NCBI RefSeq assembly: GCF_016903815.1
Contig: NZ_CP069971.1
DNA: 48,644 nucleotides
Source of the DNA: Escherichia coli
GTDB lineage: Bacteria > Pseudomonadota > Gammaproteobacteria > Enterobacterales > Enterobacteriaceae
Reading direction: 5' to 3' (one strand)
Shown: positions 1 through 48,644 of the stretch, piece by piece
Numbering within the stretch: position 1 is the stretch's first letter
How the letters are laid out: every line of letters starts with the position of its first letter
The notes under the pieces: generated by a model
Told to the model about the DNA's origin: nothing
Seen by the model: only the letters and a program-made list of their open reading frames with translations
Database searches by the model: none
Translations under genes and position numbers: made by a program

Positions 1-738
1 ATCTCCGGCCAGTAACTCTTTGGCTTCGCTTTCTGTAAACCTGAGATCGATTAATGCAGAAAGCTGCTGTAATTGGTCTTTTTTGTATTTGCGAATGGCC
101 TTATTTGCGGCCTTCATTTTGACGTGTGACTTCATGCAGCCTTGCAGCTTACGAAGCAACTTAAATAGCGCATCAGGATCATCAGACGAAATTCCATTAC
201 GACCAACACCTGCGGCTTTGCTCTCGTAGTGTGATGCTTTACTTTCGCATTCAACAAACGCTTTTCTTAATAACGCATCAGCTTTAGACAAACGGCGGCG
301 ATGGCCTTTCGCGCTATAATGGTCAACTAAAATCGGCTGGCCTAACGGGATCACATCCAACAGGTCATGCGCTCGCTTATGCGCTACCGCACCTTCTTTT
401 CTGGCTTTTTCTGCACGAGCAATATATCGGGCAAGACGCGCGTTCTGGCGTTCCTGATAGGTGTTTACGTAATCATCTCCGCGCTGCTGCTGTTCAAGCC
501 ATGCTTTGCGCAGATCTTCTGTTACGTCCACCAGCTCCGCAGGGATACAACCAGTTTGGGCTTCATAAGAGTAACCATCCTCATAGATACGCCCATCATC
601 TTCAACAAAGAAAAAGGTTTCGTGCTCATCGCTTTTGACCATACGACCATTAACATGGCGTAATAGGTAGCCAGTATCAGTGCTTAACAAGCTGTTAGGG
701 TTGTTGATCCAGTCAGAAATAATTACTTGTTTATTCAT
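1..738 (-). CDS. hypothetical protein, 5' portion only within window (possibly DUF3560-like); ORF runs off the window start
   Basis: Minus-strand ATG at 736-738 preceded by GGAGA; reverse translation is open to position 1 (MNKQVIISDWINNPNSLLSTDTGYLLRHVNG...). Not in the ORF track because it has no stop in the window. Family assignment is from memory only. Confidence 0.5.
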   Translation of the reverse strand, partial: MNKQVIISDWINNPNSLLSTDTGYLLRHVNGRMVKSDEHETFFFVEDDGRIYEDGYSYEAQTGCIPAELVDVTEDLRKAWLEQQQRGDDYVNTYQERQNARLARYIARAEKARKEGAVAHKRAHDLLDVIPLGQPILVDHYSAKGHRRRLSKADALLRKAFVECESKASHYESKAAGVGRNGISSDDPDALFKLLRKLQGCMKSHVKMKAANKAIRKYKKDQLQQLSALIDLRFTESEAKELLAGD

Positions 739-855
739 CAGATTTCTCCGGTTTAACCAGGGCGGGTATCGCTCGGTTTCGGGTATAACCTTAGGAAATT
801 TTTTCCCACCTGTAAAGCACTTTTTATATAAATCTATAATTATATATTTATAGAT
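739..855 (-). promoter_or_regulatory. conserved promoter-leader cassette, copy 1 (sigma70-like -35 TTTACA on minus strand, AT-rich palindrome upstream, ~45 nt leader)
   Basis: About 103 bp identical to 10174-10285 and near-identical to 41876-41987; sits immediately upstream of a minus-strand start codon in all three copies. Confidence 0.6.
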
Positions 856-907
856 TTTCGATGTTCCCGATATCTACACACCATCAAAACAGCTCAAAAT
901 GACACTT

Positions 908-1285
908 TTACTCTCTTCGCTTTTTCAAATAGTCGACAACATACGCCCTGGCTTTTGCCAGCTTCCGGCGATACTGTCTGAGACTAAGAGAAAGGGCGTG
1001 GGCTTTATCAATATGCGGTGCATTTATGTCGAGGCCCCGAATCTCCCACGCCCCGTATTCAATTCGGACAACCAGCGCCGCAGTCTCATCAACTACCGTG
1101 AGGGCCGTCACCGCTCCCTCGATACTGGTTTCCAGTGAGTCATTTGGTGCGCCGCCCCCTCCGGTAAACTGGCAGCGCGTAACCATCATCATTTCTAACA
1201 TCGACGCGAAACCGCTACGGGCGTTGCAGCCATTGCGCACCCACAGCGCCCATAGCTCAAACAAGCTATCCAGATCGCGTCTCAC
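908..1285 (-). CDS. putative late-gene antiterminator (Q-like, QuuD-type small family)
   Basis: 125 aa; N-terminal LFELWALWVRNG...SGF resembles the LERWGAWA...GF start of small Q-family antiterminators; sits at the end of a nin-like gene string. Confidence 0.45.
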   Translation of the reverse strand: MRRDLDSLFELWALWVRNGCNARSGFASMLEMMMVTRCQFTGGGGAPNDSLETSIEGAVTALTVVDETAALVVRIEYGAWEIRGLDINAPHIDKAHALSLSLRQYRRKLAKARAYVVDYLKKRRE

Positions 1286-1288
1286 TGT

Positions 1289-1621
1289 TCAGATCTCCCG
1301 TATCGTGACGGGATAAAGCGCCTCTACCTGCTTTTTCTTCATGATGTAGACGTCTGTTCGCACACCTTTAGTGTCGACACAATCAATCGTCCCATCGTCA
1401 TAAAACACCATGAAATCAAGTTTATAAACGACACCACCTGGCAGATGAAAAGGCACCTGCATAAGAAACGTCACAACGCGGCCAGCTTTTCTCAGTAGCT
1501 TCAGTTCGCAGTAGTAATCAGCCTCTTTTTTGCTATCAAAAGAGATATCATCGACAACAGTTTTTTTATTGCCGTATTTGCTTTTCCTGGTCGCTGGTTT
1601 GCGAAAGCCGGTATATCTCAT
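1289..1621 (-). CDS. DUF1064-like phage protein
   Basis: 110 aa with KYGNKKTVVDDISFDSKKEADYYCELKLL...VPFHL...DTKGVRTDVY..KKK...YPVTIREI, the characteristic DUF1064 pattern. Confidence 0.65.
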   Translation of the reverse strand: MRYTGFRKPATRKSKYGNKKTVVDDISFDSKKEADYYCELKLLRKAGRVVTFLMQVPFHLPGGVVYKLDFMVFYDDGTIDCVDTKGVRTDVYIMKKKQVEALYPVTIREI

Positions 1622-2022
1622 TTGGTATCCCCTGGTACTTCACCAAGACTAAGATCAAACCCAATTTCGTCTTTAACTGACTGCGGCAACAGCTCCCACG
1701 TCTGCGCACACAAAAATTCATCGGTGCCATAACGCTCAACAAAGCGAGCACAATTACTCAGGGGAGGGTGACGAACGGCAATATGCGGAGGCACGCGCCC
1801 ACCACCAGGCACAACACCGCGATGATGTGGTGCGCACAACCCAAAGCTATGGAAGTGGCAATTCTCATCAACGCTGCCGTAATCAGGATCGTGATGTAGC
1901 TCCGTCCACAGCTCTGGATTCTCAATTTCACGGCCATCAATAATGCAAGCTATGCAACCCACGTGAGTGAGCACCGCTTGTATATAAAGTTTCTCTTTCT
2001 TCGTTGGTGTACGTCCGTTCAT
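1618..2022 (-). CDS. Cys/His-rich putative zinc-binding protein (possible nuclease), function unknown
   Basis: 134 aa; GCIACIIDG...CHFHSFGLCAPHHRG cluster; 4-nt overlap with the downstream gene. Confidence 0.4.
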   Translation of the reverse strand: MNGRTPTKKEKLYIQAVLTHVGCIACIIDGREIENPELWTELHHDPDYGSVDENCHFHSFGLCAPHHRGVVPGGGRVPPHIAVRHPPLSNCARFVERYGTDEFLCAQTWELLPQSVKDEIGFDLSLGEVPGDTK

Positions 2023-2255
2023 CAGCGCCCCTTACCATTGATAAAGAGGTTGAACTCGTTGATTAACTGGACATACATGCTTCTGGCCGCGTAGTTCTTT
2101 GCCAGCTCTTTACGGGATGAGATCCCGCAAAACTCACGCAGAATCACAGAGGCCTCAGAACTGTTTGAAACGTTCTTCCCTGTTTTACTGGTCAGAAAGC
2201 GCCAGAATTGGGGATTCTGGCAATGCATCGCAGCACCGCGAACATAACTACTCAT
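2022..2255 (-). CDS. hypothetical small protein
   Basis: 77 aa ORF that overlaps its neighbours' start/stop codons within the minus-strand operon. Confidence 0.35.
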   Translation of the reverse strand: MSSYVRGAAMHCQNPQFWRFLTSKTGKNVSNSSEASVILREFCGISSRKELAKNYAARSMYVQLINEFNLFINGKGR

Positions 2256-2767
2256 TGATGGCCCCCGTCATTTCTGGTGCTTTTCACCGTGCGGCTTCTT
2301 AAAAACCTGCCATCACGAACAACAGACACTTCTCGTTTACCCAACCTCATTTCACGGCGGTAACATTCAGAAAATGCCTCGTCCGGCATCATATAAATGC
2401 GACGCTTCGCCTCCGTATCCAGAAGGGAACGGCTTGGGGTTACATATAAAAACGACTCATCAATAGGGACAAAACCACGAGCAAGAATTGCTGGCAGAAT
2501 GCCAGGAAGAACGCAGAAAACAGCTCCACGATGCAGCAACATCTGGTACTCCATGACCTCCGTTATCCCCGTGACTACTGTTACGGTGTCACGTCTGTTA
2601 CGGCTGGCAACCAGTCGCTGCACACGTCCAATTTTCTGATCTACAGATAGATGTTTGCTATCGTTATCAATATGATCGATAGCAAATCCTTTAATCGTTT
2701 GATCAAGGTAGTGCACCACCTTCGATTGAATCTGGTGATTATCACCAAAGAAGGCCAGAATCATCAT
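2252..2767 (-). CDS. hypothetical protein
   Basis: 171 aa ORF; start overlaps the Cro-like gene stop by 4 nt. No family recognised. Confidence 0.4.
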   Translation of the reverse strand: MMILAFFGDNHQIQSKVVHYLDQTIKGFAIDHIDNDSKHLSVDQKIGRVQRLVASRNRRDTVTVVTGITEVMEYQMLLHRGAVFCVLPGILPAILARGFVPIDESFLYVTPSRSLLDTEAKRRIYMMPDEAFSECYRREMRLGKREVSVVRDGRFLRSRTVKSTRNDGGHQ

Positions 2768-3258
2768 TCCTCAAGCCTCCCAAGTGCTGAACGCCGGGCG
2801 TTGCTAATCTCCTTATGAATCAGCTCGATATCGCTGGAATCTTTATTCTTAAGCTCCAGCACGGTAATCGCATCACGAACCTCTGAAACGGTTACGTGTG
2901 AGTGTTTCCAGCGAGCAATGAATCGCGGACCGCGTAGATTGCAACGCTCCGCAGGCATCCCCAACTCAGAGAAAACCGCTTTCAGCCTTGATAAGCAGTT
3001 AACAGGGAGATTCCCTTTGATCTTGTTCTGCCGAACCGATGTGCCATCGCTACGCTGGCGCTGACGTTCGGCAAAATCTGCCGCCCATTGCTGGACGTTA
3101 ATCCGGCCTTCCGAATACGCCACCAGCAGCGTCAGGTTATCCGCACGAGGGAATCTCTCGAAGCGATACCAGGCACCAATCAGTGATGACGTAAAGCCAA
3201 ACTTTCTGGCAACACCAATTTGGCCTCCATTTTCGTCAACCCACTCCTGAAAGGTCAT
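2764..3258 (-). CDS. Cro-like HTH regulator with C-terminal extension
   Basis: 164 aa; N-terminal GGQIGVARKFGFTSSLIGAWYRFERFPRADNL resembles Cro/YdaS-type HTH; divergent from the CI-like gene across an operator cluster. Confidence 0.5.
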   Translation of the reverse strand: MTFQEWVDENGGQIGVARKFGFTSSLIGAWYRFERFPRADNLTLLVAYSEGRINVQQWAADFAERQRQRSDGTSVRQNKIKGNLPVNCLSRLKAVFSELGMPAERCNLRGPRFIARWKHSHVTVSEVRDAITVLELKNKDSSDIELIHKEISNARRSALGRLEE

Positions 3259-3274
3259 TTAACGAACTCCAGTT

Positions 3275-3400
3275 AAAACCACGATATGTGGTATTAAAAC
3301 CACATATCGTGAGTTTTTCAATGGGCAAAACAAAAAATAACCTTCTATTTGTGGTCCACCTCTCGTCTTACCATGTGAAAACCACTAAATGTGGTAATGT
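3275..3400. promoter_or_regulatory. divergent promoter/operator region with ACCAC-N5-GTGGT operator sites
   Basis: Cores at 3278-3292 (ACCACGATATGTGGT), 3299-3313 (ACCACATATCGTGAG, the mirror of the first) and 3381-3395 (ACCACTAAATGTGGT), plus a GTGGTCCAC element at 3351-3359. Confidence 0.6.
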
Positions 3401-3432
3401 ATAAATAACCCACCATTCACGATTGATGAGAC

Positions 3433-4089
3433 ATGAAAAGCAACGACGAGAACATCAAGAAAGAAATAGGTCTGCGCATTCAGACTCTACGGAAACAATC
3501 CGGCATGACTGCCGGAGATCTCCAGCAAGTCACTGGAATAGGCTTAAGCACCTTGCAGAACTATGAGGCCGGATTAAGACAACCATCTATACCTGCCATC
3601 AAGAAAATCGCGCACGCCCTGAAAGCATCAGCGCCTTATATCGCGTGCTTAACAGATAACCCGTTCCCACCCCAGAATACTAACGCTCCTGTTATTCCTG
3701 GGCTTGTAGCTATAAAAAATGACATAGCATCGCACGCCGGAGAAAAGCCAGTGCTGGCGATAGAACAGGAGATTCTACGAAGCAAGAACATCAACCCATC
3801 GTCTCTGTCAGTTCTCCAGAGCAACGATGAGTTAATGTCACCAACAATATCCCCTGGCTCCCAAGTCCTGATTGATACAGACGATACAGAGATTCATGAG
3901 GGGATCTATGCCCTTGAAGACAGAAATGGCCTGGTTGTTTTGAGGCACTGTAGAGTCATACCGGGTGACAATGCTGTTATGCTGTCAACCGAAAGGGATG
4001 CTGAAATGAACACTAAGCATCTGAATAACGAGGAATTTAAGCGTTATAAAGTTCTGGGCCGCGTAGTTAGTGTTGTCAACTGGTTATGA
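3433..4089 (+). CDS. CI-like repressor (N-terminal HTH, C-terminal LexA/S24-type autopeptidase domain)
   Basis: 218 aa; HTH GLRIQTLRKQSGMTAGDLQQVTGIGLSTLQNYEAG; C-terminal ...VVLRHCRVIPGDNAVMLSTERD...YKVLGRVVSV resembles S24 peptidase. Confidence 0.75.
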   Translation: MKSNDENIKKEIGLRIQTLRKQSGMTAGDLQQVTGIGLSTLQNYEAGLRQPSIPAIKKIAHALKASAPYIACLTDNPFPPQNTNAPVIPGLVAIKNDIASHAGEKPVLAIEQEILRSKNINPSSLSVLQSNDELMSPTISPGSQVLIDTDDTEIHEGIYALEDRNGLVVLRHCRVIPGDNAVMLSTERDAEMNTKHLNNEEFKRYKVLGRVVSVVNWL

Positions 4090-4131
4090 TACACAGCACG
4101 GCGAAAGCCGTGCATTTCTACGCTCAAAAAA

Positions 4132-4146
4132 ACCACATTTTGTGGT
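4132..4146. promoter_or_regulatory. operator site ACCACATTTTGTGGT next to a TTGACA element
   Basis: Perfect 7-5-7 palindrome AAACCAC-ATTTT-GTGGTTT directly upstream of the 4182 ORF. Confidence 0.55.
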
Positions 4147-4181
4147 TTTGACAACATGTGAAAGTATAAAAGAGGCTACGC

Positions 4182-4556
4182 ATGGAATTACATACAGCCA
4201 ATAAAAACGAAACTCTGATCACTGCTGGAATCGAAATCCAAGCGTTGAACATAGCGATTGAGTGTATGTTATGCCAAATCATTGATAATGAGAAAGATAT
4301 CGACTGGATATCATCTACCCTTCATCTTGCTTACGAGCAAAAAGCCTGCCTCAAAACAGCCTTACAATACGATGTGCCTTCTGTATCAAAGCTGTGCCAG
4401 TCATTGATGGCATATAACAGAGCTATCATTTCTGTATGCCTCATGATTCTCGATGAGAATACCCCTCTTAGCGACCGCTCAGAAGCAGCTCTAACCCTCT
4501 CACGTAAACAGCGACAGCTAGCAAATCAACTGATATCAACGATAGCTGACCTCTGA
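4182..4556 (+). CDS. hypothetical protein (operator-controlled orphan gene)
   Basis: 124 aa ORF with an upstream GAGG RBS; flanked by an operator upstream and a hairpin terminator downstream. Confidence 0.45.
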   Translation: MELHTANKNETLITAGIEIQALNIAIECMLCQIIDNEKDIDWISSTLHLAYEQKACLKTALQYDVPSVSKLCQSLMAYNRAIISVCLMILDENTPLSDRSEAALTLSRKQRQLANQLISTIADL

Positions 4557-4560
4557 CTGC

Positions 4561-4585
4561 AAGCGGGCTAACGCCCGCTTATATG
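4561..4585 (+). terminator. intrinsic terminator hairpin
   Basis: AAGCGGGC-TAAC-GCCCGCTT followed by a T-rich stretch. Confidence 0.5.
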
Positions 4586-4589
4586 ATTA

Positions 4590-4683
4590 TAGATTTATAT
4601 AATTATATAAAACGCTTTTCATCCGCCAAAAAGTTGGTTATGCTTACCTCGTTCTATAAATATAGATTTATAGAATTATATAA
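4590..4683. repeat. two AT-rich composite sites (ATAGATTTATA + TATAATTATATAA) upstream of parA; candidate centromere/operator
   Basis: 4590-4610 ...tagatttatataattatataa and 4661-4683 tatagatttatagaattatataa. Confidence 0.5.
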
Positions 4684-4706
4684 CCAAACACATGGAGTCT
4701 CGACAA

Positions 4707-5360
4707 ATGACTATCTCTGTAGGTATTTTCAACGGAAAAGGCGGCGTAACCAAATCAACAATTGCCCGTGCTTTAGCAGTTGCTTATGCAAAGGCTGGCT
4801 GGAATGTATGCCTGATCGATATGGATGTGCTTAACGGAACGGTAACGCGTTGGGTACAACGCAGAATGGCCAACAATATCGAACCAGCAATCGCGGCGCA
4901 GCCGTGCGGCACACCATCACAAGTCCAGAAAATCATCGAATCAGAAGTATACGACCTGGTTATCGTCGATGGCGGTGCCTACGCATCTGAATCAGTACCG
5001 AAGCTCTCTGAATTTCTGGATATGGTTATTTTGCCAACCAGATTCTCTACCGATGACCTGGAAACCACCGTTAACACAGCTCACGGCATCGTTAAAAAGG
5101 GTGTACCAATCAAGAAAATTTGCATGGTGTTTTCCGGCGCGGCTGAAAACGAAGCTGACTATATTGAAGCCCAAGAGTACCTGGCTAATACGCCATACTT
5201 TGTTGTCGATAAGTACATTCCCCACAAGCCAGCTCTGAGCAAAGCTCAGGATAAGGGCTTAAGCCTTATTGAGTGCTCATACGTTGCGCCACGCAAAAAG
5301 GCAGACGATGTTATCCAGGGGATTATCAATCAGCTTGAGGCTCTGACTACTGCCGCGTAA
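4707..5360 (+). CDS. parA: ParA-family partition ATPase (deviant Walker A)
   Basis: MTISVGIFNGKGGVTKSTIA...CLIDMD; GGAG RBS about 10 nt upstream of the ATG at 4707 (the ORF track starts at an upstream in-frame ATG, 4692). Confidence 0.8.
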   Translation: MTISVGIFNGKGGVTKSTIARALAVAYAKAGWNVCLIDMDVLNGTVTRWVQRRMANNIEPAIAAQPCGTPSQVQKIIESEVYDLVIVDGGAYASESVPKLSEFLDMVILPTRFSTDDLETTVNTAHGIVKKGVPIKKICMVFSGAAENEADYIEAQEYLANTPYFVVDKYIPHKPALSKAQDKGLSLIECSYVAPRKKADDVIQGIINQLEALTTAA

Positions 5361-5391
5361 TATATAATTATAGTTTTATAGATTTATATAA
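5361..5391. repeat. AT-rich palindromic site between parA and the ParG-like gene
   Basis: tatataattatag ttt tatagatttatataa, the same motif family as at 4590-4683. Confidence 0.45.
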
Positions 5392-5403
5392 AAGGGGATA
5401 CAC

Positions 5404-5652
5404 ATGGCCGCACCATCAAAACCACCGAAAAAGAACAGCAAAGGCGTACCGCCATCAATCGAACAACCGCAGGTTTTCGACCCGACTGAAACGCCGACCA
5501 GAACCAAATCAGGTGGGGCACAAATGGCGTTTAACGTCGACCCTGAATTTAAACGCGAGTACAAAACGTTCGCCAGCTCAATGGATATGTCATTGAAAGA
5601 AGTGCTGACAAAATCTTTTGAGTTACTCAAGGCTCAATACAACCAGAAGTAA
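5404..5652 (+). CDS. small partition/centromere-binding protein, ParG-like (predicted ribbon-helix-helix)
   Basis: 82 aa; flexible basic N-terminus and C-terminal MAFNVDPEFKREYKTFASSMDMSLKEVL, RHH-like; immediately downstream of parA. Confidence 0.55.
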   Translation: MAAPSKPPKKNSKGVPPSIEQPQVFDPTETPTRTKSGGAQMAFNVDPEFKREYKTFASSMDMSLKEVLTKSFELLKAQYNQK

Positions 5653-5714
5653 GAGAAGGTGACGGCCTCCAGCGCCAACTGTTGGCCGTCGCGACACAAC
5701 AAGGGGAATTTGTT

Positions 5715-5864
5715 ATGTCCGAGCAACAATATACACGGTTACTGAAAACTCGTCTAACCGACCTCAAACGGCTGCAAGCTGGTTGCTTATTTGCCCTGCT
5801 ATCTACCAGGCCAGAATGGGTACGTGAAGCAGTTCTGAAAGGTTTAATGCGCTCCAGCGTTTAA
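5715..5864 (+). CDS. hypothetical small protein (49 aa from ATG 5715)
   Basis: AAGGGG RBS 8 nt upstream of ATG 5715; the track ORF at 5682 begins with TTG. Confidence 0.3.
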   Translation: MSEQQYTRLLKTRLTDLKRLQAGCLFALLSTRPEWVREAVLKGLMRSSV

Positions 5865-5874
5865 ATTCAACCAT

Positions 5875-5900
5875 AAAAAAGGCCCCCGAAGGGGCCTAAT
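5875..5900 (-). terminator. intrinsic terminator (GGCCCC-CGAA-GGGGCC, T-run on minus strand)
   Basis: Perfect GC hairpin flanked by an A6 run on the plus strand, i.e. T6 on the minus strand; lies between convergent genes. Confidence 0.65.
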
Positions 5901-5902
5901 CG

Positions 5903-6022
5903 CTACTTGCTGCTAATGTTTATCGTCACATTCAGAGCGTTATCAGTAATCTTCCAACCCTCCCCATGTGGCGTAAACAAAGCTCCAGTAACAACGATAA
6001 AAATACACATACAGTATTTTTT
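5903..6022 (-). CDS. small hydrophobic peptide (about 40 aa), function unknown
   Basis: MKKYCMCIFIVVTGALFTPHGEGWKITDNALNVTINISSK with an AGGG RBS, ending at the terminator hairpin. Confidence 0.3.
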   Translation of the reverse strand, partial: KKYCMCIFIVVTGALFTPHGEGWKITDNALNVTINISSK

Positions 6023-6423
6023 CATTGTATGGCCCTTACAGGCCGTTTCACGGCATCCCCACCGACGAAAACAACGCGAGAGCAAGCACGGCTGCTTGTG
6101 CTTGCATGTACGGCAACGGAGAATCCTCCCCTAAAGTCGGTGCCCGGGTGCGAATCGGCGGGAAGGTCCACAGGTATTTTACGATTATTTTAAGATTAGT
6201 TATAGGAAAGAAATTAAACGAAAAAACTCGTTTATTTTCACAAAATCAGTAACCTACCCACAATCTGTGAGTTTGCAGGCACAACAAGAACCACAATTTT
6301 ATGAAGCATAATAGTGGACTATTATTACCTTTTGGGTAAAATTAACTTGCTGCTTGTGCTTGCGTGGTTGTTTATACAACAACGTAATGCTGAAAGGACC
6401 GCGAATCCGATCAGCACGAAAGA

Positions 6424-6449
6424 ACCGTCCTCAATAGGGCGGTTTTTTT
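6424..6449 (+). terminator. intrinsic terminator/attenuator in the antirepressor leader
   Basis: ACCGTCCT-CAAT-AGGGCGGT followed by T7. Confidence 0.6.
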
Positions 6450-6468
6450 GTTTCTGCCTACCAATAAA

Positions 6469-6483
6469 CCCACACTATGTGGT
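6469..6483. promoter_or_regulatory. operator-like site CCCACACTATGTGGT (ACCAC-N5-GTGGT family)
   Basis: One mismatch to the operator consensus seen between the CI-like and Cro-like genes. Confidence 0.5.
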
Positions 6484-6593
6484 TGTCTCTGTTAAAATCC
6501 CGCCGTATTGACATAAATGCGCCATTGGTGGACACTTTCCTAGCCGTAGCAAAATCTACGGTCGGGATTGGAACCCCGTAGACACAATGGCGC

Positions 6594-6616
6594 ATACCGC
6601 GTTAGCGGTTTTTTTA
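6594..6616 (+). terminator. second terminator-like hairpin in the antirepressor leader
   Basis: ACCGC-GTTA-GCGGT followed by T7. Confidence 0.45.
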
Positions 6617-6781
6617 TGCGTAAAGCACTGCTACACCCAAATTATGGTGGGGCGTGCGGGGGAGTCGTAAGACTCGCCGGTTCGTCATTGTGTCCGGTAG
6701 TTCCAACCCTGCACGTCTCACCACCCAATGATTGGAACCTGACGGTGGTGAGTATCCTTAACCTTTAAGGGAATCATCACA

Positions 6782-6973
6782 ATGACAAACCTACCCCATG
6801 ACTATTACGTCAACCTCGTAAAGATCCTTCTCAAGAAAGCCTCATACGCCGATAAATTCCGCCTGGCTGAAATAATCGAGCGCGAAGCTATGCGCATCGC
6901 CAGCAACGATAACGCTGTTTCTGTCGCAAAAATCTCCCTCGTAACCAAAGTAGTTATGGGAGGTGCAAAATGA
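6782..6973 (+). CDS. small protein translationally coupled to the antirepressor gene
   Basis: 63 aa; its stop overlaps the ATG of the next gene (ATGA overlap at 6970). Confidence 0.45.
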   Translation: MTNLPHDYYVNLVKILLKKASYADKFRLAEIIEREAMRIASNDNAVSVAKISLVTKVVMGGAK

Positions 6974-8151
6974 AAACGCTTCCGACCGTTAACACCCTAC
7001 AGCCTATCCTGCATAACCAGATCCCCGTTATCACTACTGAACTACTGGCGCAATTGTATGGAACCGAGCGCCAACGTCTGACGAACAATTTCAATAGAAA
7101 CAAGGAACGTTTTATAGAAGGTAAACACTTTTTTAGGATAGAAGGTAAAGAGTTACGAGAGTTGAAGAACAAAAACTCTTTAAGAGTTCCTGTGAGAGTA
7201 GTTAACGAACCATCTTTAAGAGGGTTACAAATTCCCCCGAAAGTTCGCTCCCTCATCCTCTGGACAGAACGCGGGGCTGCACGTCACGCCAAAATGCTTG
7301 AAACTAACCAAGCGTGGGATGTGTTCGAACGGCTGGAAGACTGCTATTTCAGCCAGAACGCGCAAACGGCCGCGACCGTAACCGTCTCGCCAAGCAATGC
7401 TCGTGAGGTTGTTGATACGCTCAACGCCAAACCAATGTATTACGTTAAGGTGTGCAATAACGAGCCACTCACAACCTCAGCCGATGTTGCCCAGGCATTC
7501 AGCACCACAAACAATTCCATCGTTATGGCCATCGATGCGTTACGCATTCCTCGCACAGCTGCGGCGCGTCATTTCTTTAAAGAGCAACGACCGTTGGAAG
7601 GAAGCGACCGCGAAATAACAATCTATCGCATGACAAAAGACGGATTTACCTTGCTCATGGAAAGTATCGACGGTCCAAGCGTGAAGGATATCAAGCTGGC
7701 CTACATTGAAGCTTTTAACGCTATCAGCAGCGTGTTAAAGGCAGAATACGAGCGAATACTATACAACCGACTGTATCAGGAAACAAAGATTATCCGAACG
7801 GCAACAGAACATCATCGGCTATTAACGGAACCAAACTACCGCAAGACACTAATCAAAGAGTTTGACAAAGCGACGGAGAAAACTAAAGCGGCACTAAATC
7901 TACCAACAATGACTAAGGATGATGTGATATCAGCCTTACTTCTTGATCTACTCAGAAACGCCAGAGCACTTATAAGCTTTGACGAAAACCTGAATCCTCA
8001 GCTCAAGCTACTACCACCGACAGGCAAAGTAGTCGACCAGGCTGATCACAACAGCATACTCAGCGTTCTGGATGCAAACCTGCCAGCCAGGACACTACAG
8101 GAACTGATAAAAATATCTGCGGATAAACTGGCCGCAGGTGCAAAACCATAA
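6970..8151 (+). CDS. antirepressor-like protein (ORF6N/KilA-type N-terminal domain)
   Basis: 393 aa; N-terminal ...NNFNRNKERFIEGKHFFRIEGKELRELK...LILWTERGAARHAKMLETNQAWDVFERLEDCYF matches the ORF6N-type antirepressor pattern as I recall it. Confidence 0.6.
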   Translation: MKTLPTVNTLQPILHNQIPVITTELLAQLYGTERQRLTNNFNRNKERFIEGKHFFRIEGKELRELKNKNSLRVPVRVVNEPSLRGLQIPPKVRSLILWTERGAARHAKMLETNQAWDVFERLEDCYFSQNAQTAATVTVSPSNAREVVDTLNAKPMYYVKVCNNEPLTTSADVAQAFSTTNNSIVMAIDALRIPRTAAARHFFKEQRPLEGSDREITIYRMTKDGFTLLMESIDGPSVKDIKLAYIEAFNAISSVLKAEYERILYNRLYQETKIIRTATEHHRLLTEPNYRKTLIKEFDKATEKTKAALNLPTMTKDDVISALLLDLLRNARALISFDENLNPQLKLLPPTGKVVDQADHNSILSVLDANLPARTLQELIKISADKLAAGAKP

Positions 8152-8155
8152 AACA

Positions 8156-8176
8156 AAGCGCCCGATTTGGGCGCTT
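8156..8176 (-). terminator. hairpin terminator between convergent genes
   Basis: AAGCGCCC-GATTT-GGGCGCTT with a T-rich flank on the minus strand. Confidence 0.5.
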
Positions 8177-8185
8177 CTTCAATTC

Positions 8186-8821
8186 TTAATATTTCGGTGT
8201 AATCAGTAGCGATACATGCCCTGATTTGTCACGAGAAACGTAATACTCGCCTCTCTTAGTCTTGAACTCAGCTTTCTGCATATCAGATTTAACAATCTGC
8301 TCTAACTGCGCAATCACGGTGTCTCTTTCACTTGACGCATCCAAGACTTCAACTGCTACGGCCATAGAAAGCAAGGAATCAGAGTTAGGCTTGGATACTC
8401 GCCATAATAACTCAGAAATCTTCCCATCCTTATCAACTCTAGCCCGACCGTTAACAGATGAGTTGATGGCAAATTCAACGGTGTTGTTACCTTGTTTAAC
8501 AGACTTAATTCTTATAGTGGAGGTGGCTTTTCCTGATGTAGCGATGCCTTCAAGGTCATCATTATATAACTTCTTAAACTTATCTACGGTCACACCATCA
8601 AAAGCAGCTCCGGTAGTAGCCGCAGTGTTGGAGTCTTCTGGGATCAAGGTCACAGCCGCAAGAGTATTAACAACTACAAAAGTTGCAATCCCGAGAAAGC
8701 CACTCACTAAAACAGCTTTGAACTTACCACCAGAAGACGAGGCACATTGTTTCCGATATGCGCCACGAACTACGAAGAAACACAAAATCAGGCTAATAAT
8801 AAACGCCACCAGCATCCCCAT
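8186..8821 (-). CDS. membrane protein with two N-terminal TM helices, function unknown
   Basis: 211 aa; MGMLVAFIISLILCFFVV and AVLVSGFLGIATFVVVNTLAAV hydrophobic segments, then a soluble domain of about 150 aa. Confidence 0.55.
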   Translation of the reverse strand: MGMLVAFIISLILCFFVVRGAYRKQCASSSGGKFKAVLVSGFLGIATFVVVNTLAAVTLIPEDSNTAATTGAAFDGVTVDKFKKLYNDDLEGIATSGKATSTIRIKSVKQGNNTVEFAINSSVNGRARVDKDGKISELLWRVSKPNSDSLLSMAVAVEVLDASSERDTVIAQLEQIVKSDMQKAEFKTKRGEYYVSRDKSGHVSLLITPKY

Positions 8822-9386
8822 AGAAATCTCCTTTTAGATATAAGGGTAAAGCAATATCGTATTAGATCTTCCTTAAGACACAACCCCCCCTCCCCCCATA
8901 CAGGGTGCCCTTTACCGGAGTTCCGGCCCCTTCTCAAAAGCATCAAAAAAAGCTCGAGATCGAGTACCGGAACTCATGCCACCAGATAGCTCCACATCGT
9001 TTCCAATGCTTCGCCGCCGTGTGCGCCCTGTGACCCACAATCATGCCATTGGTCGTCTGATATACCTTCTTCTGCTCATAGAGCACAGGCGAGTTGTCGC
9101 ACTCCTGCCTTTCTCAGACTCGACTTAGTTTAGATCGCTGTTCCTGGCTTGCGTCAGCACACTTTCCCCTTGTACGCATACCCGCGCGCCACTTCGCCCA
9201 AAAACACCGAACCCAACGAAGTAGCAAAGACAACGACGCGAGCGTGAGTCTGAAACGTGCACCAGTAAAAAAGGGGTTGCAGGCGCAAAAAGATTTGATT
9301 ATCTTTAGACGCAAGAAAGCCGCCCCAATCAAGAGGTGTCTTTTTAAATCCAGCCTACCAAGCAAGATTTAAATTTCAGACTGAAA

Positions 9387-9408
9387 ACCGCCCGGCAAGG
9401 CGGTTTTT
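9387..9408. terminator. bidirectional intrinsic terminator
   Basis: ACCGCC-CGGCAA-GGCGGT with T-runs on both strands. Confidence 0.65.
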
Positions 9409-9456
9409 GTCTTTCTGGCGCTTACATTACACCACCAGAAAACGATCCGTAAAGGA

Positions 9457-9729
9457 TCATTTGATCCCTTGTTCCAATTCTGACGACACTTTAACCTTTT
9501 CCCATACAAGGGTTTGCAGCCTTAACAGAATCGCGTCTTTATCAAGGCGTGAAAGATCCTTAACCATATCGTCAAATGACAGAACGCGAATGGCCATCTC
9601 AATGACCCTCGGCGGCTCCCCCTTCTCATATCGCTTATATGTAGCCAACGATATCCCAAATTCTTCGGCGGCTCGCTCCTGCGTCCAGTTCATCCCACGA
9701 CGCCATAATTTCAATTCATAACCCGTCAT
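9457..9729 (-). CDS. XRE-family HTH DNA-binding protein
   Basis: MTGYELKLWRRGMNWTQERAAEEFGISLATYKRYEKGE; GAGGAGG RBS before the ATG at 9729 (the track ORF starts further upstream). Confidence 0.6.
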   Translation of the reverse strand: MTGYELKLWRRGMNWTQERAAEEFGISLATYKRYEKGEPPRVIEMAIRVLSFDDMVKDLSRLDKDAILLRLQTLVWEKVKVSSELEQGIK

Positions 9730-9740
9730 AGCATCCTCCT

Positions 9741-9790
9741 CGCACAATACTAACACTCGCAAAGTGTCAAAATGACACTTTGCGTATTGT
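9741..9790. promoter_or_regulatory. long nested palindrome (GCAAAGTGTCA-TTT-TGACACTTTGC flanked by CACAATAC/GTATTGTG)
   Basis: Perfect 11-bp arms with imperfect outer arms, between the 126-aa gene stop and the HTH gene RBS. Confidence 0.6.
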
Positions 9791-9792
9791 GT

Positions 9793-10173
9793 TTACTTAA
9801 CGAGGAATAAAAATGGTTTATTGTTCGGCGGTGTAATCGGGGCTGGCTCGCTTTTGCTCATGCGATCAGTGTACCAAGCCAACTCCTTGTCAAAGTAAGC
9901 CTGATTAAAATAGGCCATGAATGTAGTTTCAAATCCATAACGACCGCTAATACGCAGCATCTGATTGCCGTTCTCTGTTTCCAGATATACCTGGGCACGT
10001 TCCTGATTCTCCTTCAGCCAGGTTAAAGCCTCATCGCATGAGGACACACGATACTCATCATCGTAGCCGTCATCGATGCGGCTTGAGGAAGAACGGCAAA
10101 TCACGCCAACAGAACCAGCCAGGATAGTTTGAATTTTAAGGAAAGCGTTTTTGCGGATTTTAATCATGCTCAT
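9793..10173 (-). CDS. hypothetical protein (126 aa), first gene downstream of cassette copy 2
   Basis: ORF with a GGAGA RBS supplied by the conserved leader; no family recognised. Confidence 0.5.
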   Translation of the reverse strand: MSMIKIRKNAFLKIQTILAGSVGVICRSSSSRIDDGYDDEYRVSSCDEALTWLKENQERAQVYLETENGNQMLRISGRYGFETTFMAYFNQAYFDKELAWYTDRMSKSEPAPITPPNNKPFLFLVK

Positions 10174-10285
10174 CGGGTTATCTCCGGTTTAACCAGGGCG
10201 GGTATCGCTCGGTTTCGGGTATAACCTTAGGAAATTTTTTCCCACCTGTAAAGCACTTTTTATATAAATCTATAATTATATAAAT
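10174..10285 (-). promoter_or_regulatory. conserved promoter-leader cassette, copy 2
   Basis: Identical to copy 1 over about 103 bp. Confidence 0.6.
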
Positions 10286-10374
10286 AATAGTAACTGGTGT
10301 TTTTTTAGGCGAAGCATTAAACATTTTTGTTTAGCTTATTGGCAAGGTCTTGAAAAAGACATTTCAGCAATGCT

Positions 10375-10393
10375 ATACCATTGAACATGGTAT
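10375..10393. promoter_or_regulatory. operator-like perfect palindrome ATACCAT-TGAAC-ATGGTAT
   Basis: Lies about 50 nt upstream of the 10441 start codon, next to a TTGAAA -35-like element. Confidence 0.5.
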
Positions 10394-10440
10394 CGGCTGA
10401 ATTTTGTAATTAACACATTTTAAACAATTTGAGGTGCCAA

Positions 10441-10725
10441 ATGGCTAAACAAAAATCTGAAATTGATGCTATTCGAGCATTAACAGAAGTAACAATTAAA
10501 GGTTTTGAGCAGGTTGCTCAGGCATTAGTTGATATGAGAGAAGCTCAGGGAAAAGTCGTACGAGCAACATATAATGGATTAACCTCCTCAGGAAAATCTC
10601 GCTATGTTGCATCGCTAGTAGAGGAAGTAGGATCACAAGCTGAAGTAAGCCGCATGTTAAATATCACACCAGGGCGCGTTAGCCAGCTTATGAAGTCCGA
10701 AAAAAACCGCAAAAATGGAAAGTAA
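10441..10725 (+). CDS. small protein with a C-terminal HTH-like segment
   Basis: MAKQKSEIDAIRAL...GSQAEVSRMLNITPGRVSQLMK; GAGGTG RBS; the track ORF at 10429 begins with TTG. Confidence 0.45.
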   Translation: MAKQKSEIDAIRALTEVTIKGFEQVAQALVDMREAQGKVVRATYNGLTSSGKSRYVASLVEEVGSQAEVSRMLNITPGRVSQLMKSEKNRKNGK

Positions 10726-10731
10726 ATAAGT

Positions 10732-10750
10732 AAGGCCCCAATGGGGCCTT
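10732..10750. terminator. hairpin terminator between convergent genes
   Basis: AAGGCCCC-AAT-GGGGCCTT. Confidence 0.5.
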
Positions 10751-10758
10751 ACATTATG

Positions 10759-11058
10759 TTAGACATGGAACGCTACTCGCTTTCCTGTAGGAAGCTCAAC
10801 ATCCAGGCTTAATTTGCCTCCCATAGCTTCAACGTAACGCTTTAATGTCGCCAGCTTTAAATCATTTCCGCGCTGCTCCAGCTTTGTTACTGCTGGCTGG
10901 CTTATACCCATCGCCTCAGCAACCTGTTTTTGTGATAACTGGAGTTCTTCACGCATCATCTGCAAGCCGACCTCAAGAATCATCTCATCTGCCATTTCTT
11001 TAATTCGCGCCTGGCTTTCAGGTGAACGGCTGGCAATCACCTCATCTAATGTTCTCAT
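10759..11058 (-). CDS. HigA-like antitoxin (XRE-family HTH)
   Basis: 99 aa; ...LQLSQKQVAEAMGISQPAVTKLEQ...; 1-nt start/stop overlap with the upstream toxin-like gene. Confidence 0.6.
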   Translation of the reverse strand: MRTLDEVIASRSPESQARIKEMADEMILEVGLQMMREELQLSQKQVAEAMGISQPAVTKLEQRGNDLKLATLKRYVEAMGGKLSLDVELPTGKRVAFHV

Positions 11059-11411
11059 TACTTGCTCTCCAGTGTGTTCAGATGTGCTGCAAACTCATCC
11101 TCAGCTATACGCACCAGTTTTTCATAAAACCGTTTATCGTTACTTTTGTCTCCTGCACAAAGAACGATGGCCCGGCGAATCGGATCGAACGCATAAAAGG
11201 CTCTTATCGGACGGCCAGAAAACTGAACGCGAAGCTCTTTCATATTTTTGTACCGAGAACCTTTTACGGTATCGGCATATGGCCTGGGTAACTCAGGTCC
11301 GTAAACCTGTAGCTTTTTCAAATCAGCCAAAACCTTTTCCTGAAGAGCGTCTTCTTGCTCATTTAGCCAGTCGTCAAATCGCTGGCTAAAAAGTACCGTC
11401 CACATGCTCAA
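11058..11411 (-). CDS. RelE/HigB-family toxin-like protein (Gp49-type)
   Basis: 117 aa; ...VKGSRYKNMKELRVQFSGRPIRAFYAFDPIRRAIVLCAGDKSNDKRFY... matches the addiction-module killer pattern. Confidence 0.6.
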   Translation of the reverse strand: MSMWTVLFSQRFDDWLNEQEDALQEKVLADLKKLQVYGPELPRPYADTVKGSRYKNMKELRVQFSGRPIRAFYAFDPIRRAIVLCAGDKSNDKRFYEKLVRIAEDEFAAHLNTLESK

Positions 11412-11414
11412 TCC

Positions 11415-11460
11415 TATAACCTGTAGTTTATATCACTAACTATATAACCTGTGAGTTATA
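11415..11460. promoter_or_regulatory. two TATAACCTGT(G)AGTTATA repeats upstream of the toxin-antitoxin pair (candidate operators)
   Basis: 11415-11432 and 11443-11460; the second has palindromic arms TATAAC/GTTATA. Confidence 0.5.
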
Positions 11461-11649
11461 ATTTCAAGAAAAACGGGGCTATTTAACATAATGGACGTTA
11501 TCGGCACCACCGGATCACCGTTCATTGTCGGATCTAAAAAATCCGCTCAAAAGATCATGTTTTCCTGGGCGTTTTCCACCGTTTTTTATGTTGCTTATTT
11601 GTTAATGAAATCTCGTTTTCAGTTTCGCCTCATTTTCGACGCGAAAGCC

Positions 11650-11940
11650 CTATTTTTGTGACTTTACTCCTGGCATATGGACTTCCCAGCGACGAATCCC
11701 CATAGCTGCGCAAAAATCAGCCACATAATTCAATCCCGCCCATTCGCGGATACCACCACGGGCTTTTTCAATGAAAACGGCAATCCCTTTTTTATTGAGA
11801 GCAAAAAGCCGCCAGCTTTTTGTCACTTCGTCCTGGGTAGCCACAACACAAGTGAAAGCTCCCATGCGATACAGGTCCAAGAACTCTTTGCGTGTTTTGC
11901 GTACAAGTTCCATAACAAACCTCATATTTGCATGTTTCAA
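11650..11940 (-). CDS. hypothetical protein
   Basis: 96 aa ORF overlapping the upstream gene by 4 nt. Confidence 0.4.
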   Translation of the reverse strand: MKHANMRFVMELVRKTRKEFLDLYRMGAFTCVVATQDEVTKSWRLFALNKKGIAVFIEKARGGIREWAGLNYVADFCAAMGIRRWEVHMPGVKSQK

Positions 11941-12236
11941 ACATCTGTTTTGTTATCAATGAAGATTAACCCTAACCCAGCGAAGTAACACAGCAGCGCC
12001 CAGGCTGCATACGGAATGCTGGATCTGGATGTGGACTCCTTTAACATCTGCCAGTTGCGAACATTGCGACTATCTTTTAAGCCAAGTTTTTTGGCCAACT
12101 GCGATCCGCTCATTCCGGTCAGGCCAATGACTGCCCGAACTTCTCCACATGTAGGAGATTCCCATTCATCCGCTTTTTTTAAACAAGCCGGATTCAACAT
12201 TTTTAAAACAGTATCTTTATCCATAACCATCTCCAT
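11937..12236 (-). CDS. hypothetical protein with HTH-like segment
   Basis: 99 aa; ...IGLTGMSGSQLAKKLGLKDSRNVRNW... Confidence 0.4.
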   Translation of the reverse strand: MEMVMDKDTVLKMLNPACLKKADEWESPTCGEVRAVIGLTGMSGSQLAKKLGLKDSRNVRNWQMLKESTSRSSIPYAAWALLCYFAGLGLIFIDNKTDV

Positions 12237-12599
12237 TTATTATATCTACGATGGTAGGAAATCTTTTCCTATGTGGCAATAGAAATTTACTACATTGCGT
12301 ATAAGACAAGTTTTCTATGTCTAATAGGAAATGATGTTTCTTACGTTTTATCGCGTTCTGATGGCTACTGTGTGCGTATTTATCGATGTTTATTGATAAG
12401 GCTCGCCCCTTCCTCCTGCAAAGCCCGGCCGTAGGCCTTATTTCGGCCTTATATAAATTGATTTTGTATAGTTCGAAACGCGCCGTTTCGAAAAGGATGA
12501 TCAGGCTGCTCCATGCCTCCGGCAAGTGCCGGAGGAGGTATATTTGAGCGTAGCGACTCGAACCGGCGCGAGCTTTAGCTCGCTGCAAGGGCGAACATA

Positions 12600-12745
12600 T
12601 TCACAGGCAAAGCCTGCGTAAGTTAAATAAAGAAAGTTTTAATAAAAGAAAGTGATTTTGCATTTATTTGTTTAGTGCATCTATTATAAAAAACCATTTG
12701 CATATACATATCAAAACTGTGGATAACTTTATTATCCGATGCCTG
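12600..12745. other. oriR-like region: AT-rich tract plus inverted DnaA-box pair (TGTGGATAA 12718-12726; TTATCCGAT 12732-12740)
   Basis: Downstream of the repA stop, preceded by a GC-rich multi-hairpin segment (12380-12600). Confidence 0.5.
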
Positions 12746-12867
12746 TAAAGGCGATATTTTTGCTGTGTTCAGGTTTAGAGAAAATTAATTTAGATTGTTT
12801 TTTGAACAGATATTTTATTGCGACGTAGATAATCCTCCGGTAAAACCGGATTCATCATTCAGGTGGG

Positions 12868-13848
12868 TTAATGTTGGAGTGATTTCCAGGTCTTTCTTAG
12901 CCTGTTATAACGCTGCTCAACGAGGGAGCGTAAATATGCAAGGTCAGCACCAGGATACATGCCATCAGCAAATTCCTGGCTAACCTCTCTAGTGATTTGA
13001 TGACGAAGTTCGGCCTCTCCCTTTTCCTGAACAAGACGCGCAGCTCTCTCCGCTGCTTTCTGTTTTGCCTTTATCTCTCTGGCCGTCTTCCTCTGACGCC
13101 ATACATTCTCCATCTGCTCCTGAATAACAATACGCTTATAATCAGCCTCCGTTATCGCTTTTTTAAGCCGTTCGCTATTCTTCGCATTGAAGTAATTAAG
13201 TTTCTGGCTAACCGCACGTCTCCATGCTTGTTCAGTAATACCAACTGTTTCCAGCAGTTGATCACGAATCTCGATTTTCGCTGGCCAATACTGTTTATTC
13301 ACCCGATCCCAGCGACGTTCATAATCAATAAAACCTAACTCTTTCAGTTGCGACAACGCCCTTGTACAGCGCGTTATAGACTTGTTCCCAGCTTCGGATA
13401 CGGTAGACAGGCCGCAAAAATCAGCCAACGCCTCAGCACTGGCCAGAACCCGCTTAGAAATGATGTTTACATGGTGCAAAATCGCAGCAATCACAGCATT
13501 AATCGCCCGACGACGATGCTCGTTTATCCGGCGTTTCCGCTCTGACGGTTGATTAACGTAGAACGCAACCTCACACGTAAGATCACGACCATTAATGCGC
13601 TGTAAAGCATCAGATAACACCAGCGGCAGCTTGTGCGTATGGTGCTTTGGAGGCTGGAACTCCGGCGACAAATTACAAACGTAAGCTGAACGTAGAGACG
13701 GCATTGGTCTATCCATATGTTCGCTCTTGCGTCCACGGAAAACCAACGTATAATGGGAGTTGTCGAGGCGCCCATGGATTGTTGTTGTTGGTTTTCCGTG
13801 GATGTCGCAAGAAGCCCGCAGATTTATCTGCGGGCTTTTTGTTTCCAT
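12868..13848 (-). CDS. repA: replication initiator RepA (IncFII RepA-like); may include a leader ORF, with an alternative internal start near 13716
   Basis: ...CGLSTVSEAGNKSITRCTRALSQLKELGFIDYERR... resembles the conserved core of IncFII RepA1 (recalled, not searched). Confidence 0.65.
   Translation of the reverse strand: METKSPQINLRASCDIHGKPTTTIHGRLDNSHYTLVFRGRKSEHMDRPMPSLRSAYVCNLSPEFQPPKHHTHKLPLVLSDALQRINGRDLTCEVAFYVNQPSERKRRINEHRRRAINAVIAAILHHVNIISKRVLASAEALADFCGLSTVSEAGNKSITRCTRALSQLKELGFIDYERRWDRVNKQYWPAKIEIRDQLLETVGITEQAWRRAVSQKLNYFNAKNSERLKKAITEADYKRIVIQEQMENVWRQRKTAREIKAKQKAAERAARLVQEKGEAELRHQITREVSQEFADGMYPGADLAYLRSLVEQRYNRLRKTWKSLQH
13762..13840 (+). ncRNA. CopA-like antisense RNA opposite the repA 5' region (putative)
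   Basis: Plus-strand promoter TTGCGT (13727-13732), 16-nt spacer, TATAAT (13749-13754); terminator AGCCCGCAGAT..ATCTGCGGGCT + T-run at 13813-13840, antisense to the first repA codons and RBS. Confidence 0.5.
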
Positions 13849-14055
13849 ATCTGGTCATTTTCCAACCAGACACCCACAATCATAACCACGTTACGTGGTT
13901 TTAAGAGAACTCTACCACAACACTTTCGGTCATGCACGAAGTCTCTCACTGATCGAACGATAATCCACCAGTAAAAGGATCTAAATTGGATCTCGTTTTG
14001 CGAGCATCATACTACTGGCCTAACTCCAGTCAATGATGAACATAACAACACTCCT

Positions 14056-14583
14056 TTATTCTGGTTTGTCTGGCCATTCGGGGTTTGCTGTGTCCACGCG
14101 ACTGACAAGAACACTGTAACGTTCCCAGGCTTCCAGTCGGATACGCTCCTCATCTGTTGCCATGCTCAGCCTGACAGCGCGTTCCAGCGGCCGGATAACT
14201 GATTCAGCTTCGGAAAGTAACGTGGCCTTTTGTGATTCGGCCTGTTGTTGCTGTTCGCCTGCCGTATAAATCCGCTTAATCACGGCACCATCCTTAAACA
14301 TCCATTTACCTGAGTCATCAGCACGTCGGTTGGAGGTAATATCAGGAACCTCAACAACGCTAAAACCTTCAGGATTAAGCGTTGAAGCATCTCTGGTGAT
14401 AGCGACAATAATATTATTTTCATCGTAAACAATCTTTATTGTGTCTGGCTGAAAGTTCTTCACTTCCTCATACCAGTTTTTCCCGTCTTCAGTGTAAAGC
14501 CAGATGACTCCGTGCTTCTTTGTTAACTCATACTGTTCCAGTGTTTTAGCGTTACCCGCTTTTATGTTCTTTAAGTGCATCAT
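14056..14583 (-). CDS. tail fibre assembly protein (Tfa-like)
   Basis: C-terminal ...[27 protein letters not shown], the Tfa signature. Confidence 0.75.
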
Positions 14584-14584
14584 A

Positions 14585-15625
14585 TTAAACGCTCGCTACA
14601 TTATACCAGGTGCCATTTATATACTTTTGAACGGGTCTGTAATAAACGCCCGCTATATTATCGGCAGAGTTGGACCCTGTATCCTGAACATTAATACCAG
14701 ACAATACATGACCTGACGGGCACTGGAAATTCCATGTTTGCCAGTTATTCACTCCATAATATTGCTGTGAACCAAGTCGAACATCTTTCACATATCTGGA
14801 ATCAAAATTGCCATAGTTGCCGGGAATAACTTGCGAGCCGCAAAGCCAATTCCCGTTATTATCCATGTACGCCTGACCATCGGTGCCATTTTCTGTCCTT
14901 GAATTATTAATCATGTAGATGCCAAATTGCTTATTCCCCAGACCACCAATCATAAATTTGCGATCAGCATGGTCCTGACGTAACAATGCCTGAGCACCAT
15001 CGGTGGATACCACATTACGTCCGAAAATAACATTCTGGTCACGCATATTTATCCACATGCCGGTACTGCTATTAATTGCCAAACGATTTGCATATACCCA
15101 AGCATTGGTTCCTATATCACCAGTAACATTGAGTCCATTACCGATAGAAACAGCGCCATTGGCGTTATTAATGGCAAACGGCCTTAAACTACTCCATGTT
15201 CCCAGGCTGTCTCCCGAATTGGTCAACATGAAGTATGTGTTTGAACCATCGTTTCGGATAAAGAATCCATAGTTGCCATAGGCAATACGCAGACCATTCG
15301 CCGATTTGGAAATAATCTCGCCATCAGCCGTTAAACCGCCGGTAAGAGTTCCTCCCGTTATTGGCAATGCACCAATATTTTTCGGCGTCAGGTTAATATC
15401 TGATGTTCCATCAAACGAAACGTTATTAATTTTACGGGCTGTTTTCAGCTTTGTAGCCGTTGAGGCATTGCCGGACAGCTCACCAGAAATGCCACCAACA
15501 ACTGTTAGATCACCAGTTATTGTGCCGCCTGAAATTTCCAGTTTTTTAGCAACATTACTCTTAATAGAGTCGATTTCATTTTTCAGATTAGTTATATCTG
15601 CTGGTATTGTTGTCACTGTTGCCAT
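14585..15625 (-). CDS. tail fibre protein (second, shorter variant)
   Basis: Contains [28 protein letters not shown], a motif shared with the 792-aa fibre; followed by the Tfa gene. Confidence 0.7.
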
Positions 15626-15634
15626 ATTAATTCC

Positions 15635-15913
15635 TTACGCCCATTCCCGCAGCGGTTGTTCTAATTGAACTTCAAAACCATCAAACATTTGTTGTTTCAA
15701 ACTGTCGTTTAAAATACGAACATTAACAAAGAAGCCATCATTTTTAATCACTGTTGGTTCTTCGTTCTCGCCGTTTGGTATTTCGGTATATGTAATACCT
15801 ACAACATCAAGAAGGATGTTGTTTTGCAGTTCTTCATTATCGTGCCAGGATATACTCTCTAAAAAAGAGTCGTATTCTGCTCTGTCTCTGAATTTCAACG
15901 TAATATCTTTCAT
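15635..15913 (-). CDS. hypothetical protein, possibly a fibre chaperone
   Basis: 92 aa; start overlaps the fibre gene stop (TAATG). Confidence 0.35.
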   Translation of the reverse strand: MKDITLKFRDRAEYDSFLESISWHDNEELQNNILLDVVGITYTEIPNGENEEPTVIKNDGFFVNVRILNDSLKQQMFDGFEVQLEQPLREWA

Positions 15914-18291
15914 TAAATAACCTCAGCCATTTGTTGGTCTGTTAATGCTTTATGCCATATTCTGAAATTCCTGATATGACCAAATAAATGACGTAAGCCT
16001 GCTGTAGTCTGGCCTCCAATACGGATGGTTGCAGAGTTCTGAATATAGGACCACGTAGTCTTTGTTTCGCTGGATATGCGCCCGTTACTTACTGAGCACG
16101 TAGACTGATCTGATTTTACACGCATCCCCATAACCATTTTTTCAAGCGATGCGTTTTCGTTTACCCGTCTGTTAGCTCCTCCAATATTGCAATAAGGAAA
16201 TCCGTCGTAATCTGTTGAACGACCGAAGCCAAGAATAATAGCCGCTCCGGTTTGATGACCGCCTGTATCAAAAACACGCGGCGCTGCATTTGGCGTTTTA
16301 TACCAGTTCTTATGTACCTCACAAAGAACCGTAAAAGGAAGATTATAAAGATTATTATTAATTGGAACTGTAACTATATCGCTTGCGCGGGTAGCCGCCG
16401 TCGTTCCTGAGATAATAAAAGATGATGCACACGAACCATCCTCAACCTGAGGGGTGGCCAGATAAATATAGTCTCCAGATACGGTTGCTCCGCCCTGCTT
16501 AGGAGAATACTGTATCTGAGATCCTATTTTTAACTCATCATCAATTGCCAGGATTGTTGCCTCTGCAAAAATCCATCCGGTAGCTTCGTCCTTTCTGACT
16601 CTCGCTGTAATCCTTGAGGCCGCGCCACCTGTCATATTAATTTCAAGCGTTTGTGTATCAATATATGCATCACCAAGAAAAGTTGTTGCACTACCGTCAT
16701 ATTTATCAAAGCGGATACGCAACCTTACCTGTCGTTCTGTTTTAAAACGACATGAGGTTGTCACGTACTTGTTATCGCCTGAAACATCAACTGACTTTGT
16801 AGCAGCAATTGATGCCATATTAATGGCTGACGTTTGCCCAATCAGAGAATCGTTACAGACAAACTTTCCATAGGTAAAACCAAAACTATCAGTCCCGGTT
16901 TCGGGAACATCCATATTTGACGATCGCCCCCAACTGGCAGGGTTTTCCGAATTGAGCATGTAGTTTGTTCGTTGTCCCTCAATAAGCAGGCCATCACGTT
17001 CAAATCGTGGCTCGTCAATGGCAGCCTCTGTAAGCACACCAGATTTATTAATATAGGTTGCTTTCGATGCGCGTTTAAACTTAACAACCTTGTCGCCAGG
17101 CATTGTTATTTCGTCGTCGCCAATAACAATCTTTTTATATGATGGCGAAAAGCCCGTAATCATATCCAGCGAATCGTTAAACGGTATCCACACATCAGGT
17201 AGCGGTTGAATAATCTTCCGGGCATCCTCCAGTGACAATGCTTCGATATCCGAGGCTGTTAAAGTAATATCTGACGAACCGTCAAATGAAACGTTGTTAA
17301 TCTTCCGTGCGGTTTTTAATTTCGTTGCGGTGTCGGCGTTCCCCGTCAGTGCGCCGTTGAGTCCGCCGTTGAAAGTCTGGCGTTCACTCCATGTGTTAGC
17401 CGTGCTCAACAGGGGGATCTTTTCACCGCTTGTGCCGAGTTCTCTTAAACCAAGGTACTGGATAACAGCAAGGACACTTGTTTTAGCCAGAATATTACGG
17501 CCGACTGACGTTAAATCAGCCAGGGCTACTGTGTCTTTACCGGTAAAGTACGGCAATTTATTTGCAGCCGTCGCAAGTCCTGCCAGAGCGGTGAGCGTAT
17601 CATCTGCTGGTTGTTTTTGCTTTGCTAGGTCAAACACTTCTTTGACGGCTTTTGGCGTTGCTGCGCGCGTTTCAGAGGTACTGTTAGTGTCACTACTGAG
17701 TTGAACAATGCCTTTTGAGGTTAAAGTTGCATCAGGATGATTACGTGATTGCTCATGTTTTACAATGGCTTGCTTAAGTCGCTTTGCTGAAACAGCTAGG
17801 GAATCATCTGTACCTGCATCAATTTCTTGTTCATTAGCAAATCTTGCTACTCCAACAACAGTTTCGGTTGCGGGAGGGTTAATAAACTCAACATCACCAA
17901 ATGTAATGTTTTTAGTATCAAGATTTTTAATTGCTATATCACTTGATATTAAAGCAATTGTAGAAGATGCTTTATTTATTATTACTTGTTCTTGCGAGTA
18001 TACAGCAAACAATGTTCCTTTATTTGTATACAAACCTATTGTATGGACAACATACTCATCTTTACTATCATCCTTCGCAGTTACATGAATGGTATCAGGA
18101 GAAACGACTTTGCCTCCTATTGTGGTAAGTCGCTTTATTTCATCTGTTATTTTTGTTTGTGTGGTTGATGTGACATAATATCTACTACCTAAACCAACAG
18201 AAACGATCTCAACTTTATTTGTTCCAGTCTTGTTGGCATTAACCAGCTCCTGACGCCCGGCGTCAGTCATCGTAAATAATAATTTACTCAC
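15913..18291 (-). CDS. tail fibre protein (long)
   Basis: 792 aa; [28 protein letters not shown] motif; directly downstream of the baseplate genes. Confidence 0.75.
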   Translation of the reverse strand: MSKLLFTMTDAGRQELVNANKTGTNKVEIVSVGLGSRYYVTSTTQTKITDEIKRLTTIGGKVVSPDTIHVTAKDDSKDEYVVHTIGLYTNKGTLFAVYSQEQVIINKASSTIALISSDIAIKNLDTKNITFGDVEFINPPATETVVGVARFANEQEIDAGTDDSLAVSAKRLKQAIVKHEQSRNHPDATLTSKGIVQLSSDTNSTSETRAATPKAVKEVFDLAKQKQPADDTLTALAGLATAANKLPYFTGKDTVALADLTSVGRNILAKTSVLAVIQYLGLRELGTSGEKIPLLSTANTWSERQTFNGGLNGALTGNADTATKLKTARKINNVSFDGSSDITLTASDIEALSLEDARKIIQPLPDVWIPFNDSLDMITGFSPSYKKIVIGDDEITMPGDKVVKFKRASKATYINKSGVLTEAAIDEPRFERDGLLIEGQRTNYMLNSENPASWGRSSNMDVPETGTDSFGFTYGKFVCNDSLIGQTSAINMASIAATKSVDVSGDNKYVTTSCRFKTERQVRLRIRFDKYDGSATTFLGDAYIDTQTLEINMTGGAASRITARVRKDEATGWIFAEATILAIDDELKIGSQIQYSPKQGGATVSGDYIYLATPQVEDGSCASSFIISGTTAATRASDIVTVPINNNLYNLPFTVLCEVHKNWYKTPNAAPRVFDTGGHQTGAAIILGFGRSTDYDGFPYCNIGGANRRVNENASLEKMVMGMRVKSDQSTCSVSNGRISSETKTTWSYIQNSATIRIGGQTTAGLRHLFGHIRNFRIWHKALTDQQMAEVI

Positions 18292-18321
18292 GCTTAATTC
18301 CTTGGATTAACAAATCGCAAA

Positions 18322-18903
18322 TTAGCACTCACCAATTAATCGTACATAAGACACAGGCTGGAAAGCACCGACAATACCAACACCACCTGAAACATTGGTT
18401 GCTTGCGAAAATGTAAATAGTGTTCTTGCCGACTTTGCACTCTTGATACTTCTTAACGTATCCTCCAACATCTCTTTCGAAGGAACAGCACCATCAAAAG
18501 AGTTAATCGAAGCAACAATTGAGGCTGTATATGGTTCGCCAGGTGGTGATGTTTCAAACCATTCTGTTATGTTTACCTCTCCACCCAAGCTATTTACTAC
18601 ATCTTCAACCGCTGCCCTTGTACCCTTTATTCGCTTTGTTCGTATTATTGATTTAAAAACAGAACGCTTTAACGATACAGGCCAACTATCCCTCCATGTA
18701 TCAGCATTCCATTGCCAAGCTAAATGATCGAGAACAACTGAGTCCAGGTTATCAACAACGCTATATATTTCTGTCTTATATATTAAATTGTTAATTGCTT
18801 GTAGTTCATCATCAATAGCTTTCGACATAGCTATCACGTTGGGATCTCTAGCTAAGTTAGGAGGTAAAACATCCAACAAGCTAACATTAAAGATATCAGC
18901 CAT
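18322..18903 (-). CDS. baseplate protein, P2 gpI-like
   Basis: ...LAWQWNADTWRDSWPVSLKRSVF...NITEWFETSPPGEPYTASIV... parallels P2 gpI. Confidence 0.7.
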   Translation of the reverse strand: MADIFNVSLLDVLPPNLARDPNVIAMSKAIDDELQAINNLIYKTEIYSVVDNLDSVVLDHLAWQWNADTWRDSWPVSLKRSVFKSIIRTKRIKGTRAAVEDVVNSLGGEVNITEWFETSPPGEPYTASIVASINSFDGAVPSKEMLEDTLRSIKSAKSARTLFTFSQATNVSGGVGIVGAFQPVSYVRLIGEC

Positions 18904-20020
18904 CCTCTACCCCCGCATACTGGCAATTTATATTTCTCTCTCTGGCGACCTGCGTCTCTCCAACTACAGTAAATACAGGACTTGATATTTCTAATCTTTT
19001 AGCCCCAGCATTTTTTAAACGTTGAATAATTTCATCTGGATTTATATCTCTTCCCATAACCGAACGTTGCCATTGTTTATACTCATCAAGAGCTTTCTCA
19101 ACCTCACTTTGAATTAACGTTGTTCTGTTTTTGTCCGATGAGTTAATCCAGTATTTAATTATTATATCGTATTCAATGCTATCTGGTTTCTTAACAAGAA
19201 CTTTATCTGTGAATGGTCGAATATTAGTTGCAGAGAGAACGCTATTTATCTGCTCTAATAGTTCATCAGAAGGTATATCTCCGTTCTCTAACAAAGAACG
19301 GATTTCTACAGTTCCGGGCGATGGTGTATATACATTCACATCTTTTATATTCTGATTGGCTGTTCTTGTCCAATATTTATAAGAATCCTCCGGCCCTGCT
19401 GTAGACAGTTTTTCCGGCGACAGTTTTATTCTTTCAGCATAATTATCATCTGACTCTGTATCAGCACCAGAATTAGATGTTGTTAGATTCCTTACGCTGG
19501 AAACATACGGCAACGGAGTCACCAACTCGTTTATTTGCCCAGGTAAAAAGCCATTCCCCGATAAGCCAGGTATAACAGCATATCCTGAGACTGTACCAAC
19601 TGTTTTCCCAGCTGGTATTTCCAACAAAACATCTGTTTGGAAAATAACACTATTTCCAGTTGAAATTTGAGTGCCAGCAGGTATTGTATATATCCCCGAT
19701 AATTTTGTTGACAGATTAAACTCAAATGTAGTCAAGGCAGATTGAGCTTCCAGCCTGGGCGTATCCGTCAGATAGCCTATATGGTCGAGATATTCACCCC
19801 CACCATATGTAAGAAGGTTTTGTTTTGCAGAAAAATCGATAGCTTTTCTTTGCTGTATAATAATCTCACACAATGACAAGATGAATAATCTACGTGGATC
19901 AGCAGGTGCTAATGTTTCACCTGTTATACTCTCAAAAGCCCTGATTGAACGAGTTGTTATATCAGTCGGGTTAGAATCTGCGAAAGTAATATCTGGCAAA
20001 CCACCGCGCGGCAACGTCAT
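18896..20020 (-). CDS. baseplate assembly protein J-like
   Basis: 374 aa; position and size match between the gp25/W-like and gpI-like genes. Confidence 0.7.
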   Translation of the reverse strand: MTLPRGGLPDITFADSNPTDITTRSIRAFESITGETLAPADPRRLFILSLCEIIIQQRKAIDFSAKQNLLTYGGGEYLDHIGYLTDTPRLEAQSALTTFEFNLSTKLSGIYTIPAGTQISTGNSVIFQTDVLLEIPAGKTVGTVSGYAVIPGLSGNGFLPGQINELVTPLPYVSSVRNLTTSNSGADTESDDNYAERIKLSPEKLSTAGPEDSYKYWTRTANQNIKDVNVYTPSPGTVEIRSLLENGDIPSDELLEQINSVLSATNIRPFTDKVLVKKPDSIEYDIIIKYWINSSDKNRTTLIQSEVEKALDEYKQWQRSVMGRDINPDEIIQRLKNAGAKRLEISSPVFTVVGETQVARERNINCQYAGVEDG

Positions 20021-20337
20021 TCTCTAACTCCTATCACAAGTTTTGGCCTAATAAAACCATCAGAAACGTCCGTTCTTTCAAAAGTAACAGAATGGATAAT
20101 CGCTCTAGGCTCAAACTCACTAATTTTTTGAATTATTTCTCGTGTTGCTGTAGCAATAAAAATTGGGCTGGGGCTATCAACAAGACTTGAATTAACTCCT
20201 AATTTTCTGGCATATGGTACAGTGCCAATCTGAGTATTAATAATAGTAGAGACATTTTGCAAAACTTCTTCTACAACTGTTTTTGGCGACCAATCAATCG
20301 AGTAAGAAGGTGATGATATGGTAAACGTATTATTCAT
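20017..20337 (-). CDS. baseplate wedge protein (gp25/gpW-like)
   Basis: 106 aa; ...YARKLGVNSSLVDSPSP...ISEFEPRAII... Confidence 0.65.
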   Translation of the reverse strand: MNNTFTISSPSYSIDWSPKTVVEEVLQNVSTIINTQIGTVPYARKLGVNSSLVDSPSPIFIATATREIIQKISEFEPRAIIHSVTFERTDVSDGFIRPKLVIGVRE

Positions 20338-20801
20338 AATAATTTACCTAACGCACTTCTGGTTTTTGACTCTATATTGCCAGCAATATCAACTAATGCT
20401 TCTTTCAGAGAGGTCTGTCCGACTTCCTGTAATTTAATGCCGACGATAATCACTCGTGGATTCCCAGTTGGACCGAAATAAGTCCATGATTCCTCTATAT
20501 CTGTAATTATAAAATTACCAAAATACTGAATACCAATTACAACAGGATTTACTTCCTGAATTGATTGCATTGTCCTAAGTAATGAAAGCGCAGCCAATGG
20601 AACAATGCCAAGTGTTGTATCCAACCGCATATTAAAACTAACTTCATCCAGATCTGGACCTATATCCTCCAGAACAGGTTTAAGCCCAATAACATCATGG
20701 CGCGCTACACGACGCTTTGACGTCCTTTTAAAATTGTTGAACGTATTCACCACTATTGATGAGGCAACAAAAGGCATTGTACCAAGCATACCCACAATCA
20801 T
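20334..20801 (-). CDS. baseplate-associated protein (Mu gp46-like position)
   Basis: 155 aa between the spike and gp25-like genes. Confidence 0.45.
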   Translation of the reverse strand: MIVGMLGTMPFVASSIVVNTFNNFKRTSKRRVARHDVIGLKPVLEDIGPDLDEVSFNMRLDTTLGIVPLAALSLLRTMQSIQEVNPVVIGIQYFGNFIITDIEESWTYFGPTGNPRVIIVGIKLQEVGQTSLKEALVDIAGNIESKTRSALGKLL

Positions 20802-21418
20802 GCCTGAGCCTCCGTTGTCGGAGCGTATTCCCCCTGAGCTGTGTGATGGTGGCCTTTAGATTTAATCCCATCAACATCTATATCACCACCAACAACCTTA
20901 ACATCCCCAGAAATTGTAGCTGCAACACCTCCAGCAGAAGATCCTTTCATTCCACCTTTGAAGGTTAGTAATCCTTCAACTGTAGCATTTCCGGTAATGA
21001 TGGTTTCTGGAGCATCAATAGTTACGGTTCCTGTAGCCTTAACGGTTACATCTCCGACAGCATCAACAAGGAGTAAATTAGATTCTCTGTCTACCTCAAT
21101 ACGAGTTCCGTTATTAAATCTAATGACGCGTTTATTAACAGTATTAGATGGCGGCTTCTGTGTTTCATCATAAAAACTACCAAGAATAAAACCTTGTTGC
21201 GGCCCTGCGGGATGAAAGATACACAAAACTTGCTCACCAATATCTGGCATCCAGTAATCAGCATTCTTATCCGTATTTTTCACAATAACTGATAACTTTG
21301 CCGAAGTGACGTTATCCTGATCATCGAAAGTAACTCTTGCTGTAACATCACCATCATCAATATCAGAAACAACGCCAACTCTTATAGTCTGACGTAATAA
21401 TGTTTCTAAATCATTCAT
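20798..21418 (-). CDS. baseplate spike/hub protein (gpV-like)
   Basis: 206 aa; ...KLSVIVKNTDKNADYWMPDIGEQVLCIF... Confidence 0.7.
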   Translation of the reverse strand: MNDLETLLRQTIRVGVVSDIDDGDVTARVTFDDQDNVTSAKLSVIVKNTDKNADYWMPDIGEQVLCIFHPAGPQQGFILGSFYDETQKPPSNTVNKRVIRFNNGTRIEVDRESNLLLVDAVGDVTVKATGTVTIDAPETIITGNATVEGLLTFKGGMKGSSAGGVAATISGDVKVVGGDIDVDGIKSKGHHHTAQGEYAPTTEAQA

Positions 21419-21420
21419 AA

Positions 21421-22422
21421 TTAATACCCATTAATTACTCTTCGGACATCAATCGAGGTGGTATAACCACTAGCCCCAATTGAATGCACAGCTTTCGATA
21501 TAAGATATTTTCCAGAAAATGAACCGAATCTGTCCAGATTTATAGTTACACCAGCTACCAATCTGGTGTCTCCAACCAATACTAAAGATCCTGTATTTTG
21601 ATATCTATTTTTAAGCCGCAAAGCAGCCTTTGCCTTACGTTTTGCTTCATCTAAATTAGCTACCAGTTTTCTTATCTTAAGATTCGACCCTTCTTCTACG
21701 GATGGATCTACCCAAGTATACGAAAGCGACTTTCTTTTTTTAGGTACGCGATATTTGCACGTGCAACTTTTATACAAATCTGTAGATTGTGTGCTAAAGC
21801 TATATCTGATTATCTCATCAATACCTAACGTAAGCGTAGCGATAGGATCTTTTTGCTCAAACATCTCTTGAGCAAATATTATTAATTGGCTATCAGTGAC
21901 CTTTAACGACAACCCTTCATCCTGGCAAAGTCGATGGAGAAATTTTAAATCGCTTTCCTCCATTTGATCTTCACGCGCATAATATGGATTACTATCACCA
22001 TCAATAAGAAACAACAGTTCAAGGTTAGCTAATTTAGCTATAGAGGTTGCTATATCTTTAAGAGTTGTTTTTTCCCATGCATTACTTTTTAAATCACGTC
22101 TAATGCCTGATGAAACAGGAACAGAAACAGCAGTCACCTCAACAACAGAAGGTGGTCCAGAGCAAGTTATGCCATCTACCTGGAATTTCCCGCACTCAAG
22201 GACGATTTGATTTATAGGCTTAAAGCTCAAATCAATAAAATCACCCTTTTTAGGTGTCCAGTCTCCAGACCATTTCCCATCATCATTTTTTAATATAATA
22301 GAAATATCATCGACCTGACCATCTTCATTATCTGTATAAGACATTGACAAAACATCAGGTGACATATGAGCGGTAATATTTACATTCTGATATATAACAT
22401 CAAAAAGCGTTTTACGTAACAC
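21421..22422 (-). CDS. tail protein D-like (late control gpD family, baseplate hub)
   Basis: 333 aa; C-terminal ...SKAVHSIGASGYTTSIDVRR. Confidence 0.7.
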   Translation of the reverse strand: MLRKTLFDVIYQNVNITAHMSPDVLSMSYTDNEDGQVDDISIILKNDDGKWSGDWTPKKGDFIDLSFKPINQIVLECGKFQVDGITCSGPPSVVEVTAVSVPVSSGIRRDLKSNAWEKTTLKDIATSIAKLANLELLFLIDGDSNPYYAREDQMEESDLKFLHRLCQDEGLSLKVTDSQLIIFAQEMFEQKDPIATLTLGIDEIIRYSFSTQSTDLYKSCTCKYRVPKKRKSLSYTWVDPSVEEGSNLKIRKLVANLDEAKRKAKAALRLKNRYQNTGSLVLVGDTRLVAGVTINLDRFGSFSGKYLISKAVHSIGASGYTTSIDVRRVINGY

Positions 22423-22630
22423 TATTGCGTCTCCAAGGAGGCAAATTGTTTACTGATATTGGCATAACCGGAGCATCAGGAACTTTAAGAATAATTCCCG
22501 CAGAAAAAAGCACCGTAAAGCGGTGCTCAGTATTAGCATCAATAAGAAGATAAGACAGGTACTCATTACCATACAACTTTAACGCGATACTATCCCATGA
22601 GTCCCCTTGAACCGTTCTATAATCATCCAA
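22412..22630 (-). CDS. tail protein X-like (LysM-like)
   Basis: 72 aa; MDDYRTVQGDSWDSIALKLYGNE... Confidence 0.7.
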   Translation of the reverse strand: MDDYRTVQGDSWDSIALKLYGNEYLSYLLIDANTEHRFTVLFSAGIILKVPDAPVMPISVNNLPPWRRNSVT

Positions 22631-25415
22631 AACTTAATCTCCGTTGTTGGAACATATGAGCACTCAATTTCTTCTCAAAATCAGAATATCCCGCATCTAA
22701 TGCTCTTTTAGCTGCCGCCTCAGTTTCCTTTGGTGAACCAGCCGGAAGATTGATTACAGGTGAATAGGTTATTCCACCAGTCACAGCATTAACGTTCTGG
22801 CGAGGTCCAGAAGTCCCGGCGGCAGATATCCCGTGAGGTGATAAATTTGATTGCCCGAACTTGGTTGCTATTGCATTCTGTAAGCTGTTATTCCTGCTAA
22901 CGCCTGATGCCAGAGTAGTCATTATTGCACCACCTGACTTTGTTAGCTGTGAGAATGGACCTTTTTTCGCGTCAGAGAACGGTAAATACTCACGTACAGA
23001 AGAAAAAACGCCTTTCACTTCATTAATTAAAGCATTTGCTTTTGATTTTATCCCAGTGATTAACGTCTCAATTATTTTTGCGCCTGACTCACTCCAGTTT
23101 ATTCCAGACAAATAAGCCGTTACAGATTGGAATGCTCTTATAAAGAGTCCAACTGGTGAAAAACGCATAAAAACAGATACCAGTGTATCTATGATTTTCT
23201 TTCCTGTTTCGCTCCAGTTAATACCAGAAAGGTAATTTATTGTAAGTTTAAATGCTTTAATTAAGAACGGAAGCGGAGACATCCATTTAAAAGCACTAAT
23301 TAATGTACTGTAAATTCTTACTCCTGCCGAACTCCAGTTTATGTTGGAAAGATAATCCCATGCTTTACCAAACATAGATATAATCCATCCATTGAGATCA
23401 AAGTTTAAGATAAAGTTTTTTATAGCTTCAAACGATTTAACTGTATATTCCTTAACAGAAGGCCAAACTCTGACAGCATAATCTCTGATCTTATCCCAGT
23501 TCTGATAGAGCAATATTCCTGCGGCAACCAGCGCAGATATAGCCATCTGAATCCACCCGAAGGGTGTTAGCTTTGTCGCTACAGATAAAGCCAGCATAGC
23601 TACCCTACACGCTATAACCACACTTTTCATGGTTAGAAACGCACCTGCCGCCATCACAATCTGAGACACAAAATTGGGGTTGTTAGCTACAAATTCACTA
23701 ATTTTTGTAATCAGCGGAACCAAAACACTAAGCGCGGCATTCAAAGCAGGTTGCAAGGCCTGACCAAAACTTAATGATGCATTGCTAGCCTGAATACGTA
23801 ATTGTTTCAATCGCTCCGCATTGTCTTTCGTTATGTTGGCAAAATCGCGGTCAATAACAGCACTTCCAGCACCAAGAGATGTTGCTTTGATTCTCTGGTA
23901 TTCCTTCCAGTTTTGAATCATCGGACGAACAAAGTTCTGAACCTGCATATCGCCAAATAGCTCACCAAGTAACTTCTGATCTCCGTTCTTAGTCATTTTC
24001 ATGACAGAATGCATTGCAGCTTCGAATGGATTCTTCCCTTTTTTCTGCGCTGTTGTGACAATTTTATATAAATCTACACCGAAATTTTTCTTTGCTTTTT
24101 TTAGTGTTTCAGGGGAAAGTATTTTCGCCAAAAAGTTGTTCATATTATTAGCAGCCTCATCCGAAGTTGCAGCACCTTTGCGAGCTATCTGCAAAGCTGC
24201 CCCCATCGTCGCGGCGGCTTCTTTACCTCCCATTTTTAATGCCTGGAACTGGGCACCAAGCACAGGAAGATTTTTGGCCATATCTTTAAATTCAAAGTTT
24301 CCCTCTTTCCCTGCCTGAACCAGAATCCCCATTGCAGACTTCATTTGAGATGGATCAATCTTCAATGAGTCACTTAATGTAAATGATGCTTTCGAGACAT
24401 CGAGGATATCAGAGCCAGTAGCTGTAGCTGTTCGCCCAATAGTTAGTAGATTCGCCTGAGCCTCTTTATAATCCTGCCCAGCAGCGACGAGAAAACCCTG
24501 AGCAGCCTGAATATCAGATGCAAACTGGTTGGTAGCCGTTCCGGTAACAAGCATCGCCTGCCCCATCGCCTGAACTTCTTCCGGCTTCATATCTGCCGTA
24601 AGACCAATCATTTTGTTTTCACGATTGAAATTTGCTGCATTGTTAGCAGCAGCAAATGCACCAGCCGCTACAGCACCAGTTTGTAATCCTGACCTTACAA
24701 GTTGACTCTTTGCCTCACCAAGATGCTCTCGCTTCAATTCACGCTGCCTTTCCAACGCGCGGTTTAACTCCTCCTGAGCACGTTTTACTGCAAGAACATT
24801 TTTCCGTGCTTCAGCCAACGCATTTTTATAGCTGTTAATTTTATCAATACGTTGTTTTTCTAATGCCCGGTTAAGTTCCTCCTGCTGTTTTTTCACTTGC
24901 TGAACATTTGCTCTGGCTAAAGCCAAAGCCGTTCTGTAGCGGTTAACCTGCTCAACGCTACGGACCTGAGCCTCACGATTACGATCAATGCTGGCTTTAA
25001 GCTCTTTCTCTCTTGAGGCCAAAGCTCTGGCAGATGTATCAGCTCCCTGATAGGCAGACTTTAAAGCGGCCAGTTCTTCACGCTGAGAACGTAGTGATGC
25101 TCGTAAATTCGATGAATGTGTTTTTGCCTTCTCAAAGTCACGAAGCATCGCTCTGGTTGGATTGGCCGTGTTTTTTATTTGCTTCTGTAACTCTTCAACG
25201 CGAGCGGCAGCTTTATGATATTCGAGGGCAGTCTGTCCAACCTTTACTTTTACAGATTGTAGCTTTTGAATTTCCCCATGTTCTTTCGTTAATCCAGCAA
25301 GCTCGGCATTTAATTTAGCAACAGCCTGATTAGCTGTAGTAAAACTTTTGGGGAGAGAGGCGGCAACTTTGCCGCCAATTTCAAAAGCCAGCTTAAAGTT
25401 CTTATTGCTGGCCAT
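22623..25415 (-). CDS. tail tape measure protein
   Basis: 930 aa; coiled-coil N-terminal half, hydrophobic middle segments. Confidence 0.85.
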   Translation of the reverse strand: MASNKNFKLAFEIGGKVAASLPKSFTTANQAVAKLNAELAGLTKEHGEIQKLQSVKVKVGQTALEYHKAAARVEELQKQIKNTANPTRAMLRDFEKAKTHSSNLRASLRSQREELAALKSAYQGADTSARALASREKELKASIDRNREAQVRSVEQVNRYRTALALARANVQQVKKQQEELNRALEKQRIDKINSYKNALAEARKNVLAVKRAQEELNRALERQRELKREHLGEAKSQLVRSGLQTGAVAAGAFAAANNAANFNRENKMIGLTADMKPEEVQAMGQAMLVTGTATNQFASDIQAAQGFLVAAGQDYKEAQANLLTIGRTATATGSDILDVSKASFTLSDSLKIDPSQMKSAMGILVQAGKEGNFEFKDMAKNLPVLGAQFQALKMGGKEAAATMGAALQIARKGAATSDEAANNMNNFLAKILSPETLKKAKKNFGVDLYKIVTTAQKKGKNPFEAAMHSVMKMTKNGDQKLLGELFGDMQVQNFVRPMIQNWKEYQRIKATSLGAGSAVIDRDFANITKDNAERLKQLRIQASNASLSFGQALQPALNAALSVLVPLITKISEFVANNPNFVSQIVMAAGAFLTMKSVVIACRVAMLALSVATKLTPFGWIQMAISALVAAGILLYQNWDKIRDYAVRVWPSVKEYTVKSFEAIKNFILNFDLNGWIISMFGKAWDYLSNINWSSAGVRIYSTLISAFKWMSPLPFLIKAFKLTINYLSGINWSETGKKIIDTLVSVFMRFSPVGLFIRAFQSVTAYLSGINWSESGAKIIETLITGIKSKANALINEVKGVFSSVREYLPFSDAKKGPFSQLTKSGGAIMTTLASGVSRNNSLQNAIATKFGQSNLSPHGISAAGTSGPRQNVNAVTGGITYSPVINLPAGSPKETEAAAKRALDAGYSDFEKKLSAHMFQQRRLSFG

Positions 25416-25420
25416 TAGTA

Positions 25421-25603
25421 TTAATCCTCATTAAACACATCAATCCATGCGACGATTCGCCTCAACCGAAGCGAAAGCCAGTAGGATATAGGTGTTGATT
25501 GAGATGATTGAGATAGAGAACTCGCGGCCCTCATTATTTGCTTATCAATAGGTTTTTGCTCATCAAAACCTACGAGAGCAAAAAATTCTGTACCTTTTGA
25601 CAA
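25421..25603 (-). CDS. frameshift extension of the tail assembly chaperone (E+E'-like product via -1 shift)
   Basis: Overlapping ORF in the -1 frame; the slippery site TTTTTTG (minus strand, plus-strand A6 at 25580-25585) links the two frames. Confidence 0.55.
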   Translation of the reverse strand: MSKGTEFFALVGFDEQKPIDKQIMRAASSLSQSSQSTPISYWLSLRLRRIVAWIDVFNED

Positions 25604-25851
25604 ACTTTAACAAAGTCTTTCGCTGGCAATCCATTCAGATACTCTATTGGACGGCCAATACAGCGAGCAGCCAAGGCTGCATGGACTTTATTATCAAGTG
25701 ATGTTTGAACTGAAACATGCCCTTGAGATTGCAGTAAGTCCGATACCTCTAAAATATCACTGCCTTTTAGGTTGTCTAAATCAAGGTTGAGTTCAGTCAC
25801 CGGCTCAAAGTCTTCAAAACGATATTCTTTACTTAATTTAACAGTTTCCAT
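25570..25851 (-). CDS. tail assembly chaperone (gpE-like)
   Basis: 93 aa, immediately upstream of the tape measure gene; ends in a T6 slippery run. Confidence 0.65.
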   Translation of the reverse strand: METVKLSKEYRFEDFEPVTELNLDLDNLKGSDILEVSDLLQSQGHVSVQTSLDNKVHAALAARCIGRPIEYLNGLPAKDFVKVCQKVQNFLLS

Positions 25852-25860
25852 TTTGTCACC

Positions 25861-26382
25861 TTATAAACCTAAATCATCACGAACGCTTTTTAATATATCT
25901 TCACCATCAAAGATACAAATAAAGTTCAACTTATCAATTTCCAGGACTTCTTTTCCATCAATAAATAATTTGATATAGAGAACTTCAAATTCATTCTCTG
26001 AATCAGTAGCCTTTGCCACCTGTAGCGAACCTAAATCCAGTTTCTTAGGGTTTAGCTTCATTGAAGCCCGAATAGGAACCGTTTTATATTTTCCTGTTCC
26101 TGCATCATAAACCTGCTGGCTACCGCGAAAATCTACCTGATGCGATGAGGATAGAAATAATTTTGTACCAGCAGAGGTAAGAGTTCGCCATTTAAGAGAG
26201 ACAGTCATTGGTTTGAAATGCCCCAGAGTTCCGCTCTCAAGCTCTCCAGCGATACCTGCACCACTAACAGTTTCTGTCATCATCTCAATTGATGGCAGCT
26301 TTGCGTCAGCAACACCGATAATACGGTTTCCCTCACCGTATACTGTAAAGTTAATAAGTCTCTCAGGAATTTGATTGCTCAA
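25861..26382 (-). CDS. tail tube protein
   Basis: 173 aa; downstream of the sheath gene. Confidence 0.75.
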   Translation of the reverse strand: MSNQIPERLINFTVYGEGNRIIGVADAKLPSIEMMTETVSGAGIAGELESGTLGHFKPMTVSLKWRTLTSAGTKLFLSSSHQVDFRGSQQVYDAGTGKYKTVPIRASMKLNPKKLDLGSLQVAKATDSENEFEVLYIKLFIDGKEVLEIDKLNFICIFDGEDILKSVRDDLGL

Positions 26383-26398
26383 AGCAACCTCCTATTAT

Positions 26399-27862
26399 TT
26401 ATTCAGAAAACAAGTTCAGCAGATAATCAGGATTATATTCCATGACGAACTCTATATCTCTGGCAGGTGAGAATGGTGTCATTTTTACATGGAATTTAAC
26501 AATCCCGTCCATCAATGACGTAATCGTGTTTTCAGACTGATCAAAGGTAACAACACCACCTGCAATATCCTGATTACCTGTGAGGCCGTTAAGCCAAATA
26601 TTCGCACTTGTAACAATCGATTCAATTAATCGACGGTTTGCAGGATTGTCTATTTTTGACCAATGCGAAAGAATTAACGTATTACCCACCCAGTTAAACA
26701 TACGTCGGCAAACACGAAATGCGTCTTTGGGGTCTGTAGATGTTGGATAAATAGCATTACGGTTTCCCCATGATTTCCAACCATCAAAATTAAGGCTTGT
26801 TACAATCCCCTGTCCATTTAAGTAGTTTGCCTGGCTAATGTTAAGCCATACTTCACTGCCATCTTTACGTACAGCACCGTCCATCTGTAGTTTTATATTT
26901 GACGGAGAACGTGATGGAATATCACCATACTGACTATCCAGCAAGCATGTTGCGGCCGCTAAATGGGTTGAGTGATGGTAAATATTGTCACCAAGTTTCA
27001 CCATCGGCCAGCACACTGTCTGGTTAGCGGCCATGTGATTATTGTTCTGTTTCCATTCAGGAACAGCCGAGTAATCACTGATAGTAGATTTATCGGTCGG
27101 TGCATCAGTTATGGCTTCTGCTTTGAACAATTCACTAATCAACGCGGCTTTAGCCGCCATTAGCTGACCAACTTCACTATCAGAACTAAATCCAGGCGCA
27201 ATCACTTGTCCAGGAACCAACTTGAAGCGGGGATACACATCAGACAGTAACTCAAGCCCTGTATTGGCTTTAGTGTTGGAATCCACACCACCGATAATGT
27301 CATTTTTAGTTACGGCACCGGGATCAAGATGCGTATAACTAACCTTAAGAGTAGCGTCTTTTTCGGTAATTTTTCCTCCGCTAATAGCGGTAATGACCGT
27401 ATAGCCATTATCATCCAGCGCCAGCACATAATCGGTATCAACCGTTAATCCTGCAGAATCACCATCTGCTTTTTTCACAACAACAGATTTATATAAGACA
27501 CCATCGTTAGAGAGCGTACCTTTCCCGCCAGAAAGTTTTACTACCTCATCAGTTACGTCTTTCTTATGCTTTGCTGGATCAAGCACATTGATAAATACAA
27601 CTGGCGCAACACCATATATTCCAAATGCGACTTTAATTACTTCGCTTAAAGTATATTTCTCGAAGTTTGTGCTATATCCTATTTTAGATACGGCCTCTGC
27701 GTATGTATAAGCAATGATAGGTTTATTTACCGCTGAGGCTGGATCTTCCAACTGATTAACAGGAGCTGTACCAAATGCGACAATCAACCCAGCACTAACT
27801 TGTACTGGAGGAGTTATATATGTAGCCAGCTCAGATATATAAATACCGTGGCGATATCCCAT
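26399..27862 (-). CDS. tail sheath protein
   Basis: 487 aa; MGYRHGIYISELATYITPP... typical contractile-sheath start. Confidence 0.85.
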   Translation of the reverse strand: MGYRHGIYISELATYITPPVQVSAGLIVAFGTAPVNQLEDPASAVNKPIIAYTYAEAVSKIGYSTNFEKYTLSEVIKVAFGIYGVAPVVFINVLDPAKHKKDVTDEVVKLSGGKGTLSNDGVLYKSVVVKKADGDSAGLTVDTDYVLALDDNGYTVITAISGGKITEKDATLKVSYTHLDPGAVTKNDIIGGVDSNTKANTGLELLSDVYPRFKLVPGQVIAPGFSSDSEVGQLMAAKAALISELFKAEAITDAPTDKSTISDYSAVPEWKQNNNHMAANQTVCWPMVKLGDNIYHHSTHLAAATCLLDSQYGDIPSRSPSNIKLQMDGAVRKDGSEVWLNISQANYLNGQGIVTSLNFDGWKSWGNRNAIYPTSTDPKDAFRVCRRMFNWVGNTLILSHWSKIDNPANRRLIESIVTSANIWLNGLTGNQDIAGGVVTFDQSENTITSLMDGIVKFHVKMTPFSPARDIEFVMEYNPDYLLNLFSE

Positions 27863-28152
27863 TATTTAATCTCCATGATAGAAGAAGAAACTCTAGAGTA
27901 CATTACATACTCGACACTGGTTTTATCAGAAAGTCTTTTTTCTGCATCTGCAAAATCACTGGTTGCCACAAACAAACACTTTGCACCAGGAATATGTGAT
28001 ATTAATTTTTCACACTCTGGAGATAAGCCATTCTTAAATAGTTTATGCTTCAAAATTGAGAGTTGAGGGATTGTTGGTCCTATATATACAAATGTTTGAG
28101 CAACATCTTCCTTCTTTTCTATATCTTCTTTACTACTTTTCTTATTAGACAT
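27862..28152 (-). CDS. hypothetical protein
   Basis: 96 aa ORF coupled to neighbours. Confidence 0.4.
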   Translation of the reverse strand: MSNKKSSKEDIEKKEDVAQTFVYIGPTIPQLSILKHKLFKNGLSPECEKLISHIPGAKCLFVATSDFADAEKRLSDKTSVEYVMYSRVSSSIMEIK

Positions 28153-28638
28153 TTAGATAAACTCCTGAGACTGAATATTCTGAGGCTTTAATACTAGCCA
28201 CGTTCCAGTTGCTTCCGTTATCCAATATGGATATGGTTGATCATCAAACATTCGCCATCTGATATCACCCTGAAAGAGAAATTTCTCTTCAAGTAAAGGC
28301 TTCTCCTGGAAATGAAACATCATCCTTTCAAGAAGAGCCATTACCCATTCATATCCAGTATGGTCCTCACAAAAACCACCTAGAAGAAACTTAACCTTAA
28401 CTTCATCCGTTTCAGGCTGCATTCCTCCTTCCGTTGGTCTGATAATCACATGAGGAAATTCTGGCGATTTATCTGGAGATGGTTGTGATTTAGGAGGCAA
28501 GTACCCTTTAAATATTGTTGGAACAAACAATTTAATATCGCTGTCTGTTTCATCATAAGGAGGCCCCTGCACTAATAAATCATGGAAAACCTCATGTTCC
28601 AACCGATTTTTTATTGCATCTATCAAAAGATTAATCAA
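28153..28638 (-). CDS. putative neck/tail completion protein
   Basis: 161 aa; position between head and tail modules. Confidence 0.4.
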   Translation of the reverse strand: MINLLIDAIKNRLEHEVFHDLLVQGPPYDETDSDIKLFVPTIFKGYLPPKSQPSPDKSPEFPHVIIRPTEGGMQPETDEVKVKFLLGGFCEDHTGYEWVMALLERMMFHFQEKPLLEEKFLFQGDIRWRMFDDQPYPYWITEATGTWLVLKPQNIQSQEFI

Positions 28639-28979
28639 ATCGGCATTCCTCTGTTAGTATTAACAGTGAGAGTTATTTCCAATACACCAACATTATCTGA
28701 TACTTCATCAACAATATAATTTTTACCGTTGATTTTCATTGACTGGTCTTTGACAGGGAGAACAGGAAAATCTTTTCTTGAAACAAATAATATTATTTGC
28801 CCCTGATTTATTCCCTCTGCAAACTCAGCATATGAGCGTTTATTACGCTCATGAATAAGGTCTGTATCAATAACGGCAAGGATATCCTTGCCGTCTATGT
28901 TATATGTATCGGCAAACTCTTTTTCATTGAGGAATATTGCAGAAATATCTTGCGCTATAACCTCTTTGAAGGAGTTCAT
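28635..28979 (-). CDS. putative head-tail connector/head completion protein
   Basis: 114 aa; position only. Confidence 0.4.
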   Translation of the reverse strand: MNSFKEVIAQDISAIFLNEKEFADTYNIDGKDILAVIDTDLIHERNKRSYAEFAEGINQGQIILFVSRKDFPVLPVKDQSMKINGKNYIVDEVSDNVGVLEITLTVNTNRGMPI

Positions 28980-29371
28980 TACTTCTTATTACCTTTTTTT
29001 TGTGTTGATTTTTTCGCATTACTGGTATCAGAAGTAGCTACAGATTCAGATGAATCATCAGCAACCATTTCCTCATTGCCGCCATCATCCTCAAACTCAA
29101 CCTCGAATACACAGCTACCCGCCTCCGTTCGCGTAATCAACCCCGCGTCCACAGCATCATTAACAGCAGATGCGTATCCATGCTCAAAAGCTAACTTAGC
29201 AGCATCATAGCCCCCAGCCGATGCCAAATCACCATCCTCTTCGGTGGCAATAGCATGTCCTGACGCAATCAGTTCGGCAATTCTGGAGTTATCCATTAGC
29301 CCATTAAGCAAACGGCCCGCTTTTAGCGAGCCGTGGCTTATCGTATCAATGTTTTTAATCAGTCTGGCCAT
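28979..29371 (-). CDS. hypothetical acidic protein downstream of the major capsid gene
   Basis: 130 aa. Confidence 0.4.
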   Translation of the reverse strand: MARLIKNIDTISHGSLKAGRLLNGLMDNSRIAELIASGHAIATEEDGDLASAGGYDAAKLAFEHGYASAVNDAVDAGLITRTEAGSCVFEVEFEDDGGNEEMVADDSSESVATSDTSNAKKSTQKKGNKK

Positions 29372-30415
29372 TTAAACCACCTTAGCCACCAGATAGGCAT
29401 CAGCCACACCAGGATTAGGCAGTGGAGATGACTTCATGGCAACATAACGGCCAGCCGGCTTACGAGTTACCCAGGTGTCTGGAACTCGTGGCGACTCAAC
29501 AATCGTTAGAGTCTTTTCGGCGTCATCTACAAGCTCTACAGCACCATACAGCATCGTTCCTCGACCAGGAGAGCCAAAGAGGATCTTATCTTCCGGTACT
29601 AATGGTTCTGGTTTTCCTGTTTTATCATTGCGAATAAGTTCGTCGTAACCATAAAAATCGACACCTTCAAGATTGCCATAATGAGTTACGCCTTCTTCTA
29701 ACTCCTTAGGCTCAATATACCCAAGCTCTTTTCGGCGATTATCAAGATATTTAGTTACTGCTTCATTTTTAACGAAGGCATCAACAACTTTTGCGCCCAT
29801 TACGGCAACACGAGGTGTAAAACCTGAAGTTAGTGATACCCGACGTTTCCAGTTGCGAACATTGACCAACGGATCTGATTTTGCTGCACTCCATAAATCA
29901 TCACCTGTCAGTTCAAGATATGGTTTATCTCCTTCCTCTTCAGGCCAAAAATAAACTGTGTCATCCACTCCTTCACCAACAATATCAACCTGCCCCGTAA
30001 ACAAGACTTGTGCACACATCCATTCTTCACGGCGGTTAACCATTTCATCAAGCTCAAGCAAATCTTTACCTAATTGCTCGGCGGCTCGTTCTGCTGGCGA
30101 TTTTGCGTTGTAAATATTCTCACCCGGAAGCCTGTTTAAAAGCAGCTCGGCTGTTGTTACCAAATCAGGTGCAACAAGTGGTGGCTCCAGAGTTCTCGTT
30201 ACAAAGCCGCGTCGCTCAACGGTTTTTGAGCCAAAACCTTTACCAACAAACGGAGCCATAGTACGGCCACCGCGAACAAAATCCAGATCAACTTTCTTTG
30301 TATTAAAGGTCTGAACACCAGGAAAAAAGGTACGAAGAAGAAAACGACGAGCCTTGAAATTCTGAATAACAGGCTCAAGCATTGTACGTCGTTCAAAAAT
30401 ATCAATATTCGGCAT
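29372..30415 (-). CDS. major capsid protein (lambda gpE-like)
   Basis: 347 aa; gene order decoration-capsid as in lambda. Confidence 0.75.
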   Translation of the reverse strand: MPNIDIFERRTMLEPVIQNFKARRFLLRTFFPGVQTFNTKKVDLDFVRGGRTMAPFVGKGFGSKTVERRGFVTRTLEPPLVAPDLVTTAELLLNRLPGENIYNAKSPAERAAEQLGKDLLELDEMVNRREEWMCAQVLFTGQVDIVGEGVDDTVYFWPEEEGDKPYLELTGDDLWSAAKSDPLVNVRNWKRRVSLTSGFTPRVAVMGAKVVDAFVKNEAVTKYLDNRRKELGYIEPKELEEGVTHYGNLEGVDFYGYDELIRNDKTGKPEPLVPEDKILFGSPGRGTMLYGAVELVDDAEKTLTIVESPRVPDTWVTRKPAGRYVAMKSSPLPNPGVADAYLVAKVV

Positions 30416-30435
30416 AAAAATACGACCTCTTTATA

Positions 30436-30819
30436 TTATGCAGATGGATTTTGTTGTGCGGTATTAAGGAATATCCCAACCTTCCGGCAAGCCAGATATA
30501 CATCGGCAATCTTTGCTGATTCAGGAAGGACAACCGCATGTGCATTGAACATTCCGGTCAGCCATGCTGTTCCAACTTGCGCTGAATCAGTCGCATCAAT
30601 ACTATGTTGAGCGATACAATACGGTTCTTTTGCCACCCCCTCACCAGAGAGATTTATTGGTGCCACAGTGACAACATTTGTTGTCTGATCAATACTGACA
30701 AAAGCAAGTAACTCACCCCGTTTTACTTTACCGCTGGCAAGTTTAATACTTGTTGGAATTGCTGGCATACCACCAGAAATAATCAGATTATCTGGTTCAA
30801 ATGAAAAAGACTCTCGCAT
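30436..30819 (-). CDS. head decoration protein (gpD-like)
   Basis: 127 aa directly upstream of the capsid gene. Confidence 0.65.
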   Translation of the reverse strand: MRESFSFEPDNLIISGGMPAIPTSIKLASGKVKRGELLAFVSIDQTTNVVTVAPINLSGEGVAKEPYCIAQHSIDATDSAQVGTAWLTGMFNAHAVVLPESAKIADVYLACRKVGIFLNTAQQNPSA

Positions 30820-30828
30820 AAACTCACC

Positions 30829-31917
30829 TTAATTTTTATCGCGGTTTTTAAATACTGACCCAATAACATTTTTTACTGCTTCAGCCTGTTTGTTGCCGTT
30901 GTTTTCTGGTTGATTAACATCAACTGAATCATTCACCTCACTTGCGTCTTCTTGCCGTTGATTAAGAAAGTTTTTGTTACGCGCTCGCTCTGCATTCATA
31001 ATTTCCAAAGCAAGTTCAGCCGCAGAAACTCCTGTTTTGAATTTTGCATTCTTAACCAGGTCGTCATGACCTGGAATTACGCTATTCTCGATTGTTTCAA
31101 TGCGCTCGCGTTCTGATTTAACGCCCTCGTCTTTACCAGCATTAAAAACCTGATTGTATAATTCTGGATGTTTATTTTTTAATTCATCAAGAGTCACAAC
31201 ATCGTCCTCATTTTGTTCATTTAATTCAGTAGATAATTCATTTTTATTTTGTGGCAACTTTGCGAGCGAATCAGGTAATTTTGAAAACCTTGATGCTTCA
31301 AAAGTTATTCCATTGAGCGAAAGCATCCCTTCCTTTATAGAAGCGGATAAGCGCATTGGTTTTTCAACTTCGTCAGCAAATCCAAGCTCTACAGCCTCTT
31401 CTGCATTTAGCCATGTTTCCTGATCCATTAGTTCAATTAATTTATCCTCAGAAAGCCCTGTTTTCTCCTTATATGCAGATAAAATACTATCTCGTATCTT
31501 ATCCATCATCTCAGCAATATCACGTAGTTCATCTGCATCACCAGCAGCAAATGTCCACGGATTATGGATCATCATCATAGCATTAGATGGGATAACAACT
31601 TTATCACCTGCCATTGCAATAATGGTTGCAGCCGATGCAGCAATACCATCAATATAAACAGTAATATTAGCCTTATGACGTTTTAATGAAGAAAGAATAG
31701 CTTGAGCAGTAAAAACAGAACCACCATAACTATTAATTTTTACGTTGATAGCATTTGATGATATATTCTTTAATTTATTAACTATGTCAGAAGAAGAAAC
31801 CTCATCAAATTCGCCAATATATCCGTAGATTAAAAGTTCAGCCGGAGAGTCATCTTCACCCGTGCTATTTTTTATTTCCCACCAATTAGCCATCATCTGT
31901 CTCCATATTTTGTTCAT
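30829..31917 (-). CDS. prohead protease, ClpP-like (S14) with C-terminal scaffold-like acidic region
   Basis: ...INSYGGSVFTAQAI...YIDGIAASAATIIAMAGDKVVIPSNAMMMIHNPW. Confidence 0.75.
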   Translation of the reverse strand: MNKIWRQMMANWWEIKNSTGEDDSPAELLIYGYIGEFDEVSSSDIVNKLKNISSNAINVKINSYGGSVFTAQAILSSLKRHKANITVYIDGIAASAATIIAMAGDKVVIPSNAMMMIHNPWTFAAGDADELRDIAEMMDKIRDSILSAYKEKTGLSEDKLIELMDQETWLNAEEAVELGFADEVEKPMRLSASIKEGMLSLNGITFEASRFSKLPDSLAKLPQNKNELSTELNEQNEDDVVTLDELKNKHPELYNQVFNAGKDEGVKSERERIETIENSVIPGHDDLVKNAKFKTGVSAAELALEIMNAERARNKNFLNQRQEDASEVNDSVDVNQPENNGNKQAEAVKNVIGSVFKNRDKN

Positions 31918-33460
31918 TTACCTCAGAAACAGGAGGCGTAATCAGCCCCAACTCACGGCGAGCATTCTCTTCTCTGCCACAAATTTGTGCTGTTTCTTCC
32001 CAGTTAAGACCTGACATTTCAGCCGCTTCCTTTTCACGGGTAGAGAATGTTTCCTCAACACGCAGTTTTGCAGCTTTGACTTCTTTAAGGGGATCTAATT
32101 GGCCTTGTGATGGGCCATACCATTGAGCGCCACTCCATGCAGCGCGATATTCAGGCCCATAAAAAAAACCAGGGGCAATAACACGACCTTTAGCAACGGC
32201 TTCGGCCAACCATTCCTCATAGATCGGTTGGCAAAATGACTGAACCATCCAGTCACGTCGCATACGGAACATTTTCCAGGCTTCAAGTAATGCGGCCCTG
32301 CTTGCGCTATAACTTGCTGTAAAATGCTTTACCAAGAGTTCGTAAGGGAGTTCTAAAGCAGCCCCAATTTGACGGCATATGGCGACAACAAAACCATCAA
32401 ATGCCGTATTTGGTCGCCCGGGATTTGCTGTATCTATCGACTCACCTTCACCCAAACTTACTATGGAGCCATTCCCCATTTCTTGGGTGTTATCATCATG
32501 GTTATCGATCTGCTCGTACTGAGGGATACCCGATTCACCGACTGGCCCATCAGGAGCGTCTGTTTTAATAAAGACAGTAAACATCCCTGACACAACCGCA
32601 GCAACCAATTCAGCATCGGTGTATCGTCCTAACTGCTTCAATGCTTCAATTACAGGAGCAAGGACAGGAACGCCACGGCGTTGCCCAGGCCTTTCAAAAT
32701 CCTGCATGACATGCAGAATATTTCTTCTTCCTGTTTTACTCCCATATGCGGGAATACGTTCCCACTTGCGGGTTACAAAACCAGAAGTCCCGGCTGGGTG
32801 ATGTTTTGCAACCCAGTACGCCACAGGCTCGCTAAATTCACCAACCTCTACGCCACCGTAAAGATTTGGTATAAAACGATCCTCTGGATTGCAAACACGA
32901 TCACCTTCAATTAAATAGACGCACAAATCATATATAACACCCTTACGCTTAATAACTGGTAGCGCAGCAAATATATCGCCAGATGTTAACGCAGATATTT
33001 GGACCAATGATTGCAATTGTCCAAAAGTACACATTCTTGATGCATCACAATTTGGAGAATCAGCCCATAATCTAAACTCACGCTCAACATGCTTTTCCCA
33101 TGCTCGCGCTTCTTCCTGCGTCATCCCCAAGAAATCGGCATCAATGTTCGCATTTAGTTTTAAACCGGAACCAACAACGTTTGTCCTGATAGTTTTTATT
33201 GCGCCAACCGATAGCGGGTTTCCCATGAAGAGATCACGAGAACGCTCACGCAATTTATCTATATTTTTAACAATATCATCATCAGGGGAACCAGCTTTAC
33301 TAAACCAACCCCTTAATGATTTTTTATGAGTGCTTGCACCATGACGTGAATATCCAAGGTTATTAATACCTTCAAGTGCTTCTAACCGTTTTCTTGCCAA
33401 AGCTCGATTTAATGCCCTCTGAGGTGAAAACGGCGCAATAACTCGATCAAGAATATTCAT
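31886..33460 (-). CDS. portal protein (lambda gpB-like)
   Basis: 524 aa between the gpW-like and protease genes. Confidence 0.75.
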   Translation of the reverse strand: MNILDRVIAPFSPQRALNRALARKRLEALEGINNLGYSRHGASTHKKSLRGWFSKAGSPDDDIVKNIDKLRERSRDLFMGNPLSVGAIKTIRTNVVGSGLKLNANIDADFLGMTQEEARAWEKHVEREFRLWADSPNCDASRMCTFGQLQSLVQISALTSGDIFAALPVIKRKGVIYDLCVYLIEGDRVCNPEDRFIPNLYGGVEVGEFSEPVAYWVAKHHPAGTSGFVTRKWERIPAYGSKTGRRNILHVMQDFERPGQRRGVPVLAPVIEALKQLGRYTDAELVAAVVSGMFTVFIKTDAPDGPVGESGIPQYEQIDNHDDNTQEMGNGSIVSLGEGESIDTANPGRPNTAFDGFVVAICRQIGAALELPYELLVKHFTASYSASRAALLEAWKMFRMRRDWMVQSFCQPIYEEWLAEAVAKGRVIAPGFFYGPEYRAAWSGAQWYGPSQGQLDPLKEVKAAKLRVEETFSTREKEAAEMSGLNWEETAQICGREENARRELGLITPPVSEVNEQNMETDDG

Positions 33461-33696
33461 AAATCTCTTATCACCACTCGTTTAATTCGTGGGCCTCGGC
33501 GTATACCTGCTGATAATCTTTCTACTTCATTACGCCAGTAATCCATCTCTTTTCTGACTTCTGATAAATCCGCACGAGTTAACTGCCGCGTACCAAATTT
33601 ATATGACTGACCGCCAATAGCAATAGCGCGATATGCTTCCCGCCAGACAGATAACATCTCTCTGGCTTCAGTCAGAGAAAATGCTTCATTGTTCAT
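33457..33696 (-). CDS. head-tail joining protein (gpW-like)
   Basis: 79 aa between large terminase and portal, as in lambda. Confidence 0.6.
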   Translation of the reverse strand: MNNEAFSLTEAREMLSVWREAYRAIAIGGQSYKFGTRQLTRADLSEVRKEMDYWRNEVERLSAGIRRGPRIKRVVIRDL

Positions 33697-33707
33697 TTAT
33701 ATTTCCT

Positions 33708-35564
33708 CTATATGGTTACGCCTTTACTTATAACTCTACGGCGTCTTCTACGTATACCTGACGAGTTCTGCACATACACATTACCTCGCATTTCCTGTTC
33801 GGCAAGCCAGTTAAAATTAGGGTTCAGAATTTCCATCGCGGCAGTTGCATAGTTACGGCAATCAAGAGGCTCGTTACGCTCGTAGACTTTCACCCACTTT
33901 TCTTTTGTCTGCCCATTTTTATATTCAAATATTTTTTTCTCTGATAATAATCCTTTAAAGTATTCGGTATCATATCCTCTGTCAGAATCTAATGGGAAAT
34001 GCATATAACCAGGACCAGGATCATGTAGTTTAATTCTTGCCATGATGGTCCCTTTACCATCATCAACCCCCAAATTAAACAACATAGCACCCACACGGTT
34101 ATTATTACTTGGCTTTCCTATAAATGGTAAACCTACCCCACCACGCCCCCTGATAGAGTATATTCGCCTTGATTCTCTCGGCTTAGTAAAGCGATATACC
34201 TCTGTCGTAAAATGCCCACCAGAGTCAATACAAACGGAAGAAATCTGTAATTTTCGACCGTCACGGAATGACCAGCTACGGAGTAAGTATTCATCAAGTT
34301 GTTTCCAGACAACATCTTGTGCGGGATCACCTGGGAATATTTTATATTCTATCCCCCATGACTCCTTACCTTTTCCCCAACCGACCAATTCACAAACTAA
34401 ATACGTGTCCTGTACGTCAACACCAGCACTTAACAATAAAACATCATCTGGTAAAAACTCTTCAAACCTTATTCTGCGTTGCAACAAGTATTCAGGATCG
34501 ATATCGTCTTTAGCATCCTCTTTCCATGGCTCACCCAGCTTAAGGTTAATAAACTCCATTAATCCATTTTTATCGCGGTTTCTGGTTGCTTCCGTAAATT
34601 CTTCAACCAGCTCTGACAATGCAACCCACGGGGAGTAAAGACTGTTAATATGAAAACCAACAATACCTTTAACTCCAGTATGTTCAGCTATCCATACCCC
34701 CTTCGCCAACCAATCAACGTCTGGTTTACCAGATCCGCGCATAATCCCGCCGCACTCACAGCACTCATATCTGGCCGTTTCCGGTAACGCCTCACCTGAA
34801 TCGCTCTTATCCCATCTGACTTGCGACCATTTCATCACCTGCATGGTGCCACAACATGGGCAAGGAACATGGTAGTAACGCTGATCGGAGAGCTTAAACC
34901 ACTTGTGGATTTTGCTCGTTTCCTCCAAAACAGGAGTAGAAACAAAAACTTTCTTACGATTATGAAAGTTGGTAGTACGCTGAATACCTAGTTTTAGTGG
35001 GTCGCCCTCCTGCGTCACACCGTAACGATCAATCTCATCAGCTAACAGTATTCGAATTGGCCTGGATGCAAGACCTGCTGGGGAATTAGCACCAACAAGT
35101 GCTATATATCCACCAGCGTAATGCTTCATACGTATAGTCGTGCTGGACTTTTTGGCTGCACCGCGCCCCTCTTTCCCTTCATGCAGCTTGTGTTTCAAAC
35201 CAGGGGAATATTTGAACGTCGGATCAATACGCTCCTTTGAAAAAGCCTCAGCCGCCTCTACCGTTGGATAAATCATCAACTGAGGAGATGGCTCCTGATC
35301 TGCAAAGTAACCCATAACATTTAGCTGTAATTCGGATTTACCAATTTGTGAGCTACATTGCATCACTACTGTTTCTGTATCAGCGTCACCAATAACATCC
35401 ATTGGTTCACGTAAATATGGCACTCGGCTTGTACGCCACGGCCCTGGCTCTGGAGACGTTCCCGGCGCTACATGACGATACTTATCAGCCCATTCGGAAA
35501 CAGTTAGCCGTGATTTAGGGCGAAGCGCACGGAAAAAAGCGGTGCTCCATACTGTTTCGCCCAT
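33708..35564 (-). CDS. terminase large subunit (lambda gpA-like)
   Basis: 618 aa; ...YHVPCPCCGTMQVMKW...RYECCECGG... Cys cluster and overall size. Confidence 0.85.
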   Translation of the reverse strand: MGETVWSTAFFRALRPKSRLTVSEWADKYRHVAPGTSPEPGPWRTSRVPYLREPMDVIGDADTETVVMQCSSQIGKSELQLNVMGYFADQEPSPQLMIYPTVEAAEAFSKERIDPTFKYSPGLKHKLHEGKEGRGAAKKSSTTIRMKHYAGGYIALVGANSPAGLASRPIRILLADEIDRYGVTQEGDPLKLGIQRTTNFHNRKKVFVSTPVLEETSKIHKWFKLSDQRYYHVPCPCCGTMQVMKWSQVRWDKSDSGEALPETARYECCECGGIMRGSGKPDVDWLAKGVWIAEHTGVKGIVGFHINSLYSPWVALSELVEEFTEATRNRDKNGLMEFINLKLGEPWKEDAKDDIDPEYLLQRRIRFEEFLPDDVLLLSAGVDVQDTYLVCELVGWGKGKESWGIEYKIFPGDPAQDVVWKQLDEYLLRSWSFRDGRKLQISSVCIDSGGHFTTEVYRFTKPRESRRIYSIRGRGGVGLPFIGKPSNNNRVGAMLFNLGVDDGKGTIMARIKLHDPGPGYMHFPLDSDRGYDTEYFKGLLSEKKIFEYKNGQTKEKWVKVYERNEPLDCRNYATAAMEILNPNFNWLAEQEMRGNVYVQNSSGIRRRRRRVISKGVTI

Positions 35565-35569
35565 GAGGT

Positions 35570-36121
35570 TTATTCTTCCTGCTTAATAAATCGGGATTCC
35601 TGGAGCGCCTGAAGCGCAAAATTAATCTCGTCTTCAATAATGCGTTCGATCTCCCTGGCTGTTTTGCCTTCACAACGGGGAGCTGCTCTTGGAGCAATAC
35701 TAAATAAGCGGCTACGCAATTCATTAGCTGCCAGAAATGCATCATCCCTGACCGCATCTTTAGCGATGAGAGAGCCTTCCTTTTCTTCAAATTCAAGGCG
35801 TTTCAGCTTTGCCTGATAAATTTTTTCTGCGGTCTTAGCCTTGTTGAATTGCACCGCAACACCGGAAGTACCACCAGCTAATCCGGCATCATCAGCGGGT
35901 AACTCTGGTTGTTCCGAAGATATCCCATGCCCTCTTTTTCCATTTTCAGCAGATACCTCACGACCAACCTGTCGGCTCGCTTCATAAGCCGCACTGGCTT
36001 TATCAAAATCCAGCTTGCCGCTTTTCAGCACTGGAATGCGACCGGAACGACAGAGCTTCGTAACCATTGCCGGAGAAATACCTTTCCGGCGGGCAAACTC
36101 TGACTTACTGACGATGGCCAT
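35570..36121 (-). CDS. terminase small subunit (Nu1-like)
   Basis: MAIVSKSEFARRKGISPAMVTKLCRSGRIPVL... HTH N-terminus; ATG overlaps the upstream gene stop (TAATG). Confidence 0.7.
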   Translation of the reverse strand: MAIVSKSEFARRKGISPAMVTKLCRSGRIPVLKSGKLDFDKASAAYEASRQVGREVSAENGKRGHGISSEQPELPADDAGLAGGTSGVAVQFNKAKTAEKIYQAKLKRLEFEEKEGSLIAKDAVRDDAFLAANELRSRLFSIAPRAAPRCEGKTAREIERIIEDEINFALQALQESRFIKQEE

Positions 36122-36711
36122 TACTTGCAACCATTGGCAAGATACTGAACAAATCCCTCATGCGTTTCATGCGCGTCGTGGTACTGACGATAAACATCCA
36201 GCAACAATGCAATTTCCATATCCGTCGCGGGAATACGTTCTTTATCAATAGCCAGGTACTTAATTTGAACAACAGGGGAAGAATTATCGTCTTCTTCCTG
36301 CGGCTGTTCATCGCTTAACATTTCGTCAAGCTCTGCATCATTAAACCCAAGCAGATCAATATCAAAATCATCATCCATTAACTCTTTGACTTCTTCGGCC
36401 AGAAGCTGCATATCCCAGCCAGCATTTAAGGCCAGCTTGTTATCTGCAATCCTGTACGCCTTCTTCTGTTTTTCAGAAAGGTTACTCAACCGAATCGCCG
36501 GAACTTTATCCATTTCCAGAATTTCGGCTGCTGCAAGCCGCCCATGCCCCGCAATCAGTTCATTCTTTTCATCGATCAGCACAGGATTAGTGAAACCGAA
36601 CTCACGGATACTGTTCACCAACTGTTCAACTTGCTCATCTGAATGAGTCCGTGAATTTTTGGCATATCTGAGCAGCTTACCGACTGGTAAATATTCGATT
36701 TTTAGAGCCAT
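36121..36711 (-). CDS. ParB-like N-terminal domain (ParB/Srx fold) protein
   Basis: 196 aa; ...LIDEKNELIAGHGRLAAAEIL...; paralog of 39378-40001. Confidence 0.7.
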   Translation of the reverse strand: MALKIEYLPVGKLLRYAKNSRTHSDEQVEQLVNSIREFGFTNPVLIDEKNELIAGHGRLAAAEILEMDKVPAIRLSNLSEKQKKAYRIADNKLALNAGWDMQLLAEEVKELMDDDFDIDLLGFNDAELDEMLSDEQPQEEDDNSSPVVQIKYLAIDKERIPATDMEIALLLDVYRQYHDAHETHEGFVQYLANGCK

Positions 36712-37268
36712 TTTTTAACCGCCATAACACAACAGGTTAAAGAAAACTGTTTAACTTATTGATACTAAAAGAGAAAAATGACGATCTTTTTACTCATAAA
36801 AAATCACACAAACCAGCATAATCATCTGATTTTATTAAGTTTTTATAAGTAAAAAGGATCTTGCGATGGTTTTTTGGTTAAAAGATTGGATGTATTTGCA
36901 TGATTTATAACGATTTTTATCAGAACAACATCACATTGGTTAAAGATCTGCGCGTATCTTGATGATCTAAAAGAAAATTTTCTACTTTCTTTTTACCAGC
37001 ACAAGCACAGCAAAAAATCACGTTTTCCCAATATTTTTCAATGAGATGAGTAAATTTCTTTTACCGCAACTTTTAACCTAACTTTTTTCACGTTTAGCTA
37101 GCCGAACATCGGGGTTCGAATGACCCGCATCCAACGCTTTTGTCCAGAAGGACCCAATTCTGCCGGACGATGAAACGATGCTCGTGCACCCCCACAGACA
37201 GCCAGCGAGCGACGCTACAGAACACAGTGAATACACTCTGCATAACAACACCATCAACCACACGATGA
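36712..37268. other. AT-rich non-coding region with clustered GATC sites; candidate cos/packaging and late-promoter region
   Basis: About 550 bp without a credible ORF, upstream of the terminase operon. Confidence 0.35.
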
Positions 37269-37988
37269 TTAACGAGAGAAGGTCTTGGAAAGAATGTCAT
37301 CAATAGCCTTTGTGACTTCATCAGCAAACGCATCCTCACCAGCACGCAGCGCCACGCCATGCCAATCAAGACGCTGCGAATAGTTAGGTTGCTGGATAAA
37401 CGTAAGGATCAACGTAGGACGCCGCCCAACGCGCTGCCAGACGCCTGGTTGAAGCGGGTTACTTGTACCAGGTCGAACAACAAAAAACTCCGTAGGCTTG
37501 CCCTGACGGCGATTTTGATGCGCATCTCGCTGAACTCTTAGGCCAGATAAGACCTGCTGTAATTGCCCCCGCGAAATATTCCCGTATTTGTCCAGCTTTG
37601 CGCCGGGACCAGGAGCAATCTGCCAGCCGTTAGGCAAATATCCACCAGCCCTTAGCGCCCCTTCTGAGCGTTTGTACTGTCGTTGGCCACCTTCGATTTG
37701 CGGAGTCAACGTTACAGGGGCTGGCGTTCCTCCCCATTCACGAGCATACACAATGGCTGTAGGATCACTCTTCTTTGCGGCCAAAACGTAAGTAGAGTTC
37801 TGAATCCACGGCGTGGGCCTGTCAAATACCCGATTAATTTCATTCTTAATCGCAGCCTGAGAAGCCTTTGCCGTTCTGGTTGCCGCAAGCGCCATTGCGA
37901 ACGGCAATTCGCGTTCTTCAAGGCGCTGGAGTTGTCGTTGAATATCCTGAGAAGAAAAATCCATCTTTATCTCAATTCTGTCAGCCAC
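37269..37988 (-). CDS. hypothetical protein (239 aa)
   Basis: ORF downstream of the ParB-methyltransferase fusion gene. Confidence 0.5.
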   Translation of the reverse strand: MADRIEIKMDFSSQDIQRQLQRLEERELPFAMALAATRTAKASQAAIKNEINRVFDRPTPWIQNSTYVLAAKKSDPTAIVYAREWGGTPAPVTLTPQIEGGQRQYKRSEGALRAGGYLPNGWQIAPGPGAKLDKYGNISRGQLQQVLSGLRVQRDAHQNRRQGKPTEFFVVRPGTSNPLQPGVWQRVGRRPTLILTFIQQPNYSQRLDWHGVALRAGEDAFADEVTKAIDDILSKTFSR

Positions 37989-38004
37989 CAGCGCCTCCTA
38001 CACA

Positions 38005-39384
38005 CTACTTAATCAACGGCCGGAAAGCCGCCAGCACATCATCAGATCGTCCGATTGTTGAACCACCAGGCAACGGCAACTCAAACTCAAAACGAACAGC
38101 TTTCTCCAGACTCGCCCAACTAAGGGAATCATCGTTAATGACGTGCAAATACCAGCTCTTACAGTTGAATATTGACCGCTTAATCCTGAAACCATGTACA
38201 CGACACAACTGCTTCACTTCCTCATCAGAGTGAAACTTCTGGTAAAACCAGTGCCCCTTCCGGTACAACGCGGTAAAACCGTCATGATCAATAAAATAAA
38301 GCCGGCTTTTGGAACTCGCCGCTTGTGTTTGCTTCAGGACTGTTTCCAGTTCTCCACGGCTACGGCCAGAAAAGAATATTGACCCACCAGCTTTACACAG
38401 GCCTTTCAGAACCGTCAGAACGGACCATTCAGCCTCGACACTATCGACCGAGTTCAAAACGCTATCGCAAATCACGTAGTCGTAACGCCCTCGCGTTTTT
38501 AAGTCGTCCACCAGCGTATCAATCATCCGGTTTGTTGCGGCCCTATCCAGAGTGTTTCCAGCGCCCTTACGGCGGAAAAGCTCGAGATCATGCAGGTTAT
38601 ATCCCTTTGCCCTGAGCATTCGCGCGTAGTCTCCCTGCCCCGAACCAAAATCAATTCCTCTTGGCGTCTTGGCAATGATCGGGAGGATCAACGACTCATA
38701 CAGATTTGATTTCAGGCTGCCACCATTACGCAACCGCATAAGCTGCGCATACGTCTGGATGTATGTTGTTTTCTCCAGATGAGAATACTCAAATACACCA
38801 TAAGTTTTATTCAGATAACTTTGGTATTTTTCCTTCTCAACATCAGGGATCACAAACACCGTTAGCGGTGTGCGCGTCATTTTCGCTGCTAATGCATACT
38901 GAGCACAGTGAATAACCTCACCAGACTGAGTAGCAACACAACCACCCCACGGACCATACTTGATAACCAGTTCCGCTATGTTCTTTCGAACATATGCCAT
39001 TTTCGCGCGCATATTGCCTGAGATCTGGCTTGCCGATACCTGAACAAAACCATGCTTATCTTCCAGACCGGACACCCTGCAACGCTCATCTCCGCTATCA
39101 AAATCCGTTCCGTTATGCAGTTGGTTAAACCGTACTTCGTCGTATACCGTCGTTTCACAGGGCAACACATACACCGCAGCACGCGTTATTCCCAACTTAC
39201 GTAGCGCCTTCGTCCTTTGGTGTCCCGCCACCAGCAAATCGCCGCGCACTATCAATGGCTTCACAAGCCCCAGCTCCCTGACGCTTTCCGCCAGCCTCGC
39301 AAGATCATCCTCACCGATAAAACGCGGGTTATATTCCGCGCCGCGTAGGTGCGTTATGTCGTAATTGAGGTGAAGCATCAGCAC
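38005..39384 (-). CDS. fusion protein: ParB-like N-terminal domain + class-I SAM-dependent methyltransferase-like C-terminal domain
   Basis: N-terminal ...LIVRGDLLVAGHQRTKALRKLG...; C-terminal GIDFGSGQGDYARML, DYVICDSVL, LCKAGGSIFFSG motifs; no DPPY/NPPY motif seen. Confidence 0.65.
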   Translation of the reverse strand: MLMLHLNYDITHLRGAEYNPRFIGEDDLARLAESVRELGLVKPLIVRGDLLVAGHQRTKALRKLGITRAAVYVLPCETTVYDEVRFNQLHNGTDFDSGDERCRVSGLEDKHGFVQVSASQISGNMRAKMAYVRKNIAELVIKYGPWGGCVATQSGEVIHCAQYALAAKMTRTPLTVFVIPDVEKEKYQSYLNKTYGVFEYSHLEKTTYIQTYAQLMRLRNGGSLKSNLYESLILPIIAKTPRGIDFGSGQGDYARMLRAKGYNLHDLELFRRKGAGNTLDRAATNRMIDTLVDDLKTRGRYDYVICDSVLNSVDSVEAEWSVLTVLKGLCKAGGSIFFSGRSRGELETVLKQTQAASSKSRLYFIDHDGFTALYRKGHWFYQKFHSDEEVKQLCRVHGFRIKRSIFNCKSWYLHVINDDSLSWASLEKAVRFEFELPLPGGSTIGRSDDVLAAFRPLIK

Positions 39385-40001
39385 ACCTCCCCAGCCAGCA
39401 ATGCGGATACAAATCCGATATAGCTGCCATTATCATCAACATAACGAGACACCGCGCAGTCAAAACGATCCGCTTCCTCATCCGTTGCCGGGATTTTATG
39501 ACCTCCAAATGACAGGTACTGAACTTTTACGCCTGATTTGGCCTCATCCTTCTCAAATGGGATATCCATACCCTCTGTGTCATCGTAGACTGCCGCACTC
39601 AATAAGTTATCCAGTTCGCGCTGAGTAAAACCAATTGAGTCCAGAGCAAAATCATCGGCCGCAAGATCTGCAAGCTCCGCGCTTAACAACTCTTCATCCC
39701 AACCAGCATTCAGCGGAATACGGTTGTCGGCCAGACGATATGCCTTCTTCTGATTCTCCGTTAGCCCAGCCAGAACAATGCAGGGAACATCATCCATCCC
39801 CAACTGAGTGGCCGCAGCAATTCGACCATGACCAGCAATTACAACGTTGTTCTCGTCTATCAGGATCGGATTAGTCCATCCGTACTCCTGTATGCTGGCA
39901 ACAATCTGATCTACCTGCTCCACGGAGTGTGTGCGAGCGTTCTTTTCATAACCAATCAACACAGAAAGTGGTAAAGAAACCACATTAAGATGTTTTGTCA
40001 T
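39378..40001 (-). CDS. ParB-like N-terminal domain protein (paralog)
   Basis: 207 aa; aligns by eye with 36121-36711 over most of its length. Confidence 0.7.
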   Translation of the reverse strand: MTKHLNVVSLPLSVLIGYEKNARTHSVEQVDQIVASIQEYGWTNPILIDENNVVIAGHGRIAAATQLGMDDVPCIVLAGLTENQKKAYRLADNRIPLNAGWDEELLSAELADLAADDFALDSIGFTQRELDNLLSAAVYDDTEGMDIPFEKDEAKSGVKVQYLSFGGHKIPATDEEADRFDCAVSRYVDDNGSYIGFVSALLAGEVC

Positions 40002-40235
40002 GCCGTTTATCCGCTAAAATCCCCTCGCTTGTGCAAGCAAGTGGGCCTCGGTTTGTATCCACGGCACCCTGTGGGTATGAATGACTGTCGTCAGGTCGCA
40101 ACTGACGGCGGTCGCCCACCTTCCAGTAATAAAAAAGCCACCAGCATTAACTCCACAGCGAGCAGGAGTTAATGAGGCAGCTTTGGTTTGCGCATTATCG
40201 CAGCCCCTGATTAGCACAAGAGCTGCTGTAATGCG

Positions 40236-40646
40236 TTACGCAGGGATCAAACAGATGTGGCCGTTATTTACCTCAATACGGGAATATTCCGGCTTACCAT
40301 CCACGATTCCGGTAATGACAAGTTCGCCATCAGGCGACCATTCTTCTTTGTCGTCTTCAAGTACCGCGCCTTCTGGCAAATCAATACAGGCAAAAACAGG
40401 GCAGCCAGGATGACGTTTATCCTCCATCGCAATCAGCATCGACTCACCGAACCACTCTGTGGTAGCACGGCCATCAGCCGCCTGATAGTGAATCAGATAC
40501 TGGTTTTCGCCATTTGCATACTGAGCACGGGCTTGAACTTCTCCCCACTCTTCACTGATACGCATTGTTACCAGTTGGGATAATTCAAACTTAAACGGAA
40601 CAGACTCTGCACCAATGGCAATCGGTTTATCTTCTTTCTTTTCCAT
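40236..40646 (-). CDS. hypothetical protein (about 136 aa from ATG 40646)
   Basis: AGGTGA RBS before MEKKEDKPIAIG...; a hairpin terminator lies just upstream. Confidence 0.45.
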   Translation of the reverse strand: MEKKEDKPIAIGAESVPFKFELSQLVTMRISEEWGEVQARAQYANGENQYLIHYQAADGRATTEWFGESMLIAMEDKRHPGCPVFACIDLPEGAVLEDDKEEWSPDGELVITGIVDGKPEYSRIEVNNGHICLIPA

Positions 40647-40844
40647 AACATCACCTGAAAATAAAAAGCCCCGCGACACCGCGAGGCTGTAAGAGTTACT
40701 TTCGATATAAATCAAGGCGCATTTGCTCCCGCTTAAGCCGAAAAGCCCTCTGCGCCACTAAGATGCGCCACAGGACACCAGCGATAACCACCAGCGAGAT
40801 ACAAAAACACACGGCCACAACCATCAGAAAAATGCCAACACCAT

Positions 40845-41057
40845 TCATGAAACTATCCATTCTTCAATGAATATCTCCAGTAATGTCAAGAGATACGCCG
40901 TCCCCAGCGCGGTTCCTACCGATATAGCTAAGACAAACCTCAAAGATAACGAGGTGTCTTTCGCTTTTCTCCAGACGTAAGCGCCAGCTAGAAATACCAA
41001 CAAATCTCTTATTGGAAGCGGAAACCAGAACAAATCACTCGGCATAAGCACGATCAT
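40845..41057 (-). CDS. small membrane protein
   Basis: 70 aa with two hydrophobic segments. Confidence 0.4.
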   Translation of the reverse strand: MIVLMPSDLFWFPLPIRDLLVFLAGAYVWRKAKDTSLSLRFVLAISVGTALGTAYLLTLLEIFIEEWIVS

Positions 41058-41334
41058 CTTCCGCTGCTGATTTACATGCCGCAGTTACTGATATATTGAT
41101 AACCGGTGCGCTAATCGTGATGGACGACGCTGTCGGTTGACGCGATATAACTGAACGATGGCTATCAATGAAGTCCACAATCTCATTCAGGCACTCTTTA
41201 GCTGCCTCATCGTGACTTTTTCCGTATGCTTCATGGAGGACTTTCATCCTCATCATTGCTCCGTCACATATAGTCGAAAGCGCGTAAAGCACATCACTAA
41301 CCGCCATTTCTTTTTTGGTGCTTGTCGAAGGCAT
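41035..41334 (-). CDS. hypothetical protein
   Basis: 99 aa; AAAGGAGAA RBS. Confidence 0.45.
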   Translation of the reverse strand: MPSTSTKKEMAVSDVLYALSTICDGAMMRMKVLHEAYGKSHDEAAKECLNEIVDFIDSHRSVISRQPTASSITISAPVINISVTAACKSAAEDDRAYAE

Positions 41335-41408
41335 CCCATGTTCTCCTTTGTCTGGATGTAAAAAAGCCCCGGCAATTGCCGAGGCTCGTTGTTCGTTATC
41401 GTTACGGT

Positions 41409-41609
41409 TTAATGCTCGCGTCGTCCGGCGACAACTTCGGATTTGTATTTCAGGTCGCCCAGCAAGAATTGCAGTTTAAGCATCTTTGCCGCCGTGTAGT
41501 TTCCTGATTCCACAACCTCTTTCATGAGGTCATAAACGGCCGCAACATCATCAGCCAGGAACTCTTTGCGTTGCTGCTCAGTCGCACGTTTGAAGGAAAT
41601 ACGCATCAC
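41409..41609 (-). CDS. hypothetical small protein
   Basis: 66 aa, coupled to the upstream gene (4-nt overlap). Confidence 0.4.
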   Translation of the reverse strand: MMRISFKRATEQQRKEFLADDVAAVYDLMKEVVESGNYTAAKMLKLQFLLGDLKYKSEVVAGRREH

Positions 41610-41875
41610 TCATCATCTCCTGCCGCACATACAACCTCACAAAAAACATCAGCGGAATGTTTCTTTTTGAATGAATGGCGCTCAAAACCGCACTCAATAT
41701 CAGGCGCAAAAACATCCACCACATACGGTCTTTCAGAATGTTTGTTTTCCCAACGATAAACCGTAGTGACGTTGAAATGTTTTAACGCTTCACGGTACTC
41801 AACGCTGCCCGTCAGGTTTTTTGAGGTCAGGTATTGCAGGAGGTTTTTTACTACTTCACGGTCTTGTACTTTCAT
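41606..41875 (-). CDS. hypothetical protein, first gene downstream of cassette copy 3
   Basis: 89 aa; RBS supplied by the conserved leader. Confidence 0.45.
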   Translation of the reverse strand: MKVQDREVVKNLLQYLTSKNLTGSVEYREALKHFNVTTVYRWENKHSERPYVVDVFAPDIECGFERHSFKKKHSADVFCEVVCAAGDDE

Positions 41876-41987
41876 CGGGTTATCTCCGGTTTAACCAGGG
41901 CGGGTATCGCTCGGTTTCGGGTATAATCATAGGAAATTTTTTCCCACCTGCAAAGCACTTTTTATATAAATATATAATTATATAATT
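41876..41987 (-). promoter_or_regulatory. conserved promoter-leader cassette, copy 3 (four substitutions relative to copies 1 and 2)
   Basis: tatctccggtttaaccagggcgggtatcgctcggtttcgggtataatcataggaaattttttcccacctgcaaagcactttttatataaatatataattatataa. Confidence 0.6.
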
Positions 41988-42575
41988 CTATGCCACTTGC
42001 CAGAGAGCATCATGCAACTGGATACCTCCATTGCACTGGTTGCCCCAGCCATGCCAACCATCAGGTAAATCACCGCGAGCAAACAGCTCAATACGAGGAA
42101 CATCACCTAACAGCCTTACCAGCTTGTCACGAACCACATCAGGCTTCCGAGAATGCTCCAGACGAGGCGATGTAAACGACTGAATGATCCCCGCATCAAG
42201 GCGGGTCGGCAATTTGCCTTTTACCGCAAACAAGCAATCTTCACTGTTTGCACGAGTCATATGCCCCATCCCCATCACCAGCTTATCTGGTTGTCGGCTA
42301 CCACATTTGTTCCATGTGAAGCCCTTCATGGTCATAAGCCTGAATCCCCATGCTTTCACCACCAGCAACGCTTCTTCTGGCTGAGTCGGAACCCACCACA
42401 TGGCCAACAAACACGATTCAGGATTAGCAAGCTGCCAGACAGGAATACGAGCAATATCCTCAGCTTTCATCGTTGGATACTTAAAACCAGCTCCACGATT
42501 CCCATCCTTACACTTATCTTTGTATTCCCAGGGGGGATCTGCATAAATCAGATTAAACAATGCAATTGCCTCCAT
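41988..42575 (-). CDS. MT-A70-family DNA N6-adenine methyltransferase
   Basis: 195 aa; LIYADPPWEY and ...SRKPDVVRDKL... motifs. Confidence 0.75.
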   Translation of the reverse strand: MEAIALFNLIYADPPWEYKDKCKDGNRGAGFKYPTMKAEDIARIPVWQLANPESCLLAMWWVPTQPEEALLVVKAWGFRLMTMKGFTWNKCGSRQPDKLVMGMGHMTRANSEDCLFAVKGKLPTRLDAGIIQSFTSPRLEHSRKPDVVRDKLVRLLGDVPRIELFARGDLPDGWHGWGNQCNGGIQLHDALWQVA

Positions 42576-42883
42576 GTTAGTTGTGCCTCCGGCGCTGATC
42601 TCCGGCAGTCATAACGCTGGCCAGCTCTACAGCAGACACAACGAAAAGGGCACTAACCAGACTGATTAATGCCCTTGCCTGTTGTGTGCCGGATATCGCC
42701 CGACAACGCTGTTTTGGTAACACGGCTACAGTTCCGTGCCGCTCCAGCTTTTACCCCTTTGCGGATAACAGGCCCTGCCTGTAACTTAGCCCCACGTTCG
42801 CCCGAAATGCGCACCAGGCACGCATAAAGATGAGCACGAAGGAAGTAACTCCACCGCGCTTATCTTTATGTGTGAGAGTGAAT

Positions 42884-42959
42884 TGGTGGCCCCTACCGGA
42901 TTTGAACCGATGACCGTGCGATTATGAGTCGCCTGCTCTAACCACTGAGCTAAGGGGCC
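42884..42959 (-). tRNA. tRNA with CAU anticodon (Met or Ile2-type)
   Basis: 76 nt; GGCCCCTTAGCTCAGTGGTTAGAGCAGGCGACTCATAATCGCACGGTCATCGGTTCAAATCCGGTAGGGGCCACCA; cloverleaf folds by eye, encoded CCA end. Confidence 0.8.
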
Positions 42960-43100
42960 ATATTTGATCTGTTTGTCTGGTGTGGCGCCGCGCACGAAAA
43001 TCCCAGCCAATAAATTCAGGATTTTTGGGCGCGGCGGCATATCAGACAAACATGGTTGATGCGTGCGCCCATGAGAAAAGCGCATAGAATGTTGTAACTA

Positions 43101-43130
43101 TATATTTATATAATTATAGAAATATATATT
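43101..43130. repeat. AT-rich palindromic site (tatataattatag) upstream of the tRNA
   Basis: Same motif family as at the par locus and the cassettes. Confidence 0.45.
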
Positions 43131-43338
43131 ACTTTCGGCAGTTGATTTCCCATGCCCTGTTATGAGCCAGAATATCTTTCTTTGTCTGGCGGTCCATAAC
43201 ATCGATGTCGTGATCAGTCAGGTAGATGGGCTTTACCCAATCACAGGCGGTATCAACCACCACCGGGACGCTTCCACGACTCCCGCAGCTCGCGATCAAC
43301 ATCGTCATCAGCCATATGGTTAACACTCTGCTGTACAT
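43129..43338 (-). CDS. o-spanin-like lipoprotein (Rz1-like)
   Basis: 69 aa; lipobox-like LIASCGS; overlaps the 3' end of the i-spanin-like gene in another frame. Confidence 0.5.
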   Translation of the reverse strand: MYSRVLTIWLMTMLIASCGSRGSVPVVVDTACDWVKPIYLTDHDIDVMDRQTKKDILAHNRAWEINCRK

Positions 43339-43531
43339 TCCCCACCTCTTTTGTCACTTCTATACGCCGCTCCGCAGTGGCTTTTACAGCGGCTGCATTC
43401 TCATTAATGCGCTGCTTTTCAGCTTCATCTTCGGCCTTTTCTCGCCCCTTCATACGACCAAAACCAAACGCACCGAATGCAACCAATATAACGGTGCCGA
43501 TAAATGACAAAACGGCTTTCAAACCAGTCAT
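43253..43531 (-). CDS. i-spanin-like protein (Rz-like)
   Basis: 92 aa; N-terminal TM helix then a charged coiled-coil-like segment. Confidence 0.55.
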   Translation of the reverse strand: MTGLKAVLSFIGTVILVAFGAFGFGRMKGREKAEDEAEKQRINENAAAVKATAERRIEVTKEVGNVQQSVNHMADDDVDRELRESWKRPGGG

Positions 43532-44070
43532 ACCACCACTCGCTCTTTCATCCAGCCGTAGACAAACGACTCATTAGCCTCGCGCTTCTCCGCCAGCTCC
43601 AGATAGCGTTCGCCCTGCGTACAGTTCAGCGACGTCAGCATCACCCGTTCGCCGTCTTTTCCCCGATTCCCAAGATAAGCACGTAGCGCATTAATGGTAC
43701 GTGGACCGATTCGTCCGTCTGCATCCAAATCGGGATACAGCTTCCCGCGCAGGTTGAACACATTCAGCCAGCGTTGAAGCATTTTTGACGCCACTGTTGG
43801 CCCCATGTTCACCCCCGTGTCACACAGCTCTGCGGCAATATCAGAGGATAATGCGGCCACCTGATCAAAGCGTGGTCCGTACCAGTAATCAGCCTCAAGG
43901 ATTTCCAGTGCCTGTTCGCGGGTTAAATCGCGCATATCGCCACGGTATCCATGAGCACGGGCAGTGTTCTGAGTAATGCCCCACTTTGTTGGGCCTCCCT
44001 TGTCGTCAGGGTGATCCACATAGCCGCCCTCTTTTCCAAGAACGCTGTTAAAAATCTCATCTTTGGTCAT
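43528..44070 (-). CDS. endolysin, glycoside hydrolase family 108-like
   Basis: ...VLGKEGGYVDHPDDKGGPTKWGIT... N-terminal motif. Confidence 0.75.
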   Translation of the reverse strand: MTKDEIFNSVLGKEGGYVDHPDDKGGPTKWGITQNTARAHGYRGDMRDLTREQALEILEADYWYGPRFDQVAALSSDIAAELCDTGVNMGPTVASKMLQRWLNVFNLRGKLYPDLDADGRIGPRTINALRAYLGNRGKDGERVMLTSLNCTQGERYLELAEKREANESFVYGWMKERVVV

Positions 44071-44353
44071 GATTAAACCCTAATGCGTCAACTATCCGCG
44101 CCAGATTGCCCCTGAAATACAGAACAACGATGCAGATAATCAGATTTCCAATAACCACCAGCCAGTGGGATTCTTGATAAAGACCGAACACATAACGGAA
44201 GGGAACATTGGCGTATACAATGACGTAGATATAAGCCAGAAAGGAAACAAATGGACGATGCCTGGAGTCTTTCCGTCGATAAAGCATCAGCGCCATTACT
44301 ATTACTGTGCAAAGCACCGCATTAATCAGTGCTGACGGGTCACTGCTTACCAT
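44057..44353 (-). CDS. holin/antiholin-like membrane protein
   Basis: Hydrophobic segments; sits between holin and endolysin. Confidence 0.4.
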   Translation of the reverse strand: MVSSDPSALINAVLCTVIVMALMLYRRKDSRHRPFVSFLAYIYVIVYANVPFRYVFGLYQESHWLVVIGNLIICIVVLYFRGNLARIVDALGFNHDQR

Positions 44354-44735
44354 TTGAACCCCCTCCACGTAAGCGGGAAAGCATTCCAAAGATGCTACCG
44401 AGATCCTGGCTGTTTACGAACGTGAGGATTTTAATTGTCAATGCAGCCACAATAACCGCACCAAGTGCATCAAGAGGACGATCGTTGTAGCTGGTCCATT
44501 TGGCAAGAAATGAGCCAACTAACGGCGCTCCAATCACTCCAACAATGAACGATGTAAAGAAATAGCCAATCAGCTTGAGACGGCTAATATTCACCGCTGT
44601 AGCAACATAGAAAACAGCGCCAGCAAATGCCCCGAATACAACGCCGTAATCAATACCAGTTGCAATACCAAAAACGCTGGCCCCCATCAGGCCACCAGCA
44701 GCAACGGCCGTACCGGAAATTGGTTCTGCTGACAT
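44340..44735 (-). CDS. holin
   Basis: 131 aa with several TM segments; GAGGA RBS; first gene of the lysis cassette. Confidence 0.65.
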   Translation of the reverse strand: MSAEPISGTAVAAGGLMGASVFGIATGIDYGVVFGAFAGAVFYVATAVNISRLKLIGYFFTSFIVGVIGAPLVGSFLAKWTSYNDRPLDALGAVIVAALTIKILTFVNSQDLGSIFGMLSRLRGGGSNGKQ

Positions 44736-44748
44736 TGAAATCCTCGTT

Positions 44749-44782
44749 AAAAAAAAAGCCCCGCCGAAAAAGGCAGGGCTTC
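44749..44782 (-). terminator. intrinsic terminator immediately upstream of the holin RBS
   Basis: Minus strand GAAGCCCTGCC-TTTTTC-GGCGGGGC followed by T9. Confidence 0.6.
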
Positions 44783-45121
44783 ATAAAGCAACAAATTACG
44801 CGGTAATCGCTTAACGCAGTTTTACTACGTTAAATGAAACACTACACCCAGTTACCACCTAAAACAAGGTTTCCCCATAAAAAAACCTTCATATCGTGGT
44901 TAATCGATCAATAAAAAATCAATGTTCAACTTTTTACCAACCGAACATCCCGACCAGGACTTCCATAATATTCGCCGATATGCCACTGCTTAAGTTGAGT
45001 AATCTTCTCCAACTTAACTCCCATAGAGTCCAGTTTCTGCCATGTTTTCGGTTGTATGTGCTTCATTACCCGCTCTGAATATCTGAATACTGCTCGTAAG
45101 CGCATGGTTTCTCACTACAGC

Positions 45122-45529
45122 TTATATATGTTCACGACTGGACTTCCAGAATATCCACGCCAGATCAACATTCGGGTCCTGGTAATTCATCCCTTCGTTG
45201 GCACGAATCAATAATGTTTCATGGTTTTTATCACCCGCATGAAACCTGACAAGTGCTTCGAACTTTTCGCGCCCATCATCCGGCACTACCACCGTTGGCG
45301 GCGCGGAGAATAGAGGTTTAGGTGATATTTCCGCACGTTTTGCGTATGCTTCAACTGTGTCAGGGTTAAACAGGATTATGTTTTCACCGCATTCCCACGC
45401 TACCGGCTCTGCTTCCAGTGATGCCAGAGCAATTTCATAAGCACGGCGCTCAATATTGTCTCGGACGTCCAGGCTGCCTATGCGCTCTTTGATTTCTTTA
45501 ATCAGTTCTTTGTCGGTTAAAGTGGTCAT
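45122..45529 (-). CDS. hypothetical protein
   Basis: 135 aa ORF. Confidence 0.45.
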   Translation of the reverse strand: MTTLTDKELIKEIKERIGSLDVRDNIERRAYEIALASLEAEPVAWECGENIILFNPDTVEAYAKRAEISPKPLFSAPPTVVVPDDGREKFEALVRFHAGDKNHETLLIRANEGMNYQDPNVDLAWIFWKSSREHI

Positions 45530-45735
45530 TTGTTAATCCTCAAAACTTTATGCCCGGGCGCAAAAGCACGCGTTTTGTCGGCGCTTATTCGCCACCCATC
45601 TTTACGTGCCTCTTTTGCACAGCCAGCCCATGACGTACCGATATATTCACCGAAGTCTGGTACTGGATATACACCTTCCGTACACTGGCGGCAGTCACAA
45701 TAGAGATGCATGGTGTAACTTGCGGCAACAGCCAT
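45526..45735 (-). CDS. small Cys-rich protein (69 aa from the internal ATG)
   Basis: AAAGGAGAG RBS before MAVAASYTMHLYCDCRQC... Confidence 0.4.
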   Translation of the reverse strand: MAVAASYTMHLYCDCRQCTEGVYPVPDFGEYIGTSWAGCAKEARKDGWRISADKTRAFAPGHKVLRINK

Positions 45736-46100
45736 ATCACTCTCCTTTAGTACGCAAGTGGTTTTTCCAGCGGTTTTGCGCCGCGCTGCGCTTATCTTTG
45801 ACTCCCTCTCTGGCAATTCCAGAAAATGAAAACAACACCACACGGCGATTGCTAACTCTCAACCACTGGCTGGGGTAGCAAAGTCTGTATACACGGGAAA
45901 TAAGCATCTTTGCTTTACGGTTTTTCATCGCTTTGCTCTCCTGCGTCTCTTTGCTGCTCGTCGTGCCGCTGCAATACCGGTATGGCGGCGCTTTGGTGCC
46001 GGGATGATGTTGTCAGCCATCAGGACATGTGGCTTTGCAATTAGCGCAGAAGCCCAAAAACGAGTCGGGTACGGTAACAAGCCGATACATGCCACACGCA

Positions 46101-46736
46101 TTACTCACCTCCTTTGATGCGAATGCCAGCGGCGCGTGGCACATTAACTTCCACGATACGCACTGTTGGTTTGTACATCTCAATCGCTGTCAGCCAGTCA
46201 GCTCCTGTCATGCGCTTTTCCGCATCGCCATTAGTCCACTGAACCGGTACACCAATAGCCTTCATCGCGATTTCTATTTCCCCGGCGATGGCGCTTTTTC
46301 CGCAACCAGTAAAACCAGAAACAACGACAAGAACTTCACCTTTGGCTGGTTTTATTTCCCGCGCTTCCAGTTCTGCTATGCGCTTACTTCCATCCGCGAT
46401 TACTCCCTCGTAATACTCGCGTTGCTCGTTGAGTTTTGATTTTGCTTCCTCAAGCTCAACACGCAGCTTCCCTACCGTTAGCGCAATATCCTCGTTCTCC
46501 TGGTCGCGGCGTTTGATGTATTGCTGGTTTCTTTCCCGTTCATCCAGCAGTGCCAGCACGGTTTCTGGTCCGGTCAGAAATTTGAAGGCGTTGAGCGCAT
46601 CAATATCCACACCGTAATCTTTAAGTTCCTGTTCACTTAACAAGTCATCATCAGCTGGCAACATTAACAGGCGTTCCATTGCTGGAGTTGCACGTTCCGC
46701 CACCTCACGCAGTGCCTGGTAATTAATTTCGCTCAC
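46101..46736 (-). CDS. hypothetical coiled-coil protein (possibly Ea22-like)
   Basis: 211 aa; MSEINYQALREVAERATP...; family guess from memory. Confidence 0.4.
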   Translation of the reverse strand: MSEINYQALREVAERATPAMERLLMLPADDDLLSEQELKDYGVDIDALNAFKFLTGPETVLALLDERERNQQYIKRRDQENEDIALTVGKLRVELEEAKSKLNEQREYYEGVIADGSKRIAELEAREIKPAKGEVLVVVSGFTGCGKSAIAGEIEIAMKAIGVPVQWTNGDAEKRMTGADWLTAIEMYKPTVRIVEVNVPRAAGIRIKGGE

Positions 46737-47007
46737 TGGCTGCCTCCTGCTTTTCTGCCTTCAACACCATGCGAGAACCATCATCCAGCTCCCACACTAT
46801 CTCACCACCTTCAGCCATGACCAGTTGCCACACCAATTGAGCAGCCTCATTGGTAACATCACGACCTGGATCATTGCCAACGCGCATACGTCCACCTTCA
46901 ACATCGCGCATTTTTGCCAGCATGATAGTTTTTGATAGCGGTGAAAAACCAAGCTGTAGCCGTGCGGAATTACTCACTGGTTGCCCCCTGAATACGTTTA
47001 AACTCAA
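46723..47007 (-). CDS. hypothetical small protein
   Basis: ORF overlapping both neighbours; start uncertain. Confidence 0.3.
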   Translation of the reverse strand: MSLNVFRGQPVSNSARLQLGFSPLSKTIMLAKMRDVEGGRMRVGNDPGRDVTNEAAQLVWQLVMAEGGEIVWELDDGSRMVLKAEKQEAASERN

Positions 47008-47576
47008 TTACCCATACCCACGGGTTAGATAGCCAGTTCTCTTGCCCGTAAATACCGCGCCAGATATCACCAAAGCCAACGCGATAAACCGCTTCCGGCG
47101 GTGTAATCTTGTACGTCGCCGGAGATGCGCCTTCCGCTTTAGCATCTGCCTCGCTCATGTCATGCAGCCGTTCCACACGCACGTCGGTAATTTCCAGCAA
47201 AATACGCGAAGCCCAGCGCGGCATGTGAATCGACGGGGTCCAGCCCTCAGCTGGCTTGCTACTATCGGAGTAATCAGCCTTGTAATCACACAGTTCAGAA
47301 GCCAGAGAGACACCATCTTTGATTTCCTGAATGACATCGTTATCCAGCCAAAAAGCGTTGAATGTTTCACGGACCCATATGCGATCACCAACGTTACCGA
47401 ACGGGCATAAACCATGTTCCGGTGCATCCATAACGTGGGTATAGACACCATTGCGTTTCTTTGTCGGTTTACGGATAACCAGGCAGTTATCGGCCCTGAC
47501 ATTTTTTACAGGTCGGCGAGTCTGCGTTTTCCTTCCTTCGAGGATGGCTCTGACCATCTCATCATTAAAAATCATG
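46970..47576 (-). CDS. hypothetical protein, possibly ASCH/PUA-like
   Basis: MIFNDEMVRAILEGRKTQTRRPV...; AAAGAG RBS before ATG 47576. Confidence 0.4.
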
Positions 47577-47595
47577 CCGCGCTCTTTCACCTTGC

Positions 47596-47961
47596 TCACT
47601 TCAACTCCTCCCGACGACGTTCCTGAAGCTCTAGCATTGCGGCTCGGAAATCCTGCCACCACTCCTCATCTGCAACGGGGGTGTTCCGCTCCAGCACCTT
47701 GTCCGCATCTGCGATCAGATTTGCCAGACTCTTGTCTGAAATCTTCGTTACCGGAGTCGTTGGTTGCTCAACCTGCCCGATAGGTTTTATCGTGCTCAAA
47801 AGGAGGCGACGGCTGGAAAGTGGCGACCCACAACGGCGCCCATCTTCCTTGCGATATGTTTCTTTCGGACCAACACACCAAGTTGTCGGCGTTTCGCGTA
47901 ACTTCACTTTTTTCTCACCATCAATGGTGATGATTATTCCGGTATGGGTTTTGATGCTCAT
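47596..47961 (-). CDS. hypothetical protein
   Basis: 121 aa ORF. Confidence 0.4.
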   Translation of the reverse strand: MSIKTHTGIIITIDGEKKVKLRETPTTWCVGPKETYRKEDGRRCGSPLSSRRLLLSTIKPIGQVEQPTTPVTKISDKSLANLIADADKVLERNTPVADEEWWQDFRAAMLELQERRREELK

Positions 47962-48260
47962 GCCACAGCCCCTCTCAACGGCTTAACTTTGGCTAATAAG
48001 GTGTTAAACAACATGGAGTTAGGGTTCATGCCAAATGGCAATTCCGGTTTAGCGGAGTAGTACAGGCAACCATTTATTTTCCTGGTTGTTATCTGTCCTT
48101 CGGCAACCATGCTTCTCAGTCTGCAACGCATAGAGTTCTGCGACACACCAATGTGCTCCGCGATTACGTCCACTTTTGAACATGGGTGATCGGTCAGGAA
48201 ATTAATCACATCTTGGGGGTTAATAATTTTGCGTTTCATTGTCGAGGCGTCCTTATACAT
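47958..48260 (-). CDS. putative winged-helix DNA-binding protein (PapI/FaeA-like)
   Basis: ...INFLTDHPCSKVDVIAEHIGVSQNSMRCRLRSMVAEGQITTRK... Confidence 0.4.
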   Translation of the reverse strand: MYKDASTMKRKIINPQDVINFLTDHPCSKVDVIAEHIGVSQNSMRCRLRSMVAEGQITTRKINGCLYYSAKPELPFGMNPNSMLFNTLLAKVKPLRGAVA

Positions 48261-48261
48261 T

Positions 48262-48285
48262 TATATAAATATATAATTCTATATA
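48262..48285. repeat. AT-rich palindromic site (tatataaatatataattctatata)
   Basis: Same motif family as the other seven copies. Confidence 0.45.
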
Positions 48286-48306
48286 CGGCGGGAGACATCC
48301 CGCCGT
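48285..48306. terminator. hairpin ACGGCGGGA-GACA-TCCCGCCGT
   Basis: Perfect 9-bp stem between two minus-strand genes; no clear T-run. Confidence 0.4.
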
Positions 48307-48316
48307 AGGCTTACTG

Positions 48317-48644
48317 TCAGGCTTTCAATAGCGATTCTTTCAGATATCGGGCATCAGCCAGGGCATTTGGAGTAATTTTGCGAATCCATGCATTACGGGT
48401 TGGACTCCACTTAAAGGCGCGTGATTTAAGCAGCGAACGAATGTTTGCCTCTGGTTTGCCAGGGAAATAAAACAGGATGCGGTTATCCTCTGGATCTATC
48501 TCCATAGAAAAGTCGTCGTATTCTTCGCGCTGTGCTCCTGTTACAGACTTGACCGATTCAAGCTCCTTAATACGGCTCTGTAGTCGTTTGATCTCGGCGT
48601 TATTGTTGCTCAGTACGTATGAAGGGAATCCGATGCGCCCAGAA
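48317..48644 (-). CDS. hypothetical protein, 5' end beyond the window
   Basis: The reading frame stays open from 48505 to the window end. Confidence 0.4.
   Translation of the reverse strand, partial: SGRIGFPSYVLSNNNAEIKRLQSRIKELESVKSVTGAQREEYDDFSMEIDPEDNRILFYFPGKPEANIRSLLKSRAFKWSPTRNAWIRKITPNALADARYLKESLLKA

Follow-up and report, generated by a model that had tools for sequence, protein, structure and literature searches.

Phage-plasmids must choose between plasmid-like inheritance and lytic growth and, to our knowledge, nothing is known of the lysis-lysogeny wiring for most phage-plasmid families besides P1 and N15. Phage P1 is a phage-plasmid that silences many scattered lytic promoters by means of repeated C1 operators. 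N15 is also a phage-plasmid, and the partition proteins SopB (prophage N15) and KorB (RK2) have sites scattered near other promoters, thus linking segregation to gene control. Two partition proteins of the ribbon-helix-helix (RHH) fold provide further terms of comparison, namely omega of pSM19035, whose repeat arrays overlap three promoters (PMC9499535), and ParG of TP228, whose tetramer boxes, spaced 4 bp apart, make up both operator and centromere (PMC3130281). As to small autorepressors, the helix-turn-helix (HTH) domain of AcrIF24 represses its own promoter (PMC9001735).

The DNA analysed here as a whole, hereafter the window (48.6 kb), is a complete circular genome in circularly permuted form, as indicated by the gene starting at 738, which leaves the left end and resumes from the right end. 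It encodes a myovirus head and tail with lysis genes, a RepA of the IncFII type, a small ParA gene followed by that of an 82-aa protein, a CI-like repressor, and a HigBA-like toxin-antitoxin pair, annotated as higB2 in a Yersinia phage record and having as counterpart in a Salmonella plasmid a RelE/ParE toxin with an HTH antitoxin. A P1 immI-like region, including a C4 RNA, an isrK-like RNA and an antirepressor (ant), is a further likeness to P1. Judged by this gene content, the element is a phage-plasmid of E. coli. A module of about 115 bases occurs in it three times, and the comparison of sequences across lineages presented below leads us to consider the three copies as probably co-repressed composite promoter modules of three phage-plasmid operons.

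All three modules lie on the minus strand and immediately precede a start codon (ATG 738-736, 10173-10171 and 41875-41873), at the places and in the orientation already described in a sequence-only reading of this DNA. Alignment with MAFFT shows no difference between copies 1 and 2 along some 104 columns (AT-rich array to GGAGA). Copy 3 departs from them there at four positions, the number also given by that reading: two are in the -10, which is TATGAT instead of TAAGGT, one turns the -35 from TTTACA into TTTGCA, and the fourth is in the array. A repeat search returned a single family with 3 copies of 114 nt at 92-100% identity, and the 24-nt leader core has 3 occurrences, versus 0 in 100 shuffles. 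On the contrary, what had been termed an upstream AT-rich palindrome is not palindromic, being an array of TATA boxes with a period of 8 bp. The parts of the three cassettes are:

822-856, minus strand: array of cassette 1, at least four TATA boxes repeated every 8 bp, close to the -35 on its upstream side; proposed site of the RHH partition protein
811-816, minus strand: -35 of cassette 1, TTTACA, kept in relatives
794-810, minus strand: spacer of cassette 1, 17 nt
792-808: palindrome of cassette 1, a putative operator, TGGGA-N7-TCCTA (TAGGA-N7-TCCTA in relatives)
788-793, minus strand: -10 of cassette 1, TAAGGT
7-8 nt after the -10, minus strand: variable stretch of cassette 1, lineage-dependent
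745-780, minus strand: invariant leader of cassette 1, GAAACCGAGCGATA-NN-CGCCCTGGTTAAACCGGAGA
755-778, minus strand: 5'-UTR hairpin of cassette 1, AACCG-A-GCG-AUACC-CGC-CC-UGGUU, 2-3 nt past the predicted transcription start
739-754, minus strand: ribosome-binding region of cassette 1, AAACCGGAGAAATCTG, with the Shine-Dalgarno (SD) GGAG at 746-749, preceding the ATG (738-736) of the DUF3560 gene
10174-10285, minus strand: cassette 2, with array 10258-10285 (3 boxes), -35 10247-10252, palindrome 10228-10244, -10 10224-10229, hairpin 10191-10214 and SD 10182-10185
41876-41993, minus strand: cassette 3, with array 41960-41993, -35 TTTGCA 41949-41954, palindrome 41930-41946, -10 TATGAT 41926-41931, hairpin 41893-41916 and SD 41884-41887

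The promoter core (TTTACA, 17 nt, TAAGGT) has a spacing within the 16-18 bp of sigma-70 promoters. Its -35 agrees with the consensus at 5/6 positions and its 17-nt spacer is of optimal length. The -10 of copies 1 and 2 agrees at 3/6 positions, under the 4-of-6 rule of the simple promoter scan, by which only copy 3 was called; an activator may thus be needed. In relatives, six natural variants of the -10 were observed (TAAGGT, TATGGT, TATGAT, TAATGT, TAGTGT and TAGTAT), in which T1, A2 and T6 are always kept, and sequence invariance begins at the predicted +1, which is expected some 7 nt beyond the -10, near 781, 10217 and 41919 in the three copies. The -35 and -10 appear therefore to behave in a sigma-70-like manner, T1, A2 and T6 being the positions kept, and the reading of these modules as promoter-leader cassettes finds support.

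Conservation was evaluated by comparing E. coli with Salmonella, Klebsiella aerogenes and Citrobacter lineages. Identity between lineages is 83-88% for the 112-nt cassette, 70-74% for the first 300 nt of the downstream gene in 6/7 comparisons (54% in the remaining one), and 48-69% for the upstream flank, where the values for cassettes 1 and 2 are about 50%. Identity falls to 58-69% among the proteins encoded behind cassette 2, with the cassette itself almost unchanged. Tolerated substitutions fall on -10 positions 3-5, on the three central bases of the palindrome, on the stretch between the -10 and the predicted start, on two bases of the hairpin loop and on the spacer between SD and ATG. High identity in non-coding DNA had been ascribed to either recent duplication or strong constraint: since between lineages the genes downstream have diverged more than the module itself (70-74% vs 83-88% identity), the latter is upheld and recent duplication alone is excluded.

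Within each genome the copies resemble one another, having in common the substitutions peculiar to their lineage. The three Salmonella copies are mutually identical, with some ten positions setting them apart from those of E. coli; two metagenomic genomes have each its own spacer variant in all copies; and two variants of the SD-ATG spacer precede different genes in different genomes. This swapping of spacer variants between copies indicates gene conversion. The copies are homogenised within each genome, that is, they undergo concerted evolution, of which they offer a clean natural case in regulatory DNA, and they would be kept alike through gene conversion together with selection for recognition by the same factors.

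The arrays are not confined to the cassettes. A phased scan for four TATA boxes at 8 bp retrieved 16 matches in the window versus 0.1 in locally shuffled sequence. Including the three-box array of cassette 2, eight array sites are present, none inside an annotated gene: those of the three cassettes, one on each side of the parA promoter, one in the parA/RHH intergenic region, and those at 43090-43137 and 48245-48284. The features concerned are:

4692-5360, plus strand: parA, small ParA-type partition ATPase, likely start 4707
5404-5652, plus strand: 82-aa RHH protein with a disordered N-terminal tail, immediately 3' of parA; proposed array binder
4579-4691, plus strand: parA promoter region, with array 4579-4610, -35 TTTTCA 4616-4621, -10 TATGCT 4639-4644 and array 4652-4691
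5360-5399, plus strand: parA/RHH intergenic array
43090-43137, no strand assigned: dispersed array without promoter core, between the spanin genes and tRNA-Met
48245-48284, no strand assigned: dispersed array, after a hairpin and directly before the SD of the MarR-like gene 47958-48260

The geometry of the parA promoter is the same as that of the cassettes (array, A-run, GYGC, TTTnCA, 17 nt, TAnGnT). ParA matches PHROG 164 with E 2e-39, and its score with NCBIfam ParA_partition is under the cut-off of that model. The 82-aa protein has no Pfam match of its own; relatives of it match RHH_10 (Pfam), its AlphaFold (AF2) model consists of a disordered tail followed by helices 47-59 and 64-80, and RHH domains (PutA, CopG, CdbA, Arc) make up nearly all of the top Foldseek matches listed. 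With a profile of 55 homologues searched against the PDB, 1p94 was retrieved only at E 0.38, and one member of the family matches Pfam ParG (PF09274) at E 0.022. By analogy, the 82-aa protein would work like ParG, but we do not place it in that family. The order of a small ParA and then a small RHH protein, with repeat arrays upstream of par, is an organization that points to type Ib partition.

Homologues of the 82-aa protein, at 38-48% identity, have in every case a ParA gene immediately before their own, and the parA promoters lie between two arrays with an 8-bp period whose box varies by lineage, being TATA, TAYATA in L155, CTTTA in L157/L159, AGCGA in L156, and of TTAAAT/AAAGA type in Serratia and Pantoea. 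This pair of arrays is present in five lineages, a different RHH sequence going with a different box; a family in which the box changes alongside the protein (TATA, TAYATA, CTTTA, AGCGA) is useful for the study of RHH specificity. The cassettes follow the same rule. Indeed, the core TTTACA-GGTAGGAAAGAATTTCC-TAGTAT stands in place of cassette 1 in the distantly related phage-plasmid L159, and the array of this cassette-type promoter is made of CTTTA-type boxes of its own lineage: the core being kept and the boxes being lineage-specific, the array tracks the partition protein and not the promoter. In Serratia, all three cassettes carry par-type boxes of Serratia. Unrelated conjugative plasmids of 24-28 kb with a homologous ParA-RHH pair likewise show arrays at dispersed places, the type IV secretion operon containing two. 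Dispersed arrays are present also in two further lineages, that of Pantoea (L162) and another one, L163, where no recognisable promoter core was found within 10 kb of par, indicating that the full module is not universal.

Arrays placed directly upstream of the -35 at three non-par promoters are what a global regulator of the omega/KorB type would be expected to use, and the array would be coated by dimers of the RHH protein (5404-5652), as at the parA promoter. Together with the palindrome described below, the arrays form two classes of putative protein-binding sites common to the copies, in agreement with the shared regulator site that had been suggested for them.

The module is best described, by analogy, as extending the known theme of omega (pSM19035), KorB and N15 SopB. 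KorB and SopB are HTH ParB proteins of type Ia acting on palindromic sites, whereas here an RHH protein of a type Ib-like system is predicted to act on repeat arrays. With omega, an RHH ParB, the likeness is that in both cases a small RHH centromere-binding protein is found beside a small ParA, and contiguous short-repeat arrays stand at several promoters (those of copS, delta and omega in pSM19035), one protein serving there for both partition and global control (PMC9499535, PMC4627068). However, omega has 7-bp WATCACW heptads instead of TATA boxes with an 8-bp period, and it controls copy-control and toxin-antitoxin genes, whereas two of the three units here belong to the lytic cycle; moreover, the host here is enterobacterial, each promoter adds a second putative operator and a structured leader, and binding is predicted. 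With ParG and its parH centromere and OF operator in TP228, the system has in common the RHH fold, the flexible N-terminal tail, a ParF-like small ATPase, and tetramer boxes 4 bp apart, with an 8-bp period, upstream of the par operon (PMC3130281). The box is ACTC in TP228 and TATA here, the sequence similarity is non-significant (E 0.38), and the TP228 arrays are located upstream of parFG (PMC3130281), in contrast with the eight dispersed sites of the window.

A true palindrome, TAGGA-N7-TCCTA, lies in the promoter spacer and was absent from the sequence-only reading. In cassette 1 it fills the spacer of 17 nt and reaches into the first two bases (TA) of the -10. Admitting one mismatch, this motif has 4 sites each in the window, in the Salmonella plasmid and in the Serratia contig; four sites were reached by 1/100 shuffles of the window and likewise of the Salmonella plasmid, and by 0/100 of the Serratia contig. 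In relatives the arms are kept and the centre varies. Besides the three cassettes, the window has the palindrome at a fourth promoter:

12251-12279, minus strand: fourth palindrome promoter, TTGCCA 12274-12279, 17 nt with TAGGAAAAGATTTCCTA 12255-12271, TACCAT 12251-12256
11937-12236, minus strand: 99-aa HTH protein (phrog_8351), similar to the AcrIF24 C-terminal HTH and to Aca3; candidate autorepressor

The fourth promoter, which drives the 99-aa HTH gene, has the same palindrome without array and without hairpin, and TAGGAAAAGATTTCCTA is placed between TTGCCA and TACCAT, 15 nt upstream of the ATG of that gene. When the 99-aa protein was compared with the PDB by phmmer, the AcrIF24 HTH domain was retrieved at E 1.5e-5 and Aca3 at E 0.017; no significant Pfam match was obtained. 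The gene downstream of it (96 aa, phrog_4595) has no known function. The palindrome is found at the HTH gene's own promoter in Serratia and Salmonella as well. The phrog_8351 gene of Serratia is in the same place, with 34% identity, and the Serratia palindrome AGGACT-AAA-AGTCCT is common to its promoter and to the Serratia cassettes. Across lineages, the palindrome arms covary with the HTH gene's own promoter.

An HTH related to Aca proteins, with an inverted repeat overlapping what is predicted to be its own promoter, is the organization of Aca-type autorepressors (the AcrIF24 C-terminal domain, Aca3), in which the repeat is likewise at the promoter core, as in acr-aca operons (PMC9001735, PMC9638941). 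Two differences were observed: no anti-CRISPR gene was identified beside the 99-aa HTH gene, and the same putative operator is present at three further promoters of unrelated operons, which would make it a regulon. Given the same palindrome in the promoter of the 99-aa gene and the likeness of its product to AcrIF24, this protein is proposed as a palindrome-binding repressor; it is the best candidate that we have, on the grounds of its position and of one PDB similarity. The 17-bp palindrome would bind a dimeric HTH repressor, most likely the 99-aa protein (11937-12236) among the candidates considered.

Two other proteins were considered and rejected. The CI-like repressor was discarded as cassette regulator because its operators, ACCAC-N5-GTGGT, are found only at 3270-3400 and are absent from the cassettes, which is also a difference from P1; it would govern a separate early operon via these different operators. 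The 124-aa protein encoded between cI and parA, for which no database match was found, was discarded as palindrome binder because it looks acidic and poor in basic residues, the charge having been judged by eye from the translation.

The fourth component of the module is the leader, where a hairpin is predicted. The Serratia contig, which has its own three-copy module (L161:5127-5240, 11983-12096 and 13712-13825), is instructive in this respect: it consists of a Serratia-type array, a -35 (TTGATG/TTGCAT/TTGCGG), the Serratia palindrome, a -10 (TAATGT/TAATAT), a hairpin with a different stem sequence, and a ribosome-binding region, AAACCGGAGATAACCCGATG, which E. coli copies 2 and 3 have in exactly this form. 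Eight leaders, drawn from three lineages, were folded, and the minimum-free-energy structure had one shape throughout: an outer stem (4-5 pairs), a single bulged base, an inner stem (3-4 pairs), a loop starting with AU (AUACC, AUAGU, AUGAU or AUUU) and a bulge of two bases. Covariation was evaluated over the three lineages on a structural alignment made by hand, in which 5/8 pairs change on both sides and canonical pairs amount to 92% in register, a figure that drops to 17-46% on shifting the 3' partner by one or two bases. All three lineages have G-U pairs, and these are confined to the sense strand, which favours an RNA structure over a DNA palindrome. The E. coli hairpin alone is weak (z -1.1 to -1.8). 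The structured 5' UTR that had been put forward as one possible source of constraint is supported by folding and covariation, the shape of the hairpin being kept through compensatory changes in three lineages.

Known RNA elements were searched for in the leaders. Rfam gave no match at gathering score in the cassettes and, at E up to 10, only one at chance level (13.9 bits vs a gathering score of 48.5). Neither a CGCTCTTA-like boxA nor a GNRA-like pentaloop, as in lambda-type nut sites, was found. With regard to an intrinsic terminator or attenuator, the hairpin is followed by AAACCGGAG, and no terminator was called in the leaders by a scan. As regulators of the leader, the C4 and isrK RNAs were rejected, since the energy of their duplexes with the leader (-24 to -32 kcal/mol) equals the background mean of random windows, and the loop motifs by which pairing takes place within the ant region are absent from the leader. 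As to the role of the hairpin, we favour mRNA stabilisation and uniform translation, the main alternative being that it is read by an antiterminator or by another RNA-binding factor; the hairpin of the transcript, with the ribosome-binding region, would set mRNA stability and translation or serve such a further factor.

Each cassette stands before a different set of genes. Cassette 1 heads the DUF3560 operon, which extends in the direction of the genes for holin, endolysin and spanin; behind cassette 2 come a 126-aa gene (9793-10173) and an HTH gene (9457-9762), which form a small operon; cassette 3 heads the gene 41606-41875 and small genes leading into a ParB-like gene, a methylase, the terminase and the virion block. 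The statement that the copies drive different operons of uncharacterised genes is thus partly right, failing for cassette 3 (packaging/virion block) and for cassette 1 (DUF3560, towards lysis). As annotated from sequence, genes of the lytic cycle (lysis or virion) are contained in, or reached from, two of the three operons.

The anatomy of the module, its conservation and concerted evolution, the covariation of the arrays with par and of the palindrome with the HTH promoter, and the compensatory changes of the hairpin were all computed here. From 5' to 3' on the minus strand, the module would be composed of the array, the sigma-70 promoter, the palindrome, and the hairpin with the invariant ribosome-binding region. 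We infer that the cassettes are transcribed, that the two proteins pair with the two classes of sites as proposed, and that their effect is repressive: in the plasmid (lysogenic) state, the RHH and HTH proteins would keep all three operons off together. The module suggests a compact wiring, in which three operons including the lysis and virion blocks share two controllers, the partition protein and another small repressor. A more ambitious reading, which we put forward only tentatively, would have the RHH partition protein as a global repressor acting with the Aca-like HTH on lytic and virion operons, the segregation machinery as part of the lysis-lysogeny switch, the hairpin as a new RNA element, acting in cis and recognised by some factor of the phage, and the whole family as widespread and unstudied.

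Other explanations of the same features have to be weighed against co-repression. The cassette arrays might be extra centromere sites only, with no regulation of the promoters and a position reflecting the available non-coding space; the arrays without promoter core at 43090-43137, at 48245-48284 and in the parA/RHH gap are consistent with this, as is the fact that the same kind of array is a functional centromere in TP228 and pSM19035 (PMC3130281, PMC9499535). However, in three lineages with different boxes the distance from array to -35 is the same as at the autoregulated parA promoter, with the array followed by an A-run, GYGC (E. coli) or TGC (L159), and then TTTnCA; furthermore, the promoter arrays of TP228 and pSM19035 are operators as well as centromeres, so that the two roles are compatible, and a purely centromeric function appears distinctly unlikely. 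A similarly small chance is given to the cassettes being activator-dependent middle or late promoters, whose palindrome or array binds an activator after induction. In this case the weak -10 of copies 1 and 2 (3/6), the position of cassette 3 at the head of the virion block, late operons often needing an activator, and the ability of omega of pSM19035 to switch between activation and repression (PMC4627068) would be accounted for; but a palindrome in the spacer overlapping the -10 is in the typical position of a repressor site, the -35 is good (5/6) with an optimal 17-nt spacer, and the closest solved relatives of the candidate HTH are autorepressors (PMC9001735).

With regard to the leader, the hairpin could be the loading site of a processive antiterminator or of an RNA-binding regulator (nut/boxB-like), allowing readthrough of internal terminators. 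One hairpin lies just downstream of each promoter of a multi-gene operon, its stem sequence is lineage-specific with the shape and the first two loop bases (AU) being kept, and terminator-like hairpins are present inside the cassette 1 operon (48284-48300). Against it stand the lack of a boxA consensus, of a GNRA-like pentaloop and of any Rfam match beyond chance at E 10, the fact that no N-like or Q-like protein was identified in this analysis, and the finding that neither the C4 nor the isrK RNA is especially complementary to the leader; antitermination is thus rather improbable, even if less so than the two explanations above. Finally, the copies might be neutral remnants of duplication, or homogenised by recombination without any specific function, as the near identity of the copies within a genome and the visible conversion tracts would allow. 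The conservation of the module above that of adjacent coding DNA between lineages, the location of substitutions at tolerant -10 positions, in the palindrome centre and in the hairpin loop, and the maintenance of the architecture in Serratia despite a different sequence make this explanation hardly credible. Co-repression through the array and the palindrome remains therefore our preferred reading of the three copies.

The element has relatives in other enterobacteria. Yersinia phages vB_YpM_39/41/44 have 97-98% identity to the window over the 12 kb compared, and some 70 plasmids (46-52 kb) of E. coli, E. albertii and E. fergusonii contain cassette 1 at 95-100% identity, as a rule three times. 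A literature search found no paper on the phage-plasmid or on Yersinia phages vB_YpM_39/41/44. Scans of viral contigs for relatives returned close relatives only, and a contig scan for genomes with the promoter core gave one chance match only. Assignment to the pSLy3 phage-plasmid group was rejected, as this belongs to the SSU5 supergroup of roughly 100 kb. E. coli ATCC 25922, a standard quality-control strain, carries one of the roughly 70 plasmids mentioned, the 48-kb NZ_CP009073, with three cassette copies, the first of which is 100% identical to cassette 1 of the window over the 131 nt compared; the predictions made here are therefore directly testable.

Two observations concern the fate of the cassettes in smaller or unrelated plasmids. 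An origin of smaller plasmids from recombination between cassettes was rejected, the 32-kb NZ_CP024829 being a deletion derivative with end points away from the cassettes. A 47-nt match in a cfr conjugative plasmid was considered as a mobile unit made of array and -35, and this too was rejected: it is a piece of cassette 2 cut by IS26 and imported together with its neighbouring genes.

A GC-rich hairpin lacking a U-run is directly followed by an array, the run of short boxes at an 8-bp period proposed as the site of the RHH partition protein, at two places in the window (4555-4610 and 48245-48300), and the same hairpin-then-array pairing was also found upstream of parA in three lineages with homologous partition genes (L155, L161 from Serratia and L162 from Pantoea). 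GGAG(N)CTCGACAATG, a second translation start region that is conserved in several lineages, is common to parA and to genes immediately after an array:

4692-4709, window
48240-48262, window
parA start, L161
about 6500, L163, a further lineage with these genes

ParA-RHH homologues, together with four TATA-type arrays, were detected in 24-kb MOBC/MPF_T conjugative plasmids (L154, NZ_CP075703.1), the arrays being located at:

3389-3426
4080-4113
12631-12664
14400-14437

Two of these four are interspersed with genes for type IV secretion, suggesting that the RHH homologue also acts on the transfer operon. A fragment of cassette 2, retaining the array and the -35 hexamer and truncated by IS26, was identified at 1444-1490 of the cfr-carrying conjugative plasmid NZ_CP037908.1, where it adjoins homologues of the window's 94-aa gene and HigBA toxin-antitoxin pair. 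The 32-kb plasmid NZ_CP024829.1 is a deletion derivative of the window's phage-plasmid. The lysis genes are missing from it, as are cI, par and cassettes 1 and 3, with repA and the virion genes retained. The DUF3560 gene that cassette 1 is predicted to drive spans both ends of the window (1-738 and 48315-48644, minus strand), which makes the window a single full turn of a circular genome.

Three or four AAAACCAC-N5-GTGGT sites, lying at 3270-3400 between the gene for the CI-like phage repressor and the divergent early operon, are likely operators for CI; nothing resembling them was found in the cassettes. A P1 immI-like region was also observed on the plus strand (6543-8151), and complements of the C4 loops occur in its isrK-like segment. 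The ryfA match has the partition genes on one side and the C4 region on the other, and may represent a stability element of the type I toxin-antitoxin-like sort. These and a tRNA gene are as follows:

5875-6171, minus, ryfA RNA family, matched over its full length (142 bits, E 1e-36)
6543-6615, plus, isrK-like RNA of the immI-like region
6640-6728, plus, C4 antisense RNA of the same region
within 6543-8151, plus, 63-aa ORF and 393-aa antirepressor of the same region
42884-42959, minus, tRNA-Met gene, shortly downstream of the dispersed array 43090-43137

Upstream of the terminase, three genes with ParB/Srx-like N-terminal domains were recognized, one being fused to a 459-aa methyltransferase-like protein:

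36121-36711, minus, ParB/Srx-like gene
38005-39384, minus, ParB/Srx-like gene
39378-40001, minus, ParB/Srx-like gene

Follow-up and report, generated by a model that had tools for sequence, protein, structure and literature searches.

The early-right operon and its place on the circle

The region under study lies at positions 908 to 3258 of the window, as the whole 48,644-nucleotide stretch of Escherichia coli DNA analysed is called here. It contains six tightly packed, co-directional ORFs on the minus strand, the last of which encodes a 125-aa Q-like protein (Table 1). The first ORF diverges from a cI-like repressor gene, and in the intergenic region a promoter, TTGAAA-17-TTTAAT, is overlapped by an inverted repeat with 12-bp arms (3280-3311) that is presumed to be the cI operator. 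The Q-like gene belongs to the early genes controlled by the repressor; the lysis and late genes follow downstream of it in the same direction, and the same placement was observed in relatives.

Table 1. Positions of the features discussed in the text, in window coordinates
Feature	Position	Strand	Basis or detail
DUF3560 gene, 5' part	1..738	-	runs across the window ends into 48317-48644
Cassette copy 1	734..847	-	iterons 846-822; -35 TTTACA 816-811; -10 TAAGGT 793-788
Cassette copy 1 leader hairpin, SD and start codon	778-738	-	hairpin 778-755; SD GGAG 749-746; ATG 738
Cassette copy 1 dyad, 17 bp, TGGGAAAAAATTTCCTA	808-792	-	in the -35/-10 spacer
125-aa Q-like protein, predicted remote homologue of phage 21 Q (PF06530 superfamily)	908..1285	-	family profile; Foldseek
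110-aa DUF1064 / Holliday-junction-resolvase-like protein	1289..1621	-	phrog_190, E 7e-38; RefSeq name
134-aa Ref-like (RecA-dependent, HNH) nuclease	1618..2022	-	phrog_2321; RefSeq name; PF16786 in relatives
77-aa ORF, phrog_5358 (no function)	2022..2255	-	PHROG match
171-aa ORF, phrog_7047 (no function)	2252..2767	-	PHROG match
164-aa ORF, first gene of the early-right operon	2764..3258	-	ORF list; divergent from the cI-like gene
cI-like repressor gene	3433..4089	+	phrog_4, E 1.8e-27
Partition locus	4580..5652	+	iteron arrays 4580-4611, 4653-4685, 5361-5393
parA	4707-5360	+	RefSeq name; Pfam CbiA/ParA in relatives
82-aa ParG-like gene, candidate RHH	5404-5652	+	RHH judged from sequence by eye
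Cassette copy 2	10170..10283	-	direct repeat; drives 126-aa ORF 10173..9793 (phrog_8090)
p99, 99-aa XRE-type HTH protein	11937..12236	-	candidate autoregulated binder of the dyads
Fourth dyad promoter, TTGCCA-17-TACCAT	12240..12300	-	TAGGAAAAGATTTCCTA at 12271-12255 in the spacer
Cassette copy 3	41872..41985	-	direct repeat; promoter TTTGCA-17-TATGAT; drives 89-aa ORF
tRNA-Met, just after the lysis genes	42959-42884	- (late region)	tRNA search
Lysis cluster: holin, holin, endolysin, Rz-like spanin	43253..44735	-	gene annotation
Strong intrinsic terminator	44755..44782	-	terminator scan; 11-bp stem, 7 GC pairs, then T9
MarR-like ORF	about 48239..47958	-	gene list
par-type iteron array immediately preceding the MarR-like ORF	48259..48283	-	iteron match
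DUF3560 gene, 3' part	48317..48644	-	holds the 2-nt gap relative to relatives

The window is a complete circle of 48.6 kb, which aligns contiguously with circular relatives once its ends are joined. Over the 6 kb compared, it is approximately 99% identical to the Yersinia phages vB_YpM_39/41/44 and to 64 plasmids, mostly from E. coli. The three phage genomes and the 64 circular plasmids share its gene order, and the junction is contiguous in all of them. The element, a plasmid-prophage with RepA and ParA, is a circular myovirus-type phage-plasmid of Escherichia and Yersinia, about 48 kb in size, permuted by linearisation. The phage-plasmid group pSLy3 was considered as its identity and rejected because members of that group are siphophages of about 110 kb. 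A literature search on vB_YpM_39/41/44 found nothing.

The window opens inside the DUF3560 gene, directly after the Q-like gene. The annotations of vB_YpM_41 and pP136-7 show an unbroken DUF3560 gene beside the Q-like gene, and the intact orthologue (355 aa) matches PF12083 (E 8.3e-31, residues 94-216). At the junction, the one break in the alignment is a gap of 2 nt (CA) relative to all relatives, located 5 nt short of the window end. This gap puts the DUF3560 ORF of the joined window out of frame and is most probably an artefact of the ends. The first-pass annotation had described a Q-like gene followed by cassette copy 1 and a DUF3560-like gene, which is borne out. It had also placed the lysis genes about 44 kb away, and this distance is an artefact of the coordinates: on the circle the strand that carries the Q-like gene also carries them, 4816 nt (907 + 3909) beyond its stop codon, so that the layout is close to ordinary. 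The minus-strand order on the circle is the Q-like gene, cassette copy 1, the DUF3560 gene with about seven small genes, a terminator, holin and lysis genes, packaging, head and tail, with all late genes of the window on one strand. The canonical lambdoid arrangement, with lysis directly after Q, is not found; 4.8 kb and about eight ORFs lie between, an accessory block whose products include the DUF3560 protein and a MarR-like protein, beside several of no known function. The puzzle of a Q gene without lysis genes arose mostly because the circle was linearised. Among relatives whose Q proteins are approximately 35–65% identical, a cI-like repressor divergent from the Q operon is likewise followed by 4–9 kb of accessory genes and then by holin.

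Homology and predicted fold of the 125-aa protein

The 125-aa protein had no match at all in Pfam, PF06530 included, and in PHROGs it belongs to a family with no assigned function. A profile of close homologues only (A2) found no relative in the PDB beyond a marginal match to the Tc3 HTH, and a wider profile (A3, 109 members) was therefore needed. A3 matched phage 21 Q (6jnx/6p18) with an E-value of 2.5e-5 over residues 5-91, the LELWGAW motif included, and the Q21 fragment matched is itself recognised as PF06530 (E 9e-23). Within the family, PF06530 was found in 4 of the 109 members at E<=0.001 and in 13 at E<=0.1; Sigma70_ECF was touched approximately as often (17/109). The profile search that the first-pass annotation had proposed as a check on its Q-like call failed as a direct Pfam comparison and succeeded at the level of the family profile.

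The predicted fold consists of a sigma-region-4-like HTH core with an N-terminal LELWA-W helix packed on it. When this fold was used as a Foldseek query, Q21 was the top match (probability about 0.9, TM about 0.5), and the longest structural alignments, of 103-104 residues, were to Q21 and AlpA. Given these profile and fold matches, the Q-like call stands as remote homology, and the alternative that it was wrong is not upheld. Judged from profile and predicted fold, the 125-aa protein is a remote, so far unannotated relative of phage 21 Q.

The family comprises about 130 clusters at 50% identity. Weak full-length similarity to NCBIfam NF051483, the PA0613 family, was observed for the query and for seven of ten further members tested (E 1e-6 to 8e-4), at scores of 20-29 bits compared to a curated cut-off of 100 bits. 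PA0613 is a small ORF of the pyocin regulatory region of P. aeruginosa; a literature search on it returned no published function and nothing linking it with antitermination. VP882 was tried as a characterised relative and rejected, since its annotated Q (256 aa) and the 123-aa ORF before its lysis genes are both unrelated.

Promoter cassettes, iterons and the dyad

The three cassettes reported by the first-pass annotation were confirmed as 114-nt direct repeats. Each is built of 8-bp iterons, a sigma-70 promoter whose spacer holds a TAGG-N9-CCTA dyad of 17 bp, a leader hairpin, an SD and an ATG, and relatives keep this architecture at 2–4 copies per genome. For the leader hairpin, 91.7% of cells were paired (slid controls, <=40%), with compensatory changes at 5 of 8 pairs, and minimum-free-energy folds of single sequences gave the same hairpin in all three groups. 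The dyad was also considered as an example of perfect compensatory covariation; this was rejected because strict conservation is confined to the outer TAGG/CCTA and the right arm. An ATACCCG direct repeat of the window is not kept in relatives. No Rfam family matched the cassettes. The cI operator motif is absent from the cassettes, which would therefore not be under direct cI control.

In relatives with 59-65% identical Q proteins, the cassettes are clustered 6.5-9 kb upstream of Q. Each drives one small gene there, late genes do not come after it, and Q itself is followed by nothing but iterons and an RBS. The cassettes are read as portable promoter modules for accessory genes.

The iterons of the partition locus are the same 8-bp units as those in the cassettes (six matches versus zero expected). 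Cassette iterons covary with the iterons upstream of parA in three groups, and group-specific iterons were found upstream of parA in 14 relatives. Every one of the three cassettes has iterons of the par type, and more of them were located behind the DUF3560 gene and ahead of tRNA-Met; relatives have them beside the holin terminator as well. The cassette iterons are most likely bound by the ParG-like partition protein, which was assigned to the candidate RHH class by eye because its family, phrog_6024, is without function.

A fourth copy of the dyad lies in the promoter that drives p99, which has neither iterons nor a leader hairpin. Orthologues of p99 were present in 13/13 cassette-bearing viral contigs and in 0/3 Q-bearing contigs that lack cassettes, and p99 was always behind a dyad promoter. 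The TAGG-N9-CCTA dyad is thus most likely the operator of p99, a candidate autoregulated binder. Both assignments, p99 to the dyad and ParG to the iterons, are drawn from co-occurrence and covariation in 16 related contigs.

Terminators, late gene expression and comparison with known systems

The strong intrinsic terminator, a textbook example, is placed 21 nt before the holin start codon; its stem ends 19 nt before the ATG at 44735, and its T-tract runs directly into the SD of holin. This spacing leaves no room for a promoter, and read-through would be needed for holin expression. The same design of terminator, SD and holin was seen in three relatives (L002, L020 and L027). Terminators also precede the late genes in L002, L003 and L027, with several co-directional ones between Q and lysis in L003, and in Vibrio phage PhiPS02 holin is immediately preceded by a terminator and by a promoter that carries a TATTGT element. 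Further minus-strand terminators in the window lie at 42676-42646, 41387-41364 and 40688-40667; the latter two come after cassette copy 3, and behind them lie the genes for ParB-like proteins, terminase, portal, head and tail. No strong sigma-70 promoter was detected in the stretch from the accessory block to the holin terminator of the window, the best candidate being TTAAGC-17-TATTAT with 8/12 matches. No Q-binding element (QBE) or sigma-dependent pause element was identified anywhere. Near the holin, the cI operator motif gave one half-site-like match (44887-44898, upstream of the terminator, two mismatches), which was not compelling.

These observations make it fairly probable that 908-3258 is the distal part of an early-right operon whose last gene specifies a short and divergent protein of the phage 21/82 Q antiterminator superfamily that gates the late genes. 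Upon induction, the cI-like repressor would release the early-right promoter and Q would be made. From a putative loading site, Q would then render RNA polymerase resistant to the terminator just ahead of the holin start codon. It would act likewise at further co-directional terminators before the methylase, the ParB-like genes and terminase, so that lysis and morphogenesis would be turned on.

An alternative source of Q-modified polymerase would be the cassettes themselves, as three copies of a Q-utilisation promoter equivalent to pR', with Q binding the spacer dyad and loading on the initiating RNA polymerase. Lysis would then depend on copy 1, packaging and morphogenesis on copy 3, and an accessory gene on copy 2. 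Copy 1 lies 92 nt past the Q stop codon, in the manner of lambda pR', and one cassette also follows Q within 60-450 nt in five relatives (L013, L014, L022, L006 and L021). Copies 1 and 3 precede short genes and then strong co-directional terminators ahead of lysis and packaging, and the conserved dyad occupies the same place between -35 and -10 as the QBEs of 21Q and lambda (PMC6606751). However, the dyad is a 17-bp inverted repeat, as in lambda-type operators, whereas the QBE of 21Q consists of two direct repeats of 6 bp (PMC6606751). No conserved -10-like pause element or direct-repeat QBE was found in the cassette leaders. Moreover, a cassette behind Q is missing from the relatives whose Q is 59-65% identical, and five others (L003, L019, L020, L024 and L027) have Q without any cassette in the regions fetched, several of them keeping the terminator before holin. 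The dyad also tracks p99 and drives p99 itself. We rate this assignment of the cassettes, and of their separate roles, as a possible but less likely reading.

A composite arrangement was also entertained, in which the cassettes would be control points for a partition protein on the iterons, an XRE repressor on the dyad and a Q-like factor on the transcripts. This is a rather long shot. If it held, partition state, establishment and accessory genes, and late antitermination would be wired together in one reusable 114-nt module; it would also extend the link between Sop and late genes in N15 to another partition type and to a new Q branch including the PA0613 proteins.

It is comparably improbable that the 125-aa protein is a stand-alone sigma-region-4-like regulator (an activator, repressor or sigma appropriator) with only its ancestry in common with Q21, the late terminators being overcome by another mechanism or by leaky read-through. 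Such a role is suggested by the number of family members touching Sigma70_ECF relative to PF06530 and by the length of the protein, since at 125 aa compared to 162 aa for Q21, parts of the RNA-exit-channel apparatus of Q21 may be missing. It would also agree with the failure to find a QBE or pause site, and with the operon-internal position of the gene in most relatives, where no promoter adjoins it; in many relatives the next gene follows directly. On the other hand, the Q21 profile match takes in the N-terminal helix and linker, which are not HTH, and Q21 is one of the two proteins giving the longest structural alignments. The position of the gene is conserved too: it closes an early operon under repressor control, and lysis genes guarded by a terminator lie downstream. 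No further candidate for an antiterminator came up in the window. Finally, a rearranged or mis-assembled genome with Q and lysis separated, to which only the linear coordinates and the 2-nt discrepancy at the window end pointed, is refuted by the shared gene order and contiguous junction of the phages and plasmids and by synteny in distant relatives, where the order of Q, accessory block, terminator and holin is kept down to approximately 35% Q identity; the window is only circularly permuted.

Gating of the late genes by a Q-superfamily protein would provide a candidate function, predicted Q21-like antitermination, for a family left as hypothetical by Pfam, PHROGs and RefSeq. The family sits in a phage-plasmid lineage that is widespread in E. 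coli (64 plasmid records) and extends to Yersinia and Vibrio phages. The linearisation artefact should be borne in mind whenever circular replicons are scanned window by window. The original question may be outweighed by the by-products: the multi-copy promoter module with its par-type iterons, the link between dyad and XRE protein, the covarying 5' hairpin and the terminator-SD-holin design are entry points to how a phage-plasmid coordinates maintenance, accessory genes and lytic development.

Among known systems, the 125-aa protein most closely recalls phage 21 Q (and phage 82 Q; PF06530), with which the A3 profile shows likeness in the N-terminal two-thirds of the sequence and which shares the predicted fold class, in which an N-terminal helix accompanies a helical core resembling sigma R4 (PMC6606751). 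The gene of phage 21 is likewise in a repressor-controlled early-right operon upstream of terminator-guarded lysis and late genes. The protein described here is shorter and below Pfam detection, and its gene, unlike that of phage 21, is not beside a recognisable unit of pR', QBE, pause site and tR'.

In Stx phages such as 933W, the order is Q, pR', tR', tRNAs, stx and then S, R and Rz. The accessory genes between Q and lysis in the present element are comparable to this moron or stx block, and the two have in common a tRNA in the late region (here tRNA-Met after lysis), co-directional genes and terminators gating lysis. They differ in that the strongest terminator here is directly before holin and not directly after the promoter, that DUF3560, the first gene downstream, is served by a regulated promoter cassette of its own, and that the element is a plasmid-prophage.

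Ravin, Rech and Lane are said to have described, in 2008, dispersed centromere sites in N15 and an effect of Sop on late gene expression. Putative partition-protein sites are similarly scattered over the present phage-plasmid, beside late and regulatory elements; however, the system here is a putative type Ib-like one (a small ParA with a candidate RHH ParG-like protein and 8-bp iterons) and not SopABC with inverted repeats. P1 has dispersed C1 operators, Lpa late promoters and the immI C4 RNA module. As in P1, one short operator is repeated at several promoters around the phage-plasmid, and matches to C4 antisense RNA and isrK were found upstream of an antirepressor-like gene. In contrast to P1, the operator and its candidate regulator, the XRE-type p99, are unrelated to C1 or Lpa, and the cassettes are whole 114-nt modules with leader and SD.

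Relationship of the 125-aa protein to phage 21 Q

Searched as a single sequence, the 125-aa protein that the first-pass annotation had called Q-like gave no significant Pfam match; its PHROG family has no function assigned, and all named homologues are "hypothetical". However, the profile of its family did support the call. The family, gathered by profile search of 1.84 billion representatives, comprises approximately 130 clusters of 110-150 aa, and a 109-member alignment (A3) matched the phage 21 Q antiterminator (Q21) in the PDB with an E-value of 2.5e-5 (residues 5-91 against Q21 12-95). The match takes in the LELWGAW motif, and the matched Q21 fragment scores as PF06530 at E 9e-23. Taken individually, 13 of the 109 members touched PF06530 and 17 touched ECF-sigma models. 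The AF2 model is all-helical (pLDDT 87), in agreement with the 21Q structure, in which H1 packs against a sigma-R4-like core (H3-H6) in the manner of an anti-sigma factor (PMC6606751). Foldseek with the first model ranked Q21 chains at the top (probability ~0.9, TM ~0.5). From the A3 match, the contacts with PF06530 and the Foldseek result, we conclude that the protein belongs to the Q21/82 superfamily as a remote member of reduced length, and that it falls outside PF06530 as Pfam defines that family. The suggestion that the Q-like call is wrong finds no support in the family profile or the Foldseek ranking.

Both the 125-aa protein and family members P0032-P0100 showed a similarity to NCBIfam family PA0613 that was weak but extended over the full length. 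PA0613 is a small ORF of the Pseudomonas aeruginosa pyocin regulatory region. The PA0613 proteins may possibly be Q-like as well; no paper in the literature library searched mentions both PA0613 and antitermination.

Circular layout and the early-right operon

Over its first 6 kb the window shows 99% identity to the circular records of Yersinia phages vB_YpM_39/41/44, and these 6 kb also match 64 plasmid records, mostly ~48-kb and mostly non-mobilizable E. coli plasmids. When the window's end is joined to its start, the sequence aligns contiguously with the circular relatives. The sole discontinuity is a CA dinucleotide, present in all relatives and missing 5 nt before the window end (48638-48644 joined to 1), which frameshifts the DUF3560 ORF once the ends are joined; it probably arose as an artefact at the end of the assembly. 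That gene runs off the window start from position 738 and is intact in relatives as a 355-aa "DUF3560 domain-containing protein" with a PF12083 match (E 8.3e-31), so the reported order of Q-like gene, first cassette and DUF3560-like gene stands. The reported 44 kb between Q and the lysis genes does not: on the closed circle the lysis genes lie 4.8 kb downstream of Q, and the larger figure is an artefact of coordinates. Rearrangement is not needed, as the window is only permuted. The minus strand continues beyond the lysis genes with ParB-like genes and the genes for terminase, portal, major head, sheath, tape measure and tail fibre.

Six ORFs are tightly packed within 3258..908 (-). Between this block and the divergent repressor gene lies a promoter, TTGAAA-17-TTTAAT, and a long inverted repeat (3280-3311) overlaps it. 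This arrangement identifies the block as the early-right operon under repressor control.

Several other features of the window were recognized. The ryfA, isrK and C4 antisense RNA matches lie just upstream of a 393-aa ORF6N/antirepressor-like gene, and the region is a P1 immI-like (c4/ant) secondary immunity module. HigB2/HigA and RepA are plasmid-maintenance functions adjoining the tail genes. A 99-aa ORF at 42786-43085 (-) is probably not a real gene because it overlaps tRNA-Met on the same strand.

Features of the window and elements of the cassette, a 114-nt direct repeat in three copies
Feature	Position	Strand	Remarks
125-aa Q-like ORF	908-1285	-	last-listed of six-ORF block
164-aa, 171-aa, 77-aa ORFs	within 3258..908	-	function unknown
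134-aa Ref-like nuclease	within 3258..908	-	
110-aa DUF1064/resolvase-like protein	within 3258..908	-	
cI/LexA-type repressor gene	3433..4089	divergent from six-ORF block	phrog_4
ryfA, isrK, C4 antisense RNA; 393-aa gene	5875-6171, 6543-6615, 6640-6728; 6970-8151	-, +, +; +	RNAs: Rfam, gathering-level
HigB2/RelE-type toxin + HTH antitoxin (HigB2/HigA); RepA initiator gene	11411-10759; 13848-12868	-	annotation in relatives
tRNA-Met	42959-42884	-	
Holin, holin, endolysin, Rz-like spanin	44735..43253	-	same strand as Q
Textbook terminator	44782-44755	-	11-bp stem, T9; 21 nt upstream of holin ATG
Further co-directional terminators	42676-42646, 41387-41364, 40688-40667	-	ahead of methylase and packaging genes
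Iteron arrays	846-822, 10282-10258, 41984-41960, 48283-48259, 43120-43082	-	3-4 8-bp AT-rich units (TATAnAnn)
Iteron arrays, par locus	4580-4611, 4653-4685, 5361-5393	+	flank parA and ParG-like gene
Cassette iterons	each copy	read on -	three 8-bp AT-rich units, TATATAAT TATAGATT TATATAAA
Cassette -35	each copy	read on -	TTTACA
Cassette spacer	each copy	read on -	17 nt, holds dyad TGGGAAAAAATTTCCTA
Cassette -10	each copy	read on -	TAAGGT; copy 3, TATGAT
Cassette leader	each copy	read on -	~45 nt, then GGAG, then ATG
Leader hairpin	778-755, 10214-10191, 41916-41893	-	one per cassette
Fourth dyad promoter	12300-12240	-	TTGCCA-17-TACCAT; TAGGAAAAGATTTCCTA at 12271-12255; no iterons, no hairpin

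Terminators, cassettes and the site of Q action

The holin SD directly follows the T-tract of the terminator that precedes it, an arrangement which implies that holin expression would require regulated or partial read-through. The same terminator-SD-holin order occurs in three relatives, L002 (14941-14990), L020 (about 16.3 kb) and L027 (11389-11436), and in a fourth, L003, Q and the lysis genes have six strong co-directional terminators between them. In one group of relatives (L015, L017, L018 and L023), a strong terminator-SD-start design stands before orthologues of p99, a 99-aa XRE-type HTH protein. Synteny is kept at identities as low as 35%, the level in Vibrio phage PhiPS02, and comprises a repressor divergent from a Q-bearing early operon, then 4-9 kb of accessory genes, then the holin. 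Three elements stand just before the holin of PhiPS02: a promoter (TTGAAA-17-TATGTT), a -10-like TATTGT within the leader, and a terminator. Together they resemble the classical pR'-tR' unit but adjoin the holin, not Q. In the window, the 196 nt upstream of the holin (44935-44740, -) are strongly structured, with an MFE of -60.9 kcal/mol (z = -4.4); two hairpins precede the terminator there, and the region has a likeness to a short leader or 6S-like RNA. A promoter search upstream of the window's holin terminator gave only a weak candidate, TTAAGC-17-TATTAT from 44993. The genomic context thus described argues for an antitermination role of the Q-like protein.

Relatives carry 2-4 cassette copies of common architecture and group-specific sequence. 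The leader hairpin begins 2-5 nt from the predicted 5' end and is recovered in single-sequence folds from three groups of relatives, across which 91.7% of cells are paired (slid controls, at most 40%), compensatory changes affect five of the eight pairs, and G-U pairs occur on the cassette strand only. These pairing properties point to an RNA element, which may serve most simply as a 5' stabiliser, or else as a pause signal or protein-binding site. Iteron matches numbered six against zero expected. Besides the cassettes, iterons are found after the DUF3560 gene, before tRNA-Met and at the par locus (two arrays upstream of parA, one before the 82-aa ParG-like gene), and across three sequence groups the iterons of parA and those of the cassettes change their sequence together. 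Their position and parallel change make them most likely candidate dispersed sites for the partition protein.

The spacer dyad, whose outer TAGG...CCTA is kept, overlaps the -10 element. The fourth dyad promoter drives p99 and a 96-aa gene (12300-11650, -). Each of the 13 cassette-bearing viral contigs contained a p99 orthologue, none was found in the three cassette-less Q-bearing contigs, and p99 lay behind a dyad promoter in 12/12 distinct loci examined. This pattern is the signature expected of a repressor that regulates its own gene along with a regulon.

On balance we favor a Q-like antiterminator whose loading site lies elsewhere or is unplaced, the cassettes being accessory promoters under p99/ParG control. 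That the cassettes are themselves Q-responsive (qut) seems doubtful, given the points against it. The first copy (847-734) does occupy the place lambda pR' would take, its promoter 92 nt beyond the Q-like stop; the dyad sits in the promoter spacer, where Q-binding elements (QBEs) lie; and copies 1 and 3 stand ahead of the terminator-guarded lysis and packaging modules. However, the 17-bp dyad forms an inverted repeat and in this differs from the 21Q QBE, which consists of two direct repeats of 6 bp, and the cassette leaders have no conserved -10-like pause element. Where the Q of a relative is 59-65% identical, the cassettes are grouped 6.5-9 kb upstream of it, each driving one small gene that ends against a convergent gene, and after Q come only iterons, an RBS and the next gene. 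Q is present in L003, L019, L020, L024 and L027 with no cassettes in the regions examined. The dyad tracks p99, not Q.

Comparison with known systems

The Q-like protein differs from Q21/82 in failing the Pfam test and in having no cis elements assigned, but fold and ancestry appear common to both, and it would be expected to work in the same way. Stx phages carry accessory genes between Q and lysis, an arrangement common to the window. The finding as posed is ordinary, a divergent Q of known type in a circularly permuted record. Of greater interest, as leads, are the way the cassettes are built and the recurring order of terminator, SD and holin. The dispersed iterons recall N15 with its dispersed centromeres, for which a study listed among the references of PMC11652158 reportedly found a Sop effect on late expression.

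What the first reader, a model, noticed from the sequence alone, without database searches (positions are those of the whole stretch)
3275..3400. ACCAC-N5-GTGGT operator family places the antirepressor locus and an orphan gene under repressor control
Three sites lie between the divergent CI-like and Cro-like genes, one directly upstream of the 124-aa gene (4132-4146) and one in the antirepressor leader (6469-6483). Two of the central sites are exact mirror images (3279-3291 and 3300-3311). This implies a repressor regulon with several scattered operators.
Basis: seen in the sequence. Interest (0 to 1): 0.5.

Follow-up and report, generated by a model that had tools for sequence, protein, structure and literature searches.

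The report
Phage-plasmid repressor operators, also at repA
A 15-bp palindrome, ACCAC-N5-GTGGT, recurs at the regulatory regions of this 48-kb phage-plasmid and is kept by its relatives, so it is almost certainly the prophage repressor's operator; it also sits at the plasmid replication gene, an arrangement already known from phages N15 and P1.

Summary
ACCAC-N5-GTGGT occurs exactly 4 times in the window (0.05 expected). Degenerate copies lie at 3299-3313 (2 mismatches) and 6469-6483 (1 mismatch). A matrix trained only on relatives ranks these six as the window's top six hits, and all six lie between genes.

In Salmonella, Enterobacter, Citrobacter and Yokenella relatives (repressor 61-66% identical) the sites hold the same positions. 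Half-sites differ by 2%, the N5 spacer by 37%, and changes are not compensatory. That fits a protein operator, not an RNA hairpin.

Two operators fill the 17-bp spacer of predicted promoters, one for the lytic operon and one for repA.

The antirepressor-leader site is the weakest. It centres near -67 of the isrK/C4/ant promoter and is absent from the Salmonella relatives. It does keep a 24-nt distance to the -35 across unrelated linker sequence.

The repressor appears to lack the self-cleavage residues, so induction probably runs through the antirepressor.

In concept this is the N15 CB and P1 C1 arrangement, so I file it as a new member of a known kind. No binding was tested.

The parts
3433..4089 (+). 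CI-like repressor gene (218 aa): an N-terminal XRE-type HTH and a degenerate S24-like C-terminal domain.
   Evidence: phrog_4 'transcriptional repressor' 1.8e-27. Pfam HTH_3 6.8e-11 and Peptidase_S24 7.8e-4. Aligned with LexA, lambda CI and UmuD, it has Glu at the catalytic Ser, Arg at the catalytic Lys and no Ala-Gly site.
2764..3258 (-). First gene of the divergent leftward (lytic) operon, 164 aa: a Cro/YdaS-like N-terminal domain plus an unknown C-terminal domain.
   Evidence: phrog_7452, function unknown. No Pfam match. The AlphaFold model's N-terminal ~60 residues match Xfaso1 Cro, N15 Cro and YdaS only weakly.
3278..3292 (.). Operator O1, ACCACgatatGTGGT (exact). It lies just downstream of the -10 of the predicted leftward promoter and covers its likely start point.
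   Evidence: matrix score 29.8. Same position in all five group-A genomes.
3299..3313 (.). Operator O2, ACCACatatcGTGAG (2 mismatches), 21 bp centre-to-centre from O1. It fills the 17-bp spacer of the predicted leftward promoter (-35 TTGAAA at 3321-3316, -10 TTTAAT at 3298-3293, minus strand).
   Evidence: score 23.7. The 6-bp gap to O1 is invariant in relatives. The promoter was read from the sequence; the scan tool did not list it because position 2 of its -10 is T.
3341..3355 (.). Hybrid site O*, CCTTCtatttGTGGT: one canonical half and one conserved alternative half (GAAGG on the other strand), between O2 and O3.
   Evidence: Kept as CCT[TC]C-N5-GTGGT in all five group-A genomes.
3381..3395 (.). 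Operator O3, ACCACtaaatGTGGT (exact), 38 bp upstream of the repressor start codon. Probably the autoregulatory or Cro-target site.
   Evidence: score 21.0. Conserved position. The promoter assignment (GTGAAA 3373-3378; TATAAA 3401-3406) is uncertain.
4132..4146 (.). Operator O124, ACCACattttGTGGT (exact). It lies between the repressor gene's terminator hairpin (4097-4116) and the 124-aa gene, 35 nt before its ATG, over the -35 region of a possible extended -10 promoter (TGtGAAAGT, 4157-4165).
   Evidence: score 30.5. Exact site at the same place in L002, L014, L015 and L016 with different N5 spacers. The promoter is my own reading.
4182..4556 (+). The 'orphan' 124-aa gene, always found between the repressor gene and parA. 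Predicted four-helix bundle, function unknown.
   Evidence: phrog_7632, function unknown. No Pfam match. pLDDT 92 four-helix bundle. Only generic bundle matches. Synteny.
6469..6483 (.). Operator-like site Oant, CCCACactatGTGGT (1 mismatch). It sits just after an sRNA terminator and 24 nt upstream of the TTGACA -35 (6508-6513), centred near -67 of the isrK/C4/ant operon start.
   Evidence: score 17.0; shuffle 95th percentile 13.9. L014-L016 carry ACCAC-N5-GTGAT at the same 24-nt distance with an unrelated linker. Absent in L002/L013.
6508..6536 (+). Predicted promoter of the antirepressor operon: TTGACA, 17 bp, GACACT.
   Evidence: Read from the sequence. Conserved in L001, L002 and L014-L016. 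The Rfam isrK match starts at 6543.
6543..6728 (+). Leader RNAs of the antirepressor operon: isrK-like RNA (6543-6615, with its own terminator) and C4 antisense RNA (6640-6728).
   Evidence: Rfam RF01394 at 67.7 bits and RF01695 at 77.8 bits, both above their gathering scores.
6782..8151 (+). 63-aa ORF (6782-6973) and the antirepressor gene (6970-8151, ORF6N/Ant N-terminal part plus Rha domain).
   Evidence: phrog_8244, several anti-repressor PHROGs and TIGR02681 Rha. Pfam ORF6N and Phage_pRha on the L014 homologue.
13885..13899 (.). It abuts a TATGAT -10 (13884-13879, minus strand), fills the 17-bp spacer of the predicted repA promoter, and lies 169 nt upstream of the likely repA start.
   Evidence: Top matrix score, 30.9. 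Exact site at the same place in L002, L013, L014 and L015 with different spacers.
12868..13716 (-). repA, an IncFII-type plasmid replication initiator. The open frame runs up to 13848, but homology and the relatives' annotated starts point to the ATG at 13716.
   Evidence: NCBIfam NF040977 RepA_IncFII_LM, 232 bits against a cut-off of 70, matching residues 58-319 of the long ORF. Pfam IncFII_repA on homologues.
13813..13848 (+). Terminator hairpin of a probable CopA-like antisense RNA, opposite the repA leader.
   Evidence: Sequence gcccgcag...ctgcgggc followed by a T-run. Conserved in L002, L014, L015 and L003. Only sub-threshold, terminator-driven Rfam hits at 13731-13844(+).
44886..44900 (.). 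Hybrid site Olate, CCTTCatatcGTGGT (ACCAC-N5-GAAGG in the direction of late transcription). It lies upstream of a conserved leader and terminator that precede the holin and endolysin genes.
   Evidence: Matrix score 14.0, at the chance threshold. The same hybrid sits at the same place in L001, L002 and L014-L016. Holins and endolysin.

Best explanation
The window is a complete or nearly complete ~48.6-kb circular phage-plasmid: a myovirus with an IncFII-type RepA and a ParA-type partition system. ACCAC-N5-GTGGT, in extended form AAAACCAC-N5-GTGGTTTT, is the operator of its lysogeny switch. The most likely binder is a dimer of the CI-like HTH repressor (3433-4089), with the Cro-like 164-aa protein probably using a subset of the same sites.

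Proposed workings (inferred, not measured):
1. O1 and O2 are 21 bp apart, about two helical turns. O2 fills the spacer of the leftward lytic promoter and O1 covers its start point, so a pair of dimers shuts off the lytic operon.
2. O3, next to the repressor gene, provides autoregulation or is the Cro target.
3. A single operator over the -35 region of the 124-aa gene's promoter keeps that gene off in the lysogen.
4. A single operator fills the spacer of the repA promoter, upstream of a CopA-like antisense control region. It ties plasmid copy number and lytic replication to repressor level, as N15 CB does at repA.
5. A weaker operator sits about 67 bp upstream of the start of the isrK/C4/63-aa/ant operon and links the antirepressor operon to the repressor. 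The likely route is cooperative binding or looping, or a roadblock, rather than direct promoter occlusion.

The repressor appears to lack the Ser/Lys dyad and the Ala-Gly site. Induction would therefore go through the antirepressor, so repressor and antirepressor would form a mutual-inhibition loop like P1 C1/Ant.
For: Enrichment: 4 exact sites against 0.05 expected.

Independent matrix: a matrix trained only on relatives ranks 13885, 4132, 3278, 3299, 3381 and 6469 as the six best hits of the window (30.9 down to 17.0; shuffle maximum 95th percentile 13.9). All six are intergenic.

Positional conservation: in Salmonella, Enterobacter, Citrobacter and Yokenella relatives, whose repressors are 61-66% identical, sites are kept at the three immunity positions, before the 124/125-aa gene and before repA.

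Substitution pattern: across orthologous sites the half-sites differ by 2.2%, the N5 spacer by 37% and the flanks by 22%. In 11 near-identical relatives every change inside a 15-bp core falls in the spacer.

Not an RNA stem: half-site variants (CCCAC, GTGGG, GTGAG, GTGAT) are not compensated on the partner arm. The long O1-O2 inverted repeat of the window is not kept in relatives.

Recognition helix: STLQNYE is identical across group A and kept in distant group B, which uses ACCAC/ACTAC-type sites.

Geometry: O2 and Orep each abut a -10 hexamer and fill a 17-bp spacer (sequence).

Oant: it keeps a 24-nt distance to TTGACA in two leader versions whose linkers match at only 7 of 24 positions.

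Precedents: N15 CB binds three OR sites and two OL sites at the repA promoter (PMC4488713). P1 C1 represses the c4-icd-ant operon (PMC8198154).
Against: No binding, transcription or copy-number data exist for this element, and I found no paper on it.

Which protein binds is inferred. The recognition helix does not vary among the genomes that share the motif, so protein-site co-variation could not be tested.

Promoters are read by eye. The tool's consensus scan did not list them, the -35 of the repA promoter is poor, and the promoters of the 124-aa gene and the repressor gene are uncertain.

Oant is imperfect, does not overlap the conserved promoter and is absent from L002/L013.

The A-run/T-run flanks make every site look like a weak two-way terminator hairpin.

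Confidence: 0.75

Rival explanations
1. The sites are operators, but the Cro-like 164-aa protein or another early protein is the main or only binder, and the CI-like protein recognises something else.
For: The 164-aa protein has a Cro/YdaS-like N-terminal domain and is encoded next to the site cluster. No co-variation links the motif specifically to the CI-like protein. In PY54, Cro binds a palindrome next to the repressor gene (PMC4488713).
Against: No other repeated palindrome is evident in the immunity region that could serve the CI-like protein. Controlling repA and an antirepressor operon is the job of a maintenance repressor in N15 and P1. Lambdoid CI and Cro normally share operators, so the two readings are not exclusive.
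Confidence: 0.12
2. The palindromes act as RNA hairpins, either two-way terminators or processing signals, and are not protein-binding sites.
For: The AAAA...TTTT flanks give a hairpin-plus-U-run look. The scan flags 3280-3311 and 6470-6482 as terminator-like. O124 and Oant each lie just after a real terminator.
Against: The stem sequence itself is conserved (2% divergence) instead of drifting with compensation, and the observed half-site changes break pairing. The loop varies freely. Sites sit inside promoter spacers of divergent or initiating promoters, where termination makes no sense (O2, Orep). The extended O1-O2 stem is lost in relatives.
Confidence: 0.04
3. The core regulon (immunity region, 124-aa gene, repA) is real, but the antirepressor-leader site at 6469-6483 is a non-functional near-match or relic, and the antirepressor is controlled only by the isrK/C4 RNAs.
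For: It has one mismatch and the lowest matrix score of the six (17.0; one of 200 shuffles reached 18.2). It is centred near -67 and so does not overlap the promoter. It is absent from Salmonella relatives that keep all the other sites and the same promoter.
Against: It is the sixth-best hit of 48.6 kb and is intergenic. A one-mismatch site recurs in L001, L014, L015 and L016 at exactly 24 nt from the -35, although the linker and the upstream context are unrelated. Within the close clade only its spacer varies.
Confidence: 0.3
4. The motif's occurrences are chance matches.
For: The motif is short, with 10 specified bases.
Against: 4 exact matches against 0.05 expected, and no shuffle reaches 4. 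All are intergenic and conserved in position across genera.
Confidence: 0.01

Closest known systems
Phage-plasmid N15 (also phiKO2): CB repressor with three OR operators in immB and two OL operators at the repA promoter
   Same: It is a phage that lives as a plasmid. An HTH prophage repressor has related palindromic operators between divergent repressor and cro genes, and further operators at the promoter of the only replication initiator. This couples immunity to plasmid copy number (PMC4488713). It also has an antirepressor locus with a small processed RNA.
   Different: N15 is a linear siphovirus with a protelomerase and a large primase-type RepA. Here the element is circular (the records of relatives say so), a myovirus, with an IncFII-type RepA and a CopA-like antisense region. 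Here there is one operator at repA, not two. The immunity cluster is laid out as 2 + hybrid + 1. N15's antirepressor operon is LexA-controlled (reference cited in PMC4488713), whereas here no LexA box is found and a repressor-type site sits upstream instead. The operator sequences are unrelated as far as I can tell.
Phage-plasmid P1: C1 repressor regulon, including the immI operon c4-icd-ant
   Same: It is a plasmid prophage whose master repressor acts at many scattered single operators. One target is the operon that encodes a C4 antisense RNA followed by a small ORF and the antirepressor. Repressor and antirepressor inhibit each other (PMC8198154). The window has a true C4-family RNA (Rfam).
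   Different: From my own knowledge, P1 C1 is not an XRE/S24-type protein and its operators are asymmetric 17-bp sites. P1's plasmid replication is not known to be under C1 control; only its lytic replicon is. Here the site lies upstream of the promoter rather than over it.
Lambda CI / Cro with OR and OL
   Same: An XRE-type HTH repressor with an S24-like C-terminal domain. Divergent repressor and lytic promoters with multiple palindromic operators. Adjacent sites about two helical turns apart, which suggests pairwise cooperativity. A further operator lies on the far side of the repressor gene and controls a gene that points away from it, the same topology as OL/PL.
   Different: The catalytic Ser/Lys and the Ala-Gly site are not conserved. 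No site sits at about -42 of the repressor promoter, where lambda CI activates its own promoter PRM. The remote operators are single rather than triple. Remote targets include a plasmid replication gene and an antirepressor operon.
Gifsy-type Salmonella prophages with uncleavable repressors and the isrK-orf45-anrP module
   Same: The repressor is inactivated by an antirepressor rather than by self-cleavage (PMC3121763, abstract). An isrK-family RNA lies upstream of a small ORF and an antirepressor-like gene (Rfam isrK hit).
   Different: From my own recollection of that work, Gifsy antirepressors are LexA-controlled. Here no LexA box was found in the leader. Gifsy phages integrate into the chromosome and are not plasmids.

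Membership tests
Lambda-type CI repressor (XRE HTH + S24 self-cleaving domain) | N-terminal Cro/C1-type helix-turn-helix domain | tested here: met
   Pfam HTH_3 6.8e-11 and HTH_31 4.6e-9. PDB sequence hits fall only on XRE HTH domains.
Lambda-type CI repressor (XRE HTH + S24 self-cleaving domain) | C-terminal Peptidase_S24 domain | tested here: inconclusive
   Pfam PF00717 at E = 7.8e-4 over residues 113-212. No S24 hit among solved structures. Homologues carry no precomputed S24 hit.
Lambda-type CI repressor (XRE HTH + S24 self-cleaving domain) | Catalytic Ser/Lys dyad and Ala-Gly cleavage site (RecA-stimulated self-cleavage) | tested here: not met
   The MAFFT alignment with LexA, lambda CI and UmuD puts Glu at Ser119, Arg at Lys156 and no Ala-Gly at the cleavage position.
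Lambda-type CI repressor (XRE HTH + S24 self-cleaving domain) | Multiple related palindromic operators between divergent repressor and lytic promoters | tested here: met
   O1, O2 and O3 plus hybrid O* lie in the 174-bp intergenic region and are conserved in relatives.
N15-type phage-plasmid immunity/replication coupling | Repressor-type operators both in the immunity region and at the promoter of the plasmid replication initiator | tested here: met
   An exact site at 13885-13899 abuts the -10 of the predicted repA promoter and is conserved in four relatives. Binding itself was not tested.
N15-type phage-plasmid immunity/replication coupling | Homology to N15 components (linear genome with protelomerase, N15-type RepA, CB repressor) | tested here: not met
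   RepA is IncFII-type. Records of close relatives are circular. A protein search of phage records with the CI-like protein listed no N15, PY54 or phiKO2 among the rows shown.
P1-type immI operon | C4-family antisense RNA upstream of a small ORF and the antirepressor gene in one operon | tested here: met
   Rfam C4 RF01695 at 77.8 bits (gathering score 45) at 6640-6728, followed by the 63-aa ORF and the ant gene.
P1-type immI operon | Master-repressor operator overlapping the operon's promoter | tested here: not met
   The site at 6469-6483 ends 24 nt upstream of the -35 hexamer, centred near -67. No site overlaps TTGACA-17-GACACT.
Transcription-factor operator (general) | Direct, sequence-specific binding by the proposed protein | not testable with these tools
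   This needs EMSA, footprinting or ChIP.

The most novel reading that the evidence does not exclude
Two features may go beyond the N15/P1 template.

(a) A second, asymmetric site class, ACCAC-N5-GAAGG, is conserved in all five group-A genomes at two places: the middle of the immunity region (3341-3355) and the leader of the late/lysis operon (44886-44900). It could be read by a different protein or protein pair, for example the 164-aa Cro-like protein or a mixed complex. That would wire the lysis-lysogeny switch directly to late-gene control.

(b) The single remote operators, including the one at -67 of the antirepressor operon, may work by long-range looping to the immunity cluster through the catalytically dead S24-like domain, rather than by local occlusion.
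Probability: 0.2. Interest if true: 0.55.

Novelty: new member of a known kind. Interest (0 to 1): 0.4.

Why it matters
This ~48-kb element is common. PLSDB holds 60 related plasmids from Escherichia, Salmonella and Klebsiella, and there are three Yersinia phage isolates. I found nothing published on how it is regulated.

Defining the operator gives a testable map of its lysogeny circuit:
- what the repressor silences;
- how plasmid copy number and lytic replication are coupled through one RepA;
- how induction can occur with a repressor that seems unable to cleave itself.

It also flags a conserved gene of unknown function, predicted to be repressor-controlled (the 124-aa four-helix bundle), as a candidate early effector.

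In concept it repeats what N15 and P1 already taught, so the value lies in annotation and in enabling experiments, not in a new principle.

Tried and rejected
- Chance occurrence: rejected by shuffles and by a matrix trained on relatives only.
- RNA hairpin or terminator reading: rejected on the substitution pattern.
- LexA control of the antirepressor operon, as in N15 and Gifsy: no CTGT-N8-ACAG match in 6000-7000, and the genome-wide count is at chance.
- Function of the 124-aa protein: no result. No Pfam or NCBIfam hit, the PHROG family has no known function, and the confident four-helix bundle matches only designed or generic bundles.
- Pfam on the 164-aa protein: nothing. The fold search gives only weak Cro/YdaS matches for the N-terminal third.
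- hhalign of the repressor against lambda CI: aligned only the HTH.
- Wider sampling: IMG/VR gave almost only near-identical copies, and the GTDB representative-genome scan found nothing. Diversity came from the protein database and its contigs.
- Rfam at relaxed threshold on the repA leader and the late leader: only sub-threshold, terminator-driven hits, no CopA.
- pSLy3 as the family name: it belongs to the SSU5 supergroup and is not this element.
- Literature searches for the element or the motif: nothing specific.
- DnaA boxes, RepA iterons and partition sites as alternative readings of the motif: rejected by inspection. The consensus does not fit a DnaA box, and the partition region has its own AT-rich repeats.

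Full report
**What the window is.** The region 2700-4600 is 98.2-98.5% identical to three ~49-kb Yersinia myophages (vB_YpM_39, 41 and 44). It also matches 60 non-mobilizable PLSDB plasmids, those listed 46-51 kb, mostly from Escherichia. The window encodes several plasmid and phage functions:
- an IncFII-type RepA (12868-13848 minus strand; NCBIfam NF040977 at 232 bits against a cut-off of 70);
- a ParA-type ATPase (4692-5360);
- tail, head and lysis genes.

It is therefore a phage-plasmid. The finding sits in its immunity region. A repressor gene on the plus strand (3433-4089; Pfam HTH_3 6.8e-11 and a weak Peptidase_S24 hit at 7.8e-4) faces a leftward operon. That operon starts with a 164-aa gene (2764-3258).

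**Checking the observation.** ACCAC-N5-GTGGT occurs exactly four times: 3278-3292, 3381-3395, 4132-4146 and 13885-13899. Only 0.05 matches are expected, and none of 100 shuffles reaches four.

With one mismatch allowed, 6469-6483 (CCCAC...GTGGT) joins, along with three hits at 22142, 39958 and 45862. Those three number about what chance predicts (0.91 expected for one mismatch or fewer). With two mismatches allowed, 3299-3313 (ACCAC...GTGAG) appears.

The 'mirror image' remark is correct. 3300-3311 equals the first 12 bases of the reverse complement of 3279-3291. The scan tool sees the pair as a 13-14-bp inverted repeat.

**Is it more than chance, and is it functional?** I collected relatives of graded distance.

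Group A, with repressors 61-66% identical to the window's:
- Salmonella pAR-0407-1 (L002) and a similar IMG/VR contig (L013);
- Enterobacter (L014), Citrobacter (L015) and Yokenella (L016) contigs.

Group B, with repressors 34-36% identical where the gene is complete:
- Serratia pJSRIV006_2 (L003);
- three metagenomic contigs (L017-L019).

All share the same gene order: repA, then the antirepressor, parA, the 124-aa-type gene, the repressor gene, then the divergent 164-aa gene.

Every group-A genome has sites at the same places. There are three between the repressor gene and the 164-aa gene, one before the 124/125-aa gene and, where the locus reaches that far, one before repA.

A position matrix built only from the relatives' sites ranks 13885, 4132, 3278, 3299, 3381 and 6469 as the six best positions in the 48.6-kb window. 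Their scores run from 30.9 down to 17.0. The 95th percentile of the best score in 200 shuffles is 13.9, and the largest is 18.2. All six sites lie between genes.

Across orthologous sites, pairwise divergence is 2.2% in the half-sites, 37% in the five central bases and 22% in the 8-bp flanks. In eleven near-identical relatives, every substitution inside a 15-bp core falls in the central five bases.

The half-site variants that do occur (CCCAC, GTGGG, GTGAG, GTGAT) are not matched by a compensating change in the partner arm. The long O1-O2 inverted repeat of the window is not kept in relatives, where only the half-sites persist.

This is the signature of sequence-specific recognition of two half-sites by a dimeric protein, not of an RNA stem. 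The flanks extend the consensus to about AAAACCAC-N5-GTGGTTTT.

**Anatomy and likely mechanism.** The steps below are inferred from sequence.

*Lytic promoter.* On the minus strand, TTGAAA (3321-3316) and TTTAAT (3298-3293) are 17 bp apart, and equivalent hexamers occur in L002. O2 abuts the -10 and fills this spacer. O1, 21 bp away centre to centre, covers the expected start point. The 6-bp gap between O1 and O2 is invariant in group A. Two dimers bound on the same face would occlude the lytic promoter.

*repA.* The same geometry recurs here. The site abuts TATGAT (13884-13879, minus strand) and fills the 17 bp up to a poor -35. About 40-60 nt downstream on the repA strand lies the conserved terminator hairpin of an opposite-strand RNA (13813-13848). 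Next comes a highly conserved leader, then the probable repA start at 13716. This is an IncFII-like layout with a CopA-like antisense RNA. The repressor site occupies the place where, from my own knowledge of R1-type IncFII replicons, CopB acts. No other replication initiator was seen among the leftward-operon genes that I screened. RepA may therefore serve both plasmid and lytic replication, as in N15. That last point is inference.

*Repressor gene.* O3 lies 38 bp before the repressor start codon. It probably gives autoregulation or is the Cro target. I could not fix that promoter.

*The 124-aa gene.* O124 lies between the repressor gene's terminator and the 124-aa gene, 35 nt from the ATG. 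It sits over the -35 region of a possible extended -10 promoter, TGtGAAAGT at 4157-4165. This is my own reading. The motif recurs in L014-L016 but is less clear in L002.

The 124-aa protein has no family assignment. It is predicted with high confidence as a four-helix bundle, and only generic bundles match it. Its function stays unknown. If the operator represses it, it is an early or induction-phase gene rather than a lysogen-expressed one.

**The antirepressor locus.** The operon does not start at 6970. A conserved promoter (TTGACA 6508-6513, 17 bp, GACACT) precedes an isrK-family RNA (6543-6615, with its own terminator), a C4 antisense RNA (6640-6728), a 63-aa ORF and the antirepressor gene.

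The site at 6469-6483 ends 24 nt upstream of the -35, so it is centred near -67.

Three points argue for function:
- It is the sixth-best matrix hit of the window.
- The Yersinia phage keeps it, with a change in the central five bases, although the DNA upstream of it is entirely different.
- Enterobacter, Citrobacter and Yokenella carry ACCAC-N5-GTGAT at exactly the same 24-nt distance, although the linker matches at only 7 of 24 positions.

Three points argue against simple repression:
- It does not overlap the promoter.
- It is always imperfect.
- The two Salmonella relatives lack it, yet they keep the promoter and all the other operators.

I conclude that it is probably a real low-affinity operator. 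Its mode of action (looping, cooperative recruitment, a roadblock to read-through from upstream) and even the direction of its effect are open.

**How induction might work.** Aligned with LexA, lambda CI and UmuD, the repressor has Glu at the catalytic serine and Arg at the catalytic lysine. The S24 match is weak and absent at the level of solved structures. No LexA box lies in the antirepressor leader.

The repressor is therefore probably not self-cleaving, and it would be inactivated by the antirepressor. Repressor and antirepressor would then inhibit each other, as C1 and Ant do in P1, with the C4/isrK RNAs as a second lock. What triggers the switch remains unknown.

**Comparison with what is known.** The closest functional parallel is N15. 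Its CB repressor binds three OR operators and two OL operators that overlap the repA promoter, and so controls copy number (PMC4488713). For the antirepressor operon the parallel is P1. There C1 represses the c4-icd-ant operon, and C4 RNA completes the block (PMC8198154).

The components here are not homologous to N15's. The RepA is IncFII-type, the relatives' records are circular and the virion is a myovirus. The repressor fails the self-cleavage criteria of the lambda CI family. The site at the antirepressor operon fails the 'overlaps the promoter' criterion of P1.

I found no publication on this element or its operators. It is therefore a new, uncharacterised member of a known kind of circuit.

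**Extra sites seen.** A hybrid site with one canonical half and a conserved alternative half (CCTTC-N5-GTGGT, which is ACCAC-N5-GAAGG on the other strand) is kept in all five group-A genomes at two places:
- 3341-3355, between O2 and O3, 42 bp from O2 and 40 bp from O3;
- 44886-44900, at the head of a strongly conserved leader that ends in a terminator just before the holin and endolysin genes. The layout recalls lambda PR'/tR'.

Whether these sites are weak repressor sites or targets of another protein is unknown. This is the most interesting loose end.

A pair of weak sites 21 bp apart lies in the first codons of a ParB/Srx-like gene (39958-39993). It recurs in L002, but coding constraint could explain that.

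**Verdict.** Interest is moderate.

Noticed in passing
It is conserved in four relatives. This suggests the prophage repressor also controls plasmid replication.
   Followed up: yes
window 3341-3355 and 44886-44900: A hybrid site, CCTTC-N5-GTGGT (ACCAC-N5-GAAGG on the other strand), is conserved in all five group-A genomes at two places: the middle of the immunity region and the head of the late/lysis-operon leader. It may mark a second binding specificity or a weak repressor site.
   Followed up: partly
window 44745-44910(-): A strongly conserved ~150-nt leader ends in a terminator (about 44750-44790) immediately upstream of the holin genes. The layout recalls lambda PR'/6S RNA/tR', which implies antitermination control of late genes. 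There are only sub-threshold Rfam hits, including isrJ at 20 bits.
   Followed up: partly
window 39958-39993: Two weak operator-like sites 21 bp apart lie within the first ~15 codons of a ParB/Srx-like gene (39378-40001, minus strand). The same pair occurs in Salmonella L002 at 36180-36215. Coding constraint could explain the conservation.
   Followed up: partly
window 5875-6171(-) and about 6237-6450(+): There is a ryfA-family RNA (Rfam 142 bits) with a small hydrophobic ORF (MKKYCMCIFIVVTGALF...). A divergent terminated RNA shares the 15-nt string gctgcttgtgcttgc with it. Together they look like a TimP/TimR-type type I toxin-antitoxin inserted between the partition genes and the antirepressor operon. 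The module is absent or replaced in several relatives.
   Followed up: no
window 6543-6615 and 6640-6728: An isrK-family RNA and a C4 antisense RNA lie in tandem in the antirepressor leader, both above Rfam gathering scores. This combines the Gifsy-1 isrK module with the P1 c4 module.
   Followed up: partly
window 3433-4089: The CI-like repressor appears to lack the catalytic Ser (Glu instead), the catalytic Lys (Arg instead) and the Ala-Gly site of self-cleaving S24 repressors. Two distant relatives (L017, L018) keep the Ser but not the Lys.
   Followed up: partly
window 4560-4690 and 5360-5400: AT-rich repeats of the type TATAGATTTATATAATTATATAA flank the parA-like gene on both sides. The gene after it (82 aa, 5404-5652) has no family assignment. 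These are probably the partition sites and the centromere-binding protein.
   Followed up: no
window 13813-13848(+) and 13716-13848(-): The repA reading frame is open for 44 codons upstream of the homologous start. This stretch overlaps the terminator of a probable CopA-like antisense RNA and a leader conserved even in Serratia. It is an IncFII-like control region without a copB gene.
   Followed up: partly
L003, L017, L018, L019 (group B relatives): Distant relatives keep the recognition helix STLQNYE. Their immunity regions are shorter (~125 bp) and carry ACCAC/ACTAC-N5-GTGGT/GTAGT sites. Before the 124-aa-type gene they have two ACCAC half-sites about 20 bp apart as direct repeats. At repA, L003 keeps only the GTGGT half.
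   Followed up: partly
window 3366-3378 and 4154-4165: The string CATGTGAAA occurs both just upstream of O3 and just downstream of O124. It may belong to the respective promoters or may be coincidence.
   Followed up: no

Follow-up and report, generated by a model that had tools for sequence, protein, structure and literature searches.

A conserved orphan gene behind the most symmetric repressor operator of an enterobacterial phage-plasmid family is a candidate early gene silenced during carriage

Results

Gene order around the ORF in a circular phage-plasmid

The window, that is, the whole stretch of 48,644 nucleotides of Escherichia coli DNA that was analysed (contig NZ_CP069971.1), is a circular myovirus phage-plasmid according to its plasmid and phage matches and the annotation of plasmid pP136-7. 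A 2.5-kb segment of it (3200-5700) is 100% identical to pP136-7 from E. coli O141:H4, a circular, non-mobilizable plasmid of 48,077 bp. The same segment is 98% identical to about 57 other plasmids of 47-50 kb from Escherichia, Klebsiella and Salmonella and to the three Yersinia pestis phages vB_YpM_39/41/44, by which infectious virions are known for this type of phage-plasmid. The assignment as a phage-plasmid follows from the annotation of pP136-7, which combines phage genes of the contractile tail type (terminase, portal, capsid, sheath-less tube, tape measure, baseplate and tail fibres) with the plasmid genes for RepA, ParA and a RelE/ParE toxin-antitoxin pair. Among 5,426 complete E. coli genomes, 70 harbor the region of the ORF, the reference strain ATCC 25922 included, and 71 of the 72 places are plasmid-borne. 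No paper that deals with the Yersinia phages vB_YpM_39/41/44, the protein accessions or PHROG 7632 was found. The named phage-plasmid groups that were checked did not fit the element, and pSLy3 and pKpn are SSU5-related.

The ORF under study lies between the repressor gene and the partition genes, in the following arrangement:

2764-3258, minus strand: cro-like gene, 164 aa, divergent from cI
3433-4089, plus strand: cI-like repressor gene (phrog_4 and phrog_6201 repressor), with an HTH and an S24-like C-terminal domain
4096-4119, plus strand: intrinsic terminator of cI, GCACGGC-GAAA-GCCGTGC followed by ATTTCT
4126-4149, core 4132-4146: repressor operator 5' of the ORF, AAAAAAACCAC-ATTTT-GTGGTTTT, identified by motif match
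4170-4175, plus strand: Shine-Dalgarno sequence AAGAGG, 6 nt 5' of the ATG of the ORF
4182-4556, plus strand: the ORF, 124 aa, ATG start, PHROG 7632
4561-4580, plus strand: hairpin 3' of the ORF stop, AAGCGGGC-TAAC-GCCCGCTT (-16.1 kcal/mol, z -3.7)
4580-4612, 4653-4693 and 5361-5401: partition iteron clusters, from repeat analysis
4707-5360, plus strand: parA (phrog_164, NF041546 ParA)
5404-5652, plus strand: parG-like gene, 82 aa (phrog_6024; RHH called by eye only)
12868-13848, minus strand: repA, annotated in the identical plasmid pP136-7

The ORF is a genuine gene under purifying selection

The ORF at 4182-4556 is a genuine, constrained gene, as judged from its dN/dS, its conserved Shine-Dalgarno sequence and the confident fold of its product. 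The whole-gene dN/dS, calculated against three plasmids/phages that are 98-100% identical outside a patch within the ORF, is 0.12-0.18, indicating purifying selection, and the Shine-Dalgarno sequence is kept as (A/G)AGAGG in all seven aligned loci. The patch separates the allele of the window from the common E. coli allele:

4311-4496, plus strand: recombination patch, codons 44-105 of the ORF

Identity over 4300-4399 falls to 85-86% against plasmids/phages that are otherwise 98-100% identical. Within codons 44-105, dS is 0.35-0.42 and dN/dS is 0.11-0.15, and dS is about 0 in the remaining gene. Since its dS is high at a dN/dS of 0.11-0.15, the divergent patch is a recombination tract, and diversifying selection on the ORF was ruled out on the same grounds.

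Shortened proteins of 60-78 aa from this ORF exist in the databases. They are caused by single-base indels, all of which lie in A-runs, and in the one assembly that was inspected, A-run indels are also found in cI and in intergenic DNA. The truncated alleles are thus treated as sequencing artefacts (homopolymer indels), and the idea that they mark a dispensable gene was dropped.

The product belongs to a small family of hypothetical proteins

The sequence-only reading had described the 124-aa protein as lacking a recognisable family, and the database searches bear this out. The only family matched is PHROG 7632 ('unknown function'), at full length (E 4.5e-79, 263 bits; residues 1-124 align with positions 1-124 of the profile); phrog_7632 is the sole PHROG matched, and the annotated antirepressor PHROGs are not. 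Since this family has no assigned function, membership in it explains nothing functionally. Pfam gave no match to the protein even at E<=10, the Ocr/ArdA families included, NCBIfam gave no meaningful match, and a profile search of PDB sequences gave none below E=0.5. In PADLOC-DB v2, no defence family was matched at E<=1 by the protein or by three of its neighbours. The sequence family is tiny, with only six phmmer matches among 1.84 billion representative proteins. The remote homology search that had been suggested, in which word-indexed searches and a profile of all subfamilies (18 sequences) were used, recovered 49 clusters on contigs of 44-50 kb, every one of them 'hypothetical' and none in a named family. 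No similarity to annotated antirepressor families was found in PHROG, Pfam or these 49 clusters. The ORF is therefore an orphan in the sense that functional annotation is absent.

Structure prediction, the other check that had been proposed, gave a confident model. In the AlphaFold2 model, based on a 10-sequence alignment, the protein forms an up-down four-helix bundle (pLDDT 91.5, pTM 0.85):

Residues 2-36: predicted helix 1
Residues 40-61: predicted helix 2
Residues 66-91: predicted helix 3
Residues 96-123: predicted helix 4

A fold search of BFVD with this model gave no match below E=0.01, a search of AFDB50 returned the ORF protein itself as the sole match, and nothing informative emerged from the three fold libraries compared. 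The predicted fold thus appears real but uninformative on function. The protein is acidic (pI 4.87, net charge -5), as is the family throughout (pI 4.3-4.9, net charge -5 to -12), and an acidic junction between helices 1 and 2, IDNExDIDWxES, is conserved in the family. By heuristic criteria, a clear transmembrane segment is absent (maximum 19-residue Kyte-Doolittle value 1.51) and the polar N-terminus (MELHTANKNE) is unlike a signal peptide. The product is thus predicted to be a soluble cytoplasmic acidic bundle without a catalytic or DNA-binding signature.

An AlphaFold2 co-fold of the ORF protein with the repressor (ORF124-(GGGGS)6-cI), for which the alignment was paired but shallow (11 pairs), gave a pTM of 0.37. 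Each domain was confident and the linker was disordered, and the pTM is that of independent domains. We take this co-fold as a weak negative on a predicted interaction with cI.

The ORF is retained as a core gene in distant relatives

Synteny was analysed for every family member with a readable contig, including members from Escherichia, Citrobacter, Yokenella and metagenomes. All relatives found have the same order, namely a cro-like gene pointing leftward followed by rightward cI, a gene of the ORF family, parA and a parG-like gene. A search with a cI alignment recovered more distant elements in Enterobacter, Serratia, Citrobacter and others, whose cI is 31-35% identical. They show the same five-gene order, and the protein in the slot of the ORF is acidic and 123-133 aa long. 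When two subfamilies of the ORF protein were compared by hhalign, they matched with E 3.4e-4 over 87 columns, and their joint alignment shows the motifs A-[IL]-E-C-[MI], [IV]-D, L-E-[SA] and E-A-x-L-T, with C28, D35, L75 and E101 invariant. On account of the profile match and the shared invariant residues, the proteins of the subfamilies were treated as positional orthologues. Both flanking hairpins are present in the distant elements as well.

An intact ORF is retained in all loci of the three subfamilies. Among the five genes of the module it evolves fastest at each level of divergence, as the protein identities show:

Closest pair within subfamily 2: ORF family 83%, remaining four genes 85-94%
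Within subfamily 1: ORF family 36-60%, cI 61-66%, cro-like 71-76%, ParA 89-97%
Between subfamilies: ORF family 25-27%, cI 31-35%, cro-like 40-42%, ParA 52-55%

Among subfamily-1 loci, the N-terminal HTH domain of cI is near-invariant, and the linker and C-terminal domain diverge. By its synteny in all relatives found, the ORF is a conserved core gene in the immunity/partition region of a family of enterobacterial phage-plasmids of about 45-50 kb rather than variable cargo.

Conserved hairpins flank the ORF

The stem of the cI terminator is kept in seven loci with changes in both loop and stem, and in the divergent loci the tail is TTTTTTG. The terminator and the operator palindrome co-fold at -24.3 kcal/mol (z -5.3). 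The terminator is predicted to separate the ORF from cI transcription. Its tail is weak in the window (ATTTCT), so that some read-through, and hence some lysogenic expression of the ORF, would be possible.

The hairpin downstream of the ORF is kept in six loci with loop variation, and it is present too in the distant loci L034 and L035. Its tail in the window is TTATATGA, which has four T in eight positions and does not pass the terminator rule of the scan; in the relatives the tail is TTTATATA. The tail is already part of the first cluster of partition iterons (4580-4612). A terminator of its own had been claimed for the ORF from the sequence; the conserved GC-rich hairpin at 4561-4580 supports that claim, whereas the poor tail and the missing call in the scan do not. 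The hairpin is probably a weak, leaky terminator of the ORF.

The ORF is preceded by the most symmetric operator of a dispersed repressor regulon

At 4132-4146, the sequence ACCACATTTTGTGGT agrees with ACCAC-N5-GTGGT at every defined position. With at most one mismatch, the window contains this motif eight times, where 0.91 would be expected, and eight was not reached in any of 100 shuffles. Exact copies start at 3278 and 3381 (in the cro-like/cI intergenic region), at 4132 (the ORF) and at 13885 (5' of repA). The sites other than that of the ORF are as follows:

3278-3395: OR region between the cro-like gene and cI, with operators at 3278-3292 and 3381-3395 and an imperfect copy at about 3301-3315
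6469-6483: one-mismatch operator upstream of isrK, the C4 RNA and the antirepressor operon
13885-13899: repA operator, exact, 37 nt 5' of the start of repA

Only in front of the ORF does the element have an operator whose two half-sites both match AAAACCAC at 8/8 positions (extended form AAAACCAC-N5-GTGGTTTT). The symmetry of this operator is 9/11, its centre lies 43 nt from the ATG of the ORF, and its distance to the operators of the OR region is 750-860 bp. A site with full symmetry, A3-8 CCAC-N5-GTGG T3-7, occurs once in each pattern-matching subfamily-1 locus and is always 5' of the ORF. In these sites the half-sites are invariant and the central 5 nt vary (ATTTT, GCTTT, GATTT, GTTAC, GTTTC and GTTAT), a combination that reads as the signature of a protein-binding site. 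The subfamily-1 exceptions to the symmetric pattern are L012 and L013, in which the left half-site is AATAACCAC. The distant loci L034 and L035 have different operators, yet OR-type motifs are duplicated just upstream of the positional orthologue.

Taken by its operator, the ORF is predicted to belong to a dispersed repressor regulon together with repA and the C4/antirepressor operon, in the manner of P1 or N15, in which prophage repressors control dispersed regulons. The repA operator suggests that single genes at scattered places are targets of this one repressor. The presence of isrK, a C4 RNA and an antirepressor operon gives the element a P1-like second immunity region.

The promoter of the ORF would overlap the operator

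The sequence-only reading had also placed a promoter of the ORF's own across the operator. The operator in this claim is exact, enriched and conserved, whereas the promoter found little support. The combination of TTGACA (4148-4153) and TATAAA (4165-4170) was rejected, because the spacer is only 11 bp and TATAAA is not conserved; its position in the relatives reads GAATTC, GTTTTC or GAATCG. The consensus scan called no plus-strand promoter 5' of the ORF. In a PWM scan of six loci, nothing rose above background, the best scores being 2-7.5 bits against a median of 4.7 bits for random 95-nt windows; the PR candidate TTGAAA-17-TTTAAT scores 9.4 by the same PWM. One weak candidate recurs:

4140-4167, plus strand: weak promoter candidate, with a -35-like TTGTGG in the right half of the operator and TG-n-GAAAGT / AAGTAT as an extended -10

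The TG-extended -10 element of this candidate reads TGtGAAAGT (4157-4165). It is the only positionally recurring candidate, found in five of the six loci, and its scores do not stand out from the background.

The gap between the end of the cI terminator (about 4119) and the start of the Shine-Dalgarno sequence (4170) measures about 50 bp, and its middle is taken up by the 21-bp operator, so any promoter of the ORF must overlap the operator. Class-II activation by cI was considered and rejected, since, with the site centred at -41.5, transcription would have to begin at the ATG, and the conserved Shine-Dalgarno sequence would thereby be excluded; repression is therefore the natural reading of the arrangement. 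We infer that the ORF is transcribed independently.

Discussion

A repressor-silenced early gene

The explanation that we favour, and to which we give about an even chance, is that the ORF is a repressor-silenced immediate-early core gene whose product works by binding another protein. The cI terminator, operator, Shine-Dalgarno sequence, coding sequence and hairpin would make up a small transcription unit of its own. To judge from this anatomy, repressor bound to the symmetric operator would keep the ORF off or very low during plasmid carriage; silencing in the carried state is the most likely outcome because the best operator fills the only space for a promoter. Once the repressor is absent, on entry into a new cell, or inactivated, on induction, the ORF would be released from repression along with the cro-like early operon, repA and the antirepressor operon. 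Its product would then bind and neutralise another protein as lytic growth or establishment begins. The fast divergence of the ORF under purifying selection would fit a binder that tracks its partner. As to that partner, we suggest only tentatively that a protein of the host or of a competing element is somewhat likelier than cI or the Par proteins of the element itself. A further possibility, which we regard as rather unlikely, is a family-wide switch in which the derepressed bundle inactivates cI, Par or a host carriage factor and so commits the element to lytic growth. If this commitment reading were true, the protein would be a new kind of 'plasmid-to-phage' factor, without a homologue among known antirepressors.

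Repressor-gated early orphans are a known kind of thing in temperate phages, and this one has no relatives of known function. The passage of such phage-plasmids from carriage to lytic growth is poorly known. A cleanly bounded gene that is present family-wide behind the best operator is an easy target for deletion and expression, for which ATCC 25922 is a convenient host, and such work could bring to light a so far unrecognised early protein for host takeover or anti-defence, or else a new component of the switch.

Alternative explanations

On the earlier functional suggestion, the ORF would be an accessory gene that is expressed in lysogeny and protects the host, by superinfection exclusion or anti-phage defence. 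Its transcription in the plasmid state could start at a promoter of its own or reach it from cI by read-through. The ORF does adjoin the repressor gene in the same orientation, which is a classical spot for such genes, it is fast-evolving, and the weak tail of the cI terminator in the window makes read-through conceivable. The lambda rexAB genes lie on the same side of their repressor gene and in the same orientation as the ORF. They are, however, co-transcribed with cI, with no terminator or operator between, whereas a conserved terminator (4096-4119) followed by the strongest operator of the element (4126-4149) intervenes here. The slot is not variable either, since the ORF is a core gene of every relative and is not exchanged as cargo would be, and neither a PADLOC match nor, at a dN/dS of 0.12-0.18, any sign of diversifying selection was found. 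Moreover, classical exclusion proteins of the Sie, Imm and Cor type are located in the membrane or envelope, unlike the ORF product, which is predicted to be a soluble bundle with no membrane anchor, clear transmembrane segment or signal-like N-terminus. The idea of exclusion or defence is for these reasons disfavoured, though not refuted, and we consider it improbable. It probably points the wrong way, since the arrangement of operator and gene would lead one to expect an ORF that is off in carriage and on at infection or induction. We also think it unlikely, if less so, that the ORF modulates its own cI, either as a Coi- or Qtip-like inactivator or as an Lxc-like co-factor, and thereby sharpens the transition from plasmid to lytic growth. 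What speaks for such a role is that the ORF lies beside cI, under predicted cI control, and is retained together with cI across deep divergence, that it diverges to about the same degree as the C-terminal domain of cI, and that the acidic helix 1-helix 2 junction IDNExDIDWxES is conserved. P1 provides the model, since the element has a P1-like C4 RNA and antirepressor region and the P1 inactivator adjoins c1. The immunity of P1 is tripartite, and its Coi protein, the c1 inactivator of about 70 aa, is encoded by a small repressor-controlled gene beside c1. The two systems share a phage-plasmid setting, a small gene beside the repressor gene with repressor-operator control (predicted for the ORF), a C4-RNA/antirepressor region, and operators scattered before single lytic or replication genes. 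Unlike Coi, the ORF lies downstream of the repressor gene and encodes 124 aa, its product shows no similarity to antirepressor PHROG or Pfam families, and the element adds a divergent cro-like gene. That cro-like gene and a dedicated antirepressor are already at hand, the annotated antirepressor PHROGs have no similarity to the ORF, and the central patch of the ORF recombined while cI stayed about 100% identical. The co-fold with cI lends no support, its pTM of 0.37 being that of independent domains, which with 11 pairs is a weak negative.

A role closer to the neighbouring genes would be that of a plasmid-maintenance accessory, which binds ParA, the ParG-like protein or RepA and either shuts off partition or copy-number control when lytic growth sets in or aids establishment after entry. 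The invariable position of the ORF directly upstream of parA/parG, the abutment of its hairpin on the first partition iteron cluster, and the same operator at repA, by which replication and the ORF would be co-regulated, are consistent with this role. The par locus, however, looks complete alone, with a ParA ATPase, a small protein that is RHH-like by eye and iterons, and the conservation of ParA (89-97%) against that of the ORF (36-60%) shows no coupling of rates. We know of no precedent for such an accessory and give it a low probability, similar to that of the exclusion idea. The least probable reading is that the operator, and not the gene, is what matters. The site would then serve as a distal looping anchor with OR, like lambda OL, or as part of a tandem terminator, and the ORF would be a weakly expressed passenger of little function. 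It lies 750-860 bp from the OR operators, its palindrome and T-run fold in a terminator-like manner directly after the cI terminator, and no recognisable promoter was found. A passenger would nevertheless hardly be expected to show purifying selection, a conserved Shine-Dalgarno sequence, a confident compact fold and an intact ORF in all loci of three subfamilies, and the apparent truncated alleles are homopolymer indel artefacts.

Early genes of similar position or character

For the reading as a repressor-silenced early gene, the closest comparison in topology is the first gene of the lambda PL operon, in the position of N, along with other immediate-early genes of lambdoid phages that are under repressor control. 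In both cases, a leftward cro, OR and rightward cI are followed by a terminator, an operator and a small, fast-evolving early gene in the direction of cI. Lambda PL-type genes are expressed only without repressor, and the same would be expected of the ORF. The products differ and show no relation in sequence or fold. Lambda N is an antiterminator that is rich in arginine and intrinsically disordered, whereas for the ORF product a folded, acidic bundle of four helices is predicted. The ORF also differs from the PL arrangement in having one operator rather than three, in being seemingly monocistronic, with a hairpin before the par operon, and in having a promoter candidate only.

T7 Ocr and ArdA are small acidic proteins made early, with anti-restriction and DNA-mimic functions. 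The ORF product differs from them in its far smaller charge (net -5; -5 to -12 in the family), in the absence of a Pfam match and in its predicted fold, a compact four-helix bundle and not evidently an elongated, DNA-like dimer. It is like them small, acidic and helical, and it would likewise be expected to be made on entry and then shut off.

Repressor, antirepressor and probable replication control

The HTH domain (residues 1-75) of the cI-like repressor (window 3433-4089, +) is nearly invariant throughout subfamily 1, the window's own group, and its linker and C-terminal domain are divergent there. At the position of the G-D/N-S-M of LexA and lambda cI, the S24-like C-terminal domain reads S-N-D-E-L-M, so the catalytic serine seems to be absent, suggesting that prophage induction would probably proceed via the antirepressor rather than by self-cleavage of the repressor.

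A P1/P7-like secondary immunity region is located at 6469-8151 (+), with the following features:

6469-6483: cI operator with one mismatch, the first part of the region
6543-6615 (+): isrK RNA (67.7 bits)
6640-6728 (+): C4 antisense RNA (77.8 bits)
between the C4 RNA and the antirepressor gene (+): 63-aa ORF
6970-8151 (+): antirepressor of the ORF6N/pRha type

The repressor operator also occurs at repA:

12868-13848 (-): repA
13885-13899: exact copy of the operator (ACCACGTTACGTGGT), 37 nt upstream of the repA start

This copy adjoins TATGAT, a -10-like hexamer on the repA strand. Here the prophage repressor probably holds back plasmid replication, as happens in N15.

Partition region and its neighbors

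AT-rich, TATAGATT-like iterons with an 8-bp period form three clusters:

4580-4612: iteron cluster
4653-4693: iteron cluster
5361-5401: iteron cluster

The clusters border the parA promoter region and occupy the whole parA/parG-like intergenic space, and probably serve as the centromere and as autoregulatory sites. In the distant subfamilies (L034 and L035), the iterons have an entirely different sequence.

Two features lie beyond the parG-like gene:

5715-5864 (+): 49-aa ORF immediately 3' of the parG-like gene
5875-6171 (-): ryfA RNA (Rfam match, 142 bits vs a gathering score of 80)

Several relatives (L008, L009 and L042-L044) have a gene call for the 49-aa ORF as well, and its one PHROG match, to phrog_22022, is weak (E 8.6e-4). 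The ryfA match lies in the interval that separates the par operon from the antirepressor region, and appears to mark a type I toxin locus of the TimP/ryfA type; in other family members an XRE-type regulator gene takes its place. Within the match is a small hydrophobic ORF (MKKYCMCIFIVVTGALF...), a portion of ORF 5903-6085 (-).

Apparent database truncations of ORF124 and other features

In the related locus L044 (GCA_004745395.1, Escherichia sp. E2593; 1576-3040), four or five A-runs, spread over cI, the operator flank and ORF124, contain single-base indels. The result is a split cI (96 + 112 aa) and a set of ORF124 proteins that look 'truncated' and are now in protein databases (P0005, P0008, P0009 and P0011). 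These indels are probably sequencing artefacts. Inside ORF124, an antisense promoter-like site (4248-4277, -; TTGGCA-18-TATGTT, 9/12) is directed toward the operator and cI, and is probably a chance occurrence. The phage-plasmid also carries a tRNA gene:

42884-42959 (-): tRNA-Met (CAT), found by ARAGORN and matching Rfam tRNA at 67 bits

Follow-up and report, generated by a model that had tools for sequence, protein, structure and literature searches.

Eight phased 8-bp repeat arrays at the par locus and other promoters of an Escherichia coli phage-plasmid as probable binding sites of the small partition protein it encodes

The stretch of Escherichia coli DNA analyzed here (the window, 48,644 bp) is a complete or nearly complete myovirus-type phage-plasmid, whose annotation falls into four gene groups: a module of P2-like tail and head genes, a repA of the IncFII type, a CI-like repressor, and an anti-repressor group in which a C4-type antisense RNA lies 5′ of the anti-repressor gene and a parA and small-ORF pair follows it. 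The 2.5-kb par region (window positions 4000–6500, used as query) is 100% identical to E. coli plasmid pP136-7, and 56 further plasmid records match it at 95–99% identity, with 58 of the 61 records reaching at least 95%. These plasmids come from Escherichia (including ATCC 25922), Salmonella, and Klebsiella, and all 61 are typed as non-mobilizable. Three myoviruses that infect Yersinia pestis (vB_YpM_39, 41, and 44) also match this region, at ∼97% identity. The pSLy3 phage-plasmid group was considered as the home of the window and rejected because pSLy3 belongs to the SSU5 supergroup.

The par locus consists of parA, a gene for a ParG-like protein, a putative promoter, and three short repeat arrays, and five further arrays lie dispersed in the window (Table 1). 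The product of parA matches CbiA (2e-12), MipZ, and ParA in Pfam and a ParA-like family in PHROG (9e-39), with weak PDB matches to ParF (4dzz) and an NCBIfam ParA_partition match under the cut-off. Array 1 begins directly after the hairpin that ends the upstream gene and stops 4 bp before the candidate par −35 (about −40 to −71), and array 2 runs from about +2 of the putative transcription start to 22 bp before the parA ATG. The sequence between these two arrays, which scores below the consensus-scan threshold, is a candidate for the par promoter through its positional homologues in relatives: TTTACA-17-TATGCT (L009), TTTACA-17-TAATCT (Serratia), and TTTACC-17-TAAGAT (L006). Array 3 lies between the two genes, occupying the space from the parA stop codon to the Shine–Dalgarno sequence of the ParG-like gene (AGGGG), which it abuts. 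The initial annotation had two copies flanking the par locus, but the actual arrangement is a pair of copies before parA and a single one in the interval separating parA from the ParG-like gene. The order array–promoter–array–parA is found in every relative examined; the array-1 position holds allele-specific arrays in Serratia, L006, L007, L009, L010, and L011, and arrays at the array-3 position also occur in L009 (TTCTTTAA ×4) and L010.

Table 1. Arrays, promoters, and par genes of the window; array positions are those in 8-bp register.
Feature	Position	Strand	Description
Class A promoter and leader module, ∼90 bp	736..824; copies 10171-10260, 41873-41962	-	From sequence reading
Dispersed array	825..856	-	4 units, ∼8 bp upstream of class A −35
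par array 1	4580..4611	+	TATATGAT TATAGATT TATATAAT TATATAAA
Putative par promoter	4616..4644	+	−35 TTTTCA, 17-bp spacer, −10 TATGCT; from sequence reading and positional homology
par array 2	4653..4684	+	TCTATAAA TATAGATT TATAGAAT TATATAAC
parA	4707..5360	+	217 aa, small Walker-type partition ATPase without N-terminal DNA-binding domain (type Ib style)
par array 3	5361..5392	+	TATATAAT TATAGTTT TATAGATT TATATAAA
ParG-like protein	5404..5652	+	82 aa, candidate centromere-binding protein, directly downstream of parA
Dispersed array	10261..10292	-	3 good and 1 degenerate units, upstream of class A module
Dispersed array	41963..41994	-	3 good and 1 degenerate units; overlaps last codons of MT-A70 methylase gene
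Dispersed array	43099..43130	-	4 units, then GTTACA (possible −35)
Dispersed array	48254..48285	-	4 units between GC-rich hairpin and ribosome-binding site AAGGAcgCCTCGACAATG

The arrays correspond to eight AT-rich sites noted earlier, and the motif is present at all eight places with no further sites in the window. When up to two mismatches are allowed, the core TATATAATTATATA is matched 20 times where 0.29 matches would be expected and no shuffle exceeds 2; the 20 matches group into eight clusters with offsets of 8 bp within them. Because the matches within each run are offset by exactly 8 bp, the element is a tandem 8-bp repeat and not the single self-complementary 14-bp palindrome first described, which occurs as an exact 14-mer at just two loci. 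The idea of one dimer on one 14-bp site gives way to an array of about four 8-bp subsites at each locus, as expected for several ribbon-helix-helix (RHH) dimers coating the DNA cooperatively. The unit is T[A/C]TA[T/G]A followed by WW, with counts of T (32/32), A (27; C in 5), T (31), A (31), T (23; G in 7), A (28), W, and W; T1, T3, and A4 are near-invariant and the only common variants are C2 and G5. The hexamers carrying these variants (TCTATA and TATAGA) are mutually reverse-complementary, so that the unit is a near-palindromic hexamer occurring in both orientations, and the supposedly separate unit ATAGATTTATA dissolves into the TATAGA variant of the 8-bp unit read in either orientation. 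The autocorrelation of the arrays peaks at lags 8 (0.73) and 16 (0.68), compared with 0.14–0.32 at odd lags.

Strict phased arrays of at least two units number 8 in the window against a mean of 0.02 in 200 Markov shuffles, and isolated single units (11) are at chance level because the shuffles hold ∼14 units in all. A looser PWM scan returns exactly eight array loci with 3–5 units each in the window and none in 30 shuffles, and it also returns exactly eight array loci in each of three close relatives (pP136-7 and two Salmonella). The annotation of the twin plasmid pP136-7 is at least 83.5% coding, yet all eight arrays fall outside its annotated CDSs (P about 6e-7), which excludes a comparable frequency of the motif in coding DNA. 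All eight lie within a 17-kb regulatory and maintenance arc, with none in the 31-kb virion block, and they are distributed over six transcription units.

The promoter-proximal placement that had been claimed for the sites was borne out, with the arrays lying near predicted or possible −35s or a ribosome-binding site. Three of the dispersed arrays (825, 10261, and 41963) are each positioned 8 bp upstream of a class A module, which comprises a −35 (TTTACA), a 17-bp spacer with the dyad GGAAA-N3-TTTCC, a −10 (TAAGGT or TATGAT), and a leader in which a conserved hairpin of the 5′ UTR, with two covarying pairs, is followed by GGAG and ATG. In the three modules and the putative par promoter, the arrays end 4–8 bp upstream of the −35. 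These promoters were read from weak consensus matches, and only the copy at 41954..41926 passes the scan threshold. A further structure predicted by RNAalifold in the leader ("hairpin 1") was rejected as an RNA hairpin and is better read as the DNA dyad within the promoter spacer, and Rfam holds no family for the shared leader. The module at 736..824 would drive a DUF3560 gene (start 738, minus strand, running across the window start), and the module beside 10261..10292 would drive a 126-aa gene (10173..9793) followed by an RstR-like HTH gene. The array at 41963..41994 lies upstream of the class A promoter TTTGCA-17-TATGAT (41954..41926), which heads a long minus-strand block into ParB-like, terminase, and virion genes. 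The array at 43099..43130 precedes tRNA-Met (42959..42884), at a distance of ∼140 bp, and the MT-A70 methylase gene; the −35 next to it is a possible match only. The last array, at 48254..48285, precedes a 93-aa MarR-like gene at the head of an operon leading toward holin and lysozyme genes, and its layout matches that of par array 2, with a translation-initiation region (CCTCGACAATG) similar to that of parA. A Serratia-type unit in a homologous arrangement is found at L002 27671-27714.

Among PLSDB plasmids, the class A promoter module is present in 61 records (57 Escherichia, 3 Salmonella, and 1 Klebsiella) and the ParG-like gene in 62, two of which are Serratia. No natural recombinants joining this module to another par allele came up in a PLSDB search.

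The 82-aa protein encoded after parA belongs to PHROG 6024 (function unknown) and has no match in Pfam even at E ≤ 10 and none in an NCBIfam scan. Its N-terminal ∼40 residues form a basic, low-confidence tail with invariant K13-G14 and P17, and its C-terminal part is predicted to adopt an RHH fold, with a β-strand at about Q40-V45 and helices at 47–59 and 64–79. The AF2 model has a mean pLDDT of 78.5, rising above 90 across both helices, with an extended segment before them. Nearly all top Foldseek matches of this model are RHH proteins (StnY, PutA, CdbA, CopG, ParG, Arc, AmrZ, and ParD) with TM scores of 0.7–0.85 on the target and rmsd of 1.1–2.3 Å; their E-values are individually weak because the domain is tiny. 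A word-indexed homologue search reached only relatives above 79% identity, and an exhaustive representative search, needed for remoter ones, recovered 299 representative homologues, most of about 75–85 aa. The best PDB match of a 60-sequence family profile is TP228 ParG (1p94) at a marginal E-value of 0.044, followed by SvtR and an antitoxin (RHH), and family members match the RHH_10, Antitox_RHH, 56B_RHH, and ParG models weakly. Only one of the 60 members reaches E = 4.5e-3 with the Pfam ParG profile (PF09274). The protein is thus ParG-like by architecture and is not a member of the ParG family (PF09274) by sequence. A small, distantly ParF-like ParA paired with a small protein of predicted RHH fold looks like a type Ib partition system with ParG-like architecture; the features of such systems found here are a small ParA without an N-terminal HTH, an RHH-fold protein downstream, and allele-specific iterated repeats adjoining the operon.

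The relation between this protein and the repeat unit was followed through nine par cassettes encoding eight sequence-distinct ParG-like proteins. Arrays with an 8-bp period lie beside parA in all nine cassettes, and six unit types occur among them. The window carries the unit TATAKAWW, as does Salmonella (ParG-like protein 91% identical to that of E. coli), which has eight orthologous arrays. The unit is TACATA/TATGTA in L007 (46% identity to the E. coli protein), of the T[A/C]TTTAAA type in Serratia (38%) and L006 (44%), and TTCTTTAA in L009 (39%). In alignment A2, the proteins of L008, L010, and L011 are 35, 41, and 34% identical to the E. coli protein, and their units are TTAGCGAW, TTCGTTAW, and TTCGTTAA (TTCGTTAW type), respectively. 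The residues predicted to face the DNA from the β-strand vary in parallel with the unit, being A/S-F-N for TATATA, T-F-N for TACATA, N-F-N for TTTAAA units, and N-F-K for units containing C/G. An Erwinia phage (LS-2018a) with a weak tblastn match (50% over 36 aa) has no comparable arrays in its first 50 kb.

The unit also follows the par allele outside the par locus. In the phage-plasmids of Serratia, L006, L009, and L011, each genome's own unit recurs at several other intergenic promoter-proximal loci, which include orthologues of the class A promoters; for example, at these orthologous promoters the arrays are of the TATATA type in E. coli and Salmonella and of the TTTAAATA type in Serratia. 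A cross-genome matrix of par-upstream 11-mers is block-diagonal, dispersed matches being confined to the genome of origin and to genomes whose ParG alleles are related. A dissociation test is provided by L010, with a conjugative-type backbone, and L011, a phage-plasmid, between which tblastx similarity is confined to the parA-parG cassette. Their ParG-like proteins are 51% identical and the unit TTCGTTAA is common to both; in L011 it also occurs at four further, dispersed loci. Two replicons that have the cassette alone in common and yet the same unit exclude every other phage gene as the specificity determinant. The ParG-like protein, proposed in the initial annotation as a candidate binder, therefore becomes the best candidate, both by co-variation of the unit with the par cassette and by this pair of replicons, and on sequence grounds the arrays are most likely docking sites for this small partition protein. 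The CI-like repressor, another candidate, was rejected because it has operators of its own, ACCAC-N5-GTGGT, in three to four copies in the cI-early intergenic region with equivalents in Salmonella and Serratia.

The closest parallels are the TP228 ParG sites, the pSM19035 omega regulon, and the dispersed centromeres of N15. In TP228, the ParG sites are tetramer boxes separated by regular 4-bp AT-rich spacers with an 8-bp period and one dimer per box (PMC3130281). As in TP228 ParF/ParG, a small ParA-type ATPase is followed by a protein of ∼80 aa whose N-terminal tail is flexible and whose C-terminal domain is of the RHH type, and 8-bp-period arrays of direct or inverted boxes lie upstream of the operon, where those of TP228 parH-OF serve as operator and centromere (PMC3130281). 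The geometry of ParG-type sites is seen here (boxes at 8-bp spacing, AT-rich spacers, and both orientations), but the box is TATA(K)A instead of ACTC, and the protein has no significant match to the Pfam ParG family. The arrays are also shorter, with four units against the 12 boxes of TP228 parH and the 8 of OF, and one of them lies between the two genes. Five arrays are placed at other promoters, whereas the TP228 sites, as described in PMC3130281, are confined to parH-OF upstream of parFG.

The RHH-type ParB protein omega of pSM19035 binds with one dimer per heptad, and at least four contiguous repeats are needed for activation of ParA (PMC9499535). Omega activates or represses by occupancy, with activation at low or partial occupancy (PMC4627068). 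The omega/delta system of pSM19035 (inc18) also resembles the present one in having repeat arrays at the promoters of several operons, which in that plasmid serve as both parS and operators (PMC9499535); the multi-array arrangement at promoters of different operons is shared by Serratia, L006, L009, and L011. However, the omega units are non-palindromic 7-bp heptads (WATCACW) in arrays of 7–10, compared with the 8-bp near-palindromes described here, and omega has a Pfam family (Omega_Repress) where the ParG-like protein has no Pfam match. The omega replicon is in addition a plasmid of a Firmicute host and not a phage, with a regulon of copy control, par, and toxin-antitoxin functions and no phage genes.

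N15, with SopAB and IR1-4, is likewise a phage-plasmid with separate partition sites: its partition protein recognizes four, in place of a single tandem centromere. The N15 system is of type Ia, with a large, spreading HTH ParB (SopB) and 16-bp inverted repeats, in contrast to the 82-aa RHH protein and tandem 8-bp units of the window. In studies by Ravin and Lane in 1999, Grigoriev and Lobocka in 2001, and Ravin et al. in 2008, the N15 sites are said to be dispersed near phage regulatory regions, and the Sop system reportedly influences late gene expression. Outside partition, an RHH dimer of MetJ binds each 8-bp near-palindromic met box, in cooperative tandem operators of 2–5 boxes at several promoters of its regulon. 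The likeness lies in the tandem 8-bp near-palindromic boxes at several promoters and the RHH protein; MetJ differs in that it regulates metabolism from the chromosome together with a co-repressor and neither pairs with a ParA nor acts at a centromere. The system described here is set apart from TP228, omega, and N15 by a protein family outside Pfam, 8-bp near-palindromes in groups of four, and arrays at phage late and lysis-proximal promoters. A full-text search of one literature library returned no papers joining phage-plasmids, centromeres, and RHH proteins.

Taken as a whole, these observations are probably best explained by the eight arrays being sites of the ParG-like RHH protein, used for autoregulation and as a centromere at par and for co-regulation at the dispersed promoters. 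An alternative, which is considered unlikely, accepts binding by the ParG-like protein but treats the dispersed copies solely as extra centromeres that are intergenic because insertions are tolerated there and that have no meaningful transcriptional role. Arrays of about four units do match the minimal functional parS of the omega system (PMC9499535), N15 uses four separate centromere sites, and the confinement of all arrays to the regulatory and maintenance arc would suit such a role; their placement, however, is stereotyped (4–8 bp upstream of a −35 or abutting a ribosome-binding site) instead of randomly intergenic, and it is kept at the orthologous Serratia promoters despite the replaced unit sequence.

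It is highly unlikely that the arrays are operators of another regulator of the phage-plasmid, such as the 124-aa protein encoded upstream of parA, the MarR-like 93-aa protein, or the RstR-like HTH protein, although several small regulators of unknown specificity are encoded beside arrays and also diverge between genomes. The L010 cassette and its arrays carry the L011 unit with no other gene in common, and from E. coli to Salmonella the 124-aa protein falls to only 60% identity, whereas ParA (96%) and ParG (91%) remain close and the arrays do not change; an 8-bp period of short units is, moreover, typical of RHH proteins and not of HTH dimers. Action without any dedicated protein, through UP elements, overlapping −10 hexamers, bent DNA, or H-NS/Fis/IHF sites, would suit the near-pure A/T composition of the arrays, their location at −40 to −75 of three to four promoters, and the TATAAT-like hexamers on both of their strands, but is most improbable, as generic AT-richness explains neither the strict 8-bp phasing with near-invariant T1, T3, and A4 nor the genome-wide replacement of the unit in relatives, including G/C-containing units (TTAGCGAW and TTCGTTAW) unlike a −10 or UP element. 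The more specific suggestion of a bidirectional −10 element finds no support because relatives keep the same architecture with units unlike a −10 hexamer (TTCTTTAA, TTCGTTAA, and TTAGCGAA).

If the ParG-like protein binds the arrays, the subsite would be the near-palindromic T[A/C]TA[T/G]A hexamer plus two A/T bases or, in an equivalent reading, a TATA box followed by an AT-rich spacer of 4 bp. The ParG and omega systems suggest by analogy that each 8-bp subsite would be contacted by the β-ribbon of a single RHH dimer, with four dimers coating each array cooperatively. With two arrays around the par promoter and a third before the ParG-like gene, the par locus would combine autoregulation with a centromere, to which ParA would be recruited through the N-terminal tail of the ParG-like protein. 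The five other arrays would bring the same nucleoprotein complex to other promoters, four of them at or near the UP-element position (∼−40 to −75; three at predicted class A promoters and one before tRNA-Met) and the fifth directly against a ribosome-binding site. The targeted units would be the DUF3560 gene, the RstR-like regulator operon, tRNA-Met with the methylase gene, the operon into the virion genes, and the operon toward the lysis genes. Placement of the same complex at five other promoters suggests, by analogy, that the partition protein is probably a plasmid-wide co-regulator, acting most likely as a repressor while the element is a plasmid-prophage. Repression could come from blocking of the UP-element position, from a roadblock, or from arrays bridged to one another. 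Three promoters, possibly four, have the array upstream of the −35 and the core promoter left uncovered, so simple steric repression is not obvious there, and activation could be the sign of regulation, as it is when omega occupancy is low (PMC4627068). The dispersed arrays could act as additional centromeres as well.

A wider and more tentative reading, which is possible although held with less than even confidence, is that an RHH partition protein is a second genome-wide regulator of the phage program in one widespread enterobacterial phage-plasmid family. The four-unit arrays would then gate the promoters to the virion and lysis genes, the tRNA-methylase unit, and two regulator operons, and phage expression would be tied to the concentration of the partition protein and hence to plasmid copy number or entry into a naive cell. 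Exchange of the par cassette would re-target the whole regulon, with every dispersed array replaced to match.

E. coli of clinical and animal origin, the reference strain ATCC 25922 among them, commonly carry these ∼48-kb phage-plasmids, which Salmonella and Klebsiella also contain. No description of their regulation seems to exist, and annotations of the ParG-like protein read "hypothetical" or "unknown function." Should the arrays be its sites, ∼300 clusters of small proteins that lack annotation would gain a role as RHH centromere-binding proteins, and the pairs of protein alleles and DNA units (at least six unit types) would provide a natural series for reading the RHH recognition code. 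A type Ib partition protein would also be wired into phage lytic and late promoters, which would carry the concept of omega as a "global regulator" over from plasmids of Firmicutes to phage-plasmids of Gram-negative bacteria and parallel the link between Sop and late genes in N15. Such an arrangement would further bear on incompatibility and superinfection between co-resident phage-plasmids.

All three copies of a promoter and leader module in the window are preceded by one of the dispersed repeat arrays, which are candidate sites of the ParG-like protein. The module is ordered as a -35 element (TTTACA), a 17-bp spacer, a weak -10 element, a conserved 5' UTR hairpin, and GGAG. Two pairs in the hairpin covary, with AU replaced by GC in Serratia, and Rfam contains no family matching the module. 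It was present in 61 plasmid records (184 places in total by blastn), with three places per record in nearly all records listed. The spacer contains a dyad of 5–7 bp, GGAAA-N3-TTTCC (TAGGAAA-N3-TTTCCTA in Salmonella), which looks like the operator of a second regulator. A separate operator type, ACCAC-N5-GTGGT, is presumably bound by the CI-like S24 repressor. The Salmonella relative has operators resembling these, and Serratia has a different palindrome.

Features in the window besides the arrays and the par locus
Feature	Coordinates	Strand	Source or location
ACCAC-N5-GTGGT operators, three to four	3272-3396		divergent cI-early intergenic region
CI-like S24 repressor	3433-4089		
Promoter and leader module, ~90 bp, 3 near-identical copies	736-824, 10171-10260, 41873-41962	minus	
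ryfA, full-length match, 142 bits	5875-6171	minus	Rfam
isrK-like RNA	6543-6615	+	Rfam
C4 antisense RNA	6640-6728	+	Rfam
Anti-repressor, 393 aa, ORF6N domain	6970-8151	+	PLSDB annotation; PHROG anti-repressor families
Recombinase-family and tail-fibre-assembly genes	~14000-16000 (40950-43631 in the related record L001)		
Three successive proteins with ParB/Srx N-terminal domains	~36121-40001	minus	annotation of the twin plasmid pP136-7
tRNA-Met (CAT)	42884-42959	minus	

In the alignment of 60 ParG-like sequences, the N-terminal tail is variable outside a basic motif, K/R-x-x-x-K-G-x-P-P, at residues 8–17 of the window protein, where P17 is conserved in at least 90% of the sequences and K13, G14, and P17 are invariant in the four closest. 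By analogy with the arginine finger of ParG, this motif is a candidate ParA-stimulating peptide. The ParB/Srx-domain trio, located upstream of the terminase genes, has no relation to the type Ib par system.

The tRNA-Met gene lies between the array at 43099 and the MT-A70 methyltransferase gene, and a 99-aa ORF overlapping it (42786-43085) is probably spurious. The isrK-like and C4 antisense RNAs stand immediately 5' of the anti-repressor gene, forming an immunity module of the P1/P7 immI type within a P2-like myovirus backbone. The tail-fibre-assembly genes, in opposite orientations, adjoin the recombinase-family gene, which suggests a Cin/Gin-type invertible switch in tail fibre and host range. 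Closely downstream of the ParG-like gene, the ryfA region may contribute to maintenance as an sRNA or type I toxin-antitoxin locus.
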